DNA from: Haloquadratum walsbyi C23
GTDB taxonomy: Archaea; Halobacteriota; Halobacteria; Halobacteriales; Haloferacaceae
DNA length: 32,000 nt
Direction of reading: 5' to 3'
Assembly: GCF_000237865.1 (NCBI RefSeq)
Contig: NC_017457.1
Coordinates: 1 to 32,000 of the forward strand
This document shows, in pieces, positions 1 through 32,000 of this stretch. Under the pieces are notes generated by a model. That model ran no database searches. It saw nothing but the letters and a program-made list of their open reading frames with translations, and was not told where the DNA came from. Made by a program: the position numbers and the translations under genes. The first letter of the stretch is position 1. Each line of letters starts with the position of its first letter.

Positions 1-34
1 TTCGTTAGAGTGACAAAAGATCCATTAGATATGA

Positions 35-361
35 TTATCGTCTGTGTGTCTTGGAGATGTTGGTCTCGGAGAAATCAACCATGCTAAGATAAGTGAAATA
101 AACCTTGTCCTCACGCACATACCTATCACCGGTAGTATCAACCGAGCGGTGATTCAGATCGGAAGCCAACATATGGAGTGGATAGCCTGTCTTGTTGGCG
201 AGATAGGAAGCAGCGGATCGACGTAGCGTGTGGCTGGTGATTTTCCACCGAGTCCGCCTTTCCCTGTCTTCGTACATCTTCTCCTGAATACCTGCTCTCT
301 TGACAGCGGTTCTGATGATACGTGAAACGTGCTCAGGTCGCATTTGTTCTCTCTGATTCAA
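35..361 (-). pseudogene. Tyrosine recombinase (phage-integrase family), C-terminal catalytic fragment only
   Basis: The 108-aa ORF carries the H-x-x-R box (SHTLRRSAASYL), a second His region (LNHRSVDTT) and the nucleophile Tyr context (GDRYV). The N-terminal roughly 200 aa, including the box I Arg and the core-binding domain, are missing. No integrase-like reading frame continues upstream of 361. Confidence 0.6.
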
Positions 362-586
362 GACCGACAGTGATCTTGGCTAACGGCTAGTGGTTGCTTC
401 TTTTGGAAATACTGTCCACAATGTCTCGTTCAGTCTGTTCTCTCAGATATTTAACGGTTTGATTGTGTATTTTGGAGGTATAAGTCAATATTCTTCGTTC
501 GTATGAGTAAAGGAAAATTCACGAACATTACCATTCAAAATAGTTCAATTGAATTATTATACGTTGCTACCGACACTTCGATTTTT

Positions 587-631
587 CCTTATGTAACAAT
601 CTGCTTTCTTTCGCTCAATTATTACATAAGG
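587..631. promoter_or_regulatory. Palindromic element copy 1: CCTTATGTAA-N25-TTACATAAGG
   Basis: Perfect 10-bp inverted repeat read directly from the sequence. The same half-sites recur at 5915-5949, 18271-18314 and 18929-18973. Confidence 0.5.
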
Positions 632-917
632 TATAGCCGGTCGGTCTCGCAGAAACAGTGATCTTCATAACGTGCGTGTTCTTCTTGTCTGAATCATGAA
701 AACAGACGCTGTGCTGTGTTGGTCACTACTCTTCGGTGACATGATACACTTGCCAAATGTGGGGGAGAAAATTATCTGAATAGACGAGACACCTGACACG
801 GCTGATGTTTCTACTGCAGCTGAGGATGATGTAAAGAGAGGGTCGATACAGGAGTTTATCACTGACCGAACCGGGTGGACTGACAGCCGATGTGAGGAAG
901 TAACCAATACGCGGGTT

Positions 918-1166
918 GTGATACTCCAATATCTGCGTAATGAGGCAACTGGTAAGCATCAGCGTGTTCCAATAAGGCGTCTACTCGAAGGTTGCCAAGA
1001 TCGTGATGCCACAGTCACGAACCAGACCGTTGACCCGCAGGCGTCGAATCTGAATCAAAGCGTCTTCTATGAGAAAACTCTGAAGCCAATTCTCGACGAT
1101 GCAAGCGATGCTGGACTGATTAGTAGGCTCCAAGGAGGAGATTATGGCTGGTATTGGGACAGCTAA
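918..1166 (+). CDS. Hypothetical protein, possibly 5'-truncated
   Basis: GTG-start ORF of 82 aa. The frame is open upstream to 780 but has no start codon there. Composition is acidic and plausible; no motif recognised. Confidence 0.3.
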   Translation: MILQYLRNEATGKHQRVPIRRLLEGCQDRDATVTNQTVDPQASNLNQSVFYEKTLKPILDDASDAGLISRLQGGDYGWYWDS

Positions 1167-1253
1167 TGTCGTGAAAGTTACTTATTAAGCCACTCTCTGC
1201 GACTGTCTTCATGAGACCGGCGAAGATTATCATTGTGAGTCGCCAACTTGACG

Positions 1254-1478
1254 ATGCTTTTAGATGATTTGCTGATATTATTCGTATCTATGTTTGGATT
1301 GGGGGGCGGCGATGATGATACAACCAAACTGCAGGATTGTATTCTCAATCAGTACGATATGGGTGTTTCAAATCCAAAACAAATTGCAGCAGACTGCGAC
1401 TGTTCTCAATCATATGTTCGTGAAACATTGAACGATTATCGCAGTGGATGGGATGACAATGACACAGGCTTACTCTGA
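1254..1478 (+). CDS. Small hypothetical protein with an HTH-like segment
   Basis: ATG at 1254, two codons inside the TTG-start ORF. The segment SNPKQIAADCDCSQSYVRETLNDY looks like a helix-turn-helix. The C-terminus is acidic. Confidence 0.35.
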   Translation: MLLDDLLILFVSMFGLGGGDDDTTKLQDCILNQYDMGVSNPKQIAADCDCSQSYVRETLNDYRSGWDDNDTGLL

Positions 1479-1764
1479 CCCTCTATCAACACTTCGGGAA
1501 CTCCCACCACGTCTGTTGAGTTATCAATAACACGAATATAGGGGGATAGTGTAACAAGGAATTGAAATATTTCAACTGCGTTTATGTGGCGTTATAATAT
1601 TAATAGTGAACCCGCATCTGCGGGCATTTACCCCCTGGGTTAGGTAGTCAAAACACCAGTATACCAGCCTAAATTCATTCACACTGACAAATCAGTGATA
1701 CTGTCGTGTCTCATATCCAGAAAATTAGAATAGAATTCTTCTTATTGTGCAAGGATAGTGTGAT

Positions 1765-2136
1765 GTGAATCGACGAAAGTTCCTCGCTGCAATTGGGTTT
1801 TTCTCTCTCGGTGGATGTTCATCAAGCTCTGAGCAGGAACTGCTCATAGATTCTGACTTTTTTGTCATCAATAGCTGTGACACCGTGGTACAAGGTTCTG
1901 TTCGAATCAAAGATGAAAATGGAGGTACGATAGATCAAGAAGGATTCCTCGTTGATAGTGGTGAAACAAGCATATTCACAGCAAGATTACAAGATACAGA
2001 GGAAATCATCATTACTGTGGATCTTGATCACCCCGAAGAAACGACATATGACCAAACGGAGATTCCCGCTCATTCTGAAGAGTATGAGATCGACATCCAC
2101 TCAGATGGTATCGATGTGGAATGGACCGACTACTGA
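1765..2136 (+). CDS. Secreted lipoprotein, paralog A (RRKFL signal plus lipobox Cys)
   Basis: N-terminus MNRRKFLAAIGFFSLGGCSSS gives a twin-Arg-like signal and a lipobox Cys. It is a clear paralog of 3211-3576 (GF[LM][VL]DSGET, TY-Q-EIP, EY[ED]I motifs). Confidence 0.7.
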   Translation: MNRRKFLAAIGFFSLGGCSSSSEQELLIDSDFFVINSCDTVVQGSVRIKDENGGTIDQEGFLVDSGETSIFTARLQDTEEIIITVDLDHPEETTYDQTEIPAHSEEYEIDIHSDGIDVEWTDY

Positions 2137-2306
2137 TTTTCTCGATAAGATGATATAATTAATCTATAGTCTTCGCATAGATGATACGCTGATTGGCGGG
2201 TCAGATGATCAGAGTATCTCACTTCGTGTCTACAGTACCGTGAGAGATTGAGAGATGTTCATGTCATTTAGATAATGGTATATAAAACTGCATCATATCT
2301 GTAGAT

Positions 2307-2939
2307 ATGTCGTTAGTACATGGGGCATACAACGGGCGTAAAGAAATCGTAGAGGACGGAACGGTATTAGATAAGAATGAAAGAGCTTGGCTAATTACTG
2401 ACGTAGATTGTTCTGAGACGGTTCAGATAACTAGCATTGATTTGGAACCAGCACGGTTTCGAATGCATGGTGAGGTGATTGATGGCAACAAACAATATAT
2501 CGATATGACGTTTGATTTACTGAGTCAAGCCCGCCTAGCATACGGGTTATGGAATACATACGGACCGTTCAGTGAACCAGAAGGGGATGCAGTACCGGTA
2601 GAAGTAGCTATCGGAGGACAGGAAGCCGTTGCTGGATACCTACTGATAAATGGTGGATACCCACGATCATGTACACGTGTGGCTGAAAAGATGGATGTGG
2701 ACGAAGACACGGTATTGAATTGGTGTAGTCATGTTTGCTGGGAACCCAGCCGTGATCAAATACACGAACAGGTTATTGAAGCCGTACATTCAACAGACGG
2801 TGAATTTACTATCAGTGAATTACTGCAAACTGTCGATGCATCATACGAAATGATACAAACAGTACTGGCTGAGATGAGCCAATCTAATGTCGCAGAGGAA
2901 GTAAATGAATATTATAACCGCTGGCGAGTAACTGACTGA
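2307..2939 (+). CDS. Hypothetical protein
   Basis: 210-aa ATG ORF with acidic composition. It has a possible HTH-like stretch (RSCTRVAEKMDVDEDTVLNW) and a wHTH-like C-terminus. No family recognised. Confidence 0.6.
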   Translation: MSLVHGAYNGRKEIVEDGTVLDKNERAWLITDVDCSETVQITSIDLEPARFRMHGEVIDGNKQYIDMTFDLLSQARLAYGLWNTYGPFSEPEGDAVPVEVAIGGQEAVAGYLLINGGYPRSCTRVAEKMDVDEDTVLNWCSHVCWEPSRDQIHEQVIEAVHSTDGEFTISELLQTVDASYEMIQTVLAEMSQSNVAEEVNEYYNRWRVTD

Positions 2940-3210
2940 GATTCACGCTTCGGCTTTTACTCTTTATTTCAATCATATGTAGCACGAACAGGTGGAATCC
3001 CAGCAAGGATCCGACACTATTACGCTGGGCTTGTTATCCCTTAGATAGGCTGATGGTATCAATAACATACTGTTCAAGATGTGGCCATAGCAGTATAAGA
3101 ACACATTAGCGTGATTGATCATGAGAAAATATGACCAATATTAACGCCTTATGTCTCACATCCAGAAAATCGGAGTTAAATTTTCATTCACCATAGATAA
3201 ACAATCAGAT

Positions 3211-3576
3211 ATGATCCGGCGGAAATTCCTCGCTATCTCCGGGCTGTTCTTATCTAGTGGATGTCTGCCAGAATTAGAGGATTCGAAAGATTCTGAGTTT
3301 TTAATTAGTAATAAGCGTGATAGTGAATTAGATGTCTCTATCCGTTTAAAAGGTGGAGAGAGGGGATTCGCTGTGGAAGGATTCATGCTTGATAGTGGTG
3401 AAACAGGTCAATTCGCAGCGGGGTTTGTAGGTGTGGCAAAAAACATGACCGTTGTTGCGAAGATTCTCAGCCCACAAGAGGCGACATATCAGCAGAAGGA
3501 AATTCCAGTAGGGATTCCAGAGTATGACATTAGGATTCAACCAAACAGTATCAGCGTAGTGTGGGTTGCGCATTGA
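3211..3576 (+). CDS. Secreted lipoprotein, paralog B
   Basis: I placed the start at the internal ATG 3211 (MIRRKFLAISGLFLSSGCLPE), which aligns with the start of paralog A. The 20 extra N-terminal codons of the track ORF (3151) cover the conserved upstream DNA element instead. Confidence 0.7.
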   Translation: MIRRKFLAISGLFLSSGCLPELEDSKDSEFLISNKRDSELDVSIRLKGGERGFAVEGFMLDSGETGQFAAGFVGVAKNMTVVAKILSPQEATYQQKEIPVGIPEYDIRIQPNSISVVWVAH

Positions 3577-3686
3577 TGCTCCCGGTAGGTGGTGTAATTA
3601 ATCTGGGGAGATTATTAGTATATATCTCGCAGCTGAGTATGTCGTCAGTCGCTAGGTGAGTCCTCATGTGACAGGACTATACCACT

Positions 3687-4145
3687 CTATGTATCTACGA
3701 TAGTGTCGTCAAAAAGCATCTGAGCCACGGGTGATGTGGACGTAACCACTACGATGAGCGGTAGAAGATTTCGATCAGGTGAAACAGTCTTACGACTGTC
3801 ATTGTATTTGATCGCACTCACATTATTTAATTTGGGGAGATGAGTCTGAATCAGCGACGTATAGACATTATGATAAGAATCTCCAGTTGCAGATTCGACT
3901 GATACATCCTCCTCAATAGCAGTCACTTCACGAGCAAGATCCCGTACTGTCACGACAGGAGCAGCTTTTTGATCACTCTTGATGAAATTGACTAAATTCA
4001 TACCTGTAGACGCAGTGATCGCCCGGTGAGCAAGAAGTCCAGCCACCAGCCGTCGTCGAGAAGCACGAAGAGAATGGTATACTACGGATATTGATTGGTC
4101 AGCGTACTGCGTAACGACTCTTGGTATCTCAACCATATCATACAC
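3687..4145 (-). CDS. Haloarchaeal ArsR-like winged-helix protein (DUF7344-like)
   Basis: The N-terminal motif VYHSLRASRRRLVAGLL matches my recollection of the haloarchaeal 'L.n.RRR.vL..L' wHTH family. 152 aa, acidic. Confidence 0.55.
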   Translation of the reverse strand: MYDMVEIPRVVTQYADQSISVVYHSLRASRRRLVAGLLAHRAITASTGMNLVNFIKSDQKAAPVVTVRDLAREVTAIEEDVSVESATGDSYHNVYTSLIQTHLPKLNNVSAIKYNDSRKTVSPDRNLLPLIVVVTSTSPVAQMLFDDTIVDT

Positions 4146-4325
4146 GCCCAGTTTGGCTTAGCCGATTGTAAGTTGAGTATTGTATATTATTATGCTGAAC
4201 TGGGTGGTTTCTTTGTCTGAACATCTATATAATCAATTTCTCCTGATCTATATTAATTCTTTTGTAAGAACTAATTCTCTTAAATGAGCAAATTCCTATG
4301 ATTTTGCTACTGCTGTTCTTGATAA

Positions 4326-4568
4326 ATGGGCTCTCCAGGTCGGAAACCAACTGTCGCTGATGAGGATATTCTTGCTGTCTTTCGTCAAGCTTCAGATCCA
4401 GTGTTAACGACTCAAGAGGTATCGAATGAACTCGAAATCGGGCATCGTGGTACTTTTGACCGATTAAAAAAGCTCGTTGAAATGGACGACCTGAGTATGA
4501 AAAAAGTCGGAGATACGGGGGCTGTATGGTGGTATCCTGCTGCGCTGAGAAATAAGTATCAGTCCTGA
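4326..4568 (+). CDS. Small wHTH transcription regulator (phiH1-repressor-like)
   Basis: 80 aa with ILAVFRQASDPVLTTQEVSNELEIGHRGTFDRLKKLVEMDDLSMKKVGDTGAVWW. This is the typical pattern of small haloarchaeal and haloviral winged-helix repressors. I prefer it over the overlapping minus-strand ORF 4225-4608, which has non-acidic, low-complexity composition. Confidence 0.6.
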   Translation: MGSPGRKPTVADEDILAVFRQASDPVLTTQEVSNELEIGHRGTFDRLKKLVEMDDLSMKKVGDTGAVWWYPAALRNKYQS

Positions 4569-4723
4569 TAACCAGATTCCCTATCTCCACACTATTTTTT
4601 CGCCACATAGTCTCGTGTATTGAATTGGGAGTTTTCCATACAAATTGAGTTAATACATCATATGTCCTAGATTAGACGATCAGAATCATCGTATCATATC
4701 TTATGTCTGCAAACTCATCATCA

Positions 4724-4741
4724 ACTCAATCGGTGATTGAG
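4724..4741. repeat. 18-bp palindromic repeat ACTCAATCGGTGATTGAG, copy 1
   Basis: Identical 18-mer at 5476-5493. It contains a 7-bp inverted repeat (CTCAATC/GATTGAG) with a 3-nt spacer. Confidence 0.7.
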
Positions 4742-4815
4742 TGTCCAGTTGAATATGCCGATTCTGTGGTATGGATATAAGCAGAAGCCCATGAATTTCG
4801 ATCAAGTATATTTTG

Positions 4816-5481
4816 CTATCCACTGAATATTAGATAGTTTGGCACCTTGTTTTTCTTATTAAAATTGATCTGTTCCCAAGAGAACAGATCTCCGAGAACA
4901 ATCTCCATTGAGTGAGGATCAAAATACCCAACATTTAGCGGGGAAACTCGGGACATATATCGATTGATTTCATCGGGGTCATGACATCCCTCAGTGTGGA
5001 TTATCAGATATGTTTGATAATCATTTTGAGATAGAACTTCAAAACGATCTCTAAGATTGAATTTTCTGGCTTTGTAGAAAATTTCTGCTGTTATATATGC
5101 CGGCGAAGTAACACGCACATCAGCGAAAATGAAATCTGGTTGTTCACCAACCCATCGTTCGGTGTCAATCTCTACTGGTTTATTTGTATCTCGAGCAAGG
5201 CGATTATAAATAGCTTGCAGCGAGATTTCAGAGGCAAGTCGATGCTCGTCAGAAGCAGCGTCATTGGCAAAACAGTCAGAAGAGCCATCTTTATGATTAA
5301 AATACTCAAGCAACTCACTTGACGAGGAGTCAAAGGTAACTTCTTTGCCACAACTTGGACACATAAACGTTGAATTGAGAGCCATTCGAGGCTTAACTTG
5401 CGTCCCTCTGACGATACGCTTTAATTTCTCAGTTTCAGCGACAAACACTACCTCTAAGTTAGGTTCATCCCACTTACTCAA
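4816..5481 (-). CDS. CoiA-like nuclease (Zn-ribbon plus PD-(D/E)xK-like core)
   Basis: CPSCGKEV...YFNHKDGSSDC...SDEH resembles the CoiA N-terminal signature (CPxC...HFxH...C...EH). It is followed by PDFIFADVRV...AEIFYKA, a nuclease-core-like segment. The start is uncertain: TTG at 5481 or ATG at 5385. Confidence 0.5.
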   Translation of the reverse strand: MSKWDEPNLEVVFVAETEKLKRIVRGTQVKPRMALNSTFMCPSCGKEVTFDSSSSELLEYFNHKDGSSDCFANDAASDEHRLASEISLQAIYNRLARDTNKPVEIDTERWVGEQPDFIFADVRVTSPAYITAEIFYKARKFNLRDRFEVLSQNDYQTYLIIHTEGCHDPDEINRYMSRVSPLNVGYFDPHSMEIVLGDLFSWEQINFNKKNKVPNYLIFSG

Positions 5482-5493
5482 TCGGTGATTGAG
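5476..5493. repeat. 18-bp palindromic repeat ACTCAATCGGTGATTGAG, copy 2
   Basis: Identical to 4724-4741. It overlaps the TTG start of the CoiA-like ORF. Confidence 0.7.
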
Positions 5494-5914
5494 GGTGTAA
5501 CGATTGTTTTCTTATAATAGTCTAGTATCAAGAGTATGAGCAGGAGGCTCAATTCACACGTGAGTACTCCCGTACAGATCATTGGAGGTAGCTGTGTAAG
5601 TGCAATCATCGTGATAGAACGGCACGATATTGCACTCACACGATTACTGCGTGTTAAATTTTTCAATCACTCACTTTTGCTCAGCTTGATTCATTCCATC
5701 GTCATCAGAGTTGTTTTGACCAACAAATCTGTGTGCAGAAATTTTATTTAGTTCATTGAGCCGTTCAACAAGACGTCTTGCCGTTTCTCAATACTGGGCA
5801 AACAATTACCTGATCCCCTTATCGGGTTATGAATGACATAATGAGTTCTCTATCACCGTTGATATAGGTTTTATTGGAATTATGCGTATCAGGATCACGT
5901 CTAAAGTAGGATAT

Positions 5915-5949
5915 CTTATGTAATATATTGATTCCATATTTTACATAAG
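5915..5949. promoter_or_regulatory. Palindromic element copy 4: CTTATGTAA-N17-TTACATAAG
   Basis: Perfect 9-bp half-sites read directly. It lies in the roughly 1-kb non-coding stretch 5482-6554. Confidence 0.5.
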
Positions 5950-6554
5950 GGACGAAATTATCACAACCATTAATTATCAATAATATTATACCAGCGTTTC
6001 TGTGCAAGCTGTCGATGCTTATTCCTACTCAATATCACGAGTTGTGATTGCGTCGAGTTCCTCCGCCGTTGAGTTCACTCTTACTTACATAGTCAAAAAA
6101 ATGCTGTAATATGTGTTGAATATACTGATATCAGCAGATCTATAATCACTTTCGTGTTTCATGCTCAGAAAGTCGATTCTATGGCTGGAGAACAATTTGT
6201 AAAGTATGATTCAGTTGCTGATTTTTTGAGGGATATACCATTATGATTGATAATGAACGGTATTCAGCCGATGTAGACACGGATCTGCCTCCACTGAAGA
6301 CCTCTTAGATTAGCACATTTCACCACACTGGGAAACTAGAATTGCCCCAATCGTAATCGTGACAGGGTCTACTCAGAGGAGACTCTATATGAGATGTATG
6401 CACGTTCATTCCATCAGTGCGGTCTGAACCAACACAGATTGCGTATTCATTCATAATGATCATAGTAATAATATTTATCTTGTTTATGATGGTAACTGCA
6501 ACTGTATCGAGAGATTTTATGATACTACAAAAATACACCCATGAGTAACTGAAT

Positions 6555-9113
6555 ATGACGACAGAAGAGAAATATAAGGATACAATTCGTATCCTCCACA
6601 TTGATGATCAATTCGACTTTGCCGAGATGACGACAACCTTTCTGGAGCGGGAAAATGACCGATTCAACACCGAAATCGCCACTAGTGCGAACGATGGGCT
6701 TGCTCGCCTCGCTGGCTCGACATTCGATTGTATTATTTCTGATTACGATATGCCTCAAATGGATGGAATCGATTTTTTGGAAACTGTTCGAGAGGAGTAT
6801 CCTGATCTCCCATTTATTCTGTACACAGGCAAAGGATCCGAAACAATCGCCAGCGAAGCTATCTCTGCCGGAGTGACTGAGTATCTCCAGAAATCATCTG
6901 GAAATGAACAGTACGAACTGCTAGCTCATCGGATTGTGAACGCTGTCGACCAGTCACAGGCTGAGCGACGAGTTCAACAAGAGCAACAGCGATTTCAAAC
7001 CCTGTTTGATCGTCTCTCACAACCTATCGTCGAAGTTCAATATGAATCCGACGAGCCAATTGTGACTTACGTGAATTTGGCTTTTGAGGATGTATTTGGA
7101 TATGAAGCCAACACGCTCGTAGGCGACTCCCTCGACGCCCACATCGTTCCTGACGATCGAGTTGATGAAGCTGAAGCAATTAATCAATACGTTCAAGCAG
7201 GTGGTCGCCTCAAATCTCGGAGGGTAACCCGTGAGACTGTAGATGGTCTGCGTGAATTCCTGATTCAGAACGCTGTCTATGATGATGGTTCTGGTGGATT
7301 TGCTATCTATACAGATATTACAGATCGAACTGAACGCAAAGAAACGCTCAAACGAAACCAAGATCTGCTCCGACACACCGAACAGTTGGCTGATGTCGGT
7401 GGGTGGGAAGCTGACATGGAAACGGGTGAGGCACGTTGGACGCAGGGAACATACGCAATCCACGATATTGATCCTGATGATGAGTTTGAGCTATCACTGG
7501 AGACTGGAATCGAGTTTTGCCATCCTGATGATCAGGCAAAAATTGAAACAGCGATAAGCAACTGTCATGCCCACGGCGAACCGTTTGAAATTGAGTTGAG
7601 ACTCATTACTGCTGAAAATGAACAAAAATGGGTACGTGCCACTGGTGAGCCGGTATATGATAGTGACGATGTTACCAAAATTCGGGGTGCAATCCGTGAT
7701 ATCACACAACAGCACGAACGTCGTCAACGACTCGAACAGATTGAGACGTTCTTTGAGCATACGCAGGATTCTCGATTTTTGATCAGTGTCGGCGAAGAGT
7801 TTGTGATTGAACGAGTTAATCAGTCCTGGGAAGACGCATCAGGCGTCTCAGCTGAGGAAAGTTGTGGACAGACGATACAGGATGTACTGGATGAAAGTCA
7901 AGTAAAAAAAGTTGAACAGAAATATCGGAACTGTGTCGAGCAACGAGAGACACTCGAATACGAAGAGCGACTCCAGATTGGCGATGACCCTGTTCATTGG
8001 CAGACTAGAATTACACCAGTCGTCATCGACGGGGAGGTTGAGTATATTGCCGGTGTAACCCGTGATATTACTGATATCAAACATCGAAAACAAGAGTTGG
8101 CTGAATTAAACCAGAAGTATCAGACACTTGCAAAGAATTTCCCCGATGGTGCAGTATACCTCATCAATGAAAATTTCGAGTATGTCTATGCTCGAGGCGA
8201 AGCATTAGAACGAGCTGACCTGTCGCCTTCGGATATTGAGGGGCACGTCCCACACGACGTGTTCCCTGATGAACTTGCGGATGAAGCCTGCCATCAATAT
8301 GAACAGGCGTTCGACGGGATTGCGACCACTGCTGAGCAGGAGTACAACGGTGACCGATACCGGGCTCGGGTGACACCTGTAGAATCCGATAGTAAAGAGA
8401 TCACTCATGTGATGGCGGTTGCACAGGACATTACCGAGTTCGCTGAGGACAGAAAACAACTCAAGCGTCAAAACAAACGATTGGATGAGTTTGCAAGTGT
8501 CGTGAGTCACGACCTCCGAAACCCACTGTCTGTTGCAGAAGGAAACGTGGAACTTCTTCGTGAGGACTGTAATTGTAATAATAAGAGAATTGACAGGATT
8601 GACTCAGCACTGACTCGGATGGACGACCTGATTGAAAATCTTCTCACGTTAGCTCGTGCAGACGAACAAATAAACGGCACAGAGTCAGTCAATCTCGCCG
8701 AGTTGTCTCAGAACTGCCGGCAGAATGTTGAGACAACTGATGCCGATGCAACAGTTAATATCGATATCACTGCCACACAGAGTATCGAAGCAGATCCCAA
8801 TCGGCTCGCACAGTTATTGGAGAATTTGATGCGGAATGCAATCGAGCATACAAACGAGGATGTGGCAGTCACAATTGGTGAGCTTGAGGATGGATTCTAT
8901 GTCGAAGACGATGGAAGCGGAGTTCCTGCAGATAAGCGAGACGATGTATTCGAAGCGGGCTATACGACGACTAATCAAGGTACTGGGTTTGGACTCTCAA
9001 TCGTGAAACAGGTCGTTGAAGCTCATGGATGGGAGATGTCCCTTACAGAGGGCTCTGAAGGCGGGGCACGGTTTGAAGTAACTCAAGTCGATGGATTAAA
9101 ACCGTCAACATAA
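6555..9113 (+). CDS. Hybrid sensor: response-regulator receiver, four PAS domains, HisKA and HATPase histidine kinase
   Basis: Receiver motifs are ILHIDDQ...DCIISDYDMPQMDGIDF...ILYTGKG. Four PAS-like blocks each end in a '(R)DIT(D/Q/E)' motif. The H-box is SVVSHDLRNPLS (about 8505-8525). N/G boxes are LENLMRNAIEH, VEDDGSGVP and GTGFGLSIVKQVVEAHGW. Confidence 0.95.
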   Translation: MTTEEKYKDTIRILHIDDQFDFAEMTTTFLERENDRFNTEIATSANDGLARLAGSTFDCIISDYDMPQMDGIDFLETVREEYPDLPFILYTGKGSETIASEAISAGVTEYLQKSSGNEQYELLAHRIVNAVDQSQAERRVQQEQQRFQTLFDRLSQPIVEVQYESDEPIVTYVNLAFEDVFGYEANTLVGDSLDAHIVPDDRVDEAEAINQYVQAGGRLKSRRVTRETVDGLREFLIQNAVYDDGSGGFAIYTDITDRTERKETLKRNQDLLRHTEQLADVGGWEADMETGEARWTQGTYAIHDIDPDDEFELSLETGIEFCHPDDQAKIETAISNCHAHGEPFEIELRLITAENEQKWVRATGEPVYDSDDVTKIRGAIRDITQQHERRQRLEQIETFFEHTQDSRFLISVGEEFVIERVNQSWEDASGVSAEESCGQTIQDVLDESQVKKVEQKYRNCVEQRETLEYEERLQIGDDPVHWQTRITPVVIDGEVEYIAGVTRDITDIKHRKQELAELNQKYQTLAKNFPDGAVYLINENFEYVYARGEALERADLSPSDIEGHVPHDVFPDELADEACHQYEQAFDGIATTAEQEYNGDRYRARVTPVESDSKEITHVMAVAQDITEFAEDRKQLKRQNKRLDEFASVVSHDLRNPLSVAEGNVELLREDCNCNNKRIDRIDSALTRMDDLIENLLTLARADEQINGTESVNLAELSQNCRQNVETTDADATVNIDITATQSIEADPNRLAQLLENLMRNAIEHTNEDVAVTIGELEDGFYVEDDGSGVPADKRDDVFEAGYTTTNQGTGFGLSIVKQVVEAHGWEMSLTEGSEGGARFEVTQVDGLKPST

Positions 9114-9234
9114 ATCGATGTGAGTATCCTGATGAAAATATCTGGATATGTCTCATCGGTGAATCTCCAGATATTCTCACTCCGTGCGTCTAGAACGATG
9201 ACAGACAATACGATCACTAATCAACTCTATAAAT

Positions 9235-10104
9235 ATGAGGAGCAAAATGTCCGGTTGGCAAGAGTATAGACTGGCTTTGATTGATATCCTTATATTACTG
9301 ATAATTCCAGTGGTGATCGCAACTATTCACTTTTTTCTGTCAGATGCTATGTATAATCAGTTACTATTCACCTACGGGGATGCTAGCATAATCACCATTT
9401 GGACAACAGTCGTCCTACACACATCAAACGCACATCTCACCTCAAACCTGCTTGGGTACGTAGTCGCAATCGGATTCGTATACTCCCTGTATCGGGCAGA
9501 AATACGTGACCGACAGCGCTTCTGGATCACTGTGGCTACTCTACTTCTCGTCGTACCACCGATTACGAAGTTCGTTGACTACGTAATGCTGTATCAGCAT
9601 GCTGGGTTGCTAGCTGACGAGGCAACATCAAGAGGCTTCTCGGGAATTGTAAGTGCGTTTGGCGGAATGCTTCTTGCTACAATAGGACACTTTATTGCTG
9701 GCGAGTATGGGAAAGAGGCAGGTGTACAAGTAGTATTACTAATTTTTCTGATTGGGTTAGGTCTCCTCATGGCTGCTAATGGGATCCTCACACTAGAAGT
9801 CGCTGGAGCTATCATTATTGCTCTTGCATTAGGAAGTACCCTATTCGTTTCAAGAACCGATCTCCAGCAGCCAGGTCACCTCCGATATCGCATAACTGAT
9901 AATCGCAAGAACCTTGCTCAGATCGTCGGGTATGGAGCTGTTGTTTGTCTTTTTTTATATAGCATTATTCCGATCAATCCTGTACAATCTGGGATCTTCG
10001 TTAACGTCCTTGCACACGCCGTTGGCTTCTTTAGTGGTGTTGGAACACAAGCCATAATTTCCTATATGTATGTGTCAAGTAATGTTACTAGGATTAGTGT
10101 TTAG
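9235..10104 (+). CDS. Rhomboid-family intramembrane serine protease
   Basis: Polytopic membrane protein carrying three rhomboid signatures. These are WTTVVLHTSNAHLTSNLLGY (H-x4-H-x3-N), GFSGIVSAFGG (GxSG catalytic Ser) and AHAVGFFSGVG (catalytic His helix). Confidence 0.75.
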   Translation: MRSKMSGWQEYRLALIDILILLIIPVVIATIHFFLSDAMYNQLLFTYGDASIITIWTTVVLHTSNAHLTSNLLGYVVAIGFVYSLYRAEIRDRQRFWITVATLLLVVPPITKFVDYVMLYQHAGLLADEATSRGFSGIVSAFGGMLLATIGHFIAGEYGKEAGVQVVLLIFLIGLGLLMAANGILTLEVAGAIIIALALGSTLFVSRTDLQQPGHLRYRITDNRKNLAQIVGYGAVVCLFLYSIIPINPVQSGIFVNVLAHAVGFFSGVGTQAIISYMYVSSNVTRISV

Positions 10105-10151
10105 CTATATTCCAAAGTGGTTAGGATCTGTCTTTACACGTATAATATAAT

Positions 10152-10556
10152 TTATTCTTCAAACTTCATTCCGTATCCCCACTCCTCAAGTTGTGCCTCC
10201 ACTTCGTTGAGATGATTGAGTCCGACTAATGCTATTGCCTCTCGAAGATCTGTCAGCGATACGTCTCCGTCAAAGCGATCTTCGAGTTCTCGTTGTGCAT
10301 CACGCTCGTTTCCCTTCGTCTCCTCCTGCAGGAATAACGGAACACGATTCCGACCGTCCTGAACACTATCACGCCGAAACTTGTATGGAATTCGCATTTT
10401 CTGACGCTCTTGTTTCATATGTTCGGTTACGTCAGATTGATCCTCAGTTTTATCTGGCGTCTGCTGATTACGCTCTGTACTTGACTCCGTTTCATCCAGC
10501 TCATCTGTGTCATCCGAAAACGGGTTTTCGCCGGCACCTTCTTTCATACCCGTCAT
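10152..10556 (-). CDS. Acidic ParA-associated protein (putative partition adaptor or centromere-binding partner)
   Basis: Its start overlaps the parA stop by 4 nt, implying translational coupling. 134 aa and very acidic. A decayed homolog lies at about 16385-16600. The function is inferred from position only. Confidence 0.65.
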   Translation of the reverse strand: MTGMKEGAGENPFSDDTDELDETESSTERNQQTPDKTEDQSDVTEHMKQERQKMRIPYKFRRDSVQDGRNRVPLFLQEETKGNERDAQRELEDRFDGDVSLTDLREAIALVGLNHLNEVEAQLEEWGYGMKFEE

Positions 10557-11428
10557 GCTGAGATCACCTCATGTTCGACATCCCCTGGCTCTGGTGGATT
10601 CGGTGCTTCAATATCAATTGCATCCTCTAAGTGCCGAGCAATCCGGTCGAACTGTGCTAGCGTTTCGATTTCGTAATCTCGTCGCTGTGTACGGTGTTCT
10701 CGGACGTATTGGAAGGCAGAACACTGTTGCATCCAGCAGCCTTCCATTAATGAGGCTCTTTCACCAATCACTTCAGGAATATCATAGGTAATCTCTGTGA
10801 GAATCTGCTTCTGATCACGCGTATTCTTGAATCTGATTGGGATTGCTGCGAGGACACCAACTTCGATATCCAACTGTGACTCGAACCCAGCAACGAGCGA
10901 TTCCAGTCCTTCAACTGCAGCTCGTCCTTTTGCACTCGGTTCGACAGGAATCACGAGTGAACGAGTCGCATTGATTGCATTATAGAGATGTGGTCCTTCC
11001 GTTGCAGGCGGGTCACAGATCAAGACATCATACTGATCTGGTACCCCTGCTTTGCGAAGGACGCGTAAAAGCTGGGAATGCATCCCGAATGCTTCACCCA
11101 TTGCTTCCGCTTGCTCTTTCTCACGCTGAAGATACTCCGCAAGGTCGGAGAGCATGTTATGCTCTGGAATGATGTCAACCCCCTCAACCGTTCGAATCAG
11201 ATTGCCAAACTCGCCTTTTGAACGACGGATCATGTGGCGAACCACGTTGTCGACTGACTCTGTTCGGTCAGTATCAACACCAAACAGCCGTGATAGATCT
11301 CCGTCCTGTGGATCAAGTGGGACGACGAGCGGTTTTAATCCGGCACGAGCATGTGCAACAGCTAGATTTGCCGCCGTTGTGGTCTTTCCTACCCCACCTG
11401 CCTCGCTGTATGTCGAGTATGCCAACAT
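10553..11428 (-). CDS. parA: ParA/Soj-family partition ATPase
   Basis: Deviant Walker A SEAGGVGKTTTAANLA immediately follows MLAYSTY. Also present are the Walker A' VVPLDPQGD and Walker B DVLICDPPA. I placed the start at ATG 11428, because the extra 28 codons of the track ORF (to 11512) run into the iteron array. Confidence 0.9.
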   Translation of the reverse strand: MLAYSTYSEAGGVGKTTTAANLAVAHARAGLKPLVVPLDPQDGDLSRLFGVDTDRTESVDNVVRHMIRRSKGEFGNLIRTVEGVDIIPEHNMLSDLAEYLQREKEQAEAMGEAFGMHSQLLRVLRKAGVPDQYDVLICDPPATEGPHLYNAINATRSLVIPVEPSAKGRAAVEGLESLVAGFESQLDIEVGVLAAIPIRFKNTRDQKQILTEITYDIPEVIGERASLMEGCWMQQCSAFQYVREHRTQRRDYEIETLAQFDRIARHLEDAIDIEAPNPPEPGDVEHEVISA

Positions 11429-11477
11429 ACGTGAGTAATATATGACCACTGTATTGAAACTTCGCCAGACGATTTCA

Positions 11478-11590
11478 TGAATACACTTCATGAATGTATG
11501 TGGTGAACACAACTAGTGAACATATGCAATGAATACACATCATGAACATGCTGAACAAATGTAGTGAACACAACTAATGAACAACGTAGC
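11478..11590. repeat. Array of nine TGAAYA-initiated iterons with 13-bp periodicity (candidate partition centromere or operator)
   Basis: TGAA starts at 11478, 11491, 11504, 11517, 11530, 11543, 11552, 11565 and 11578. Spacing is 13 bp except for one 9-bp unit. The unit TGAACACAACTA occurs twice (11504, 11565). The array lies about 50 bp upstream of parA. Confidence 0.7.
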
Positions 11591-12543
11591 ATATCAGACA
11601 GATTTGGTAGTAAACCAACATGAGGTAACTTACACGCTCCGTCCTACAGTTAGATCATCGACGGCTAATTGCAACTCCCGATCATACGTGTTTCCACCTC
11701 TAACGGGGCAGTATGTTTCTCCTCAACGTATTTGAGATTAGTCATACATACTCCAAATAATAAATCCTGGCTTAGATTTGCTATATTCCGTTCTGGGTCG
11801 CACTCTGATCACTGCAGGGCAGCTGCCGACGTGACGACTTTATTTGAAATTAAATTGATACCCCTCTTCAAGTCTGCAAATAATCACGATGGTGAATTTG
11901 AGAAATATTGGCAATCCTTCGTGATAAAAAATCGATTATTTCACTGGTTTCGATCAGAGATCACGGTATCTCTCCGAGAATCATCGCCTCACCTGTATAT
12001 GTCATGTCTTCAATAAATACTTATATTGGTTTTTTGAATCATCTTATATCAATTCTACTATACTTCTCAGCGTCGATGGCACTAGCACGGGCCCGATTAC
12101 TGCATAGATGCGCATGACAAGCCAATCGACTCAAAACAACTCCGATAGCCGAAACACCACTAGCAGTAATATAATTGCAGACTGCAGAGAACCGATTGCC
12201 CGTAAAATAGCGGGTCCGTTAGTGAGAGTCTTTTCGATACCATCCATTAAAATATCATAATCTGACTCTATTCAAAAATCGTTCGTCAGCGCTGATCTAC
12301 TGAAACATAATTTACTTGACTCCGATACCAAGGAGAAGGTCAGCTTAGTGACGGCGGTCTGCATAGTCATTACATATGCAGTCCGTATGGCATCTCAGTT
12401 CTGATGCTTTTGATATCTAAAACTACGAGGAAAGCTGACCCGAATATGATTTCATTTGCATGAAATGCGATGTTTAGCATTCATTCAAATAACCACTAGA
12501 TATTAACATGAAGGCAGTATAATTGACTATCAGATAATTGAGC

Positions 12544-15500
12544 ATGTCATTAAAAACCAGAATATCTGAGATGAGTGACACTGGTAAATTCGAAAATCTC
12601 GCAACTGAAGTCCTACGGAGGAGCGATCAAAAATATGAGGCTGTTATTCAGACCGGTATCAATACAGAGGGTAAGCCAATTAATGATCCTGTAGATGGGC
12701 TAGGGCAGGTTCTCGACGCGGATCCACCACATTATATATTTTTAGAATTTACTACAACTCAAAAATCAAACTTAGAGAAAAAATGGCTTGCTAATCCAGA
12801 CGCAGGAGATAATGATCCTAGGGGAGATTTGATTAAAGCTGCTGATAAATCAGATAAGATTCGTGAAAATATTCCCAATGCAGAGTTTACAGCAGTTTTA
12901 GTCTCAAACCGTGTATTAAATAGTGAACTGATGCAAGATGTTTATCATACTGTTAATCGTCGTGACATTTCTGTTGATATCTGGGACGTCCACCGTATTA
13001 GCGAATTTCTCCAGAATGATCCGGATGGACAATATATCTGTGAAGAATATTTTGATATCGATGAAAAACGGCTCTCTGAGCCGCTTCTGCTAGAACTATC
13101 AGAGGATAGTCTCAATTCATATAAACAGAGTTTTCATACCTCTGTCGGCGGTGTAAAGATAGAGCGTCCGGAACTATCAGAAATACTTTATAATGCCCGT
13201 AGCTCCGGTGTTGGAAGCCACTTCGTCCCCATAGTTGGCAATTCTGGATTCGGAAAAAGCGTTATTTCCTATCAGGCGCTGAAACGCTGGAGAGCAAATC
13301 AAAAGCCAGCACTGAGGCTTGATTCAGAAGATATTAAACATTCAAAATCTTTAGCTCAGGCAATTAAATCGGGACTTACGCGTTTAAACTCGAGTCTAGA
13401 GCATACACCAGGTCAAAAGGCACTACAACTCGCCGAGGAAAATTCACAGCTTTTGATTGTAGTCGATGATCTCAACCGTGCAAATAATCCGTCTCGTCTG
13501 CTGGCAAAACTACAAAACTGGATGGAGGGATTGAATAACACCACAGATGAATCCAAGAATGGGCATAAATCCGGTTCAGGTAGATTGCCAATTACCATTC
13601 TATGCCCATTTTGGCCCCGAATTTGGAGCAAACAAAAGCGTAAGATGACTGGAAATGAGTTCGCTGAGCCCATCGAACTTGAGGCGCTTTCCGCTGAGAA
13701 CGCAGGTGAGCTTATACAGCTACACGCAAACGAGCATGGACACGATTTTTCGGATGAGGAAGCTCGTAATCTTGCAGAGGAAGTGGGTCGAGATCCACAT
13801 TTGATCGGTTTACTCGGTCAACTTATGTGCAGTAAAGAAACTATTGATAATCTACCAGACACTTCGAAAGAGGTTCTTAGTGAGTATTCTGAATACGCTT
13901 TTGAGATGGCGAGTGAAAATTTAAATGAATCATTAATCGTTGGAGACTATGAGCGAGCTGTTGAAGAGTTGTCCCATAATATAATGAAGGCTAAAAATTT
14001 AAACCCGGAATGGAGAGATATACAAGATTGGTCATGGTCTAGCCAACGAATTTTAGATGGGATTCGAAACTTATCTGAGCAAGAGCAACTGTTTGCAATT
14101 CTGAAACAAAGAGAAGAGAGAGTCCTGTCCTTTCGTCATGACCGAATTCGTGACTTTCTGCTCGCTGACGCCGGCATCGAACAAATGGACCGAGATAGTA
14201 CCACGCATACCTACCTAAACGACCCGTATTATTACTCAATTCTTGGGACTGCAATCGCATATTTCCGACCATCTGAGACTATCCTTTCACAACTGCGGAA
14301 AAGCAACCCTCTTTCGCTCATCGAAGCGATCAGTAGGCTCAATGGAGATTTTCCAGAATATGAGCAGAAGGTAGCCGCAGAGTTTCAACGGTGGCTAGAT
14401 GACCAGGGAGGACACACAGAGATTCTTAATAGTATACTTGATGAAACAATGGATATTCTTTATCAAACAGACTCAGAACAAGTTCTTGAACTAGCTGAGT
14501 CATTACCACAGTTTCCGATAGTTCTGCTGGCAAGGTTCAGGAATGGTGACTTGAAGGCAGGAATACAATATTGTAAAAGTAACTATGGGTCACCGAATGT
14601 AAATAACTCCCGGCGAGATTCTGTATTCGACGATGTGATGCATCAAGGGGGCTATGCATATATAGACAAACTTTCCGAGATTCTCTCGTCAGTAGATGCT
14701 GAGCATGTTGAAGCAACACTTCGTCTCGCTGGTTTTGTTGCTCAAACTGAGTTAGAGCAAGGTATCAGGGAATGTTGGAAGCGTCACGGAGAAAATCCGG
14801 AGTTTCTGTCGGGATTTCTATGGGCGAGCTTCCAGTGTTGCATCCCCGAACATAGCAGCCTCGTCGATCAGGTAATCACTCGATGGAAGTCACTACCGAG
14901 TGGGAGTGATATTGGTGACGAAAACGTCGAAATCGCCACTGGTGATGTTTATAGAGAAGTAAAACACTCTCTCAGGCGGGATATATCTGAAGACCAAGTA
15001 GAATATCTGATTAAAACAGTAGAGGAATCCTCGGATATGGAACGCTATCTCGTGTCTATTCTGAGTGAGGTTCCCGACTCGAAAGCACTGGAACTCGTGG
15101 TAAAGGAGCGAGGTGAAAATATGAGGAAAACAGATGGAATATCCCCGTGGGCAACGACACTCCTAGATCCTTGGAGTCCTAGAAACCTAGGTGGTCAGGC
15201 TCTTCCTGCTAAGATAAAAAGACGAATGAAAGAGATCTGGACGGATAACAACAATGCCGACCGAACTCGAACTAGTGCGTTTCAATTGTGGGCCAAAAAT
15301 ACAGCAGAGGGTGACATCGAGGAATTGAAACGTGCGAGTGAGAATAATTTATTCGAATACCGAGCATATTATGAACGGCTGAGGTTAGCTGATAAAACGG
15401 TTATAGACTCTTCATCAGTTAATTTCGTTGAAAAATCCAGTCTAATTAATGTTTTATCGAACGCTTGGGGGGCAGAAGCCCATAGGTTGGTTGATGACCT

Positions 15501-16245
15501 TCTTAATCAATATTTCCCAGACGATCCAGAGAGTTTATCTTATGACTTAGGTAATCTTTTGTTCGATATCCCACGAGAAAGTGCAGAGAAAATCTTAGAT
15601 CGGCATTGGGAGAAGGTCAACACCAATTCTGAATTTTTCCAAGCAGCACTGTACATTGGAACATCCCAAACCAGAAAACTGGCTGAGGAAGCGTATGGAG
15701 ACAGTGATGATCCAGGAAATCTGCTGAATCATATTGGTACAAACTTTGGGTTTAAAACTACCGGGCGATCTCAGCTGATTTCGAAACGGCAGCTTGTTTC
15801 TATCGAACCGTATCTGTGTGATATCTCTGACGTAGATTTGGTGTCAATTACGAAGAAGGCTTACGAATTAGATATGGAAGATTGGGTCACTGACCACGTG
15901 TATCCACATTTGACAGATAACCAACGACAAAGGTACTTTCCTGATGATAGTGATCTTTTAGAAGAGCTAAGTGAGATTGAAACCACAGAGAACAAAGATG
16001 TTATTGGCTGGATGATGAGATTCGATGACCGTTTCATATCAAAATCCCGTATTTGGCGAGTACTGGAGGGGTGGTTACAAAATGATCCGACGGTCGATAG
16101 GTATAGAATGTCCGTTCAGATAATCAAGAACTATGGGACACGAGAGAATCTCGACATATTGAACGATGTTTTGCTTGATTCTGACATAGCACAGCAGTTG
16201 CACAAGGATGCGGAATTCAGAGTAAAGGTTCGATCCCTAGATTGA
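12544..16245 (+). CDS. Large Mrr-like nuclease + P-loop NTPase + helical-repeat protein (Avs/STAND-like architecture)
   Basis: The N-terminus FENLATEVLRR...YEAVIQTG...DPVDGLG...YIFLEFTTTQK resembles the Mrr restriction-endonuclease catalytic domain. Walker A is VGNSGFGKS (13237-13260) and Walker B is LLIVVDDL (13450-13473). About 800 aa of helical, repeat-like C-terminus follow. I used ATG 12544; TTG 12538 is the alternative. Confidence 0.8.
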   Translation: MSLKTRISEMSDTGKFENLATEVLRRSDQKYEAVIQTGINTEGKPINDPVDGLGQVLDADPPHYIFLEFTTTQKSNLEKKWLANPDAGDNDPRGDLIKAADKSDKIRENIPNAEFTAVLVSNRVLNSELMQDVYHTVNRRDISVDIWDVHRISEFLQNDPDGQYICEEYFDIDEKRLSEPLLLELSEDSLNSYKQSFHTSVGGVKIERPELSEILYNARSSGVGSHFVPIVGNSGFGKSVISYQALKRWRANQKPALRLDSEDIKHSKSLAQAIKSGLTRLNSSLEHTPGQKALQLAEENSQLLIVVDDLNRANNPSRLLAKLQNWMEGLNNTTDESKNGHKSGSGRLPITILCPFWPRIWSKQKRKMTGNEFAEPIELEALSAENAGELIQLHANEHGHDFSDEEARNLAEEVGRDPHLIGLLGQLMCSKETIDNLPDTSKEVLSEYSEYAFEMASENLNESLIVGDYERAVEELSHNIMKAKNLNPEWRDIQDWSWSSQRILDGIRNLSEQEQLFAILKQREERVLSFRHDRIRDFLLADAGIEQMDRDSTTHTYLNDPYYYSILGTAIAYFRPSETILSQLRKSNPLSLIEAISRLNGDFPEYEQKVAAEFQRWLDDQGGHTEILNSILDETMDILYQTDSEQVLELAESLPQFPIVLLARFRNGDLKAGIQYCKSNYGSPNVNNSRRDSVFDDVMHQGGYAYIDKLSEILSSVDAEHVEATLRLAGFVAQTELEQGIRECWKRHGENPEFLSGFLWASFQCCIPEHSSLVDQVITRWKSLPSGSDIGDENVEIATGDVYREVKHSLRRDISEDQVEYLIKTVEESSDMERYLVSILSEVPDSKALELVVKERGENMRKTDGISPWATTLLDPWSPRNLGGQALPAKIKRRMKEIWTDNNNADRTRTSAFQLWAKNTAEGDIEELKRASENNLFEYRAYYERLRLADKTVIDSSSVNFVEKSSLINVLSNAWGAEAHRLVDDLLNQYFPDDPESLSYDLGNLLFDIPRESAEKILDRHWEKVNTNSEFFQAALYIGTSQTRKLAEEAYGDSDDPGNLLNHIGTNFGFKTTGRSQLISKRQLVSIEPYLCDISDVDLVSITKKAYELDMEDWVTDHVYPHLTDNQRQRYFPDDSDLLEELSEIETTENKDVIGWMMRFDDRFISKSRIWRVLEGWLQNDPTVDRYRMSVQIIKNYGTRENLDILNDVLLDSDIAQQLHKDAEFRVKVRSLD

Positions 16246-16384
16246 CTTTTTTATGTTTTGACAGTGTAAATGTCATGATTACACTCGAATATCAAAAGTG
16301 CCTTGCGCACACGAGGTGCTGATGCGTTGTTCCAAGACTTTCTTAAATATCGTAATTACAGTAGCATAATAAAAGATAATTTAT

Positions 16385-16600
16385 CTCTCAAATGTCACTC
16401 AATGTTCCACATTCTTCAAACTGCGTTTCCACTTTCTCAGGATGATTGAGTCCAACCAGTACAACTGCCTTCTCATACGAGGTATCTGAACAATGTCCTT
16501 TTTACGCTCGTGAGGAGAACATCAACGACTTCGACTCTTGGATGAAATATGAGCTTGAGCGTAAGCTTAGTGAGCGAGGTTATCAGAACATCGTCGCTCG
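16385..16600 (-). pseudogene. Decayed homolog of the ParA-associated gene (10152-10556)
   Basis: The minus-strand translation GHCSDTSYEKAVVLVGLNHPEKVETQFEECGTLSDI* aligns with DVSLTDLREAIALVGLNHLNEVEAQLEEWGYGMKFEE*. Upstream, YFIQESKS aligns with LFLQEETKG. At least two in-frame stops interrupt it. Confidence 0.55.
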
Positions 16601-16903
16601 GGAGATGACAGATGCACTTCTGCGAACTGCCGTTGAGGAAGACCTTGTCCAAGAAGTTACAAAGCGGTTTGAAGAGGCTCGATCTTCTATTTCTAAATCG
16701 AGTAAATAGCTTATGACTTCAGAACAGGACAATTTATAATTATTATAATCACCAGACGCAGTCTGAGTTGGAACTCGGACATCCGTTTGACTGATTCAAG
16801 ACATATGCTGAGATTATGTATAGCGATATATGATTTATAGAACCAATTTTTGCATTCTGATACGCTGAAAGTGTCGATATTAGGACTTTGATGATTCGAA
16901 CAA

Positions 16904-16937
16904 TTTACTGTGTTTTAGAGCGAAAAGACACAGTAAA
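16904..16937. promoter_or_regulatory. Perfect 10-bp inverted repeat TTTACTGTGT-N14-ACACAGTAAA upstream of the integrase
   Basis: Read directly from the sequence. It ends 36 bp before the integrase ATG (16974). Confidence 0.45.
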
Positions 16938-16973
16938 CTAAAGTGGGTCCCCGCCGTCCACAAATTCATTATC

Positions 16974-18110
16974 ATGATACCCGGCAAATCCACGGCTCCA
17001 AATGATGAAACCAATCTGGACGTCGCAGTCGATTCACGGATTGCTAGCCTTGATTCTGGTAACTATCGGGCGAACAACCGGGTAGTTCTCAAGACATTTT
17101 CAGAGTATCTGGACGATTATCAAGATACCACAGACCTCACAGAGCTGAGCATCATCGATTGTCGACGGTACGCTCAGCATCTACGGAAGAGAGTCCGTGA
17201 CGAAGATGATAACCTCTCAGCGGCTTCAGCCCATACAAATGGTCCATATTTCACCATCGTTCGAGCATTTCTCGGATGGTGCGTCGATGACGAACGGATC
17301 GAATCGAACCCTGCTCAACCGAATCGGGTGAAGGAAGAGCTTCCAGAATACCATGGCGATCACGACCGACAGTTTTGGTCAGTCAAGACACGAGAAGCAC
17401 TACTTGAATTTGTTGAGGATCGAACTCATGCTGCTCTGGAGGAATCAGGTGATGATAATGTCGAACGTGTATTTCGAGATCGGGCTGTCGTCACAGTGCT
17501 TGCTCTGACTGGAGCTCGAGGTGCCGAACTATTCTCGGATCCACGTGATGAACACCGGAACGGTCTCAGATGGAAAGATGTCAATCTCACGCAGGGTGTC
17601 ACCACTGTGTTCGGAAAGAATCGTAAGCGACAACAAATCCCTTTGACCAGCCGAGTCGTCGGCGCTCTTGAACAGTATAAATCGGTGCTGAATCCAGCAA
17701 GTGGAGACTGGCCACTATTCCCGACAGGTCACCACGCATCACTCACAGACGCTGCCAAGGAAGGTCTTGAATCGAAGGGGTGGAATTCTGAGGAAATTAA
17801 GACAGTGCTTGAAGAGTCGTTATCGATTGAAATACTCCACGAGTACGAAATCGCACCACCAGCACTTTCAAAAAATGGGGGGCGGTCCGTAATGAAACGA
17901 CTCTGTGAGGCAGCTGACATTGATATCGACGGAGAGTATCTCAAACCTCACGGTGGTCGACGAGGGCTCGGCAGCGATCTCTATGCTCAAGATGCAGAAC
18001 TCGCACAGGAACTTCTCCGGCATGAATCAATTGAAACAACCCACGAATCATATCGAGAGCAGAACGTCATTGAGCAGCGAGAACGTCTAGAACAGGCACT
18101 TGGTAAGTAA
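16974..18110 (+). CDS. Tyrosine recombinase / integrase (XerC/D-like, phage-integrase family)
   Basis: Box I is VLALTGARGAELF. Also present are KPHGGRRGLGSDLY (H-x-x-R), LLRHESIETT (second His) and HESY (nucleophile Tyr). The N-terminal SAM-like core-binding region includes CRRYAQHLRK. Confidence 0.9.
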   Translation: MIPGKSTAPNDETNLDVAVDSRIASLDSGNYRANNRVVLKTFSEYLDDYQDTTDLTELSIIDCRRYAQHLRKRVRDEDDNLSAASAHTNGPYFTIVRAFLGWCVDDERIESNPAQPNRVKEELPEYHGDHDRQFWSVKTREALLEFVEDRTHAALEESGDDNVERVFRDRAVVTVLALTGARGAELFSDPRDEHRNGLRWKDVNLTQGVTTVFGKNRKRQQIPLTSRVVGALEQYKSVLNPASGDWPLFPTGHHASLTDAAKEGLESKGWNSEEIKTVLEESLSIEILHEYEIAPPALSKNGGRSVMKRLCEAADIDIDGEYLKPHGGRRGLGSDLYAQDAELAQELLRHESIETTHESYREQNVIEQRERLEQALGK

Positions 18111-18270
18111 CGAACGTGTCGTGATCAATTAGATTCATTATTAACATAATAGCACTATGTGAGAAGTAAATTGACATAATCATGCCAGTAATCATTGTAG
18201 TGATTTCCAACGGTGTGATTCCCAGTCTGAAAGGACAAATATCGACTGTTGTCGGATGATGTTAAATCGA

Positions 18271-18314
18271 CCTTATGTAACAAATAATTTTCTCTATCCA
18301 ATTGTTACATAAGG
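18271..18314. promoter_or_regulatory. Palindromic element copy 2: CCTTATGTAACAA-N18-TTGTTACATAAGG
   Basis: Perfect 13-bp inverted repeat. An AT-rich TATA-like core (AATAATTTT) sits between the half-sites, and an ATG (18317) lies 2 nt after the right half-site. Confidence 0.55.
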
Positions 18315-18928
18315 TTATGAAAATCATATACTTAAGTTTTATCACACTAAAATTCACGCTTAGCCAGCACACATGTACATTAATGGCAGAACGGGACGAG
18401 CAGACTATAACAAAAATATACCAGCTTAATGTGCTCGTTAATTTATATCTCGACCACCGTTTAATAGGGAAAGATCAGTACCTATGAGCTGCTGGAGCTG
18501 ATATTATAGCACGGATATTCTATGCCTAATAGATGACAAATGACGAATTATTAGACAAATATGATTTATCAGTTTACCTTTGGTCGGTATATTACCTCAG
18601 TATAGTCAGCCGAATAATAGTATAATGATAGTACGGGTGTTATATTATTTTGTTAAATTAATCATAAATTTGATATTTTATGTGAATCGGGAGCTGTAAA
18701 ATCAGTCTCTTTTGATAATTTAGATATATCTATACTTTTATTATATCATTTATTTTTGAATCTACAGCGCCTACGGATAAATTATATTATTCATCGATGT
18801 ATGTGATTATAATTATCCACGCAGCGAAATAAGCCATGTCCGACGATTAACTATATTGATATTGTCACTTTTTATTGATGAATTCTATGTAAGCTGGATA
18901 TCGATTCTATACTTACTCCCTACGATAT

Positions 18929-18973
18929 CTTATGTAAAATATAAGTAGTATTACTGTAACTTTGTTACATAAG
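18929..18973. promoter_or_regulatory. Palindromic element copy 3: CTTATGTAA-N27-TTACATAAG (right arm TTGTTACATAAGG)
   Basis: It has the same geometry as copy 2. The ATG of the downstream gene (18977) lies 2 nt after ...CATAAGG, and an AT-rich stretch separates the half-sites. Confidence 0.55.
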
Positions 18974-18976
18974 GCG

Positions 18977-19330
18977 ATGAAGCAACCAGAAACACCCAAT
19001 TCATTACCAAAGTATCTTGCAGAGGGTATACCAAAGCAAGATGATCAGACGCTTGAGGAGCTACAGGAGTATCTAAATGAGCTAATTGAGTACAGAAATA
19101 GAGCCGTATCAGAAGACGAGATATCAAGTAATGCCAAACCAGTAGACGAAAGTCAATATGCAGGCAGAGGCACAGTAGTCACGGAGAAGGTGAAATGTGG
19201 TGATTCGTCATGTAAGTGCACGAAAGGTGGTGAAAAGCATGGACCATACGTCTACAGATACTTCCGCAGGAACGGTAGTGTTGTATCTGAATATCTTGGC
19301 AAGCCAAGTAAGCTAAATATCAATATCTGA
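18977..19330 (+). CDS. Small protein with a CxxxxCxC...HGPYxYxY motif (DUF6788-like, putative Zn-binding)
   Basis: The motif is KCGDSSCKCTKGGEKHGPYVYRYFRRNGSVVSEYLGK. I recall this Cys cluster plus HGPY signature from small proteins linked to integrases and mobile elements. I placed the start at ATG 18977, because the track's TTG 18962 lies inside the palindrome. Confidence 0.6.
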   Translation: MKQPETPNSLPKYLAEGIPKQDDQTLEELQEYLNELIEYRNRAVSEDEISSNAKPVDESQYAGRGTVVTEKVKCGDSSCKCTKGGEKHGPYVYRYFRRNGSVVSEYLGKPSKLNINI

Positions 19331-19694
19331 GAGAGGCATCGATCGTTTATTTGAGTACGGATATTATGATCAGGATTAAGTTGCTTAATTCCATTCACTG
19401 AAGATGTTCTCTGAGATGATCCCAGTGAGGGAGTGGCGACTGCAGACAAATCGACTGGTCATTCTTACCTCTTGATATGGAATCAAAGAGAGTAGCGTGT
19501 ATTTACTCAAGCGGAAAGAGGAGAGCGTTTCGAGATATCGAACAGAGTTAACCGGTGCACAACCTGAGAGAATATGTTCAGTCCGCCCAATCCGTCATTG
19601 GGCTCTTTCAGAAATCATAGAATACCTTCCTGTAGTATAATAAGACACAGTATTATACTGATTAGAAAACGACCATACGTACAGATACCCAACA

Positions 19695-21359
19695 ATGACC
19701 TCCTCCGACTCAGACAATCCGACTGATGAGGCTGATATTAAACCAGGTGCTGATCTCTCCGGTATGAACTTCACGGATACTGACCTCTCCGGTGTAGATC
19801 TGTACAATTCTGACCTCTCCGACGCTCGTCTTCTCAACGCAGATCTTTCCGGTGCTAACCTCACCAACGCTAATCTCGCTGGTGCTGACCTTTCGGCTGC
19901 GTCATTGAGCGAAGCTACACTCTCCGGCGCTAATATTTCTGACGCCAACCTCACTGGAACAGACCTCTCTAGTGCTGATCTTACAGACACTGACTTGTCC
20001 AGTGCTTACCTTCTTGACGCAGATTTGACGGGTGCCTCTCTCTCTGGTGCATGTGTGACAGATGCCCAGTTGGCAGACGCTCAGTTTGAGTACACAATTC
20101 CACATGATGAGGATGTCTCACCTCGTGATATCATCCCACAAGCTGTTCTCTCCGGCGCTGACCTCTCCACAGCTGATCTTTCCGGTGCCGACCTTTCCAA
20201 TTCTGCCCTCACACATGCTGATCTCTCCAACGCCAGTCTCCGCAATGCAAGTCTCAGGGACGCCGATCTCTCTGACACTAATCTCAGTGGAGCTAGTCTT
20301 AGAGATGTTGATTTCTCTGGTGCTGACCTCTCAGGTGTTGATTTGACACTCGCTTCAGCTATCGATGCCGACTTCTCAGGTGCCGATCTAACCAACGCTG
20401 ATCTCTCCAACGCCGACCTGTTTGACCCACGACTCACCGACGTTTCAGGCGCCGACCTCACAAACACTGATCTTCGCATGGCTAATCTCTCTAATACTAG
20501 TCTTATTCAGGCGGATCTTTCTGATTCCGACCTTTCTAGTACTGATCTTACTGACGCTGATCTCCGTGATGCCAATCTCGCAGGTGCTAATCTCACTGAC
20601 GCTGACCTCTCTAGCGGATCCAGACCTCTTACAAAAACTGATCTTTCCGGTGCCGACCTCACCGGTGCTACCCTCACGCAAGCCAATCTTACCGGTGCCT
20701 CTGTTTCTGATGCAGATATAACAGACGCTCAGTTGACAGACGCCCGATTTGAATACACAATTCCACAGGATGAAGCCATCTTGCCTCACAATATTATCCC
20801 ACAAACTATTCTATCCGGCGGTAATCTCTCTGACGCATATCTCAGGGAAGCTGACCTTGCTGACGCTCGCCTTTCAAACGCATCTCTTCAGGGCGCAGAT
20901 CTCATACGTGCTAACCTTTCCGGAGCAAATCTCTCGAGTGCCGACCTCTCCAACGCTAATCTCAACCAAGCTGACTTCTCCGGCAGTAGTCTCACGGACG
21001 CTGATTTCACACACACCGATCTCATAGATGCTGATCTCTCTGAGGCTAACCTCTCTAGGGCAAATCTCTCGAATGCTGACCTCAATCGAACAAATCTCTC
21101 AGATGTTGATCTCTCTGATGCCTCCCTGAAAAAAGCCGATTTGTCTCAAACCAACCTCTCCGGTGCGAACCTCACAGATGCTGACCTCCCTGGGACAAAT
21201 CTCTCGAATGCTGATCTCTCGGGAGCTTCCCTGAACAAAACTGATCTGTCTGACATTGATTTCACAAATACTACAGTTTGGATTTCTTCTGGCGGCAAGA
21301 AATGTATTGCATCGAAACAATTGCTAGCTGAAAAAGGGGCGATTGTTGATATGAAATAA
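19695..21359 (+). CDS. Pentapeptide-repeat protein (A[DN]LxX repeats, three blocks)
   Basis: Nearly the whole 554 aa follows a 5-residue periodicity (ADLSG, ANLTN, TDLSS and so on). It is interrupted twice by a conserved linker, DAQL(A/T)DA(Q/R)FEYTIP(H/Q)DE...IIPQ..LSG. No signal peptide is present. Confidence 0.95.
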   Translation: MTSSDSDNPTDEADIKPGADLSGMNFTDTDLSGVDLYNSDLSDARLLNADLSGANLTNANLAGADLSAASLSEATLSGANISDANLTGTDLSSADLTDTDLSSAYLLDADLTGASLSGACVTDAQLADAQFEYTIPHDEDVSPRDIIPQAVLSGADLSTADLSGADLSNSALTHADLSNASLRNASLRDADLSDTNLSGASLRDVDFSGADLSGVDLTLASAIDADFSGADLTNADLSNADLFDPRLTDVSGADLTNTDLRMANLSNTSLIQADLSDSDLSSTDLTDADLRDANLAGANLTDADLSSGSRPLTKTDLSGADLTGATLTQANLTGASVSDADITDAQLTDARFEYTIPQDEAILPHNIIPQTILSGGNLSDAYLREADLADARLSNASLQGADLIRANLSGANLSSADLSNANLNQADFSGSSLTDADFTHTDLIDADLSEANLSRANLSNADLNRTNLSDVDLSDASLKKADLSQTNLSGANLTDADLPGTNLSNADLSGASLNKTDLSDIDFTNTTVWISSGGKKCIASKQLLAEKGAIVDMK

Positions 21360-21576
21360 CACCACTGGTCATAATTGGGGGTGTAGATTGAGTAAAGTGT
21401 TCACTAATATCTCCCAAATATAGCTAAAAATTTCTCTCTGTCCAAGTCTCAGCATATATTTTGAGGGTTGAAATGATAGATTGTGATAGTCAATATGTGT
21501 TTAGTGTGTATTTGATCTGCTCATCACTAGAATAAATGTTTACTATTTTGATTTCTCTCTTCTTAGTGGTAGCAAC

Positions 21577-22149
21577 ATGGAGATAGAATATATATACCAC
21601 TCAGCATATGTTGAAGATATTCCGAGCATCAAACAAGGAGGACTGCGACCATCTAACCAGACATACCGGGATGATATTGAGACGAAACTACAGGTAGTGG
21701 CTTATAAAAATGAAATTTGCCTCCCAATAAATCGTCAAGATTGTGTCTTCTGTTATCCCTCGCTTCGACATGGAGTTAATATGGGATCATTCGCAACTAA
21801 GGATGCAGGTTCGCTTCGTTTACAACTCTTGCATGAAGGACTGGTCGTGATTGATGCAAAACCATTTCAAGAAAAACTGTACGTGGGAGATTTTGATCTC
21901 TTTTCTGATATTATTGAATTCTCAATCGTAGGATCGGACGATTATGAGAGGGCATTAATGATATACGCTGAATCCCTTACCCCAGTCGCCGAATTCAGCT
22001 CTATTCAGGAAATCGATGCCGAATTCAGTATCCCTGAGATATTAGTTGAGGGGAAGATTGGAGCCGACCAAGTTGTTGAGGTAATACTTCGCAAGGAGAT
22101 ACTGGGAAGTGGGTATTTCACATCATACTCAGCATTACCATCTGAGTAA
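21577..22149 (+). CDS. DarT-like (DUF4433-like) ADP-ribosyltransferase-fold protein
   Basis: Three segments match my recollection of DarT. IYHSAYVEDIPSIKQGGL matches IYHITHIDNL..IL..G.L, DCVFCYPS matches DYVPFYFCPRS, and PEILVEGKIGADQVVEVIL matches the catalytic QAEFLV...I..I motif. The size (190 aa) also fits. Assigned from memory, not from a search. Confidence 0.6.
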   Translation: MEIEYIYHSAYVEDIPSIKQGGLRPSNQTYRDDIETKLQVVAYKNEICLPINRQDCVFCYPSLRHGVNMGSFATKDAGSLRLQLLHEGLVVIDAKPFQEKLYVGDFDLFSDIIEFSIVGSDDYERALMIYAESLTPVAEFSSIQEIDAEFSIPEILVEGKIGADQVVEVILRKEILGSGYFTSYSALPSE

Positions 22150-22153
22150 GTCA
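22012..22153 (+). repeat. Direct repeat copy A (native 3' end of the DarT-like gene)
   Basis: It aligns with 28915-29052 at roughly four-fifths nucleotide identity by eye. Its last roughly 75 bp also align with 30818-30892. Confidence 0.8.
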
Positions 22154-22421
22154 CATACTGGATCATAATCTCGACGAATATGGCTATTGATTGCTCAGAG
22201 ATGATATTCTGGAGCGATATGAGTGTGTGGTCTAGTAATAAATCGACTCGGATTCTGACCATGTGAGTTATAAACAATGAGAAAGCCATTAGTATAGATT
22301 GACCGTGTACAGATGATCAAGTCTCTGAATCTATCTATTCCCGGTCACGCCACACAAACTGCCCTGGAACTATGTCATACCGGGAAAGGAATATACCCCT
22401 GTGCTGAGTCAATTAATAAAT

Positions 22422-24140
22422 ATGAGTGGGAGGACGCCGACTATCGATACGAAATGGAATGATCTAACAACAGTGCATGAAAAACGTCGAGAGACAATTC
22501 AAGACCAGATTAAAGATTTTGACGACCCTGGTCAACGGGTGCCAGCAACATATGTAATCGGAGCAATTGGAGCAGGAAAAACCCAGCTTATGATGCATGC
22601 CTTTCGATATGCTTGGGCGTACCAAAACAAACCAGCTCTGTACGTGACCTTGGGAAAATTGATTGACGATCTCGAAGATCAAGTCGGTATTTCCAATTCA
22701 GAGGAGCAGCTAACTTCCCAAGTGTATTTATATAATTGGATAGAGGACAGATGTAAAGACGAGTTAGATACTATTAGAGCTAAAATAGATCGAAATGAGA
22801 AATTTGATCAAAATCAGTATCTTCCAAACGCACGTTCTTCTAATCCGCAGGAGTATTTTGAGCAAATAGAGGGAAATTATGATGCTGACAGTTTCGATTA
22901 TGACGAACTGACCATTGAACATGAAGATATCTCAGACATCGCTCATAAGAAGGATTCAATCGTTCTATTGATCGACGAAATGGAGGAAAGCTATCCTCGT
23001 CTGGAGGGTCTCATTGATCAAACAACAGGACCACTGAGGGAGGTCGTCACTGGTATAGGGAATCAAGAACCACCGTTCTACTTAATTGGGGCTTTTGGAT
23101 ATGCGAGTGTACAAGAAATTGGTCATGCAGAATTTCGTCGAGTAACTCCTGTTTCCCTTCCGATTTTACACCCTGATGATCGAATTAGTGAACTGTTTGG
23201 TGAGAATTTGGAGTATCAACAAGAAAATTTCGCTTGGTGGATGTCAAGGGGTCGACCAGGGTGGATTAATATTGCTTTGCAAAGCCAAGCCAGTGCTCTA
23301 AATGGTGGAATCAATAAGACTGATGACCAGCTACGAGAGATACCAGACGCTATGTCACGTGTTAATATGATCGATCTAGAGTCCATGGACCGGAGATTAA
23401 ATAAATTTACCAACGAAATCAGAGATTTCATTAGCTATCTTCTCCTGCAACCGGGTCCCCATCATATAGGTGATTTTACTGAGACTGAGAAGGTCCGCCA
23501 ATATATGAAGTCTGAGGCTCCGCCAGTGTTGTGTGCACCCAAAACAAGTGGAGTTGATAAGATCCACTCAGCATTCCTCGCTGGTATAAAGAACACATCA
23601 ATTTACACTAGTTCTGTTTCCTCGGATATCCTTCGACGGTATGCAAGGAGAGTGTTGAGAGGAATAGCAAATTCTGCAGGGGAAATTGTGGCGGGAAACG
23701 CAAATGTTCCCACGTACCGCAAGGGTCAGAGAACACATGAATTAATACTTTCCCCACTTTGTGAACGCATGCATGATATCGCCCTAGAGGAGGTTAATGA
23801 AGAAAGTGAATCAGAAACAATAGATTTTTTATATAAATTAGCTCAGATGACCCGTTCAACTCCCACGGAGGATATATCTCAAGACTTTGCAGATATGTTT
23901 AACCAATTTACAAAATACGGACATAACAGTGTAGACCAGGAAATGTATGTTTCAATCGCACCTAAAACATTAATTACTGCTTTTCCTAGTTTTGTAACCA
24001 ATCCACAGCTGGATTTCGCTGGGTCCGCTCGTAATAGAAAAGAACAGCTCACTGGACTAGTCGATAAAGTAAATCGAATTGATGAGATCGACGAACGTCT
24101 CAAAGACTTTGGAAAAATTCTACAGGAAGATCCGAGATGA
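22422..24140 (+). CDS. P-loop ATPase, first gene of the four-gene operon
   Basis: Walker A is VIGAIGAGKTQL (about 22560-22586) and Walker B is SIVLLIDEMEE (about 22958-22990). The track ORF starts at GTG 22401. I prefer ATG 22422 because an AATATA TATA-like box lies about 30 bp upstream of it. No known family recognised beyond the P-loop. Confidence 0.85.
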   Translation: MSGRTPTIDTKWNDLTTVHEKRRETIQDQIKDFDDPGQRVPATYVIGAIGAGKTQLMMHAFRYAWAYQNKPALYVTLGKLIDDLEDQVGISNSEEQLTSQVYLYNWIEDRCKDELDTIRAKIDRNEKFDQNQYLPNARSSNPQEYFEQIEGNYDADSFDYDELTIEHEDISDIAHKKDSIVLLIDEMEESYPRLEGLIDQTTGPLREVVTGIGNQEPPFYLIGAFGYASVQEIGHAEFRRVTPVSLPILHPDDRISELFGENLEYQQENFAWWMSRGRPGWINIALQSQASALNGGINKTDDQLREIPDAMSRVNMIDLESMDRRLNKFTNEIRDFISYLLLQPGPHHIGDFTETEKVRQYMKSEAPPVLCAPKTSGVDKIHSAFLAGIKNTSIYTSSVSSDILRRYARRVLRGIANSAGEIVAGNANVPTYRKGQRTHELILSPLCERMHDIALEEVNEESESETIDFLYKLAQMTRSTPTEDISQDFADMFNQFTKYGHNSVDQEMYVSIAPKTLITAFPSFVTNPQLDFAGSARNRKEQLTGLVDKVNRIDEIDERLKDFGKILQEDPR

Positions 24141-25825
24141 AGACCAGCGTTTACCCTATCCCATGTGGTGAAGGAAGCATAGAGGAAGTAGTAGACCCTT
24201 TTTTAGAAGCAGAAATCAATCAACGGGCGTTTTCAAAAGATGATCTGTTCATGATTCTATTACTTAATCCAAGCACATCGGAGTATGAAGGAACTAATAA
24301 AAATGCTGATTATAAAGATATCGTCACAACTCATATAAAAAGTAAGGAGTCTCGGATTCGAATAGCATATGAACTTGATAAGCTGACCGTTGCGCTCTTA
24401 GATGAGCGCCGGCTCAGTAACTTCGCAATAAGTTTGCTCTACAACGTTCTCGAACAAAATCCGGTTGCTGACCCGACCAGTGTCATGACTGATGAGCAGA
24501 ATCTGACAGATGAAGATATTCGAAAAGTCGATTATTATTTGCCAAAAATAAATGATCAAGTTCAAGATCTTATTACGGAGCAACAGCAGGAGTTTGAAAA
24601 TCAAATGTCCTCGCTGTTACCAGTCTCACCGAATAATAAAATAGCTTCTAATTTATATCGTCGGCTGAGCGATAATATACAGAGCGATGGAGCTATTATC
24701 GACTATCTCATTCTTACCGCAGCAGCTGACGAAGATCGAGAGGGGGTCCAGTCTCTACTAGGGTCGATACGGAACATAGATCTTGAAAAGAAGCTACTTT
24801 CAGGAGATTATACCTCTAATATTAGTGGATACCAACGTATAATACAAAATTCATACAATAAAAAACAATCAGAGTTCTTTGATGACTTTGAGACTGGTAT
24901 AGATTTATATCGTGATAGCACTACGAGTGCCGAGCTTCTACGAATTTTGCGGGAGCTTGATTCTGATATCTCGATAAACTCCGAGCAGAACCAAAGTAGA
25001 TCAGCATACCAATATGAACCAACTTTGACACAATTACTAACAGCACAGATAGATGGAAATAATCAGATTATTAAATGGATTCTACAAGCAGTCAATATTA
25101 TTCGTCTTATTCAAGATAATGAAAGATCTGTATTAGACTCTTATCAAACTCAACATACTGAACTGGAAAGTACATTAGATGAGATTGATGAGAATTTTAA
25201 TAGGATTGATGAATTACAGGAAAATTATCCGAAGGGTAAAATCTCATATGATGATACCACAATCGATCATGCTCGAGAAATGATCCGTGAGGTGAAACAG
25301 AGTAACTCTTTATTAATCAAGTTTATATTTGGATATGATATGGATTTCCGGACGAGTGCCTACACCACTGCTCAAACTCGATTGAGAGATACAAAGTCGA
25401 GAATAGATAACGGGATAGGCAAACTCCGGAACCAAACGATAGAAATAAACAAATTGCAAACGAGCCTCGAGAATGAGTTAGATACAATTGACCAATCATA
25501 TGAGGATATCGAAAGAACATCTGTGGTAGTTGACATTCCTGAGCGAGATGATATAAAGAGGGTATTTCAGGATGAATGGTTGAGTGAAATTGAATCGCTC
25601 AAGCGAGAGCTACCAATGCTTGACTTTGGGTCACAGAGCGAAGATATACGACGGACTCAGCAAGAGGACTGGCAACAGGTGATTGCTGAGACTCGGAACG
25701 AGTTACAATCGTTGAGAGCATTCGCTGATGACCTGTCTAAATTTAGTGACCAAATTAACCAAATCGAGAATATTAGGGATAACACTAGACAAGAATTTCA
25801 GCAAATCCATGATAAAATTCAATAA
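24137..25825 (+). CDS. Large coiled-coil protein of unknown family, second gene of the operon
   Basis: The start overlaps the upstream stop (ATGA). The 562 aa are rich in E, Q, D, N and L with long heptad-like stretches, especially in the C-terminal roughly 250 aa. No enzymatic motif found. Confidence 0.85.
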   Translation: MKTSVYPIPCGEGSIEEVVDPFLEAEINQRAFSKDDLFMILLLNPSTSEYEGTNKNADYKDIVTTHIKSKESRIRIAYELDKLTVALLDERRLSNFAISLLYNVLEQNPVADPTSVMTDEQNLTDEDIRKVDYYLPKINDQVQDLITEQQQEFENQMSSLLPVSPNNKIASNLYRRLSDNIQSDGAIIDYLILTAAADEDREGVQSLLGSIRNIDLEKKLLSGDYTSNISGYQRIIQNSYNKKQSEFFDDFETGIDLYRDSTTSAELLRILRELDSDISINSEQNQSRSAYQYEPTLTQLLTAQIDGNNQIIKWILQAVNIIRLIQDNERSVLDSYQTQHTELESTLDEIDENFNRIDELQENYPKGKISYDDTTIDHAREMIREVKQSNSLLIKFIFGYDMDFRTSAYTTAQTRLRDTKSRIDNGIGKLRNQTIEINKLQTSLENELDTIDQSYEDIERTSVVVDIPERDDIKRVFQDEWLSEIESLKRELPMLDFGSQSEDIRRTQQEDWQQVIAETRNELQSLRAFADDLSKFSDQINQIENIRDNTRQEFQQIHDKIQ

Positions 25826-25828
25826 GAT

Positions 25829-28207
25829 ATGACGGACCCAATGGAGAATTTATCGGGTATTATGAATGGCATCGATGTAAAAACCAACAAAGAATATCAC
25901 AAGGAAGCTAACGAGGCTGTTACAGAGACAAAAGAAGAAATAGAGAATTGGTTTACTGATCAACTGGTATCTGAACAAAAAGAAAGTGTTCGCATAGCTT
26001 ATAATCAAGCATTAGAACAGGACATTCTGGACTTTTGTGATAAAGAACCGATGGGTCTAGGTGAATATCCAGATGAAGTTAATAATATAAACCAGCGCTT
26101 ACTGGATATTCTTCGTAATCCAGAGGCACAATCACTCGCAGACAGGGTTGATAAATGGTTCATAAATGCTGACATTGATGTGCTTGATTCTAATGAGAGA
26201 AACAGTCTAATAGAGATATTTAAATCCGATATAGATGGGTGTAAAAACGAGATTGAGCAAATTATCCAGAGTCATAACAGTCTCCAAGATATGCTTCCAA
26301 TAAAAAATAGGCAAGTGAATCAGCTGCTCCGTAATGCAATCACTGAGTCATCGTCTATTAGTGATCTCCGCTCCATTAGGGAGCAATTAGAGATGATTGT
26401 GCCATTGTGGTCTTATCCATGGACAATTGACTCGCAGTATGAGGTGGCAACAGCGATCGAAACAGAAGTCAAGTTGATTCTCGAGGAGTACATTAAAGAA
26501 GTAGTCACTAGGTCAGACAACTTCCGGCAACTTACTACAGTCATTAATGAAAAGTTTAGTGAGGGATCTAAACATTTAGATGACATACGTAAGGGGTGGT
26601 CACGGGTCGAGAGAGAAATTAGGCAACTCAACGATCTTGAAGAGATTAATTCGATACCGGTTGCAATAGAAACTCGAGCACAGAGTGCGGCTGAAAACGC
26701 AAGTAGTATCCAATCGTTAGTCAATGAAATAAATGATTTAGAGAGTGATGTCTCAATTCTATATGACATGGCATCGGTTTCACTTGACCGATTTCATCCC
26801 ACTGCTGATGTCTCCTCTAGTTCGTTTATTAATACTGCAGAGTTAATTACAGAATATGAGTCAGCGCATGAAATTCGCAAGTCATCTCTTGCGGCGGAGA
26901 CCTCTTCAAAAATAACTCACATTAAACCTGAGTTCGATAAACATGTGACAAATGCTCGGGACATAATGGAACAGACCGAGAATAGTCTTCGGAGTAAAAT
27001 TAATTCTGTGCGGAAATTAGCACAGAATTTTGACTTGCGGGATGACTCAGACAAGCTGAGTGATATATTATCAGATTTAAGTAAAACTAATAAAATCGAT
27101 GATTATATTAATATCTCTAATCGTAGTGGGAGCTTATTCAAAAAAATACAAACGAAGATTAAAACTGAACGGCTCGCTGAGCTTGAGTTGGTAGTATTTG
27201 AATGGCTTACAGATCAATCAGACAATCCACACGAGATTGTAGACAATTTAGAGGCAATCAGGACAGTGCAGTCATACCCATGGAATCTTGATTCAAATCA
27301 GACCGGGATCAAGATGATTGAGGACTGTGTGAATGATATGATAGGAGACGTCCTAAAATCGCTTCTCGAACAACTTGAATCTCCAGATGAATTGGTCACC
27401 CTTATTGATGAGAAATTTGAATCCGTGGGTAAGTCACTCTCGCAACTGGAACAAATAGGAATAGTATGCAAAGTCGAAGCCTTGAGCGATACAGAGATAG
27501 TTGAGGACCCGCTCCGTCCAGCAAATCTAAGAATACGAAATGCACTGGATAATGCAGGTTCACTTCGAAATCTGATCAAGAGACTCGAGGATGTAGCCGA
27601 AAGTATCTGTATGTTAAATGACATTGCCTCTAGATCACTCGATAAGTTCATATCTCGCACCGATGAGGTACCGGATAATCTGGAAAGCGAAGTTCTTGAT
27701 TTGCATGATCAATATCAGAAAGCTATCGATATCCGAGAGGAAGTGTTTAATCTCGATGCTCCTGAACTGCCGACAGCTCATAATGAATTTGAGAATCACA
27801 TTGACAATGCGAAGAATATATTAGAAAAATTGCAAAAAAAAACCCGACAGAAAATTCGGTTATCTGAAGAATTAGCGAGGGAGTTTGAACTAAAAGGAGA
27901 ATTGAAACAATTAGATAGGATCTCCAAAAAATTCGTGAATGTAAGCACAGTCAAGGATACTATTCGGACATACTCAAAAGTAATCGATGTTTACGACCAA
28001 ATACAAGAGATAGTTCATGACACACTTTCATCAACACAGAAAGGTATCTTAGAATGGATTATACGAAGAGATGATGACGTAGTATTGAACTCTGACGTTC
28101 AGAGGGAGTTAGCCACAGAGTTCGGCTGTGAGGAAACGGAGATCGTGGACCACTTCCTCTCTCTCCAAGAGGACGGATTTTTAGACTTCATCGTTAAAAA
28201 ACCATAG
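25829..28207 (+). CDS. Large coiled-coil protein with an internal roughly 289-aa tandem duplication and a C-terminal wHTH-like domain, third gene of the operon
   Basis: It starts 3 nt after the upstream stop. Two modules each open with SYPW(T/N)(I/L)DS (nt 26411 and 27272) and share collinear motifs. The C-terminus reads QKGILEWIIRRDDDVVLNSDVQRELATEFGCEETEIVDHFLSLQEDGFLDF, which looks like a winged helix. Confidence 0.85.
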   Translation: MTDPMENLSGIMNGIDVKTNKEYHKEANEAVTETKEEIENWFTDQLVSEQKESVRIAYNQALEQDILDFCDKEPMGLGEYPDEVNNINQRLLDILRNPEAQSLADRVDKWFINADIDVLDSNERNSLIEIFKSDIDGCKNEIEQIIQSHNSLQDMLPIKNRQVNQLLRNAITESSSISDLRSIREQLEMIVPLWSYPWTIDSQYEVATAIETEVKLILEEYIKEVVTRSDNFRQLTTVINEKFSEGSKHLDDIRKGWSRVEREIRQLNDLEEINSIPVAIETRAQSAAENASSIQSLVNEINDLESDVSILYDMASVSLDRFHPTADVSSSSFINTAELITEYESAHEIRKSSLAAETSSKITHIKPEFDKHVTNARDIMEQTENSLRSKINSVRKLAQNFDLRDDSDKLSDILSDLSKTNKIDDYINISNRSGSLFKKIQTKIKTERLAELELVVFEWLTDQSDNPHEIVDNLEAIRTVQSYPWNLDSNQTGIKMIEDCVNDMIGDVLKSLLEQLESPDELVTLIDEKFESVGKSLSQLEQIGIVCKVEALSDTEIVEDPLRPANLRIRNALDNAGSLRNLIKRLEDVAESICMLNDIASRSLDKFISRTDEVPDNLESEVLDLHDQYQKAIDIREEVFNLDAPELPTAHNEFENHIDNAKNILEKLQKKTRQKIRLSEELAREFELKGELKQLDRISKKFVNVSTVKDTIRTYSKVIDVYDQIQEIVHDTLSSTQKGILEWIIRRDDDVVLNSDVQRELATEFGCEETEIVDHFLSLQEDGFLDFIVKKP

Positions 28208-28208
28208 C

Positions 28209-28619
28209 ATGGTTGAATACAACCACGATATGCTCGTCCGAAAACTGGATGAGAAATTGAGAGACAAATTTGAGACTGCAGAATTAATCGCCCGAAAGGG
28301 TGGATCTGAATTTAAATTAGGTAGATTACGAATTGAGCGACGACATTTCTCTGGTGAGTCTGGTGCTCCCGATTTCGTTCTTTTTGCGGATTCTCTCCAG
28401 CTTCTTAATAAACAATTTGCGGGTTCAGTGCCACTGGCTCTTCTGGAAATAGAAAAAACAATTGGAGATTCTATGCATGATCTTCGCAGTTATGCAGATT
28501 CAGATCGTGAGCAGTTACCGGTGCTGCTCATCACAGAATCGGAAATGGGTGATCGTATTAAGACGATCCCGGGAAAAAGCACATTTAGAATATTGACCAA
28601 AAATTATGATGAAATATGA
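28209..28619 (+). CDS. Small PD-(D/E)xK-like protein (putative nuclease), fourth gene of the operon
   Basis: It starts 1 nt after the upstream stop. APDFVLFAD (about 28364-28385) and, about 25 residues later, LALLEIEKT (about 28441-28461) resemble a restriction-endonuclease-fold core. The E-I-E-K spacing is not the canonical ExK. Confidence 0.7.
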   Translation: MVEYNHDMLVRKLDEKLRDKFETAELIARKGGSEFKLGRLRIERRHFSGESGAPDFVLFADSLQLLNKQFAGSVPLALLEIEKTIGDSMHDLRSYADSDREQLPVLLITESEMGDRIKTIPGKSTFRILTKNYDEI

Positions 28620-28803
28620 ATAAATTTTGAATTCAGCATTCATATTCATCTGAGAAGAGCGTACAAATATATGTGAGTCGATTTATAAACTGGAGCAATT
28701 GAGAGCGGAGGAAAGCGATATACAATTACGCAGACGAACTCACCCGTTGTTACTGCGTATCAGAGGAAACAATGCAGGTGAAATTCATTATCATCGACAT
28801 TGA

Positions 28804-29052
28804 CAGATAAAAAAGATCAATATCGATACCGAAGGAGAGCACATTGCCATTGATGATGATACAGGAGATGAGTCGATCAATCTTGACGCTGACAGCAAAG
28901 AGAGGCTCATTACAATCGATGCTGAATGCCGAAGCCCTGAGATATTACTCGAGGGAAAGATTGGAGCCGACCAGATTGTTGAGGTAACATTCCGTAAGGA
29001 GATACTCGGAAGTGGGTACTTTGCATCATACCCGGCACTGCCTTCTGAATAA
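28804..29052 (+). pseudogene. Start-less gene fragment carrying direct-repeat copy B (3' end homologous to the DarT-like gene)
   Basis: My own translation ends ...RLITIDAECRSPEILLEGKIGADQIVEVTFRKEILGSGYFASYPALPSE*. This frame has no ATG, GTG or TTG after the stop at 28801. A short ATG ORF (28772) in another frame abuts it. Confidence 0.6.
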
Positions 29053-29122
29053 ATCATCACTTGGAGGGGTCCGTAAAGTCAGAAGGATAGAATACCCCAC
29101 CCCCCGTGTGCGATATGAAATT
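28915..29122 (+). repeat. Direct repeat copy B (coding part plus about 70 bp of shared downstream sequence)
   Basis: 28915-29052 aligns with copy A. 28975-29122 aligns with copy C, including the post-stop stretch TCATCACTTGGAG.GGTCCG...CCCACCCCCCGTGTGCGATATGAAATT. Confidence 0.8.
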
Positions 29123-29550
29123 AAAAAGAGAGTGAAGTGTAATCGATGTTCAACCGCTTCTACTCTGAATTGTGAATTACTGTCACCGAGATATCGGTAG
29201 TAGAACTCATACTCCTGTCCGTTGGTGAGAATACCCAATCTGACATTCTCGTTCTGTAGATATGCAGTTAGTTGTTCCCGATGCGTGGAAGTGAGTGTAG
29301 TGTCAAGTCCTCTCGCTTCAACAAAAGCAACGGGGTCGCCCGCCGAGTATCAGAGCATAATCGAGTTTGAATGTTTTACCGAACGCCTTCACCGAGCACT
29401 CTAGTTCGGTGTTAGTCGGGATCTCCAGTCAAAAAGTTCGATAAAATCGTTTAGTATGGACGCCTTCGTGGTTGCTTCCCCCATCTGCGGTGAGTCTTCA
29501 ATATCAGACTGAGCCGAGTCCACGTGCTCTTTTATCGACGCGGAATCCAT
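29100..29550 (-). pseudogene. HsdR_N-like / PD-(D/E)xK restriction-endonuclease-fold gene, disrupted
   Basis: Minus-strand frames read MDSAS...ILNDFIELFDWRSRLTPN*, then ...KLDYALILGG, then (+1 shift in a G-run) GDPVAFVEARGLDTTL...QLTAYLQNENVRLGILTNGQEYEFYY. The D...E-A-(K/R)...Q...GI(L/V)TNG..W/Y.FY pattern is typical of the HsdR N-terminal nuclease-like domain. There is at least one in-frame stop and at least two frameshifts. Confidence 0.5.
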
Positions 29551-29678
29551 TATTACGAGATACATTTACTGCATGACTGTAAGAAGGTAAGGTACGGGAC
29601 GGGGTTAGAGTATCATACGATACTTTCCACACCTACACAGGACTCACTCATTACAGAGAACCCACTAATCGCTCGGCA

Positions 29679-29909
29679 CTAAGCAATCACAGACCACATT
29701 CCAGCGATAACTGCGATGAGAGTCAGCACTACCGTAGACCACACTATTCGGTCGTCAGGAATTGAATCAGACGAATTGGATGAGAGAACGGCTTCAGATA
29801 CTACACTGAATACCATCGCAATTCCGCTAATTGACAGGAGTATTGGAACGAGGGACACTTCCCCCGAAATTACACTATTCAGACCCTGAACCCGAGAATA
29901 CCGCCACAA
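29679..29909 (-). CDS. Small putative membrane protein (two hydrophobic helices)
   Basis: TTG-start 76-aa ORF with two TM-like stretches (LVPILLSISGIAMVFSVV and VVLTLIAVIAGMWSVIA). There is no other support. Confidence 0.3.
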   Translation of the reverse strand: MWRYSRVQGLNSVISGEVSLVPILLSISGIAMVFSVVSEAVLSSNSSDSIPDDRIVWSTVVLTLIAVIAGMWSVIA

Positions 29910-30220
29910 ACGGTAATCGAGCCGTTATAGAGGAGGGATTTGCCCATACTTACAGACTGGTCAGACCAGTATAAAGATCTTTTCTCCCCTCATAGTTAGT
30001 ATTCAATCCGCATACAGGGTCTCACGGCTGATCCGACTGAGAGATTGTGAAATAAATACTGTGATAACCCTCCTATGACGCCCTGAAATGTGGGATGGCA
30101 CATATTAGAGAGGGGTGTTCGTGGTCTCAAACTCTCTCAGTACTGCTGAATTACGGACTGCCTCTGAACAGAGAAACCGACGAGTCATACAGTAGCTCCT
30201 CCGAAGCTGCTAAAAGACAG

Positions 30221-30508
30221 TTAGAATGACTGTTGTTCTCTGGCGTTGTGAGTTGAACCTCGATCGTCGTAGTTTGCTCTCCCAACGCTCCCCTGTGGTG
30301 CAAGAGACATCAGGGTATGATATAGGTCATCACTCGACTCAAACGTGTCAGGTGGGTCATCAAGGAGATCAAGCATCTGATCAAGTGTCGTTTCAGAGCC
30401 GTCCTGAAATTCGATTGTCACATTTTCACACCTGTTTGCGATGTCGTCTATGCTGGCTGGGTACTCGCAATCGCACAACTCGGTCAGTGCTTCCTCAAGA
30501 TCTGCCAT
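30221..30508 (-). CDS. Small acidic protein, DUF2795/DUF5789-like
   Basis: LEEALTELCDCEYPASIDDIANRCENVTIEFQDGSETTLDQMLDLL...FESSDDLYHTLMSL matches my recollection of this family's pattern ('YP.t.deL....g...ie...g.etl.evl.....f.s.del'). Confidence 0.55.
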   Translation of the reverse strand: MADLEEALTELCDCEYPASIDDIANRCENVTIEFQDGSETTLDQMLDLLDDPPDTFESSDDLYHTLMSLAPQGSVGRANYDDRGSTHNAREQQSF

Positions 30509-30817
30509 ATACTATAGTTATGTATCTGACACACGTATGAATGTACCGATGTGCAGAATAACCCAGAATTACATCAGCATCTTGGTTTCTAAGAGATTAA
30601 AATCATACATAAATATAGTATTATCCAATATAATATGTCGTTCGACAATTAGTAGAGCATAGTATGCTCTGCTATCTGAGTAGGCATCAGATGAATCATG
30701 TGTGTCTTTGCTCTCTGCGTGAGACGGGGTAAAAAAACCACGACCCGACTCCAAGCGTTGCCAACTCAGAGAGAAACGGTGGAATCTTTAGATATACTGC
30801 ATCGTAACTGTCATACT

Positions 30818-30962
30818 GTTGAGGTAATACTCCGTAAGGAGATACTCGGGAGTGGATACTTTGCATCATACCCGGCACTACCTTCTGAGTAAGTCATCAC
30901 TTGGAGAGGTCCGCAGAGTCAAAAGTATAGGATATCCCACCCCCCGTGTGCGATATGAAATT
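30818..30962 (+). repeat. Direct repeat copy C (last roughly 24 codons of the DarT-like gene plus about 70 bp downstream)
   Basis: It encodes ...VEVILRKEILGSGYFASYPALPSE* and is followed by the same downstream stretch as copy B. The upstream part of track ORF 30698-30892 has no homology to the 190-aa gene. Confidence 0.75.
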
Positions 30963-30987
30963 GATGTCAGAGGTAGCGCTTCTCCTA

Positions 30988-32000
30988 TCAACTTCCCTCA
31001 AAAAAATTGTTTATTTGCGCATTGACCACAGATTTGATAAGATCTCCTTCGTGTTTAGCATCCTCAAGTCGAAAGTCAGTTTCGAGAGTCTCAACCACCA
31101 CTTCTGAGTCGTCAATAAACGTGTATTCCTTATGTACACCACTACCGAAACCACGTCCCCGTTTTTGTGACGTGACAAGATTATACGTCTCAGCCTCGTT
31201 CATGTATCTCAGATAAGATTCACGTGATTTTTCCTCAACATCTAAAATATCGACGAGAAACTGATACACTCGATAAGCAACTGTACTGGGAATAGCGTCC
31301 AAATTGCGCTGTGAGTAGACAGAAGAAACAGCAGTAGCGTAGAGTGAAAGCTTCTTTTGGGTCGATAGTCCCTGCATTTGGGTCAGTGTTCGATCCCGTC
31401 GAGCTTCTTTCTGGGCATGACGAACATGATTCTCATGAACCATATCCTCTGTTTCACGGTCGGCGATTTCTCCTGCCTTCCGGAATAAATCGATTGCTTT
31501 TCGGGCGTCACCATGATCCTGAGCGGCGAGAGCAGCGCTTAACGGGATGATTCCACCGTTAAGCACATCATCTTGGTATGCATCTTTACGACGTTTAAGA
31601 ATCGCTTGTAATTGATCTGCGTCGTAGTCGGAGAAGATGACGTCCTGTGGATTGAAAGAACTCTCCGCTCGTCCGTCAAGATTCTGCATGAATCGTGGAT
31701 CATTCGTAATTGCAGCGACGGATACGTGTCCTCCAATCCGACCAAGGTGTGATGCTCGAGATAATTGATAAAGCAGCTTCGAGTATGCCGGTTCATCATC
31801 TGGATTACGTCGTCGACCCAGCAAGAGGTCAATCTCGTCAAGAATGATGATGATTGAATCAAGGTTGTTGCTCAAGATCTCATAAAATCGATTTAGCTTC
31901 TGGTCAGTCGAGACACCACTCTCAGGGACACCAATATCGACACCAGCCTTCTGGGCAGCATTCTCTACGAGTCGGTAGATAGCCCGGTCATGAGAGCTGA
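30988..32000 (-). CDS. orc1: Orc1/Cdc6 replication initiator, 5'-partial (continues beyond the window)
   Basis: Walker B is IIIILDEIDLL, sensor-1 is AITND, and GDARKAIDLFRKAG is the sensor-2/lid helix. The C-terminus is a winged helix. The frame stays open upstream of the track's TTG (31875) to the window edge and reads ...SHDRAIYRLVENAAQKAGVDIGVPESGVSTDQKLNRFYEIL, which is typical of Orc1/Cdc6. Confidence 0.9.
   Translation of the reverse strand, partial: SSHDRAIYRLVENAAQKAGVDIGVPESGVSTDQKLNRFYEILSNNLDSIIIILDEIDLLLGRRRNPDDEPAYSKLLYQLSRASHLGRIGGHVSVAAITNDPRFMQNLDGRAESSFNPQDVIFSDYDADQLQAILKRRKDAYQDDVLNGGIIPLSAALAAQDHGDARKAIDLFRKAGEIADRETEDMVHENHVRHAQKEARRDRTLTQMQGLSTQKKLSLYATAVSSVYSQRNLDAIPSTVAYRVYQFLVDILDVEEKSRESYLRYMNEAETYNLVTSQKRGRGFGSGVHKEYTFIDDSEVVVETLETDFRLEDAKHEGDLIKSVVNAQINNFFEGS

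Follow-up and report, generated by a model that had tools for sequence, protein, structure and literature searches.

Gene and Surroundings

The window, i.e., the whole stretch of 32,000 nt from Haloquadratum walsbyi C23 that was analyzed, contains a complete stand-alone gene for a large protein. Its features are listed in Table 1. The open reading frame is on the + strand, may start at TTG 12538 or ATG 12544, and its stop codon ends at 16245. The start at ATG 12544 results in 1233 aa. It agrees with a database protein of this length that is 100% identical and with the starts of 25 full-length homologs. A search with the window protein retrieved the identical protein, for which a 4.8-kb Logan contig is the sole known source, and 28 further homologs. 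The ORF is far beyond chance because it extends over 3.7 kb in DNA with a G+C content of 42% and has hundreds of full-length homologs. The ORF listing agrees with the original prediction, which had described a stand-alone protein of 1233 aa. The sequence strings highlighted in that prediction are found in the order in which they had been quoted: FENLATEVL (aa 16-24), DPVDGLG (48-54), YIFLEFTTTQK (64-74), GNSGFGKS (232-239) and LLIVVDDL (303-310). The predicted domain order is also right. In the AF2 models, an N-terminal alpha/beta domain of ~175 aa comes first. The P-loop core is next, then one helical and one winged-helix domain, which reach to residue ~545, and the remainder consists of helices only.

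A TATA-like element, GTATAATT, was read from the sequence and is a possible archaeal promoter for a leaderless transcript. A TATA-to-ATG spacing of ~24 nt is typical for haloarchaeal leaderless genes.

The gene had been described as standing alone after a non-coding stretch of about 1 kb, and this is the case. The 1031 nt upstream (11513-12543) are devoid of a conserved ORF, of an Rfam match and of similarity to related loci. A decayed gene in this stretch was considered and rejected, as none of the related loci was matched by tblastx or blastn and no assignment to Rfam resulted. The integrase that had been noted is real (16974-18110; Phage_integrase, 1.1e-13) and is located 0.7 kb downstream of the gene. 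Partition-gene remnants had been postulated at the border of the segment, but the ParA-like gene upstream looks intact (10553-11512, minus strand; AAA_31, 2.5e-19). The sole remnant-like piece in the surroundings is a stretch of ~100 nt (16370-16470), which shares 69% identity with the 3'-terminal part of a 134-aa gene beside parA. The immediate neighbors in the window (HisK, a membrane protein and ParA) are not defense genes, and the HisK protein has no database record. Megablast of the window against plasmids and phages gave no match. A 22-nt direct repeat (5907 and 18921) was considered as an att pair and rejected. It is significant but belongs to a palindromic element that occurs at four places in the window, so that it is not unique.

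Table 1. Features of the stand-alone STAND gene, with positions counted from the first nucleotide of the window.
Feature	Residues	Position (nt)	Strand	Basis
TATA-like element		12517..12524	+	read from sequence, ~24 nt 5' of ATG; possible promoter
Complete gene, stand-alone STAND (NLR/Avs-like) protein	1233 aa + stop	12544..16245	+	ORF, homologs
Effector-like N-terminal domain, restriction-endonuclease-like fold	1-175	12544..13068	+	AF2, Foldseek, column statistics
P-loop nucleotide-binding domain	~205-385	13156..13698	+	AF2, weak Pfam matches, Foldseek
Walker A, GNSGFGKS	232-239	13237..13260	+	G235, G237 and K238 invariant in 40 diverse members
Walker B, LLIVVDD	303-309	13450..13470	+	D309 invariant, D308 nearly so
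Helical domain and winged-helix domain		13696..14178	+	AF2 helices and beta-hairpin; motif conservation
All-alpha solenoid, ~690 aa, presumed sensor	546-1233	14179..16242	+	AF2, Foldseek

The STAND NTPase Core and the C-Terminal Solenoid

The domain analysis shows that the protein is a STAND NTPase, with a P-loop, a helical domain and a winged helix that has an MHD-like His. The Walker B motif follows the family pattern hhhh[DE]D[IV]NR. The helical domain carries GxDP(h)LIGL (aa 415-423), of which G415-x-D417-P418 is conserved. The winged-helix domain ends in the MHD-like FRHDRIRD (aa 530-537; nt 14131-14154, + strand), with F530-R-H532-D-R534 being conserved and H532 invariant. We take the GxDP and FRHDR motifs to be equivalents of the GLPL and MHD motifs of NB-ARC proteins. 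Both, as well as Walker A and Walker B, are invariant or nearly so throughout the family, at an overall identity of ~25%.

The AF2 model for aa 176-1233 has a pLDDT of 84.4. When this model was submitted to Foldseek, Avs4 (8dgf) ranked first (E 1.7e-7) and NLRC4 second (2.9e-7), followed by SAMD9, Apaf-1, NLRP2/3/9, NOD2 and CED-4 (E-values ranging overall from 1.7e-7 to 1e-4). The Pfam matches of the window protein are all below the gathering score (nSTAND1, 22.6 bits versus 27.1; NB-ARC, 18.8 versus 23.5). Batch scans of 40 family members, which were scored by E-value only, resulted in weak matches to AAA_16 (22/40), NACHT (9/40), nSTAND5 (7/40) and NB-ARC (5/40). Motifs, Foldseek neighbors and the weak Pfam matches to STAND families agree that the central NTPase is of the STAND type, as had been proposed, and not from a housekeeping family. 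The Pfam scans of the window protein and the 40 members detected neither an HTH nor any other output domain of the kind that STAND regulators usually have. Sequence-profile searches of the PDB with three profiles returned only P-loop noise; no solved STAND was matched beyond the P-loop, and 8dgf was not retrieved.

The remainder of the protein had been described as about 800 aa of helical repeats. The long all-helical tail is present in the AF2 model, being purely helical with a pLDDT mostly between 85 and 95, but it is shorter than that. Foldseek matches for the tail are CAND1, transportin and CRM1, and HEAT_2 is weakly matched in 2 of the 40 members. Within the solenoid, an ARFRNGD motif (R666, N667) is invariant, as are many Trp residues. 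A match of aa 602-677 to a hibernation factor is regarded as spurious, as it weakened from 8e-4 to 0.048 with a broader profile.

The N-Terminal Domain

The restriction-endonuclease-like module that had been expected at the N-terminus is supported, though weakly, at the level of the fold. The AF2 model (pLDDT 82.4, pTM 0.76) has the topology alpha-beta-beta-beta-alpha-beta-alpha-beta, and its core (alpha-beta-beta-beta-alpha-beta) fits the PD-(D/E)xK fold. The first Foldseek match in the PDB is Avs4 (8dgf_B, E 8.3e-3, prob 0.97; the aligned part of Avs4 is not given in the output), followed by MUS81, EcoT38I, Can2, MspJI, XisH, Shedu and BstEII. The matches in BFVD are Rpb5-N, endonuclease I, Vsr, a REase and a resolvase. 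In two independent libraries, PD-(D/E)xK proteins thus prevail among the matches that extend over the larger part of the domain, although all of these are weak (E > 1e-3).

The more specific assignment as an Mrr-like nuclease had to be given up. An hhalign comparison with E. coli Mrr resulted in a probability of 0.25%, and neither Mrr_cat (PF04471) nor any other nuclease family of Pfam was matched in the N-terminal region of the 40 members. Beta-3 reads E68-F-T70 in the window protein, not (D/E)xK. Position 70, which corresponds to the canonical Lys, is a Thr in 154 of 173 sequences. The Glu that had been highlighted (E68, in LEFTT) is at a variable position (H in 66, E in 42, Q in 41 and A in 18 of the 173 sequences). 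Because this acid is not conserved across the family, DNA cutting is only inferred.

Column statistics for the same 173 sequences reveal E17, N40, D51, K80, D95, K98 and R166 as family-invariant. The window protein has E17, D51, E68, K80, D95 and K98, all of which except E68 are invariant, and K80, D95 and K98 are located on helices after beta-3. The domain is the best-conserved region of the protein (41%, versus 24-28% elsewhere). It points to an enzyme because of this conservation and its invariant acidic and basic residues. Given Thr70 and the variable beta-3 acid, a working nuclease site would therefore need K80 or K98 from the neighboring helices. Active-site residues of PD-(D/E)xK enzymes are reported to migrate to neighboring helices (Steczkiewicz et al. 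2012, a survey of the superfamily).

The nuclease activity predicted from this model is plausible. Its main competitor, which we consider unlikely though not negligible, is that the protein has the STAND defense role discussed below while its N-terminal domain is a diverged REase-fold module that acts differently and is not a DNA nuclease. It might act on RNA or nucleotides, bind or clamp DNA, or serve as a platform for oligomerization through which a host factor is recruited or poisoned. The Thr in place of the catalytic Lys, the variable beta-3 acid, the missing nuclease families and the hhalign result would all fit, and so would the presence of non-catalytic REase-fold domains, e.g., Rpb5-N, among the weak Foldseek matches. 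However, the top structural neighbor is the nuclease-bearing Avs4, no other part of the protein is as well conserved as this domain, and its invariant E17, D51, D95, K80 and K98 form a pattern typical of metal-dependent phosphodiesterases. The possible migration of active-site residues also speaks against this alternative.

The Family and Its Genomic Context

A profile search with the N-terminal domain retrieved 649 cluster representatives, mostly with a length of 1200-1250 aa and nearly all close to 1230 aa; the family thus has at least 649 clusters at 50% identity. The arrangement of effector, STAND and sensor (at least 400 aa) in a single polypeptide is fixed across the 649 representatives. 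Short proteins that consist only of the N-terminal domain were also encountered and are mostly contig fragments or ambiguous.

The family is found in Halobacteria, Methanosarcinales, Proteobacteria, Cyanobacteria and others. Its distribution is patchy and mostly bacterial. Seven records represent plasmid-borne members, and no member was found in a phage genome. The archaeal angle of the original prediction is thus weaker than had been implied, since the family is very large and mostly bacterial. Among the archaea, Haloferax volcanii, Halorussus and Halalkalicoccus carry the gene natively.

No model from Pfam, NCBIfam or PADLOC recognizes the window protein above threshold, and the family is unannotated in the databases checked. 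PADLOC 2.0 has 0 matches at E<=1 for the window protein. In the 40 members, its models for Avs1-5/AVAST I-V, bNACHT01/09 and PD-lambda-4 have none at E<=0.01. The NCBIfam model DS8_antiphage weakly matches 6 of the 40 members (best 8e-4), which is probably due to the P-loop only. A literature search found no paper on this 1230-aa STAND family.

The neighborhoods of nine loci were compared. Their 100 neighbors include GajA/GajB (Gabija), type I and IIG restriction-modification genes, mad2, KwaB (Kiwa), AbiEii, a patatin and integrases. The locus from Haloferax volcanii has a DUF499/DUF1156/SNF2 cluster together with an integrase, and a second locus has a similar cluster (DUF7680/DUF1156/SNF2). 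Other related loci have hsdMSR, integrases on both sides together with Nmad2/3, or a CHAT/TPR protein with a methylase and ParB. The copy from Acinetobacter lies in a urea operon that is interrupted, and it adjoins a Phd/RelE pair there. Genes for par functions, a T4SS coupling protein and integrases are found in the window and at several homolog loci. Some neighbors among the nine loci are housekeeping genes (nitrogenase-like, 6PGD, P450). In a qualitative tally, the proposed mobile or defense-type setting is supported by these variable neighbors, which are rich in defense genes, toxin-antitoxin pairs, integrases and plasmid genes and show no conserved housekeeping synteny.

No conserved partner gene was found at these loci, as the flanking genes vary in size from locus to locus and the small ORFs beside the gene bear no relation to each other. 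The candidates considered as partners were the 87-aa downstream ORF in the window, downstream ORFs of 86 and 71 aa, and upstream genes of 207 and 210 aa from two related loci. They have no mutual similarity and were rejected.

Function and Alternative Explanations

The gene most likely provides, on its own, an antiviral sensor of a type already known, with nothing fundamentally new, and its product is a new member of the known Avs/NLR-like class. That it is a single-protein innate immune sensor of the NLR/Avs type on mobile DNA is the explanation that we favor with moderate confidence, because the family sits in defense islands and on plasmids of both bacteria and archaea. A sensor of this type had been predicted from the outset. 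Class architecture, structure, motifs and context agree with the prediction, but neither the window protein nor the 40 members match an Avs/AVAST model from PADLOC.

By analogy to Avs3/Avs4 and other solved STANDs, the resting state would be an ADP-bound, auto-inhibited monomer. The C-terminal solenoid would bind a cue of infection, for which a conserved viral protein is the likeliest candidate. When the P-loop then binds or exchanges its nucleotide, the NOD modules may oligomerize, which would gather the N-terminal domains into an active assembly. This assembly might degrade DNA or harm the cell otherwise, so that the infection would be aborted.

Instead of binding a viral structural protein directly, the tail might watch a host factor or an infection-induced state, as in a guard-type or nucleic-acid-sensing STAND, or the protein might act mainly in the competition among plasmids and other mobile elements and not against viruses. 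We consider this improbable. Plasmid carriage, with phage genomes never being involved, would be consistent with it, as would the par genes, the T4SS coupling protein and the integrases mentioned above. Also, the solenoid resembles HEAT-type protein-binding scaffolds and no known Avs sensor. Host chaperones can mediate sensing by NLR-like proteins from bacteria, e.g., DnaJ for bNACHT25 (cited in PMC13581612), but most characterized Avs families bind conserved phage proteins directly (PMC13581612). As the sensor is conserved from Halobacteria to Proteobacteria, a target shared by the tailed viruses of the two domains fits better than a host factor restricted to one lineage.

It is very improbable that the gene is not immune at all and codes for a signal-transduction or regulatory STAND ATPase (MalT/AfsR-like, or a housekeeping scaffold) that resides in variable DNA by chance. 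This reading would fit the absence of defense HMM matches, the superfamily tree, in which STAND clades with and without a defense role are intermixed (PMC13581612), and the metabolic genes among the neighbors. Against it, the protein has no typical regulator output domain, the gene has no conserved synteny with any pathway, and the family is patchily spread, often on plasmids or adjacent to integrases, with known defense systems beside many loci.

Returning to the immune sensor, a bolder version of this reading is possible, although we hold it only tentatively. The family would be an unnamed Avs-type family with a strictly fixed architecture of 1230 aa. Its effector would represent a new, non-canonical clade of the REase fold, with Thr for Lys and invariant E17/N40/D51/K80/D95/K98, and its HEAT-like sensor would recognize a fold common to the tailed viruses of bacteria and archaea. 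It would then be the first genetically testable pattern-recognition STAND from archaea.

In prokaryotes, antiviral STANDs correspond to the NLRs of animals and plants, and every family characterized so far has revealed a different viral protein that is "seen" by cells. The family described here is large, is unannotated in every database checked, and occurs in both prokaryotic domains with an unchanged architecture. A new pair of receptor and effector would be gained by identifying its trigger and the chemistry of its unusual effector domain. No characterized NLR-like pattern-recognition system from Archaea was found in the literature searched. Haloarchaea with genetic tools carry the family, which provides a route to test NLR-like pattern recognition in this domain.

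Comparison with Known Systems

The N-terminal domain resembles PD-(D/E)xK/Mrr-type nucleases in its core topology, its weakly matched nuclease-fold neighbors, the 'PxDG' at the start of beta-2 and, in the window protein, a beta-3 acid 17 residues further on. E. coli Mrr has D-x15-Q-x-K. In contrast to Mrr-type nucleases (PF04471), the catalytic Lys is replaced by Thr, the beta-3 acid varies among family members, and there is no relationship by Pfam or hhalign.

The NBD-HD1-WHD fold detected by Foldseek is common to the window protein and Apaf-1, CED-4, plant NLRs, NLRC4 and NLRPs. Its hhhhDD, GxDP(h)L and FRHDRxRD motifs resemble Walker B, GLPL and MHD from NB-ARC. It differs from AP-ATPase/NB-ARC and NACHT NLRs in having another effector and another sensor, and it is encoded by a prokaryotic stand-alone gene.

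Avs4 (AVAST type 4; EcAvs4-portal complex, 8dgf) is the best structural neighbor of both halves of the protein. The two have the same tripartite layout, with an N-terminal REase-fold effector (putative in the window protein), a STAND NTPase and a long alpha-helical sensor, and both represent single-gene systems from defense islands. However, there is no relationship at the sequence level by the PADLOC AVAST models and the PDB profile searches. The window protein is ~300 aa shorter, and its N-terminal domain is devoid of the Mrr-type QxK lysine. Global superposition is poor (TM ~0.2), and the match does not imply that the sensors are alike.

Lee et al. (2026; Nature; PMC13581612) distinguished 589 STAND clades, 198 of which are defense-associated, and named Avs1-24. 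Their PSI-BLAST expansion probably picked up a family that is this large in NCBI nr; if its effector also matches no CDD profile, their effector criterion would miss it. They define the class by a STAND NTPase that is combined with an effector and a sensor and encoded near defense genes; the sensor has at least 400 aa and in most cases consists of TPR-like helical repeats. Compared by description, the window protein fits this class-level definition of defense STANDs.

Gene and Family

The STAND gene is a single long ORF, as originally described, and every string quoted for it in the original prediction is found in its product, the STAND protein. The ATG start agrees with the N-termini across the family alignment and yields 1233 aa, as in a database protein with 100% sequence identity. 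A TATA-like GTATAATT is found ~24 nt upstream of this ATG, a position which would suit a leaderless haloarchaeal transcript, as we infer from the sequence. The G+C content of the region is ~42%, and Asp and Glu make up 17% of the protein, as expected for a halophile. The 1031 nt that separate the divergent ParA-like gene from the STAND ORF are without a conserved ORF or Rfam family and have nothing in common with related loci.

A word-index search returned 29 relatives, essentially all of them full-length and from haloarchaea. An exhaustive search with a profile of the N-domain (aa 1-175) yielded 649 representatives of 50% clusters, 397 of them below 1e-30. Most are 1200-1250 aa long and carry the domain N-terminally, and most have a non-halophilic composition. 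Genome and plasmid scans detected the family in Archaea (Halalkalicoccus, with two copies on a single plasmid, and a Methanosarcinales MAG), in Proteobacteria (Methylophaga, Nitrincola, Gilvimarinus, Bradyrhizobium, Burkholderiales, Polymorphobacter, Sphingomonas and Acinetobacter) and in other bacteria (Opitutales, Obscuribacterales, Pseudanabaena and Aliarcobacter). No members were found in the phage genomes scanned. Members are named "hypothetical protein", "ATP-binding protein" and, once, "NACHT domain-containing protein" in the source databases. Among them are WP_332101467.1 (Halalkalicoccus), WP_067731967.1 (Acinetobacter) and OPZ87536.1.

Features of the window and of the STAND protein
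Feature	Position	Strand	Remarks
Palindromic element, CCTTATGTAA-N(25-40)-TTACATAAGG	~587-631, ~5907-5950, ~18271-18314, ~18921-18974		intergenic
134-aa acidic partner of ParA-like gene	10152-10556		intact-looking
ParA-like ORF	10553-11512	-	intact-looking; upstream of STAND gene
Iteron-like direct repeats	11477-11594		immediately upstream of ParA-like gene; GTGAACACAACTA(G/A)TGAACA x2, ATGAATACAC(T/A)TCATGAA x2
STAND gene	12538 (TTG) or 12544 (ATG) to 16245	+
Partner-like segment	16370-16470		just downstream of STAND gene; resembles 10141-10240
Tyrosine integrase			0.7 kb downstream of STAND gene
DUF6788 gene	18962-19330		precedes pentapeptide-repeat gene
Pentapeptide-repeat protein	19695-21359	+	554 aa; Pfam Pentapeptide 1.6e-122, almost whole length
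Four-gene cluster	22401-28619	+	tightly packed; 579, 562, 792, 136 aa
Direct repeats around cluster	22011-22153, 28914-29122, 30754-30962		143-151 nt, 83-89% identical
Orc1/Cdc6 homologue	30988-31875	-	match begins only at mid AAA+; has lid and winged helix, lacks N-terminal P-loop part
N-domain	~175 aa		alpha/beta; alpha-beta-beta-beta-alpha-beta-alpha-beta (AlphaFold2)
P-loop alpha/beta core	~aa 205-385		AlphaFold2
Helical module and winged-helix module with beta-hairpin	to ~aa 545		AlphaFold2
C-terminal alpha-helical part	~690 aa		uninterrupted (AlphaFold2)
LLARFRNGD(L)xAG	aa 660-675 (nt ~14521-14568)
Conserved in 173 diverse N-domains	E17		helix 1
	G38, N40
	P49-x-D51-G52		start of strand 2
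	T70		end of strand 3
	K80-W81
	G94-D95-x-x-K98		start of helix 2
	N122, R166

Architecture and NTPase Core

Confident AlphaFold2 models were obtained with 24-25 haloarchaeal and distant homologues for residues 1-195 (pLDDT 82.4, pTM 0.76) and 176-1233 (pLDDT 84.4, pTM 0.75). When the long model was compared to the PDB with Foldseek, the best match was Avs4 bound to a phage portal (8dgf, E 1.7e-7), followed by NLRC4, SAMD9, Apaf-1, NLRP2/3/9, NOD2, CED-4 and plant NLRs. For the helical tail, the matches were HEAT-type solenoids such as CAND1, transportin and CRM1. Pfam STAND models (nSTAND1, NB-ARC, AAA_16 and NACHT) remain below threshold for the STAND protein (nSTAND1: 22.6 bits vs 27.1), and models of these types recur in other family members. 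In an alignment of 40 members with ~25% identity to the STAND protein, Walker A (GxSGxGKS), Walker B (hhhh[DE]D), GxDPhLIGL in the helical domain and FRHDRhR[DE]xLL in the winged helix are invariant or nearly so. We take the latter two to be the counterparts of GLPL and MHD, respectively, of NB-ARC proteins. With these structural neighbours, recurring weak Pfam models and conserved motifs, the assignment of the NTPase to STAND is solid; that to a particular STAND clade is not.

Within the helical sensor, LLARFRNGD(L)xAG is strikingly conserved, with R666 and N667 invariant in bacteria and archaea alike. This motif is behind a spurious-looking profile match to ribosome hibernation factors. It may be a site for the binding of a ligand or partner.

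N-Terminal Domain

Avs4 is also the first Foldseek match of the N-domain in the PDB (E 8.3e-3, probability 0.97, 168 columns, the aligned part of Avs4 not being given in the output). The other top-15 matches that align over most of the domain are nearly all PD-(D/E)xK nucleases; neighbours include MUS81-EME1, EcoT38I, Can2, MspJI, XisH, Shedu and BstEII. An independent viral library returned Rpb5 N-domains, endonuclease I, a Vsr-type endonuclease, a restriction endonuclease and a Holliday-junction resolvase. None of the structural matches reaches E 1e-3, and the aligned part of Avs4 is unstated; a restriction-endonuclease-like fold is therefore probable, not certain. A search of PDB sequences with the N-domain profile found nothing.

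The domain had been called Mrr-like. This impression arose because its spacing nearly matches that of E. coli Mrr (D-x15-Q-x-K). The label did not hold up: the hhalign probability against genuine E. coli Mrr is 0.25%, and the N-domains of 40 members match no Pfam family. Position 68, where the acid of (D/E)xK is expected, is H/E/Q/A across the family (Glu in the STAND protein from the window), and the +2 position has Thr instead of Lys. The putative site is thus non-canonical and, were the domain a nuclease, K80 or K98 would have to supply the lysine. The N-domain is the best conserved region (mean pairwise identity 41% vs 24-28% elsewhere), which argues for a role as enzymatic effector.

Genomic Context in the Window

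The iteron-like repeats are a candidate centromere or operator of the partition module. The ~100-nt segment just downstream of the STAND gene and the 3' end of the 134-aa gene share 69% identity (E 4e-4), with 52% over 31 aa in tblastx. This segment is probably what is left of another partner gene, a hint that this part of the window was assembled through recombination. The Orc1/Cdc6 homologue probably represents a replication-initiator gene that is truncated or frameshifted. Along with the integrase and the ParA-like gene, it suggests DNA of plasmid or provirus origin.

The 10-mer of the palindromic element occurs six times in the window, where 0.06 occurrences would be expected. A 22-nt direct repeat is common to two copies of the element, and this pair brackets a 13-kb segment with HisK, the par genes, the STAND gene and the integrase. 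The element could be an operator, a terminator, MITE-like or a recombination site. The coding DNA of the pentapeptide-repeat protein also registers as a 20-copy direct repeat. The four-gene cluster has no Pfam, PADLOC or PDB-sequence match except for a weak nSTAND5-type P-loop in its first gene. Possibly it is another defence-like cassette that came in through duplication or recombination.

Neighbourhoods of Homologues

Neighbouring genes are not conserved. The flanking genes are of different sizes at every locus, and the small ORFs adjoining the gene at three loci are mutually unrelated. From nine independent genome loci, 100 neighbouring ORFs were scanned as one batch. PADLOC gave strong matches for GajA and GajB (E as low as 4e-255), and also for type I methyltransferases, type IIG enzymes and mad2. 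Pfam matches included KwaB, AbiEii, D12 and N6 methylases, UvrD, integrases and a patatin gene overlapping the start of the Bradyrhizobium homologue. Housekeeping genes are also among these ORFs.

In Hfx. volcanii (JAWLKZ010000029.1, 1-8224), the STAND gene is just downstream of a DUF7680/DUF1156-methylase/SNF2-helicase cluster, which is preceded by a DUF499 gene and accompanied by an integrase; the helicase has a faint PLD match. In a second haloarchaeal assembly (L020, 1-8649), a closely similar cluster, its first gene cut by the contig end, is directly upstream. This arrangement recurs in these two haloarchaeal loci and is absent from the window. The mad2 matches near other family loci suggest that the clusters are MADS-like.

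One further contig has hsdM/S/R nearby, another has integrases on both sides and Nmad2/Nmad3, and another has CHAT/TPR, a DNA methylase, ParB and an integrase. The Halorussus locus has a D12 methylase, a ParE-like gene, PadR and ParA. On a plasmid from Acinetobacter sp. NCu2D-2 (NZ_CP015595.1, 7980-12148), the family gene and an adjacent Phd/YefM-RelE/ParE toxin-antitoxin pair lie between uca (urea carboxylase) and atzF (allophanate hydrolase), which looks like accessory cargo inserted into a metabolic operon. On the Halalkalicoccus plasmid, it adjoins genes for a T4SS coupling protein and a phage repressor. Judged qualitatively, the pattern is that of a horizontally mobile, single-gene accessory function travelling with defence systems.

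Proposed Mechanism

The family has a tripartite STAND architecture in which the motifs for nucleotide binding, the MHD-like motif, the REase-fold-like head and the solenoid tail are all conserved, and its genes are stand-alone, mobile and defence-adjacent. If Avs3/Avs4 and other STANDs of solved structure are a guide (PMC13581612), the resting protein would be an auto-inhibited monomer. Its tail would bind an infection cue. Nucleotide-dependent oligomerisation would follow, and the clustered N-domains would be activated and destroy DNA, thereby aborting the infection. We somewhat favour this mechanism as a whole.

Its parts differ in strength. That the protein is a STAND switch is nearly certain. 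Direct sensing of a viral protein by the tail is a tentative proposal, slightly less probable than otherwise; the main rivals are indirect or guard-type sensing and plasmid competition. For nuclease chemistry, suggested by the head's predicted fold, the chances are about even, the main rival being an effector of another kind. A defence role is likely, consistent with the defence-adjacent genomics, and is preferred over the main rival, a regulatory STAND without an immune role.

Relation to Known Systems

The original interpretation as an antiviral sensor is partly supported; it stands with respect to the STAND architecture and the mobile, defence-associated context of the relatives. Membership in a named AVAST family is not supported: the PADLOC models for Avs4, other AVAST or bNACHT do not match. 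In the literature searched, no characterised haloarchaeal STAND defence was found. A 2026 survey reports 589 prokaryotic STAND clades, 198 of them defence-associated, and names Avs1-24 (PMC13581612). A family of this size is probably included in its data set. By fold, Avs4 is the nearest solved relative. Clade placement in that survey aside, the STAND protein is an uncharacterised member within a known class. Two of its features are mildly unusual: the architecture is fixed in both prokaryotic domains, and the effector domain lies outside every profile library queried.

What the first reader, a model, noticed from the sequence alone, without database searches (positions are those of the whole stretch)
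22012..30962. Three direct copies of the 3' end of the DarT-like gene delimit two cargo segments
Copy A (22012-22153) is the native gene end. Copy B (28915-29122) is a start-less fragment encoding the same ...PEIL(V/L)EGKIGADQ(V/I)VEV..RKEILGSGYF.SY.ALPSE* tail. Copy C (30818-30962) keeps the last roughly 24 codons. B and C also share about 70 bp beyond the stop codon that A lacks.

The 6.8-kb A-B interval is exactly the four-gene operon. The 1.7-kb B-C interval holds a broken nuclease gene and two small genes. This is the pattern left when elements integrate into, or cassettes are exchanged at, the 3' end of a gene and regenerate it. Here, however, neither interval contains an integrase. The repeats also include the catalytic-Glu motif, so recombination among them could swap C-termini.
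Basis: partly seen in the sequence, partly recalled or inferred. Interest (0 to 1): 0.7.

Follow-up and report, generated by a model that had tools for sequence, protein, structure and literature searches.

The report
Gene-end relics beside a plasmid origin
Three diverged copies of the end of one gene, two of them still joined to a replication-origin protein-binding site, mark where related DNA molecules recombined next to an origin of the Haloquadratum walsbyi plasmid PL100; this looks like an ordinary recombination scar, not a new kind of mobile element.

Summary
The three direct copies are real: A 22011-22153, B 28914-29122, C 30817-30962. Identities are A/B 83%, B/C 90%, A/C 85%. The window is H. 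walsbyi C23 plasmid PL100.

The gene is an ADP-ribosyltransferase-fold protein (Tpt1/DarT/PARP-like) but not a demonstrable DarT. The extra ~70 bp shared by B and C is a 43-nt lineage-specific spacer plus a 27-nt ORB-like box. That box belongs to the adjacent orc1/cdc6 origin and is conserved in about 17 haloarchaeal genera.

Related contigs lack the cargo: L002 has gene-ORB-cdc6, and L010 is an A/B hybrid with no operon, no E2 and no cdc6. Differences among the copies are mostly synonymous, so the copies came from functional alleles of other lineages rather than from a duplication in place. A and B each behave as coherent alleles, whereas L010 is the mosaic. Four different sequences follow the ORB end, and two of these junctions truncate genes.

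Best reading (about 0.5): recombination among related replicons that share the gene-end/ORB module, then trimming. The repeats now mediate deletions, a process already documented in this species. An integrase-driven cassette system is not excluded (about 0.15-0.2) but has no specific support.

The A-B cargo is a module whose homologs sit inside haloarchaeal DISARM loci.

The parts
19695..21359 (+). Pentapeptide-repeat protein gene. It is the conserved upstream neighbour of the ART-fold gene in the Haloquadratum alleles.
   Evidence: Pfam Pentapeptide E 1.6e-122. The same neighbour occurs in L001 and L010. The 211-aa upstream gene in L002 is weakly similar.
21577..22149 (+). Complete 190-aa ADP-ribosyltransferase-fold gene (allele A).
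   Evidence: No Pfam or PADLOC hit on its own. A 58-sequence profile hits Tpt1/KptA at 1.7e-6, DarT1 at 1.5e-3 and PARP15 at 0.03. The AF2 model has pLDDT 88. Top Foldseek hits are all ARTs: PltA, DarT1, KptA, pertussis S1. H8 is invariant and E154 nearly invariant.
22011..22153 (+). Copy A: the native 3' end of allele A (last 46 codons, the stop, and 4 nt). It has no spacer or ORB after it.
22073..22086 (+). TTGTTGAGGTAATA: the interval that contains the A/B switch in L010 and the left edge of C's homology (equivalent to B 28976-28989 and C 30817-30829). It is either a candidate crossover site or just one of about five identity blocks.
   Evidence: Alignment A2 and per-position comparison. 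The chance of coincidence is about 0.1-0.2, so this is not significant.
22154..28913 (+). Cargo E1: four-gene operon. Genes are a P-loop ATPase of 579 aa (= Hqrw_5021) at 22401-24140, a 562-aa protein at 24137-25825, a 792-aa protein at 25829-28207 and a 136-aa protein at 28209-28619, plus non-coding flanks.
   Evidence: 100% identity to Hqrw_5021 of PL100. The proteins are orphans in Pfam, PADLOC, NCBIfam and PHROGs. Homologs of the first three genes are embedded in DISARM loci. L052 homology covers only 22375-28623.
28914..29122 (+). Copy B: a start-less relic of a second allele. It comprises the last 46 codons (28914-29052), a 43-nt spacer (29053-29095) and the ORB-like box (29096-29122).
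   Evidence: B is about 91% identical to the L002 allele in both halves.
29123..30816 (-). Cargo E2: a decayed restriction-enzyme N-terminal (PD-(D/E)xK-like) pseudogene cut off at the ORB junction (about 29123-29565), a 76-aa ORF (29679-29909) and a DUF5789 gene (30221-30508).
   Evidence: Positions 29649-30011 are 86% identical to Haloarcula sinaiiensis plasmid pHsi540.
30817..30962 (+). Copy C: a relic of a third allele. It comprises the last 24 codons and the stop (30818-30892), the spacer (30893-30935) and the ORB-like box (30936-30962).
   Evidence: It is only 83-88% identical to L002, whereas the sequence from the ORB onwards is about 98% identical.
30988..32000 (-). orc1/cdc6 gene (probably Hqrw_5030, OriP1). 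It is intact as far as the window's end.
   Evidence: Pfam Cdc6_lid and Cdc6_C. It is 97.9% aa identical to the L009 Cdc6 over residues 113-445. The paper states that Hqrw_5030 has ORB-like motifs upstream (PMC3119063).
16974..18110 (+). Tyrosine recombinase gene 3.5 kb upstream of the ART gene. It is context only; no link to the repeats was demonstrated.
   Evidence: Pfam Phage_integrase E 1e-13. It is unrelated to the integrase near the distant ART homologs. No repeat copy lies next to it.

Best explanation
In Haloquadratum replicons, a small ADP-ribosyltransferase-fold gene normally sits directly beside an orc1/cdc6 replication origin, in the order gene, ~43-nt spacer, ORB-like box, cdc6. 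PL100 carries pieces of three diverged alleles of this junction module.

Allele A is complete and is followed by a defence-type operon. Alleles B and C are 5'-truncated relics that are still joined to their spacer and ORB.

I infer that related replicons recombined with each other through this conserved module, either by cointegration or by modular exchange. The homology used would be the ~140 nt of gene end and the 22-27-nt ORB box, which is identical across genera. Deletions then trimmed the redundant gene copies and the neighbouring genes.

The resulting direct repeats now act as substrates for repeat-mediated deletion. A x B recombination removes the operon, and ORB x ORB recombination removes E2, C and cdc6. 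Together these give the L010 arrangement.

Shown: the repeats; their origin from functional diverged alleles; the ORB identity of the shared extension; the presence/absence variants; and the recurrent breakpoint at the ORB end. Inferred: the order of events, and that general recombination, not a dedicated recombinase, did the joining.
For: 1. The unit gene-spacer-ORB is conserved in four independent alleles (C/L002, B, L010, L055).
2. The 19-nt core of the box occurs in 39 loci from about 17 genera. In 29 of them it lies about 147 nt upstream of an Orc1/Cdc6 that is 76-84% identical, and in four a second copy lies just downstream of the gene. In L002 it forms direct copies plus an inverted copy around an AT-rich stretch next to cdc6. 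This matches published G-string ORBs and downstream ORB clusters (PMC1868953, PMC3936714).
3. Identity to L002 jumps from 83-88% to about 98% exactly at the ORB.
4. Four different sequences follow ...GATATGAAAT(T): cdc6, E2, the origin DUE side (L010) and a 5'-truncated pentapeptide ORF (L055). The E2 junction truncates a restriction-enzyme-like gene. That is what recombination at dispersed ORB copies plus deletions would produce, and it is not what clean cassette ends look like.
5. Differences among the copies are mostly synonymous: A-B pS 0.48 and pN 0.087; C-A 0.55 and 0.037; C-B 0.22 and 0.037. Intact alleles show the same pattern.
6. A and B are each equally distant from L002 in their left and right halves (0.85/0.80 and 0.92/0.90). 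L010 is mosaic: 1.00/0.82 to A, 0.84/0.97 to B and 0.85/0.93 to L002.
7. Repeat-mediated deletions with direct repeats of up to 139 and 734 bp are documented between H. walsbyi strains (PMC3119063).
8. There is no integrase in either interval. The operon in L052 has unrelated flanks, and no partial duplicates occur in distant family loci.
Against: The model needs several unobserved steps: two cointegration or exchange events and at least two trimming deletions. No contig with a full-length B-type or C-type allele in the predicted ancestral context was found. The allele-coherence contrast rests on about 60 sites per half and is not significant (Fisher p 0.07-0.24). C's left edge falls in the same 14-nt interval as the L010 crossover, which a site-specific mechanism would explain more naturally. 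The intact gene is preserved despite two events at its end, as gene-regenerating integrating elements would predict. The B-E2-C segment has no independent sequence confirmation.
Confidence: 0.5

Rival explanations
1. Site-specific integration or cassette capture. E1 and E2 entered as circles carrying an attP that mimics the gene's 3' end. A tyrosine recombinase supplied in trans (for example the PL100 integrase at 16974-18110) recombined them at a core near TTGTTGAGGTAA, regenerating the gene each time and leaving B and C as displaced ends.
For: The intact gene is preserved. The copies are diverged and therefore imported. The L010 switch and C's left edge fall in the same interval of 14 nt or less. 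Variants without the cargo exist. A tyrosine recombinase gene lies 3.5 kb upstream. A second start-less gene-end fragment lies about 500 nt from that integrase.
Against: Neither interval contains an integrase. No inverted-repeat core architecture is visible at the candidate site. The right boundaries differ: stop+4 for A, and the ORB end for B and C. The ORB end joins to four different partners and truncates genes. E2 is pseudogene debris of 1.7 kb. The operon's flanks in L052 are unrelated. No free or viral forms were found. The implied donor allele (B-left + A-right) and recipient allele (A-left + B-right) are less coherent than A and B themselves. The junction coincidence has a chance probability of about 0.1-0.2, because crossovers must fall in one of about five identity blocks.
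Confidence: 0.17
2. Campbell-type insertion by general homologous recombination. Each cargo entered as a circular DNA, such as an excised fragment or small replicon from a relative, that carried about 145 nt of the gene-end/ORB module. A single homologous crossover integrated it, and no dedicated recombinase was involved. On this view L010 would resemble the ancestral empty site.
For: Each cargo is flanked by a direct duplication of 143-146 nt, as a single crossover predicts. L010 equals A-left + B-right exactly. The copies are diverged.
Against: The same coherence argument applies: A and B look like contiguous natural alleles. A 1.84-kb E2 circle made of pseudogene debris is implausible unless it decayed later. 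Homology of 83% over 143 nt is a poor substrate. B's abrupt left edge still has to be explained as the donor's excision point.
Confidence: 0.2
3. Tandem duplication of the gene end in place, followed by neutral drift, with unrelated insertions between the copies.
For: The repeats are direct and lie in one locus.
Against: Differences among the copies are mostly synonymous, with pN/pS of 0.07-0.18, equal to that between intact alleles. Dead fragments drifting in place would not show this. B is closer to L002 (about 91%) and to L010's tail (97%) than to A (78-84%).
Confidence: 0.04
4. Assembly artefact in the PL100 record.
For: PL100 was finished by PCR across gaps (PMC3119063). Short-read contigs L054, L056 and L057 all break inside A or B.
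Against: The independent contig L001 reproduces A-operon-B at 99.3% identity. The copies differ by 10-17%, so they cannot be collapsed or duplicated reads.
Confidence: 0.02

Closest known systems
Repeat-mediated deletions/indels in Haloquadratum walsbyi (Dyall-Smith et al. 2011, PMC3119063)
   Same: [quoted passage not shown] The L010 versus PL100 comparison (A x B) and the L010 versus L002 comparison (ORB x ORB) fit this pattern. The paper reports repeats of up to 139 and 734 bp.
   Different: Here the repeats are diverged (83-90%) pieces of different alleles of one gene plus an ORB, not short identical repeats. They lie on plasmid PL100, which that chromosome comparison did not cover.
Haloarchaeal orc1/cdc6-adjacent origins with G-string ORBs, including ORB clusters downstream of cdc6 (Norais 2007 PMC1868953; Wu 2012 PMC3528665; Wu 2014 PMC3936714)
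   Same: The 27-nt box shared by B and C has the ORB architecture. It lies upstream and downstream of a conserved cdc6 and forms inverted copies around an AT-rich stretch. Such origin modules are known to move between replicons.
   Different: The box here also marks recombination breakpoints, and one copy (in B) is an orphan 1.8 kb from the cdc6-proximal copy. Binding by Cdc6 has not been tested.
Integrative elements that target the 3' end of a gene or tRNA and carry a replacement end (e.g. phage 21/e14 in icd; tandem accretion at tRNA genes) - from general knowledge
   Same: Both show an intact gene followed by cargo and then a displaced, start-less 3' fragment. Tandem arrays give several fragments.
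   Different: Here there is no integrase in the cargo and no defined att core. The cargo lacks element-like ends, and the right boundaries coincide with an origin box and truncate genes.
Orphan C-terminal cassettes of polymorphic toxins (Rhs/CdiA) - from general knowledge
   Same: Both have start-less 3' fragments of a toxin-like gene arrayed downstream of the full gene.
   Different: Here the fragments encode the same conserved tail rather than alternative toxin domains, and no immunity genes follow them. The only recombinant seen exchanges a ~20-residue tail outside the fold.
DarT / Tpt1 (KptA) / PARP-type ADP-ribosyltransferases
   Same: The fold and the N-terminal YH..(v)..iPsIl..GL NAD-binding motif are shared, as is a conserved Glu in a PE(I/V)L(V)EG strand.
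   Different: The protein has no Pfam DarT or Tpt1 hit. TM-scores are only 0.35-0.40. There is no DarG macrodomain partner; the conserved neighbour is a pentapeptide-repeat protein.

Membership tests
DarT (PF14487, ssDNA thymidine ADP-ribosyltransferase) | Match to the family profile above its threshold | tested here: not met
   There is no Pfam hit for the window protein even at E<=10. Only 2 of 58 distant relatives give weak DarT hits, best E 2.2e-4.
DarT (PF14487, ssDNA thymidine ADP-ribosyltransferase) | ADP-ribosyltransferase fold with a conserved NAD-site His and a catalytic Glu | tested here: met
   The AF2 model has pLDDT 88. All top Foldseek hits are ARTs, including DarT1 8baq and DarT 7omv, at TM 0.34-0.40. 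H8 is invariant and E154 nearly invariant. These features define the superfamily, not DarT specifically.
DarT (PF14487, ssDNA thymidine ADP-ribosyltransferase) | Adjacent DarG macrodomain antitoxin | tested here: not met
   The neighbours are a pentapeptide-repeat gene upstream and the ATPase operon or ORB/cdc6 downstream. No macrodomain was found.
Site-specific integrative element targeting a gene 3' end | Recombinase gene carried within the inserted segment | tested here: not met
   There is no integrase in 22154-28913 or 29123-30816. The nearest integrase is outside, at 16974-18110.
Site-specific integrative element targeting a gene 3' end | Common core at which all junctions occur | tested here: inconclusive
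   The L010 switch and C's left edge both fall in TTGTTGAGGTAATA. There are only two junctions, the chance probability is about 0.1-0.2, and the right boundaries differ.
Site-specific integrative element targeting a gene 3' end | Empty sites in relatives, and the element found elsewhere with a single attP | tested here: inconclusive
   Cargo-less variants exist (L002, L010), but L010 looks derived. The operon elsewhere (L052, L053, L058-L061) has unrelated flanks and no gene-end copy within reach. There are no hits in viral contigs.
Integron-like cassette array | intI next to attI, with cassettes each ending in an attC that has imperfect inverted repeats | tested here: not met
   The integrase is 3.5 kb away with three genes in between. 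The repeats are coding gene ends. The hairpin around the ORB is not conserved in other copies.
Polymorphic-toxin orphan C-terminal cassettes | Orphan fragments encode alternative toxin domains after a conserved junction motif, each followed by an immunity gene | tested here: not met
   B and C encode the same conserved tail as the full gene. No variable domain or immunity-like gene follows.
Haloarchaeal ORB of an orc1/cdc6-adjacent origin | Repeated box ending in a G-string, next to an orc1/cdc6 gene | tested here: met
   The reverse complement reads ...TTCATATCGCACACGGGGGGTG. In 29 of 39 genome loci the box lies about 147 nt upstream of a conserved Orc1/Cdc6, within a cluster of related boxes.
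Haloarchaeal ORB of an orc1/cdc6-adjacent origin | [quoted passage not shown] | tested here: met
   In L002, M4 (+, 12526) and M5 (-, 12916) flank about 370 nt that contains an AT-rich stretch. The equivalent PL100 region lies beyond the window.
Haloarchaeal ORB of an orc1/cdc6-adjacent origin | Bound by Orc1/Cdc6 and supports replication | not testable with these tools
   This needs ChIP, EMSA or an ARS assay.
Repeat-mediated deletion (H. walsbyi, PMC3119063) | [quoted passage not shown] | tested here: met
   L010 carries one A-left/B-right hybrid where PL100 has A-E1-B. L010 also carries one ORB where L002 has M1-cdc6-M2-M3-M4.

The most novel reading that the evidence does not exclude
The gene end (core near TTGTTGAGGTAA) together with the adjacent ORB could form a dedicated insertion platform beside a plasmid replication origin. 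On this reading, integrase-less cassettes such as the defence-type operon are captured and lost through a recombinase supplied in trans, or through origin-associated processing at the ORB end. It would be an archaeal analogue of integron or dif-module cassette exchange that regenerates a toxin-like ART gene each time.
Probability: 0.12. Interest if true: 0.65.

Novelty: new member of a known kind. Interest (0 to 1): 0.3.

Why it matters
The finding gives a concrete, sequence-level example of how a haloarchaeal megaplasmid is assembled and pruned next to one of its origins. Conserved origin-flanking sequence, here a gene end plus an ORB box that is identical across genera, serves as portable homology. 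Through it, diverged replicons exchange modules, including defence-type cargo, and then lose them again.

It also corrects two tempting readings: that this is a DarT toxin, and that this is an integrase-less integrating element. If ORB boxes are general recombination hotspots, that would help explain the known mobility of orc1/cdc6 origin modules among haloarchaeal replicons.

Taken alone, the structure is a recombination scar of a known type and is not a new mechanism.

Tried and rejected
- **Fourth copy or tRNA target:** none found.
- **The motif after the stop as a MITE, SMR or PATE end:** I considered this because L010 has an inverted pair. I rejected it because the motif sits at fixed distances around a conserved cdc6 in about 17 genera, and the L010 'element' is simply the origin DUE region of L002. 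The motif is absent from the H. walsbyi mobile-element tables.
- **Window 1235-aa ORF as the DISARM-associated ~1220-aa protein:** not homologous.
- **PL100 integrase related to the integrase near distant ART homologs:** no.
- **Known RNA in the repeats:** no Rfam hit at E<=0.1.
- **Phage and plasmid databases:** there is only a 36% homolog on a Halobaculum plasmid, and a 360-nt match of E2 to a Haloarcula plasmid; neither context was informative.
- **Viral contigs:** no relatives of the ART gene or the ATPase.
- **First AF2 model (11 sequences):** unusable at pLDDT 37.6. It was replaced by a model from 58 sequences.
- **Tail-only protein query to find other junction ORFs:** too short for the word index.
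- **Fetching PL100 beyond the window:** the look-up returned only a 2.7-kb contig.
- **DUF5789 protein of E2:** not on record elsewhere.
- **A register error in the first dN/dS script for C:** corrected.

Full report
**Identity of the window.** The P-loop ATPase at 22401-24140 is 100% identical to Hqrw_5021 of Haloquadratum walsbyi C23 plasmid PL100. The low GC content (about 42%), the acidic proteins, and the ParA, tyrosine recombinase and Orc1/Cdc6 genes fit that plasmid. The cdc6 gene at the window's end is probably Hqrw_5030. Dyall-Smith et al. 2011 associate that gene with origin OriP1 and with ORB-like motifs (PMC3119063).

Exactly three direct copies exist:
- A 22011-22153 matches B 28914-29056 at 83% over 143 nt.
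- B 28977-29122 matches C 30817-30962 at 90% over 146 nt.
- A matches C at 85% over 80 nt.

These matches are far beyond chance (E 5e-13 to 1.5e-47). A is the end of an intact 190-aa gene. B is a start-less fragment covering the last 46 codons, and its homology begins abruptly at IDAE. C covers the last 24 codons. B and C continue for 70 nt past the stop, and A does not.

The A-B interval is the four-gene operon plus 247 nt and 294 nt of flank. The B-C interval holds three minus-strand features: a decayed restriction-enzyme-N-terminal-like pseudogene (weak HSDR_N_2, MmeI_N and PDDEXK_3 hits), a 76-aa ORF and a DUF5789 gene. An independent metagenome contig (L001) reproduces A-operon-B at 99.3% identity.

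**What the gene is.** On its own, the 190-aa protein hits nothing in Pfam, PADLOC, NCBIfam or PHROGs. A profile of 58 relatives matches Tpt1/KptA RNA 2'-phosphotransferases (1.7e-6), DarT1 (1.5e-3) and PARP catalytic domains (0.03). An AlphaFold model built with that alignment is confident (pLDDT 88, pTM 0.82). Its best PDB matches are all ADP-ribosyltransferases, at modest TM-scores of 0.35-0.40. His8 is invariant and Glu154 nearly invariant. The protein therefore belongs to the ART superfamily. It is not shown to be a DarT, and no macrodomain partner is present. The last ~20 residues, the part exchanged in the one recombinant seen, form a low-confidence tail outside the fold.

**What the extra 70 bp is.** It ends in CCCACCCCCCGTGTGCGATATGAAATT. 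A genome-wide scan for the 19-nt core found 39 loci in about 17 haloarchaeal genera. In 29 of these the box lies about 147 nt upstream of a highly conserved Orc1/Cdc6 (76-84% aa identity), inside a cluster of related boxes. In four loci a second direct copy lies just past the gene's stop. In L002 four direct copies and one inverted copy surround cdc6 and an AT-rich stretch. Read on the other strand, the box ends in a G-string. That matches published haloarchaeal ORBs, and ORB clusters downstream of cdc6 are a described feature (PMC1868953, PMC3936714). The box is therefore an ORB-like element of the neighbouring origin and not part of the gene. The 43-nt spacer between the stop and the box is specific to the Haloquadratum locus.

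**Related arrangements.**
- L002/L009 (H. walsbyi J07HQW2) has gene, spacer, ORB and cdc6 with no cargo.
- L010 (Lake Tyrrell) has the pentapeptide gene and an A-type gene body (95.6% identical). Its 3' end switches to B-type within TTGTTGAGGTAATA, runs through the spacer and ORB, and joins directly to the sequence that follows the fourth ORB copy in L002. It therefore lacks E1, E2, C and cdc6.
- L055 is a fourth allele, in which the ORB is followed by a 5'-truncated pentapeptide ORF.

Gene-spacer-ORB is thus the conserved unit, and four different sequences follow the ORB end. Window identity to L002 jumps from 83-88% in C to about 98% from the ORB onwards, which is another breakpoint at the box.

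**How the copies arose.** Nei-Gojobori counts show mostly synonymous differences among the copies: A-B pS 0.48 and pN 0.087; C-A 0.55 and 0.037; C-B 0.22 and 0.037. This is indistinguishable from the pattern between intact alleles (L010-L002: 0.30 and 0.057). The copies therefore diverged as parts of functional genes in different lineages and were brought together later. Duplication in place followed by drift is rejected.

I then split the repeat at the candidate crossover. A is equally distant from L002 on both sides (0.85/0.80), and so is B (0.92/0.90). L010 is mosaic: 1.00/0.82 to A and 0.84/0.97 to B. This favours A and B being contiguous pieces of two natural alleles, with L010 as a derived A x B deletion product. 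It argues against L010 being the ancestral empty site of a Campbell-type insertion. The contrast is not statistically significant (p 0.07-0.24), so I treat it as a lean.

The E2 junction at the ORB cuts off what looks like the N-terminal domain of a large restriction enzyme, and the L055 junction truncates a pentapeptide gene. These are untidy joints, not cassette ends.

**Tests of the integrating-element reading.**
- Neither interval has an integrase.
- The PL100 integrase lies 3.5 kb upstream with three genes in between, has no repeat copy beside it, and is unrelated to the integrase near distant ART homologs.
- The operon in L052 (74% nt identity over 22375-28623) has unrelated flanks, although they stop a few nucleotides short of where A and B would lie.
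- Elsewhere the module sits inside DISARM loci with no gene-end copy.
- No viral or free form was found.
- Distant family loci have no partial duplicates.
- One point favours a specific site: C's left edge and the L010 switch fall in the same 14-nt interval. However, crossovers between 83%-identical repeats must fall in one of about five identity blocks, so the coincidence has a probability of about 0.1-0.2.

**Conclusion.** The most likely account (about 0.5) is that related replicons recombined through the conserved gene-end/ORB module beside the origin. Redundant copies were then trimmed, and the resulting direct repeats now drive deletions of the kind already documented in this species (PMC3119063). 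A Campbell-type homologous insertion (about 0.2) and a site-specific cassette mechanism (about 0.17) remain possible. Long-read population data and integrase assays would decide between them.

**Side result.** Homologs of the operon's first three genes are embedded in class-2 DISARM loci in at least three haloarchaeal lineages: DrmA 1e-166, DrmB 1.5e-46, DrmC 6e-17 and DrmMII 8.5e-70. The A-B cargo is therefore best described as a defence-associated module. In PL100 and L052 it stands alone and has gained a small extra gene.

Noticed in passing
window 22401-28619; L053, L058, L059-L061: Homologs (38-42% aa) of the operon's first three genes (P-loop ATPase of ~555 aa, then ~565-aa and ~505-aa proteins) are inserted inside class-2 DISARM-like loci in Halomicrobium, Natranaeroarchaeum and metagenome contigs. 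PADLOC identifies the neighbours as DrmA, DrmB, DrmC and DrmMII, and there is also a ~1220-aa protein with a faint DrmE_C hit. In PL100 and L052 the module stands alone, its third protein is longer (792 aa), and a 136-aa gene is added that reads by eye as PD-(D/E)xK-like but has no family hit. This is a candidate DISARM accessory or a new defence module.
   Followed up: partly
window 16385-16475 (minus strand) and 10152-10556 (minus strand): PL100 has a second start-less gene-end fragment. AVVLVGLNHPEKVETQFEECG copies the C-terminus (AIALVGLNHLNEVEAQLEEWG) of the 134-aa gene downstream of ParA. It lies about 500 nt left of the integrase start codon, between the 1235-aa gene and the integrase. 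It could be an att-type scar of that integrase.
   Followed up: partly
window 19695-21359 with 21577-22149; L001, L010, L002, L055: A pentapeptide-repeat protein gene always sits directly upstream of the ART-fold gene in the Haloquadratum alleles. In L055 a truncated pentapeptide ORF follows the ORB. Pentapeptide-repeat proteins can mimic DNA, so this pair might be a toxin/antitoxin-like couple for a nucleic-acid-targeting ART. This is pure speculation.
   Followed up: no
window 29096-29122: The ORB box attached to copy B is an orphan, 1.84 kb from the cdc6-proximal box of copy C. PL100 therefore has two boxes downstream of cdc6. Downstream ORB clusters are reported to restrain origin firing by titrating Cdc6 in Haloarcula hispanica (PMC3936714), so the extra box could affect copy-number control.
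   Followed up: no
window 18496-18961: An AT-rich non-coding stretch (GC about 34%) is 91% identical to L023 6103-6567 on the H. walsbyi J07HQW2 scaffold. It may be a small mobile or repeated element shared by plasmid and chromosome.
   Followed up: no
window 29649-30011: The 76-aa membrane-like ORF in E2 is 86% identical at DNA level to a hypothetical gene on Haloarcula sinaiiensis plasmid pHsi540 (NZ_CP073368.1). This suggests recent inter-genus transfer of this small piece.
   Followed up: partly
window 11491-11583: Four tandem ~32-nt repeats (TGAAC-rich) lie immediately upstream of the ParA gene (10553-11512, minus strand). They are probably centromere-like parS/iteron repeats.
   Followed up: no
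P0109 and P0064 (metagenome proteins): P0109 is another decayed start-less fragment of the Haloquadratum-type tail (…FRNPKISFEGNIRADYIIEVIFRKEILRSGY…), from an unknown context. P0064 is an ART homolog fused to an IS6-type transposase fragment. Their contexts could not be fetched.
   Followed up: no
L003-L008: Distant 199-aa family members (48% identity) sit in a conserved element together with a short integrase, an HFX_2341_N-like 508-aa protein and a DUF8102 protein. It is possibly an integrated plasmid or provirus of another haloarchaeon.
   Followed up: no

Follow-up and report, generated by a model that had tools for sequence, protein, structure and literature searches.

Class 2 DISARM (DrmE, DrmA, DrmB, DrmC and DrmMII) is a multi-gene defence-island set of DNA enzymes and methylases. 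In BREX, the large AAA+ protein BrxC/PglY has an extended C-terminal region and works beside a methylase; McrBC couples a motor of the AAA+ type to a PD-(D/E)xK nuclease subunit. Lamassu and Wadjet each comprise several genes, including a nuclease and proteins with helical or coiled-coil parts, and STAND (Avs-like) sensors carry their effector as an N-terminal domain. Among haloarchaea, the four-gene antiviral cassette PbeABCD protects against virus SNJ1 (PMC6459918); it consists of an SF2 helicase-HKD nuclease, a 66-aa protein, a CxC ABC ATPase and a DndE-like protein (PMC10853773).

The locus compared with these systems lies in a window of 32,000 nt (the whole stretch of DNA analysed) from plasmid PL100 of Haloquadratum walsbyi C23. 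Four ORFs of 579, 562, 792 and 136 aa (g1–g4) occupied 22401–28619 of the plus strand, as do all features located within them below, and the first was 100% identical to Hqrw_5021. The initial annotation had given the ORFs and their tight packing exactly: g1 and g2 overlapped by 4 nt, with gaps of 3 nt between g2 and g3 and 1 nt between g3 and g4. Since we estimate that stops make up approximately 6% of random codons at about 40% G+C, frames of 562–792 codons are not due to chance. The dN/dS values of g1–g4 against the closest relative, L007, were 0.14, 0.19, 0.22 and 0.16, respectively, which indicates purifying selection on each of the genes. The operon had been described as more AT-rich than its flanks; it was, but the gap was modest, with 39.8% G+C against 43.6% in the remaining window.

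No significant family match to g1–g4 was obtained with Pfam, NCBIfam, PHROG or PADLOC. The validated defence proteins showed no significant homology to g1–g4, and phage and viral collections contained no match to the module. Thus, no profile library assigned the genes to a known system or to a structural function, in agreement with the initial failure to place them in a named system. So far the module has neither a name nor a description; it probably represents a new system acting against viruses or plasmids. Like DISARM, it is a set of several genes found in defence islands and centred on DNA enzymes and methylases. The PADLOC Drm models missed g1–g4 as well as a 190-aa ORF upstream of them, g1–g4 had no detectable homology to Drm proteins, and the other window ORFs of at least 100 aa lacked helicase, PLD and methylase domains according to Pfam. 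PbeABCD is likewise a four-gene haloarchaeal cassette, but none of its parts corresponds to g1–g4, which the PADLOC PbeA–D models missed. The Jet and Lmu models gave no significant match either; the PADLOC match of g3 to LmuB (E 0.035) was at chance level.

The first gene, g1 (22401–24140), has a GTG start giving 579 aa. Its true start is probably ATG 22422 (572 aa), because homologs align from M8. The sequence AATATA at 22390–22395 (plus strand), 27–32 nt 5' of this ATG, is a possible archaeal TATA box by the haloarchaeal promoter position rule, and would then imply a leaderless transcript. The initial call of an ATPase with GAGKT and LLIDEMEE motifs was borne out. In Walker A (G54-A-I-G-A-G-K60-T61; 22560–22583), G54, I56, G57, G59 and K60 were invariant in 31 homologs, as were D192, E193, M194 and E195 of Walker B (L189-LIDEMEE-E196; 22965–22988), which the AF2 model placed at the end of strand 187–192. 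This model (pLDDT 81, pTM 0.75) contained, in order, an ATPase core, a helical lid, a winged-helix-like α/β domain and a helical domain. Foldseek matched it to RFC, ORC/Cdc6, ClpC and the N-terminus of BrxC (E 4e-4 to 5e-3), with NOD2 also among the matches, and g1 models as an ORC/RFC/STAND-like AAA+ ATPase. The arginine finger of RFC/ORC AAA+ proteins sits just before β5 (the RFC 'SRC' box). By analogy, R246-R247 (23136–23141), both invariant in the 31 homologs and located before the modelled strand β5 (248–252), appear to occupy the arginine-finger position. At the start of the lid helix (modelled at 286–300), the motif S-R-G-R-P-G-W (23244–23264) was invariant from S282 to W288 and may represent a sensor-2 or STAND-type GxP-like motif.

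These features raise the possibility of a split STAND (Avs-like) abortive-infection sensor, with g1 as the NTPase and with g2 and g3 as detached helical arms that would bind a viral protein; oligomerisation would then turn on the g4 nuclease against all cellular DNA. The domain order of g1 (NTPase, helical, winged-helix-like, helical), the invariant G-R-P in its lid, the NOD2 match and weak profile matches to Pfam nSTAND_NTPase5 (E 1.5e-4), nSTAND3 and ATPase_2 are consistent with such a sensor, as would be a likely nuclease effector. However, every STAND match was below its curated cut-off, and invariant paired arginines would be typical of arginine-finger ring or spiral AAA+ proteins, not of STAND proteins. 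Moreover, the helical parts are here separate proteins and the effector is encoded by a separate gene. We consider this explanation improbable.

The initial annotation regarded g2 and g3 as giant coiled coils, a description that was overstated, because heptads were scarce and the N-terminal half of g2 is rich in invariant residues. For g2 (24137–25825, 562 aa), a 14-sequence alignment contained 32 invariant residues, many of them in this conserved N-terminal half, while the C-terminal part was coiled-coil-like. Both g2 and g3 (25829–28207, 792 aa) were acidic (D+E 19–20%) and poor in proline and glycine (P+G approximately 5%), and their heptad signal was confined to a few segments and did not exceed that of the globular g1. 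Judged by sequence, both are helical, with short stretches of coiled coil, and are not SMC-like arms. The locus shares helical content and a nuclease-like protein with Lamassu and Wadjet, but differs from them in lacking long uninterrupted heptad arms and in having an AAA+ protein in g1 instead of an ABC/SMC head. Outside the clade of the window and L007, relatives of g3 were approximately 505–520 aa long; an insertion of approximately 290 aa was unique to the window and L007. BLASTP between halves of g3 detected two internal repeat copies, residues 183–466 (26375–27226) and 470–750 (27236–28078), with 25% identity across 285 aa (E 2e-24). For the wHTH-like domain initially proposed at the end of g3 (28031–28207), the evidence was consistent but weak. 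A C-terminal profile from 14 sequences weakly matched MarR, NirD/Lrp, SlyA, GntR, LrpA, CRP, Lrs14 and ArsR across the recognition-helix and wing regions (E 1e-3 to 0.4), but the Pfam HTH models did not match g3. The g3 C-terminus is probably a winged helix, and a probable DNA-binding domain at this position argues against a sensor of viral protein.

The smallest protein, g4 (28209–28619, 136 aa), was modelled by AF2 (pLDDT 81) with the topology α-β-β-β-β-α-β-β-β. Its best PDB structural matches were AgeI, McrC, Card1 and Bse634I, none of them significant (E 0.26–1). The best named BFVD match (E 0.019), likewise not significant, was to a Holliday junction resolvase from Halogranum tailed virus 1; further down that list came VRR-NUC proteins. 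Candidate catalytic residues, within 28371–28454, are D55 (28371–28373), E80 (28446–28448) and E82 (28452–28454). Of the nuclease-like PD...E-x-E-K core initially noted, all but the lysine persisted across 17 homologs: G-x-P54-D55, E80 and D91 were invariant and E82 nearly so, but K83 was variable and the canonical lysine is missing. The motif is therefore PD…ExE rather than ExEK. On the basis of the model, g4 is a candidate effector nuclease with a restriction-endonuclease-like (PD-(D/E)xK-like) fold. A link to McrBC is suggested by McrC, one of the top structural matches of g4, and by the distant locus L012, where the core was followed by an AAA_5 (McrB-like) ATPase and a 561-aa protein. Nevertheless, the g4–McrC match was not significant (E 0.26–0.63), g1 falls outside the AAA_5/McrB family, and nothing in McrBC corresponds to g2 or g3.

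The quartet was conserved elsewhere, a point on which the initial proposal had been made to depend: at least seven lineages of haloarchaea carried it, as did three archaeal or metagenomic lineages that are not halophilic. HMMs verified it in the window, L007, L003, L019, L026, L031, L034 and L032, and a version with fused g1–g2 was present in L009, L033 and L008/L028. The module occurs on both replicon types, L031 being a Halalkaliarchaeum chromosome and L034 a Natrialbaceae plasmid. In most of the distant relatives, g1 and g2 formed a single protein of approximately 1,080 aa. Among non-haloarchaeal cluster representatives, 119 of 147 (approximately 80%) were at least 750 aa long (750–1,700 aa), and the g2 half was recognisable in 15 of these. 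The g2 HMM matched the C-terminal halves of L009_1067, L008_1340 and 15 other cluster representatives (E 1e-6 to 1e-11). Going by these lengths and matches, g1–g2 fusion is the common form outside haloarchaea. The distinction initially drawn from Wadjet/Mks and Lamassu, that the ATPase itself carries no coiled coil, is thus lineage-specific, since the non-haloarchaeal relatives are mostly fusions. The fused relatives also resemble an NTPase with a long helical C-terminal region, as in STAND proteins. With 229 clusters among 1.84 billion representatives, this is a rare family, patchily distributed in several different neighbourhoods; the sampled contexts were few and partly redundant.

In size and layout, the fused relatives (approximately 1,000–1,250 aa, often methylase-adjacent) match BrxC, whose N-terminus (9zll_B) was a weak Foldseek match of g1 (E 9e-4). 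The module could be a system resembling restriction and dependent on methylation, as BREX and DISARM are, in which g1–g2 would act as BrxC and only DNA without the cognate methylase mark would be attacked. A methylase was encoded next to the module or within approximately 5 kb of it in six non-DISARM lineages (L003, L031, L009, L014, L015 and L033) and in all DISARM-embedded loci. Nearly the same C5 methylase-HTH-glycosylase cassette (85/81/65% identity) accompanied two module versions that were only 35/31/21% identical. However, no methylase or PglZ domain was detected by Pfam in the other ORFs of the 32-kb window, and no methylase was located within 10–14 kb of the module in L034, L032 and L008. 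For PL100, the cognate methylase would have to be elsewhere on the plasmid or the chromosome; methylases have been reported elsewhere on PL100 (PMC3119063). The window module is without PglZ, PglX, BrxA, BrxB and BrxL. The BrxC, PglX and PglZ models missed g1–g4, the 190-aa ORF and the fused relatives (eight for the BrxC HMM), and the TM-score to BrxC was just 0.24–0.26. Several methylases adjoin unknown ORFs that are possibly ordinary type II restriction partners, in which case the methylase association would be an island effect. We regard methylation dependence of this kind as unlikely. On two plasmids (window and L034), the module stands by itself with no methylase beside it, which would suit a STAND sensor.

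The g1–g3 trio was present inside class 2 DISARM in eight distinct haloarchaeal loci, flanked by DrmE and DrmC or placed immediately 3' of DrmC. Drm proteins there were matched at E values of 1e-163 (DrmA), 6e-46 (DrmB) and 2e-15 (DrmC), together with DrmMII. The g1 relatives in these loci were 38–42% identical to the window g1, and the embedded trios formed one sister clade that has lost g4, which the window module retains. This clade was the strongest clue and is invisible from the window alone. In L015, a SNF2 helicase followed the core and TIR-LRR, HEPN and PLD proteins were encoded nearby; plasmid L034 carried Hachiman-like genes, GIY-YIG nucleases and a Doc toxin beside the module. The linkage to defence islands expected in the initial annotation was thus found (DISARM, Hachiman-like, methylase, helicase-nuclease and TIR/HEPN neighbours), although such co-location can by itself mislead. 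The partners met elsewhere include the DNA translocases DrmABC and SNF2, which are more typical of restriction-like systems that target DNA than of a STAND sensor. Our interpretation, which we hold with somewhat better than even confidence, is that g1–g4 form a single operon and that the module they encode, undescribed and found mainly in archaea, most likely serves in defence against viruses or plasmids.

Within the window, the operon was said to be bracketed by direct repeats. A repeat exists, with 83% identity over 143 nt between 22011–22153 and 28914–29056 (both plus strand), but its copies are diverged gene tails and not clean att sites: the upstream copy is the 3' end of the 190-aa ORF (21577–22149), and a third copy of this 3' end lies at 30754–30896. 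The STAND-like ORF (12538–16245), integrase (16974–18110) and plasmid genes, ParA (10553–11512) and Cdc6 (30988–31875), noted initially were all present, but the 'ART-like' 190-aa ORF had no family match in the profile libraries. A non-immune role in maintaining plasmids or chromosomes, or in repairing or organising DNA, for example as an ORC-/RFC-like loader with helical scaffolds that merely happens to travel with mobile DNA, would fit the ParA and Cdc6 genes, the closeness of the g1 fold to clamp loaders and replication initiators, and a weak g2 match to an NCBIfam archaeal SMC-related protein (E 1.2e-3, far below cut-off). PL100 is also dispensable and unstable in culture (PMC3119063). We hold such a role to be very unlikely, given the rare and patchy distribution across several neighbourhood types, the trio embedded among DISARM genes in eight loci, the presence on chromosomes and plasmids alike and the variable partner in the effector position (nuclease-like protein, helicases or ATPase). 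In the other loci, genes for replication or partition were not linked to the module.

The best reading of the defence module is ATP-dependent DNA sensing with an exchangeable nuclease effector. We conjecture that g1, an ORC/RFC/STAND-type AAA+ protein, forms a DNA-binding complex with the helical g2 and g3. This ATP-driven complex would contact DNA at two places, the g1 domain that resembles a winged helix and the probable winged helix at the end of g3. We infer complex formation, DNA sensing, nuclease activity and a defence phenotype. Recognition of foreign DNA would lead the complex to activate or recruit a nuclease, which on PL100 would be g4, the small PD…ExE restriction-endonuclease-fold protein. 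In other lineages, the core may be wired instead to DISARM DrmABC, a SNF2 helicase or a McrB-like ATPase pair, and an adjacent DNA methylase, where present, probably marks self DNA.

The operon comprised four forward-strand genes, g1 (22401–24140, 579 aa), g2 (24137–25825, 562 aa), g3 (25829–28207, 792 aa) and g4 (28209–28619, 136 aa), joined by a 4-nt overlap and gaps of 3 nt and 1 nt; the ORF list matched the coordinates, strand and spacing of the initial annotation exactly. The g1 product was 100% identical to Hqrw_5021 of the Haloquadratum walsbyi C23 plasmid PL100, a replicon of 100,258 bp. PL100 has a low G+C content (43.9%), is unstable in culture and has a largely hypothetical gene content (PMC3119063). 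At 39.8% G+C, the 6.2-kb operon was indeed more AT-rich than the remaining window (43.6%). The dN/dS values against the closest relative, a locus from a Halobacteriaceae MAG (L007), were 0.14, 0.19, 0.22 and 0.16 for g1, g2, g3 and g4, respectively, which marks all four as genuine genes subject to purifying selection. In g1, homologs started at M8 of the ORF, and AATATA was located 27–32 nt upstream of the corresponding ATG at 22422. The true start of g1 is probably 22422, probably on a leaderless mRNA.

As the initial annotation had supposed, g1–g4 matched no known system: none of the four proteins had a significant match in Pfam, PADLOC 2.0, NCBIfam or PHROGs. Sequence profiles of g1, g2, g3 and g4 searched against the PDB yielded nothing beyond noise or coiled-coil artefacts, and no significant match. 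A megablast of the operon against PLSDB, a collection that lacks PL100, returned no match. No further family emerged when all sequences in the g3 and g4 alignments were scanned. Relatives of g1 were absent from 50,697 phage records and from IMG/VR. Literature searches on PL100, on haloarchaeal DISARM, on DrmE in archaea and on newly described defence systems of archaea turned up no description of the module. PbeABCD, composed of an SF2 helicase-HKD protein, a CxC ABC ATPase and a DndE-like protein (PMC10853773), was ruled out by its composition, and g1–g4 had no Pbe match.

The AlphaFold2 model of g1 (pLDDT 81, pTM 0.75) consisted of an ATPase core, a helical lid, an α/β winged-helix-like domain and a helical domain. 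Foldseek matches with a probability of at least 0.95 were RFC, ORC/Cdc6, FtsH, ClpC, RuvB and Vps4; the BrxC N-terminus (9zll_B) and NOD2 were also matched, with E-values of 4e-4 to 5e-3 and TM-scores of at most 0.43 overall. Walker A and Walker B were invariant among homologs, as were R246-R247, just ahead of β5 at the arginine-finger position, and an S-R-G-R-P-G-W motif that opens a lid helix and includes G284-R-P286. The protein thus had the Walker motifs, αβα core and C-terminal helical lid of the AAA+ superfamily, with a presumed β5-β1-β4-β3-β2 strand order. On this predicted structure, g1 was read as an AAA+ protein of the initiator/clamp-loader/STAND neighbourhood. In Wadjet and Lamassu, a long antiparallel coiled coil interrupts the ABC-type ATPase head, whereas g1 had an AAA+ fold, and g1–g4 had no significant PADLOC match to JetC, LmuB or MksB. 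The distinction that had been drawn from Wadjet/Mks and Lamassu, in which the ATPase itself carries the coiled coil, is nevertheless lineage-specific, as most non-haloarchaeal relatives are g1-g2 fusions.

None of the named families tested accommodated g1. The best family match in Pfam was nSTAND_NTPase5 (22 bits, cut-off 34), and no NB-ARC, NACHT or nSTAND profile exceeded its gathering score. Relatives of g1 reached 20.7 with nSTAND3 (cut-off 27.2) and 29.9 with ATPase_2 (cut-off 33.2). A likeness of g1 to STAND and Avs proteins may lie in the domain order of the model (NTPase, helical, winged-helix-like) and the invariant G284-R-P286, whereas the arginine pair R246-R247, placed where an arginine finger would be, points to a classical AAA+ protein. 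We consider a mechanism of STAND-like abortive infection unlikely. The likeness to BREX BrxC consisted of the layout and a weak fold match (9zll_B, E 9e-4, TM 0.24). The BrxC/PglY profile was matched neither by g1 (E up to 1) nor by eight relatives in which g1 and g2 are fused (E up to 0.01), and PglZ and PglX were absent from the operon, from the other scanned window ORFs of at least 100 aa and from every related locus examined.

Both g2 and g3 were acidic and contained few prolines and glycines. The initial annotation had described them as giant coiled-coil proteins. Heptad periodicity, however, was confined to a few segments and the longest run free of proline and glycine was 66 aa; by these sequence properties, they appear to be helical proteins and not SMC-like arms. 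Many invariant residues were found in the N-terminal half of g2. In the window and L007, g3 was approximately 290 aa longer than elsewhere because of an internal duplication (residues 183–466 and 470–750, 25% identity, E 2e-24). The profile of the g3 C-termini matched, weakly but repeatedly, the part of winged-helix regulators that comprises the recognition helix and the wing. A paralogous relationship between g2 and g3 was unsupported (hhalign probability 26%). Tape-measure PHROG matches and PDB profile matches to influenza HA2, GCN4 and sigma-1 were coiled-coil composition artefacts, and a role of g2 and g3 as phage structural proteins was rejected. The sole match to a phage structural family, that of g3 to phrog_167 (E 1.6e-5), was compositionally biased, and g1 had no relative in the phage records or IMG/VR.

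In the 17 homologs of g4, G-x-P54-D55, E80 and D91 were invariant and E82 was nearly so, while K83 varied. The PD...E-x-E part of the nuclease-like core initially annotated is thus conserved, but its terminal lysine is not. The catalytic-lysine position of the PD-(D/E)xK motif was occupied by E82, which makes the motif non-canonical. An ExE variant of this site is known from BamHI, and by analogy the g4 site may be active. The model (pLDDT 81) had the topology α-β-β-β-β-α-β-β-β, compatible with the αβββαβ core of PD-(D/E)xK enzymes. The best structural matches in the PDB were all PD-(D/E)xK nucleases (AgeI, McrC, Card1 and Bse634I), at E-values of at least 0.26, which are not significant. In BFVD, the match was a halovirus Hjc-type Holliday-junction resolvase (E 0.019, probability 0.90), with VRR-NUC proteins lower down. 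Taken together, g4 is a candidate nuclease, likely with a restriction-endonuclease fold and an ExE site. An AAA+ protein accompanied by a PD-(D/E)xK subunit is reminiscent of McrBC; a defining McrBC feature was looked for and not found.

A word-index search returned 30 homologs of g1, none of them named; every one came from haloarchaea or a hypersaline metagenome. When 1.84 billion cluster representatives were searched exhaustively by profile, the g1 family grew to 229 clusters. A scan of GTDB species representatives with the g1 profile, for which the back-translated patterns were too narrow, found a single locus in a Desulfurococcales MAG. Genomic contexts of related loci (labelled L plus a number) were fetched and their genes verified by HMMs built in this analysis. 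The recurrence of all four genes, whose absence elsewhere would have counted against the proposal of the initial annotation, was observed in further haloarchaeal loci and beyond the haloarchaea. Haloarchaeal quartets were present in the window, L007, L003/L004/L016, L019, L026, L031 (the Halalkaliarchaeum desulfuricum chromosome) and L034, on a plasmid of Natrialbaceae; RefSeq labels the four L034 genes hypothetical. L032 carried a split quartet (691, 583, 517 and 142 aa), whereas L009 and L033 encoded a fused g1-g2 protein followed by a g3-sized protein and g4. In a Desulfurococcales MAG (L008/L028), a 1,340-aa fusion was accompanied by an upstream, divergent g4. The g4 HMM matched in L032 (4.5e-23) and L033 (4.7e-16); the g4 proteins of L009 and L008 were themselves rows of that HMM's alignment.

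Among the 147 non-haloarchaeal g1-family representatives listed, 119 were at least 750 aa long and 78 measured 1,000–1,250 aa. A g2 half was recognisable behind the g1 half in at least 15 of the non-haloarchaeal representatives, so g1 and g2 are usually one protein. This frequent fusion argues strongly that g1 and g2 work together in the window operon. One relative (L012, 3096–8201) was 1,701 aa long, with the g1 part at residues 19–556; neither the g2 nor the g3 HMM matched its approximately 1,150 further residues. A triple fusion is one possible reading, a different C-terminal region another.

In eight distinct haloarchaeal loci (L001, L002, L005, L017, L018, L022, L024 and L027), g1–g3 occurred without g4, between or beside class 2 DISARM genes. 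PADLOC identified DrmA (1e-163), DrmB (6e-46) and DrmC (2e-15) among the neighbours in L001; at the DISARM-linked loci, it further recognised C5 methylases of the DrmMII type and, with a weak match, DrmE. Class 2 DISARM was the closest known system by physical association only, and its defining features were absent from the window: PADLOC found no Drm match (DrmA, DrmB or DrmC) for g1–g4 or the upstream 190-aa ORF, the other ORFs had no helicase or PLD domain, and neither DrmE nor a C5 methylase (DrmMII) was found. A neighbour-joining tree was built for g1, with the quartet from non-halophiles as its root; there, all eight DISARM-linked loci formed one clade, nested among quartet-bearing lineages and sister to the window and L007. 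This single nested clade indicates that g4 was lost once, upon entry of the trio into a DISARM locus. A housekeeping or plasmid-maintenance role of the module is unlikely because its distribution is patchy and the trio is embedded in DISARM loci.

Other neighbourhoods varied. Downstream of the core, L015 encoded a SNF2 helicase; the surrounding island also contained methylases and TIR-LRR, HEPN and PLD proteins. At this position, L012 had genes for an AAA_5 ATPase and for a protein of 561 aa, and L014 had genes for a 437-aa and a 221-aa protein; past its g4, L009 encoded an N6/N4 methylase and a UvrD-PDDEXK helicase-nuclease. In L034, a Hachiman-like pair of a DUF1837 protein and a DEAD/DEAH helicase (25034–28527, minus strand), two GIY-YIG nucleases and a Doc toxin lay within 10 kb of the quartet. 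Paralogous 650–685-aa proteins, 28% identical to each other, flanked the quartet of L003 (7903–9855 and 15521–17578, both minus strand), and L019 (432–2459, minus strand) carried a copy 66% identical to the 685-aa paralog; these proteins had no Pfam or PADLOC match. Two unrelated lineages (L008, 9410–10288; L009, 12438–13547) carried a gene for a ClpP-like SDH-type serine protease within a few kb of the module.

A methylase was located within approximately 5 kb of the module in six non-DISARM lineages, and none was near it in the window, L034, L032 or L008; tblastn of the methylases of related loci against the window returned nothing. Natranaeroarchaeum aerophilus (L002, 15043–17548) and H. 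desulfuricum (L031, 10456–12973) shared a cassette of a C5 methylase, a small HTH protein and an HhH-GPD glycosylase, which we take to be a probable T:G mismatch repair partner of the methylase. The cassette genes were 85%, 81% and 65% identical, while the adjoining modules were only 35%, 31% and 21% identical. We regard a methylation-dependent mechanism of the BREX or DISARM kind as unlikely, at a level similar to STAND-like abortive infection.

Direct repeats do flank the operon, as had been annotated, but they are copies of a gene tail, namely the final ~140 nt of the ORF for a 190-aa protein (21577–22149), and there are three of them (22011–22153, 28914–29122 and 30754–30962). The copy downstream of the operon was 83% identical and the third, 1.84 kb further, 60%; copies two and three had an additional common stretch of 89% identity. 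Given the 83% identity, the third copy and the lack of an integrase between copies, the repeats were rejected as att sites. Three successive copies suggest serial insertions at one site. Elsewhere in the window, a 1,235-aa ORF (12538–16245, plus strand) had weak matches to nSTAND1 (9.5e-5) and NB-ARC (1e-3), both below cut-off, and may encode another defence NTPase of PL100 with no relation to g1. A 554-aa pentapeptide-repeat protein (19695–21359, plus strand; Pfam E 1.6e-122) was encoded by the gene with the highest G+C of the window (0.50), which had a strong negative GC skew and internal 15-nt periodic repeats that dominated the repeat-finder output. In a Cdc6/Orc1 ORF (30988–31875, minus strand, 295 aa as called), the AAA profile match began at position 58, and the Walker A part is therefore missing from the called frame. 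On PL100, the cdc6 homologue Hqrw_5030 adjoins a putative origin (PMC3119063).

Overall, the operon best fits a conserved defence-island module with an exchangeable nuclease output. Its core would be an ATP-dependent complex of g1, g2 and g3, probably DNA-binding, and its output a nuclease that could be swapped for another. The analysis establishes conservation, g1-g2 fusion, purifying selection, the AAA+ fold of g1 and the genomic context; the complex, its sensing of DNA, the nuclease activity and a protective effect are proposals drawn from these. More specifically, g1–g3 might be a new archaeal immune front end, an AAA+/helical scaffold sensing invader DNA and serving interchangeable effectors: its own PD…ExE nuclease in the window, or elsewhere DISARM DrmABC, a SNF2 helicase or a McrBC-like pair. 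We hold this proposal tentatively; if true, the trio would supply the missing licensing part of haloarchaeal DISARM, and the family would be a defence system that arose in archaea and has no described counterpart in bacteria.

Because newly proposed defence systems are now frequent, another one is less of a surprise. The module was rated a defence-island system joining an NTPase with a candidate nuclease, made of protein families without a name. Interest in it is raised by its apparently mostly archaeal distribution, by the fusion or splitting of its first two components and by the replacement of g4 by a DISARM locus in one clade. It offers a concrete 6.2-kb candidate suited to trial in tractable haloarchaea. 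The exchange of g4 for a whole DISARM locus in a sister clade suggests that such systems have a modular build, with separable parts for sensing and for effector action, and the trio within DISARM loci could reveal how DISARM is controlled in archaea.
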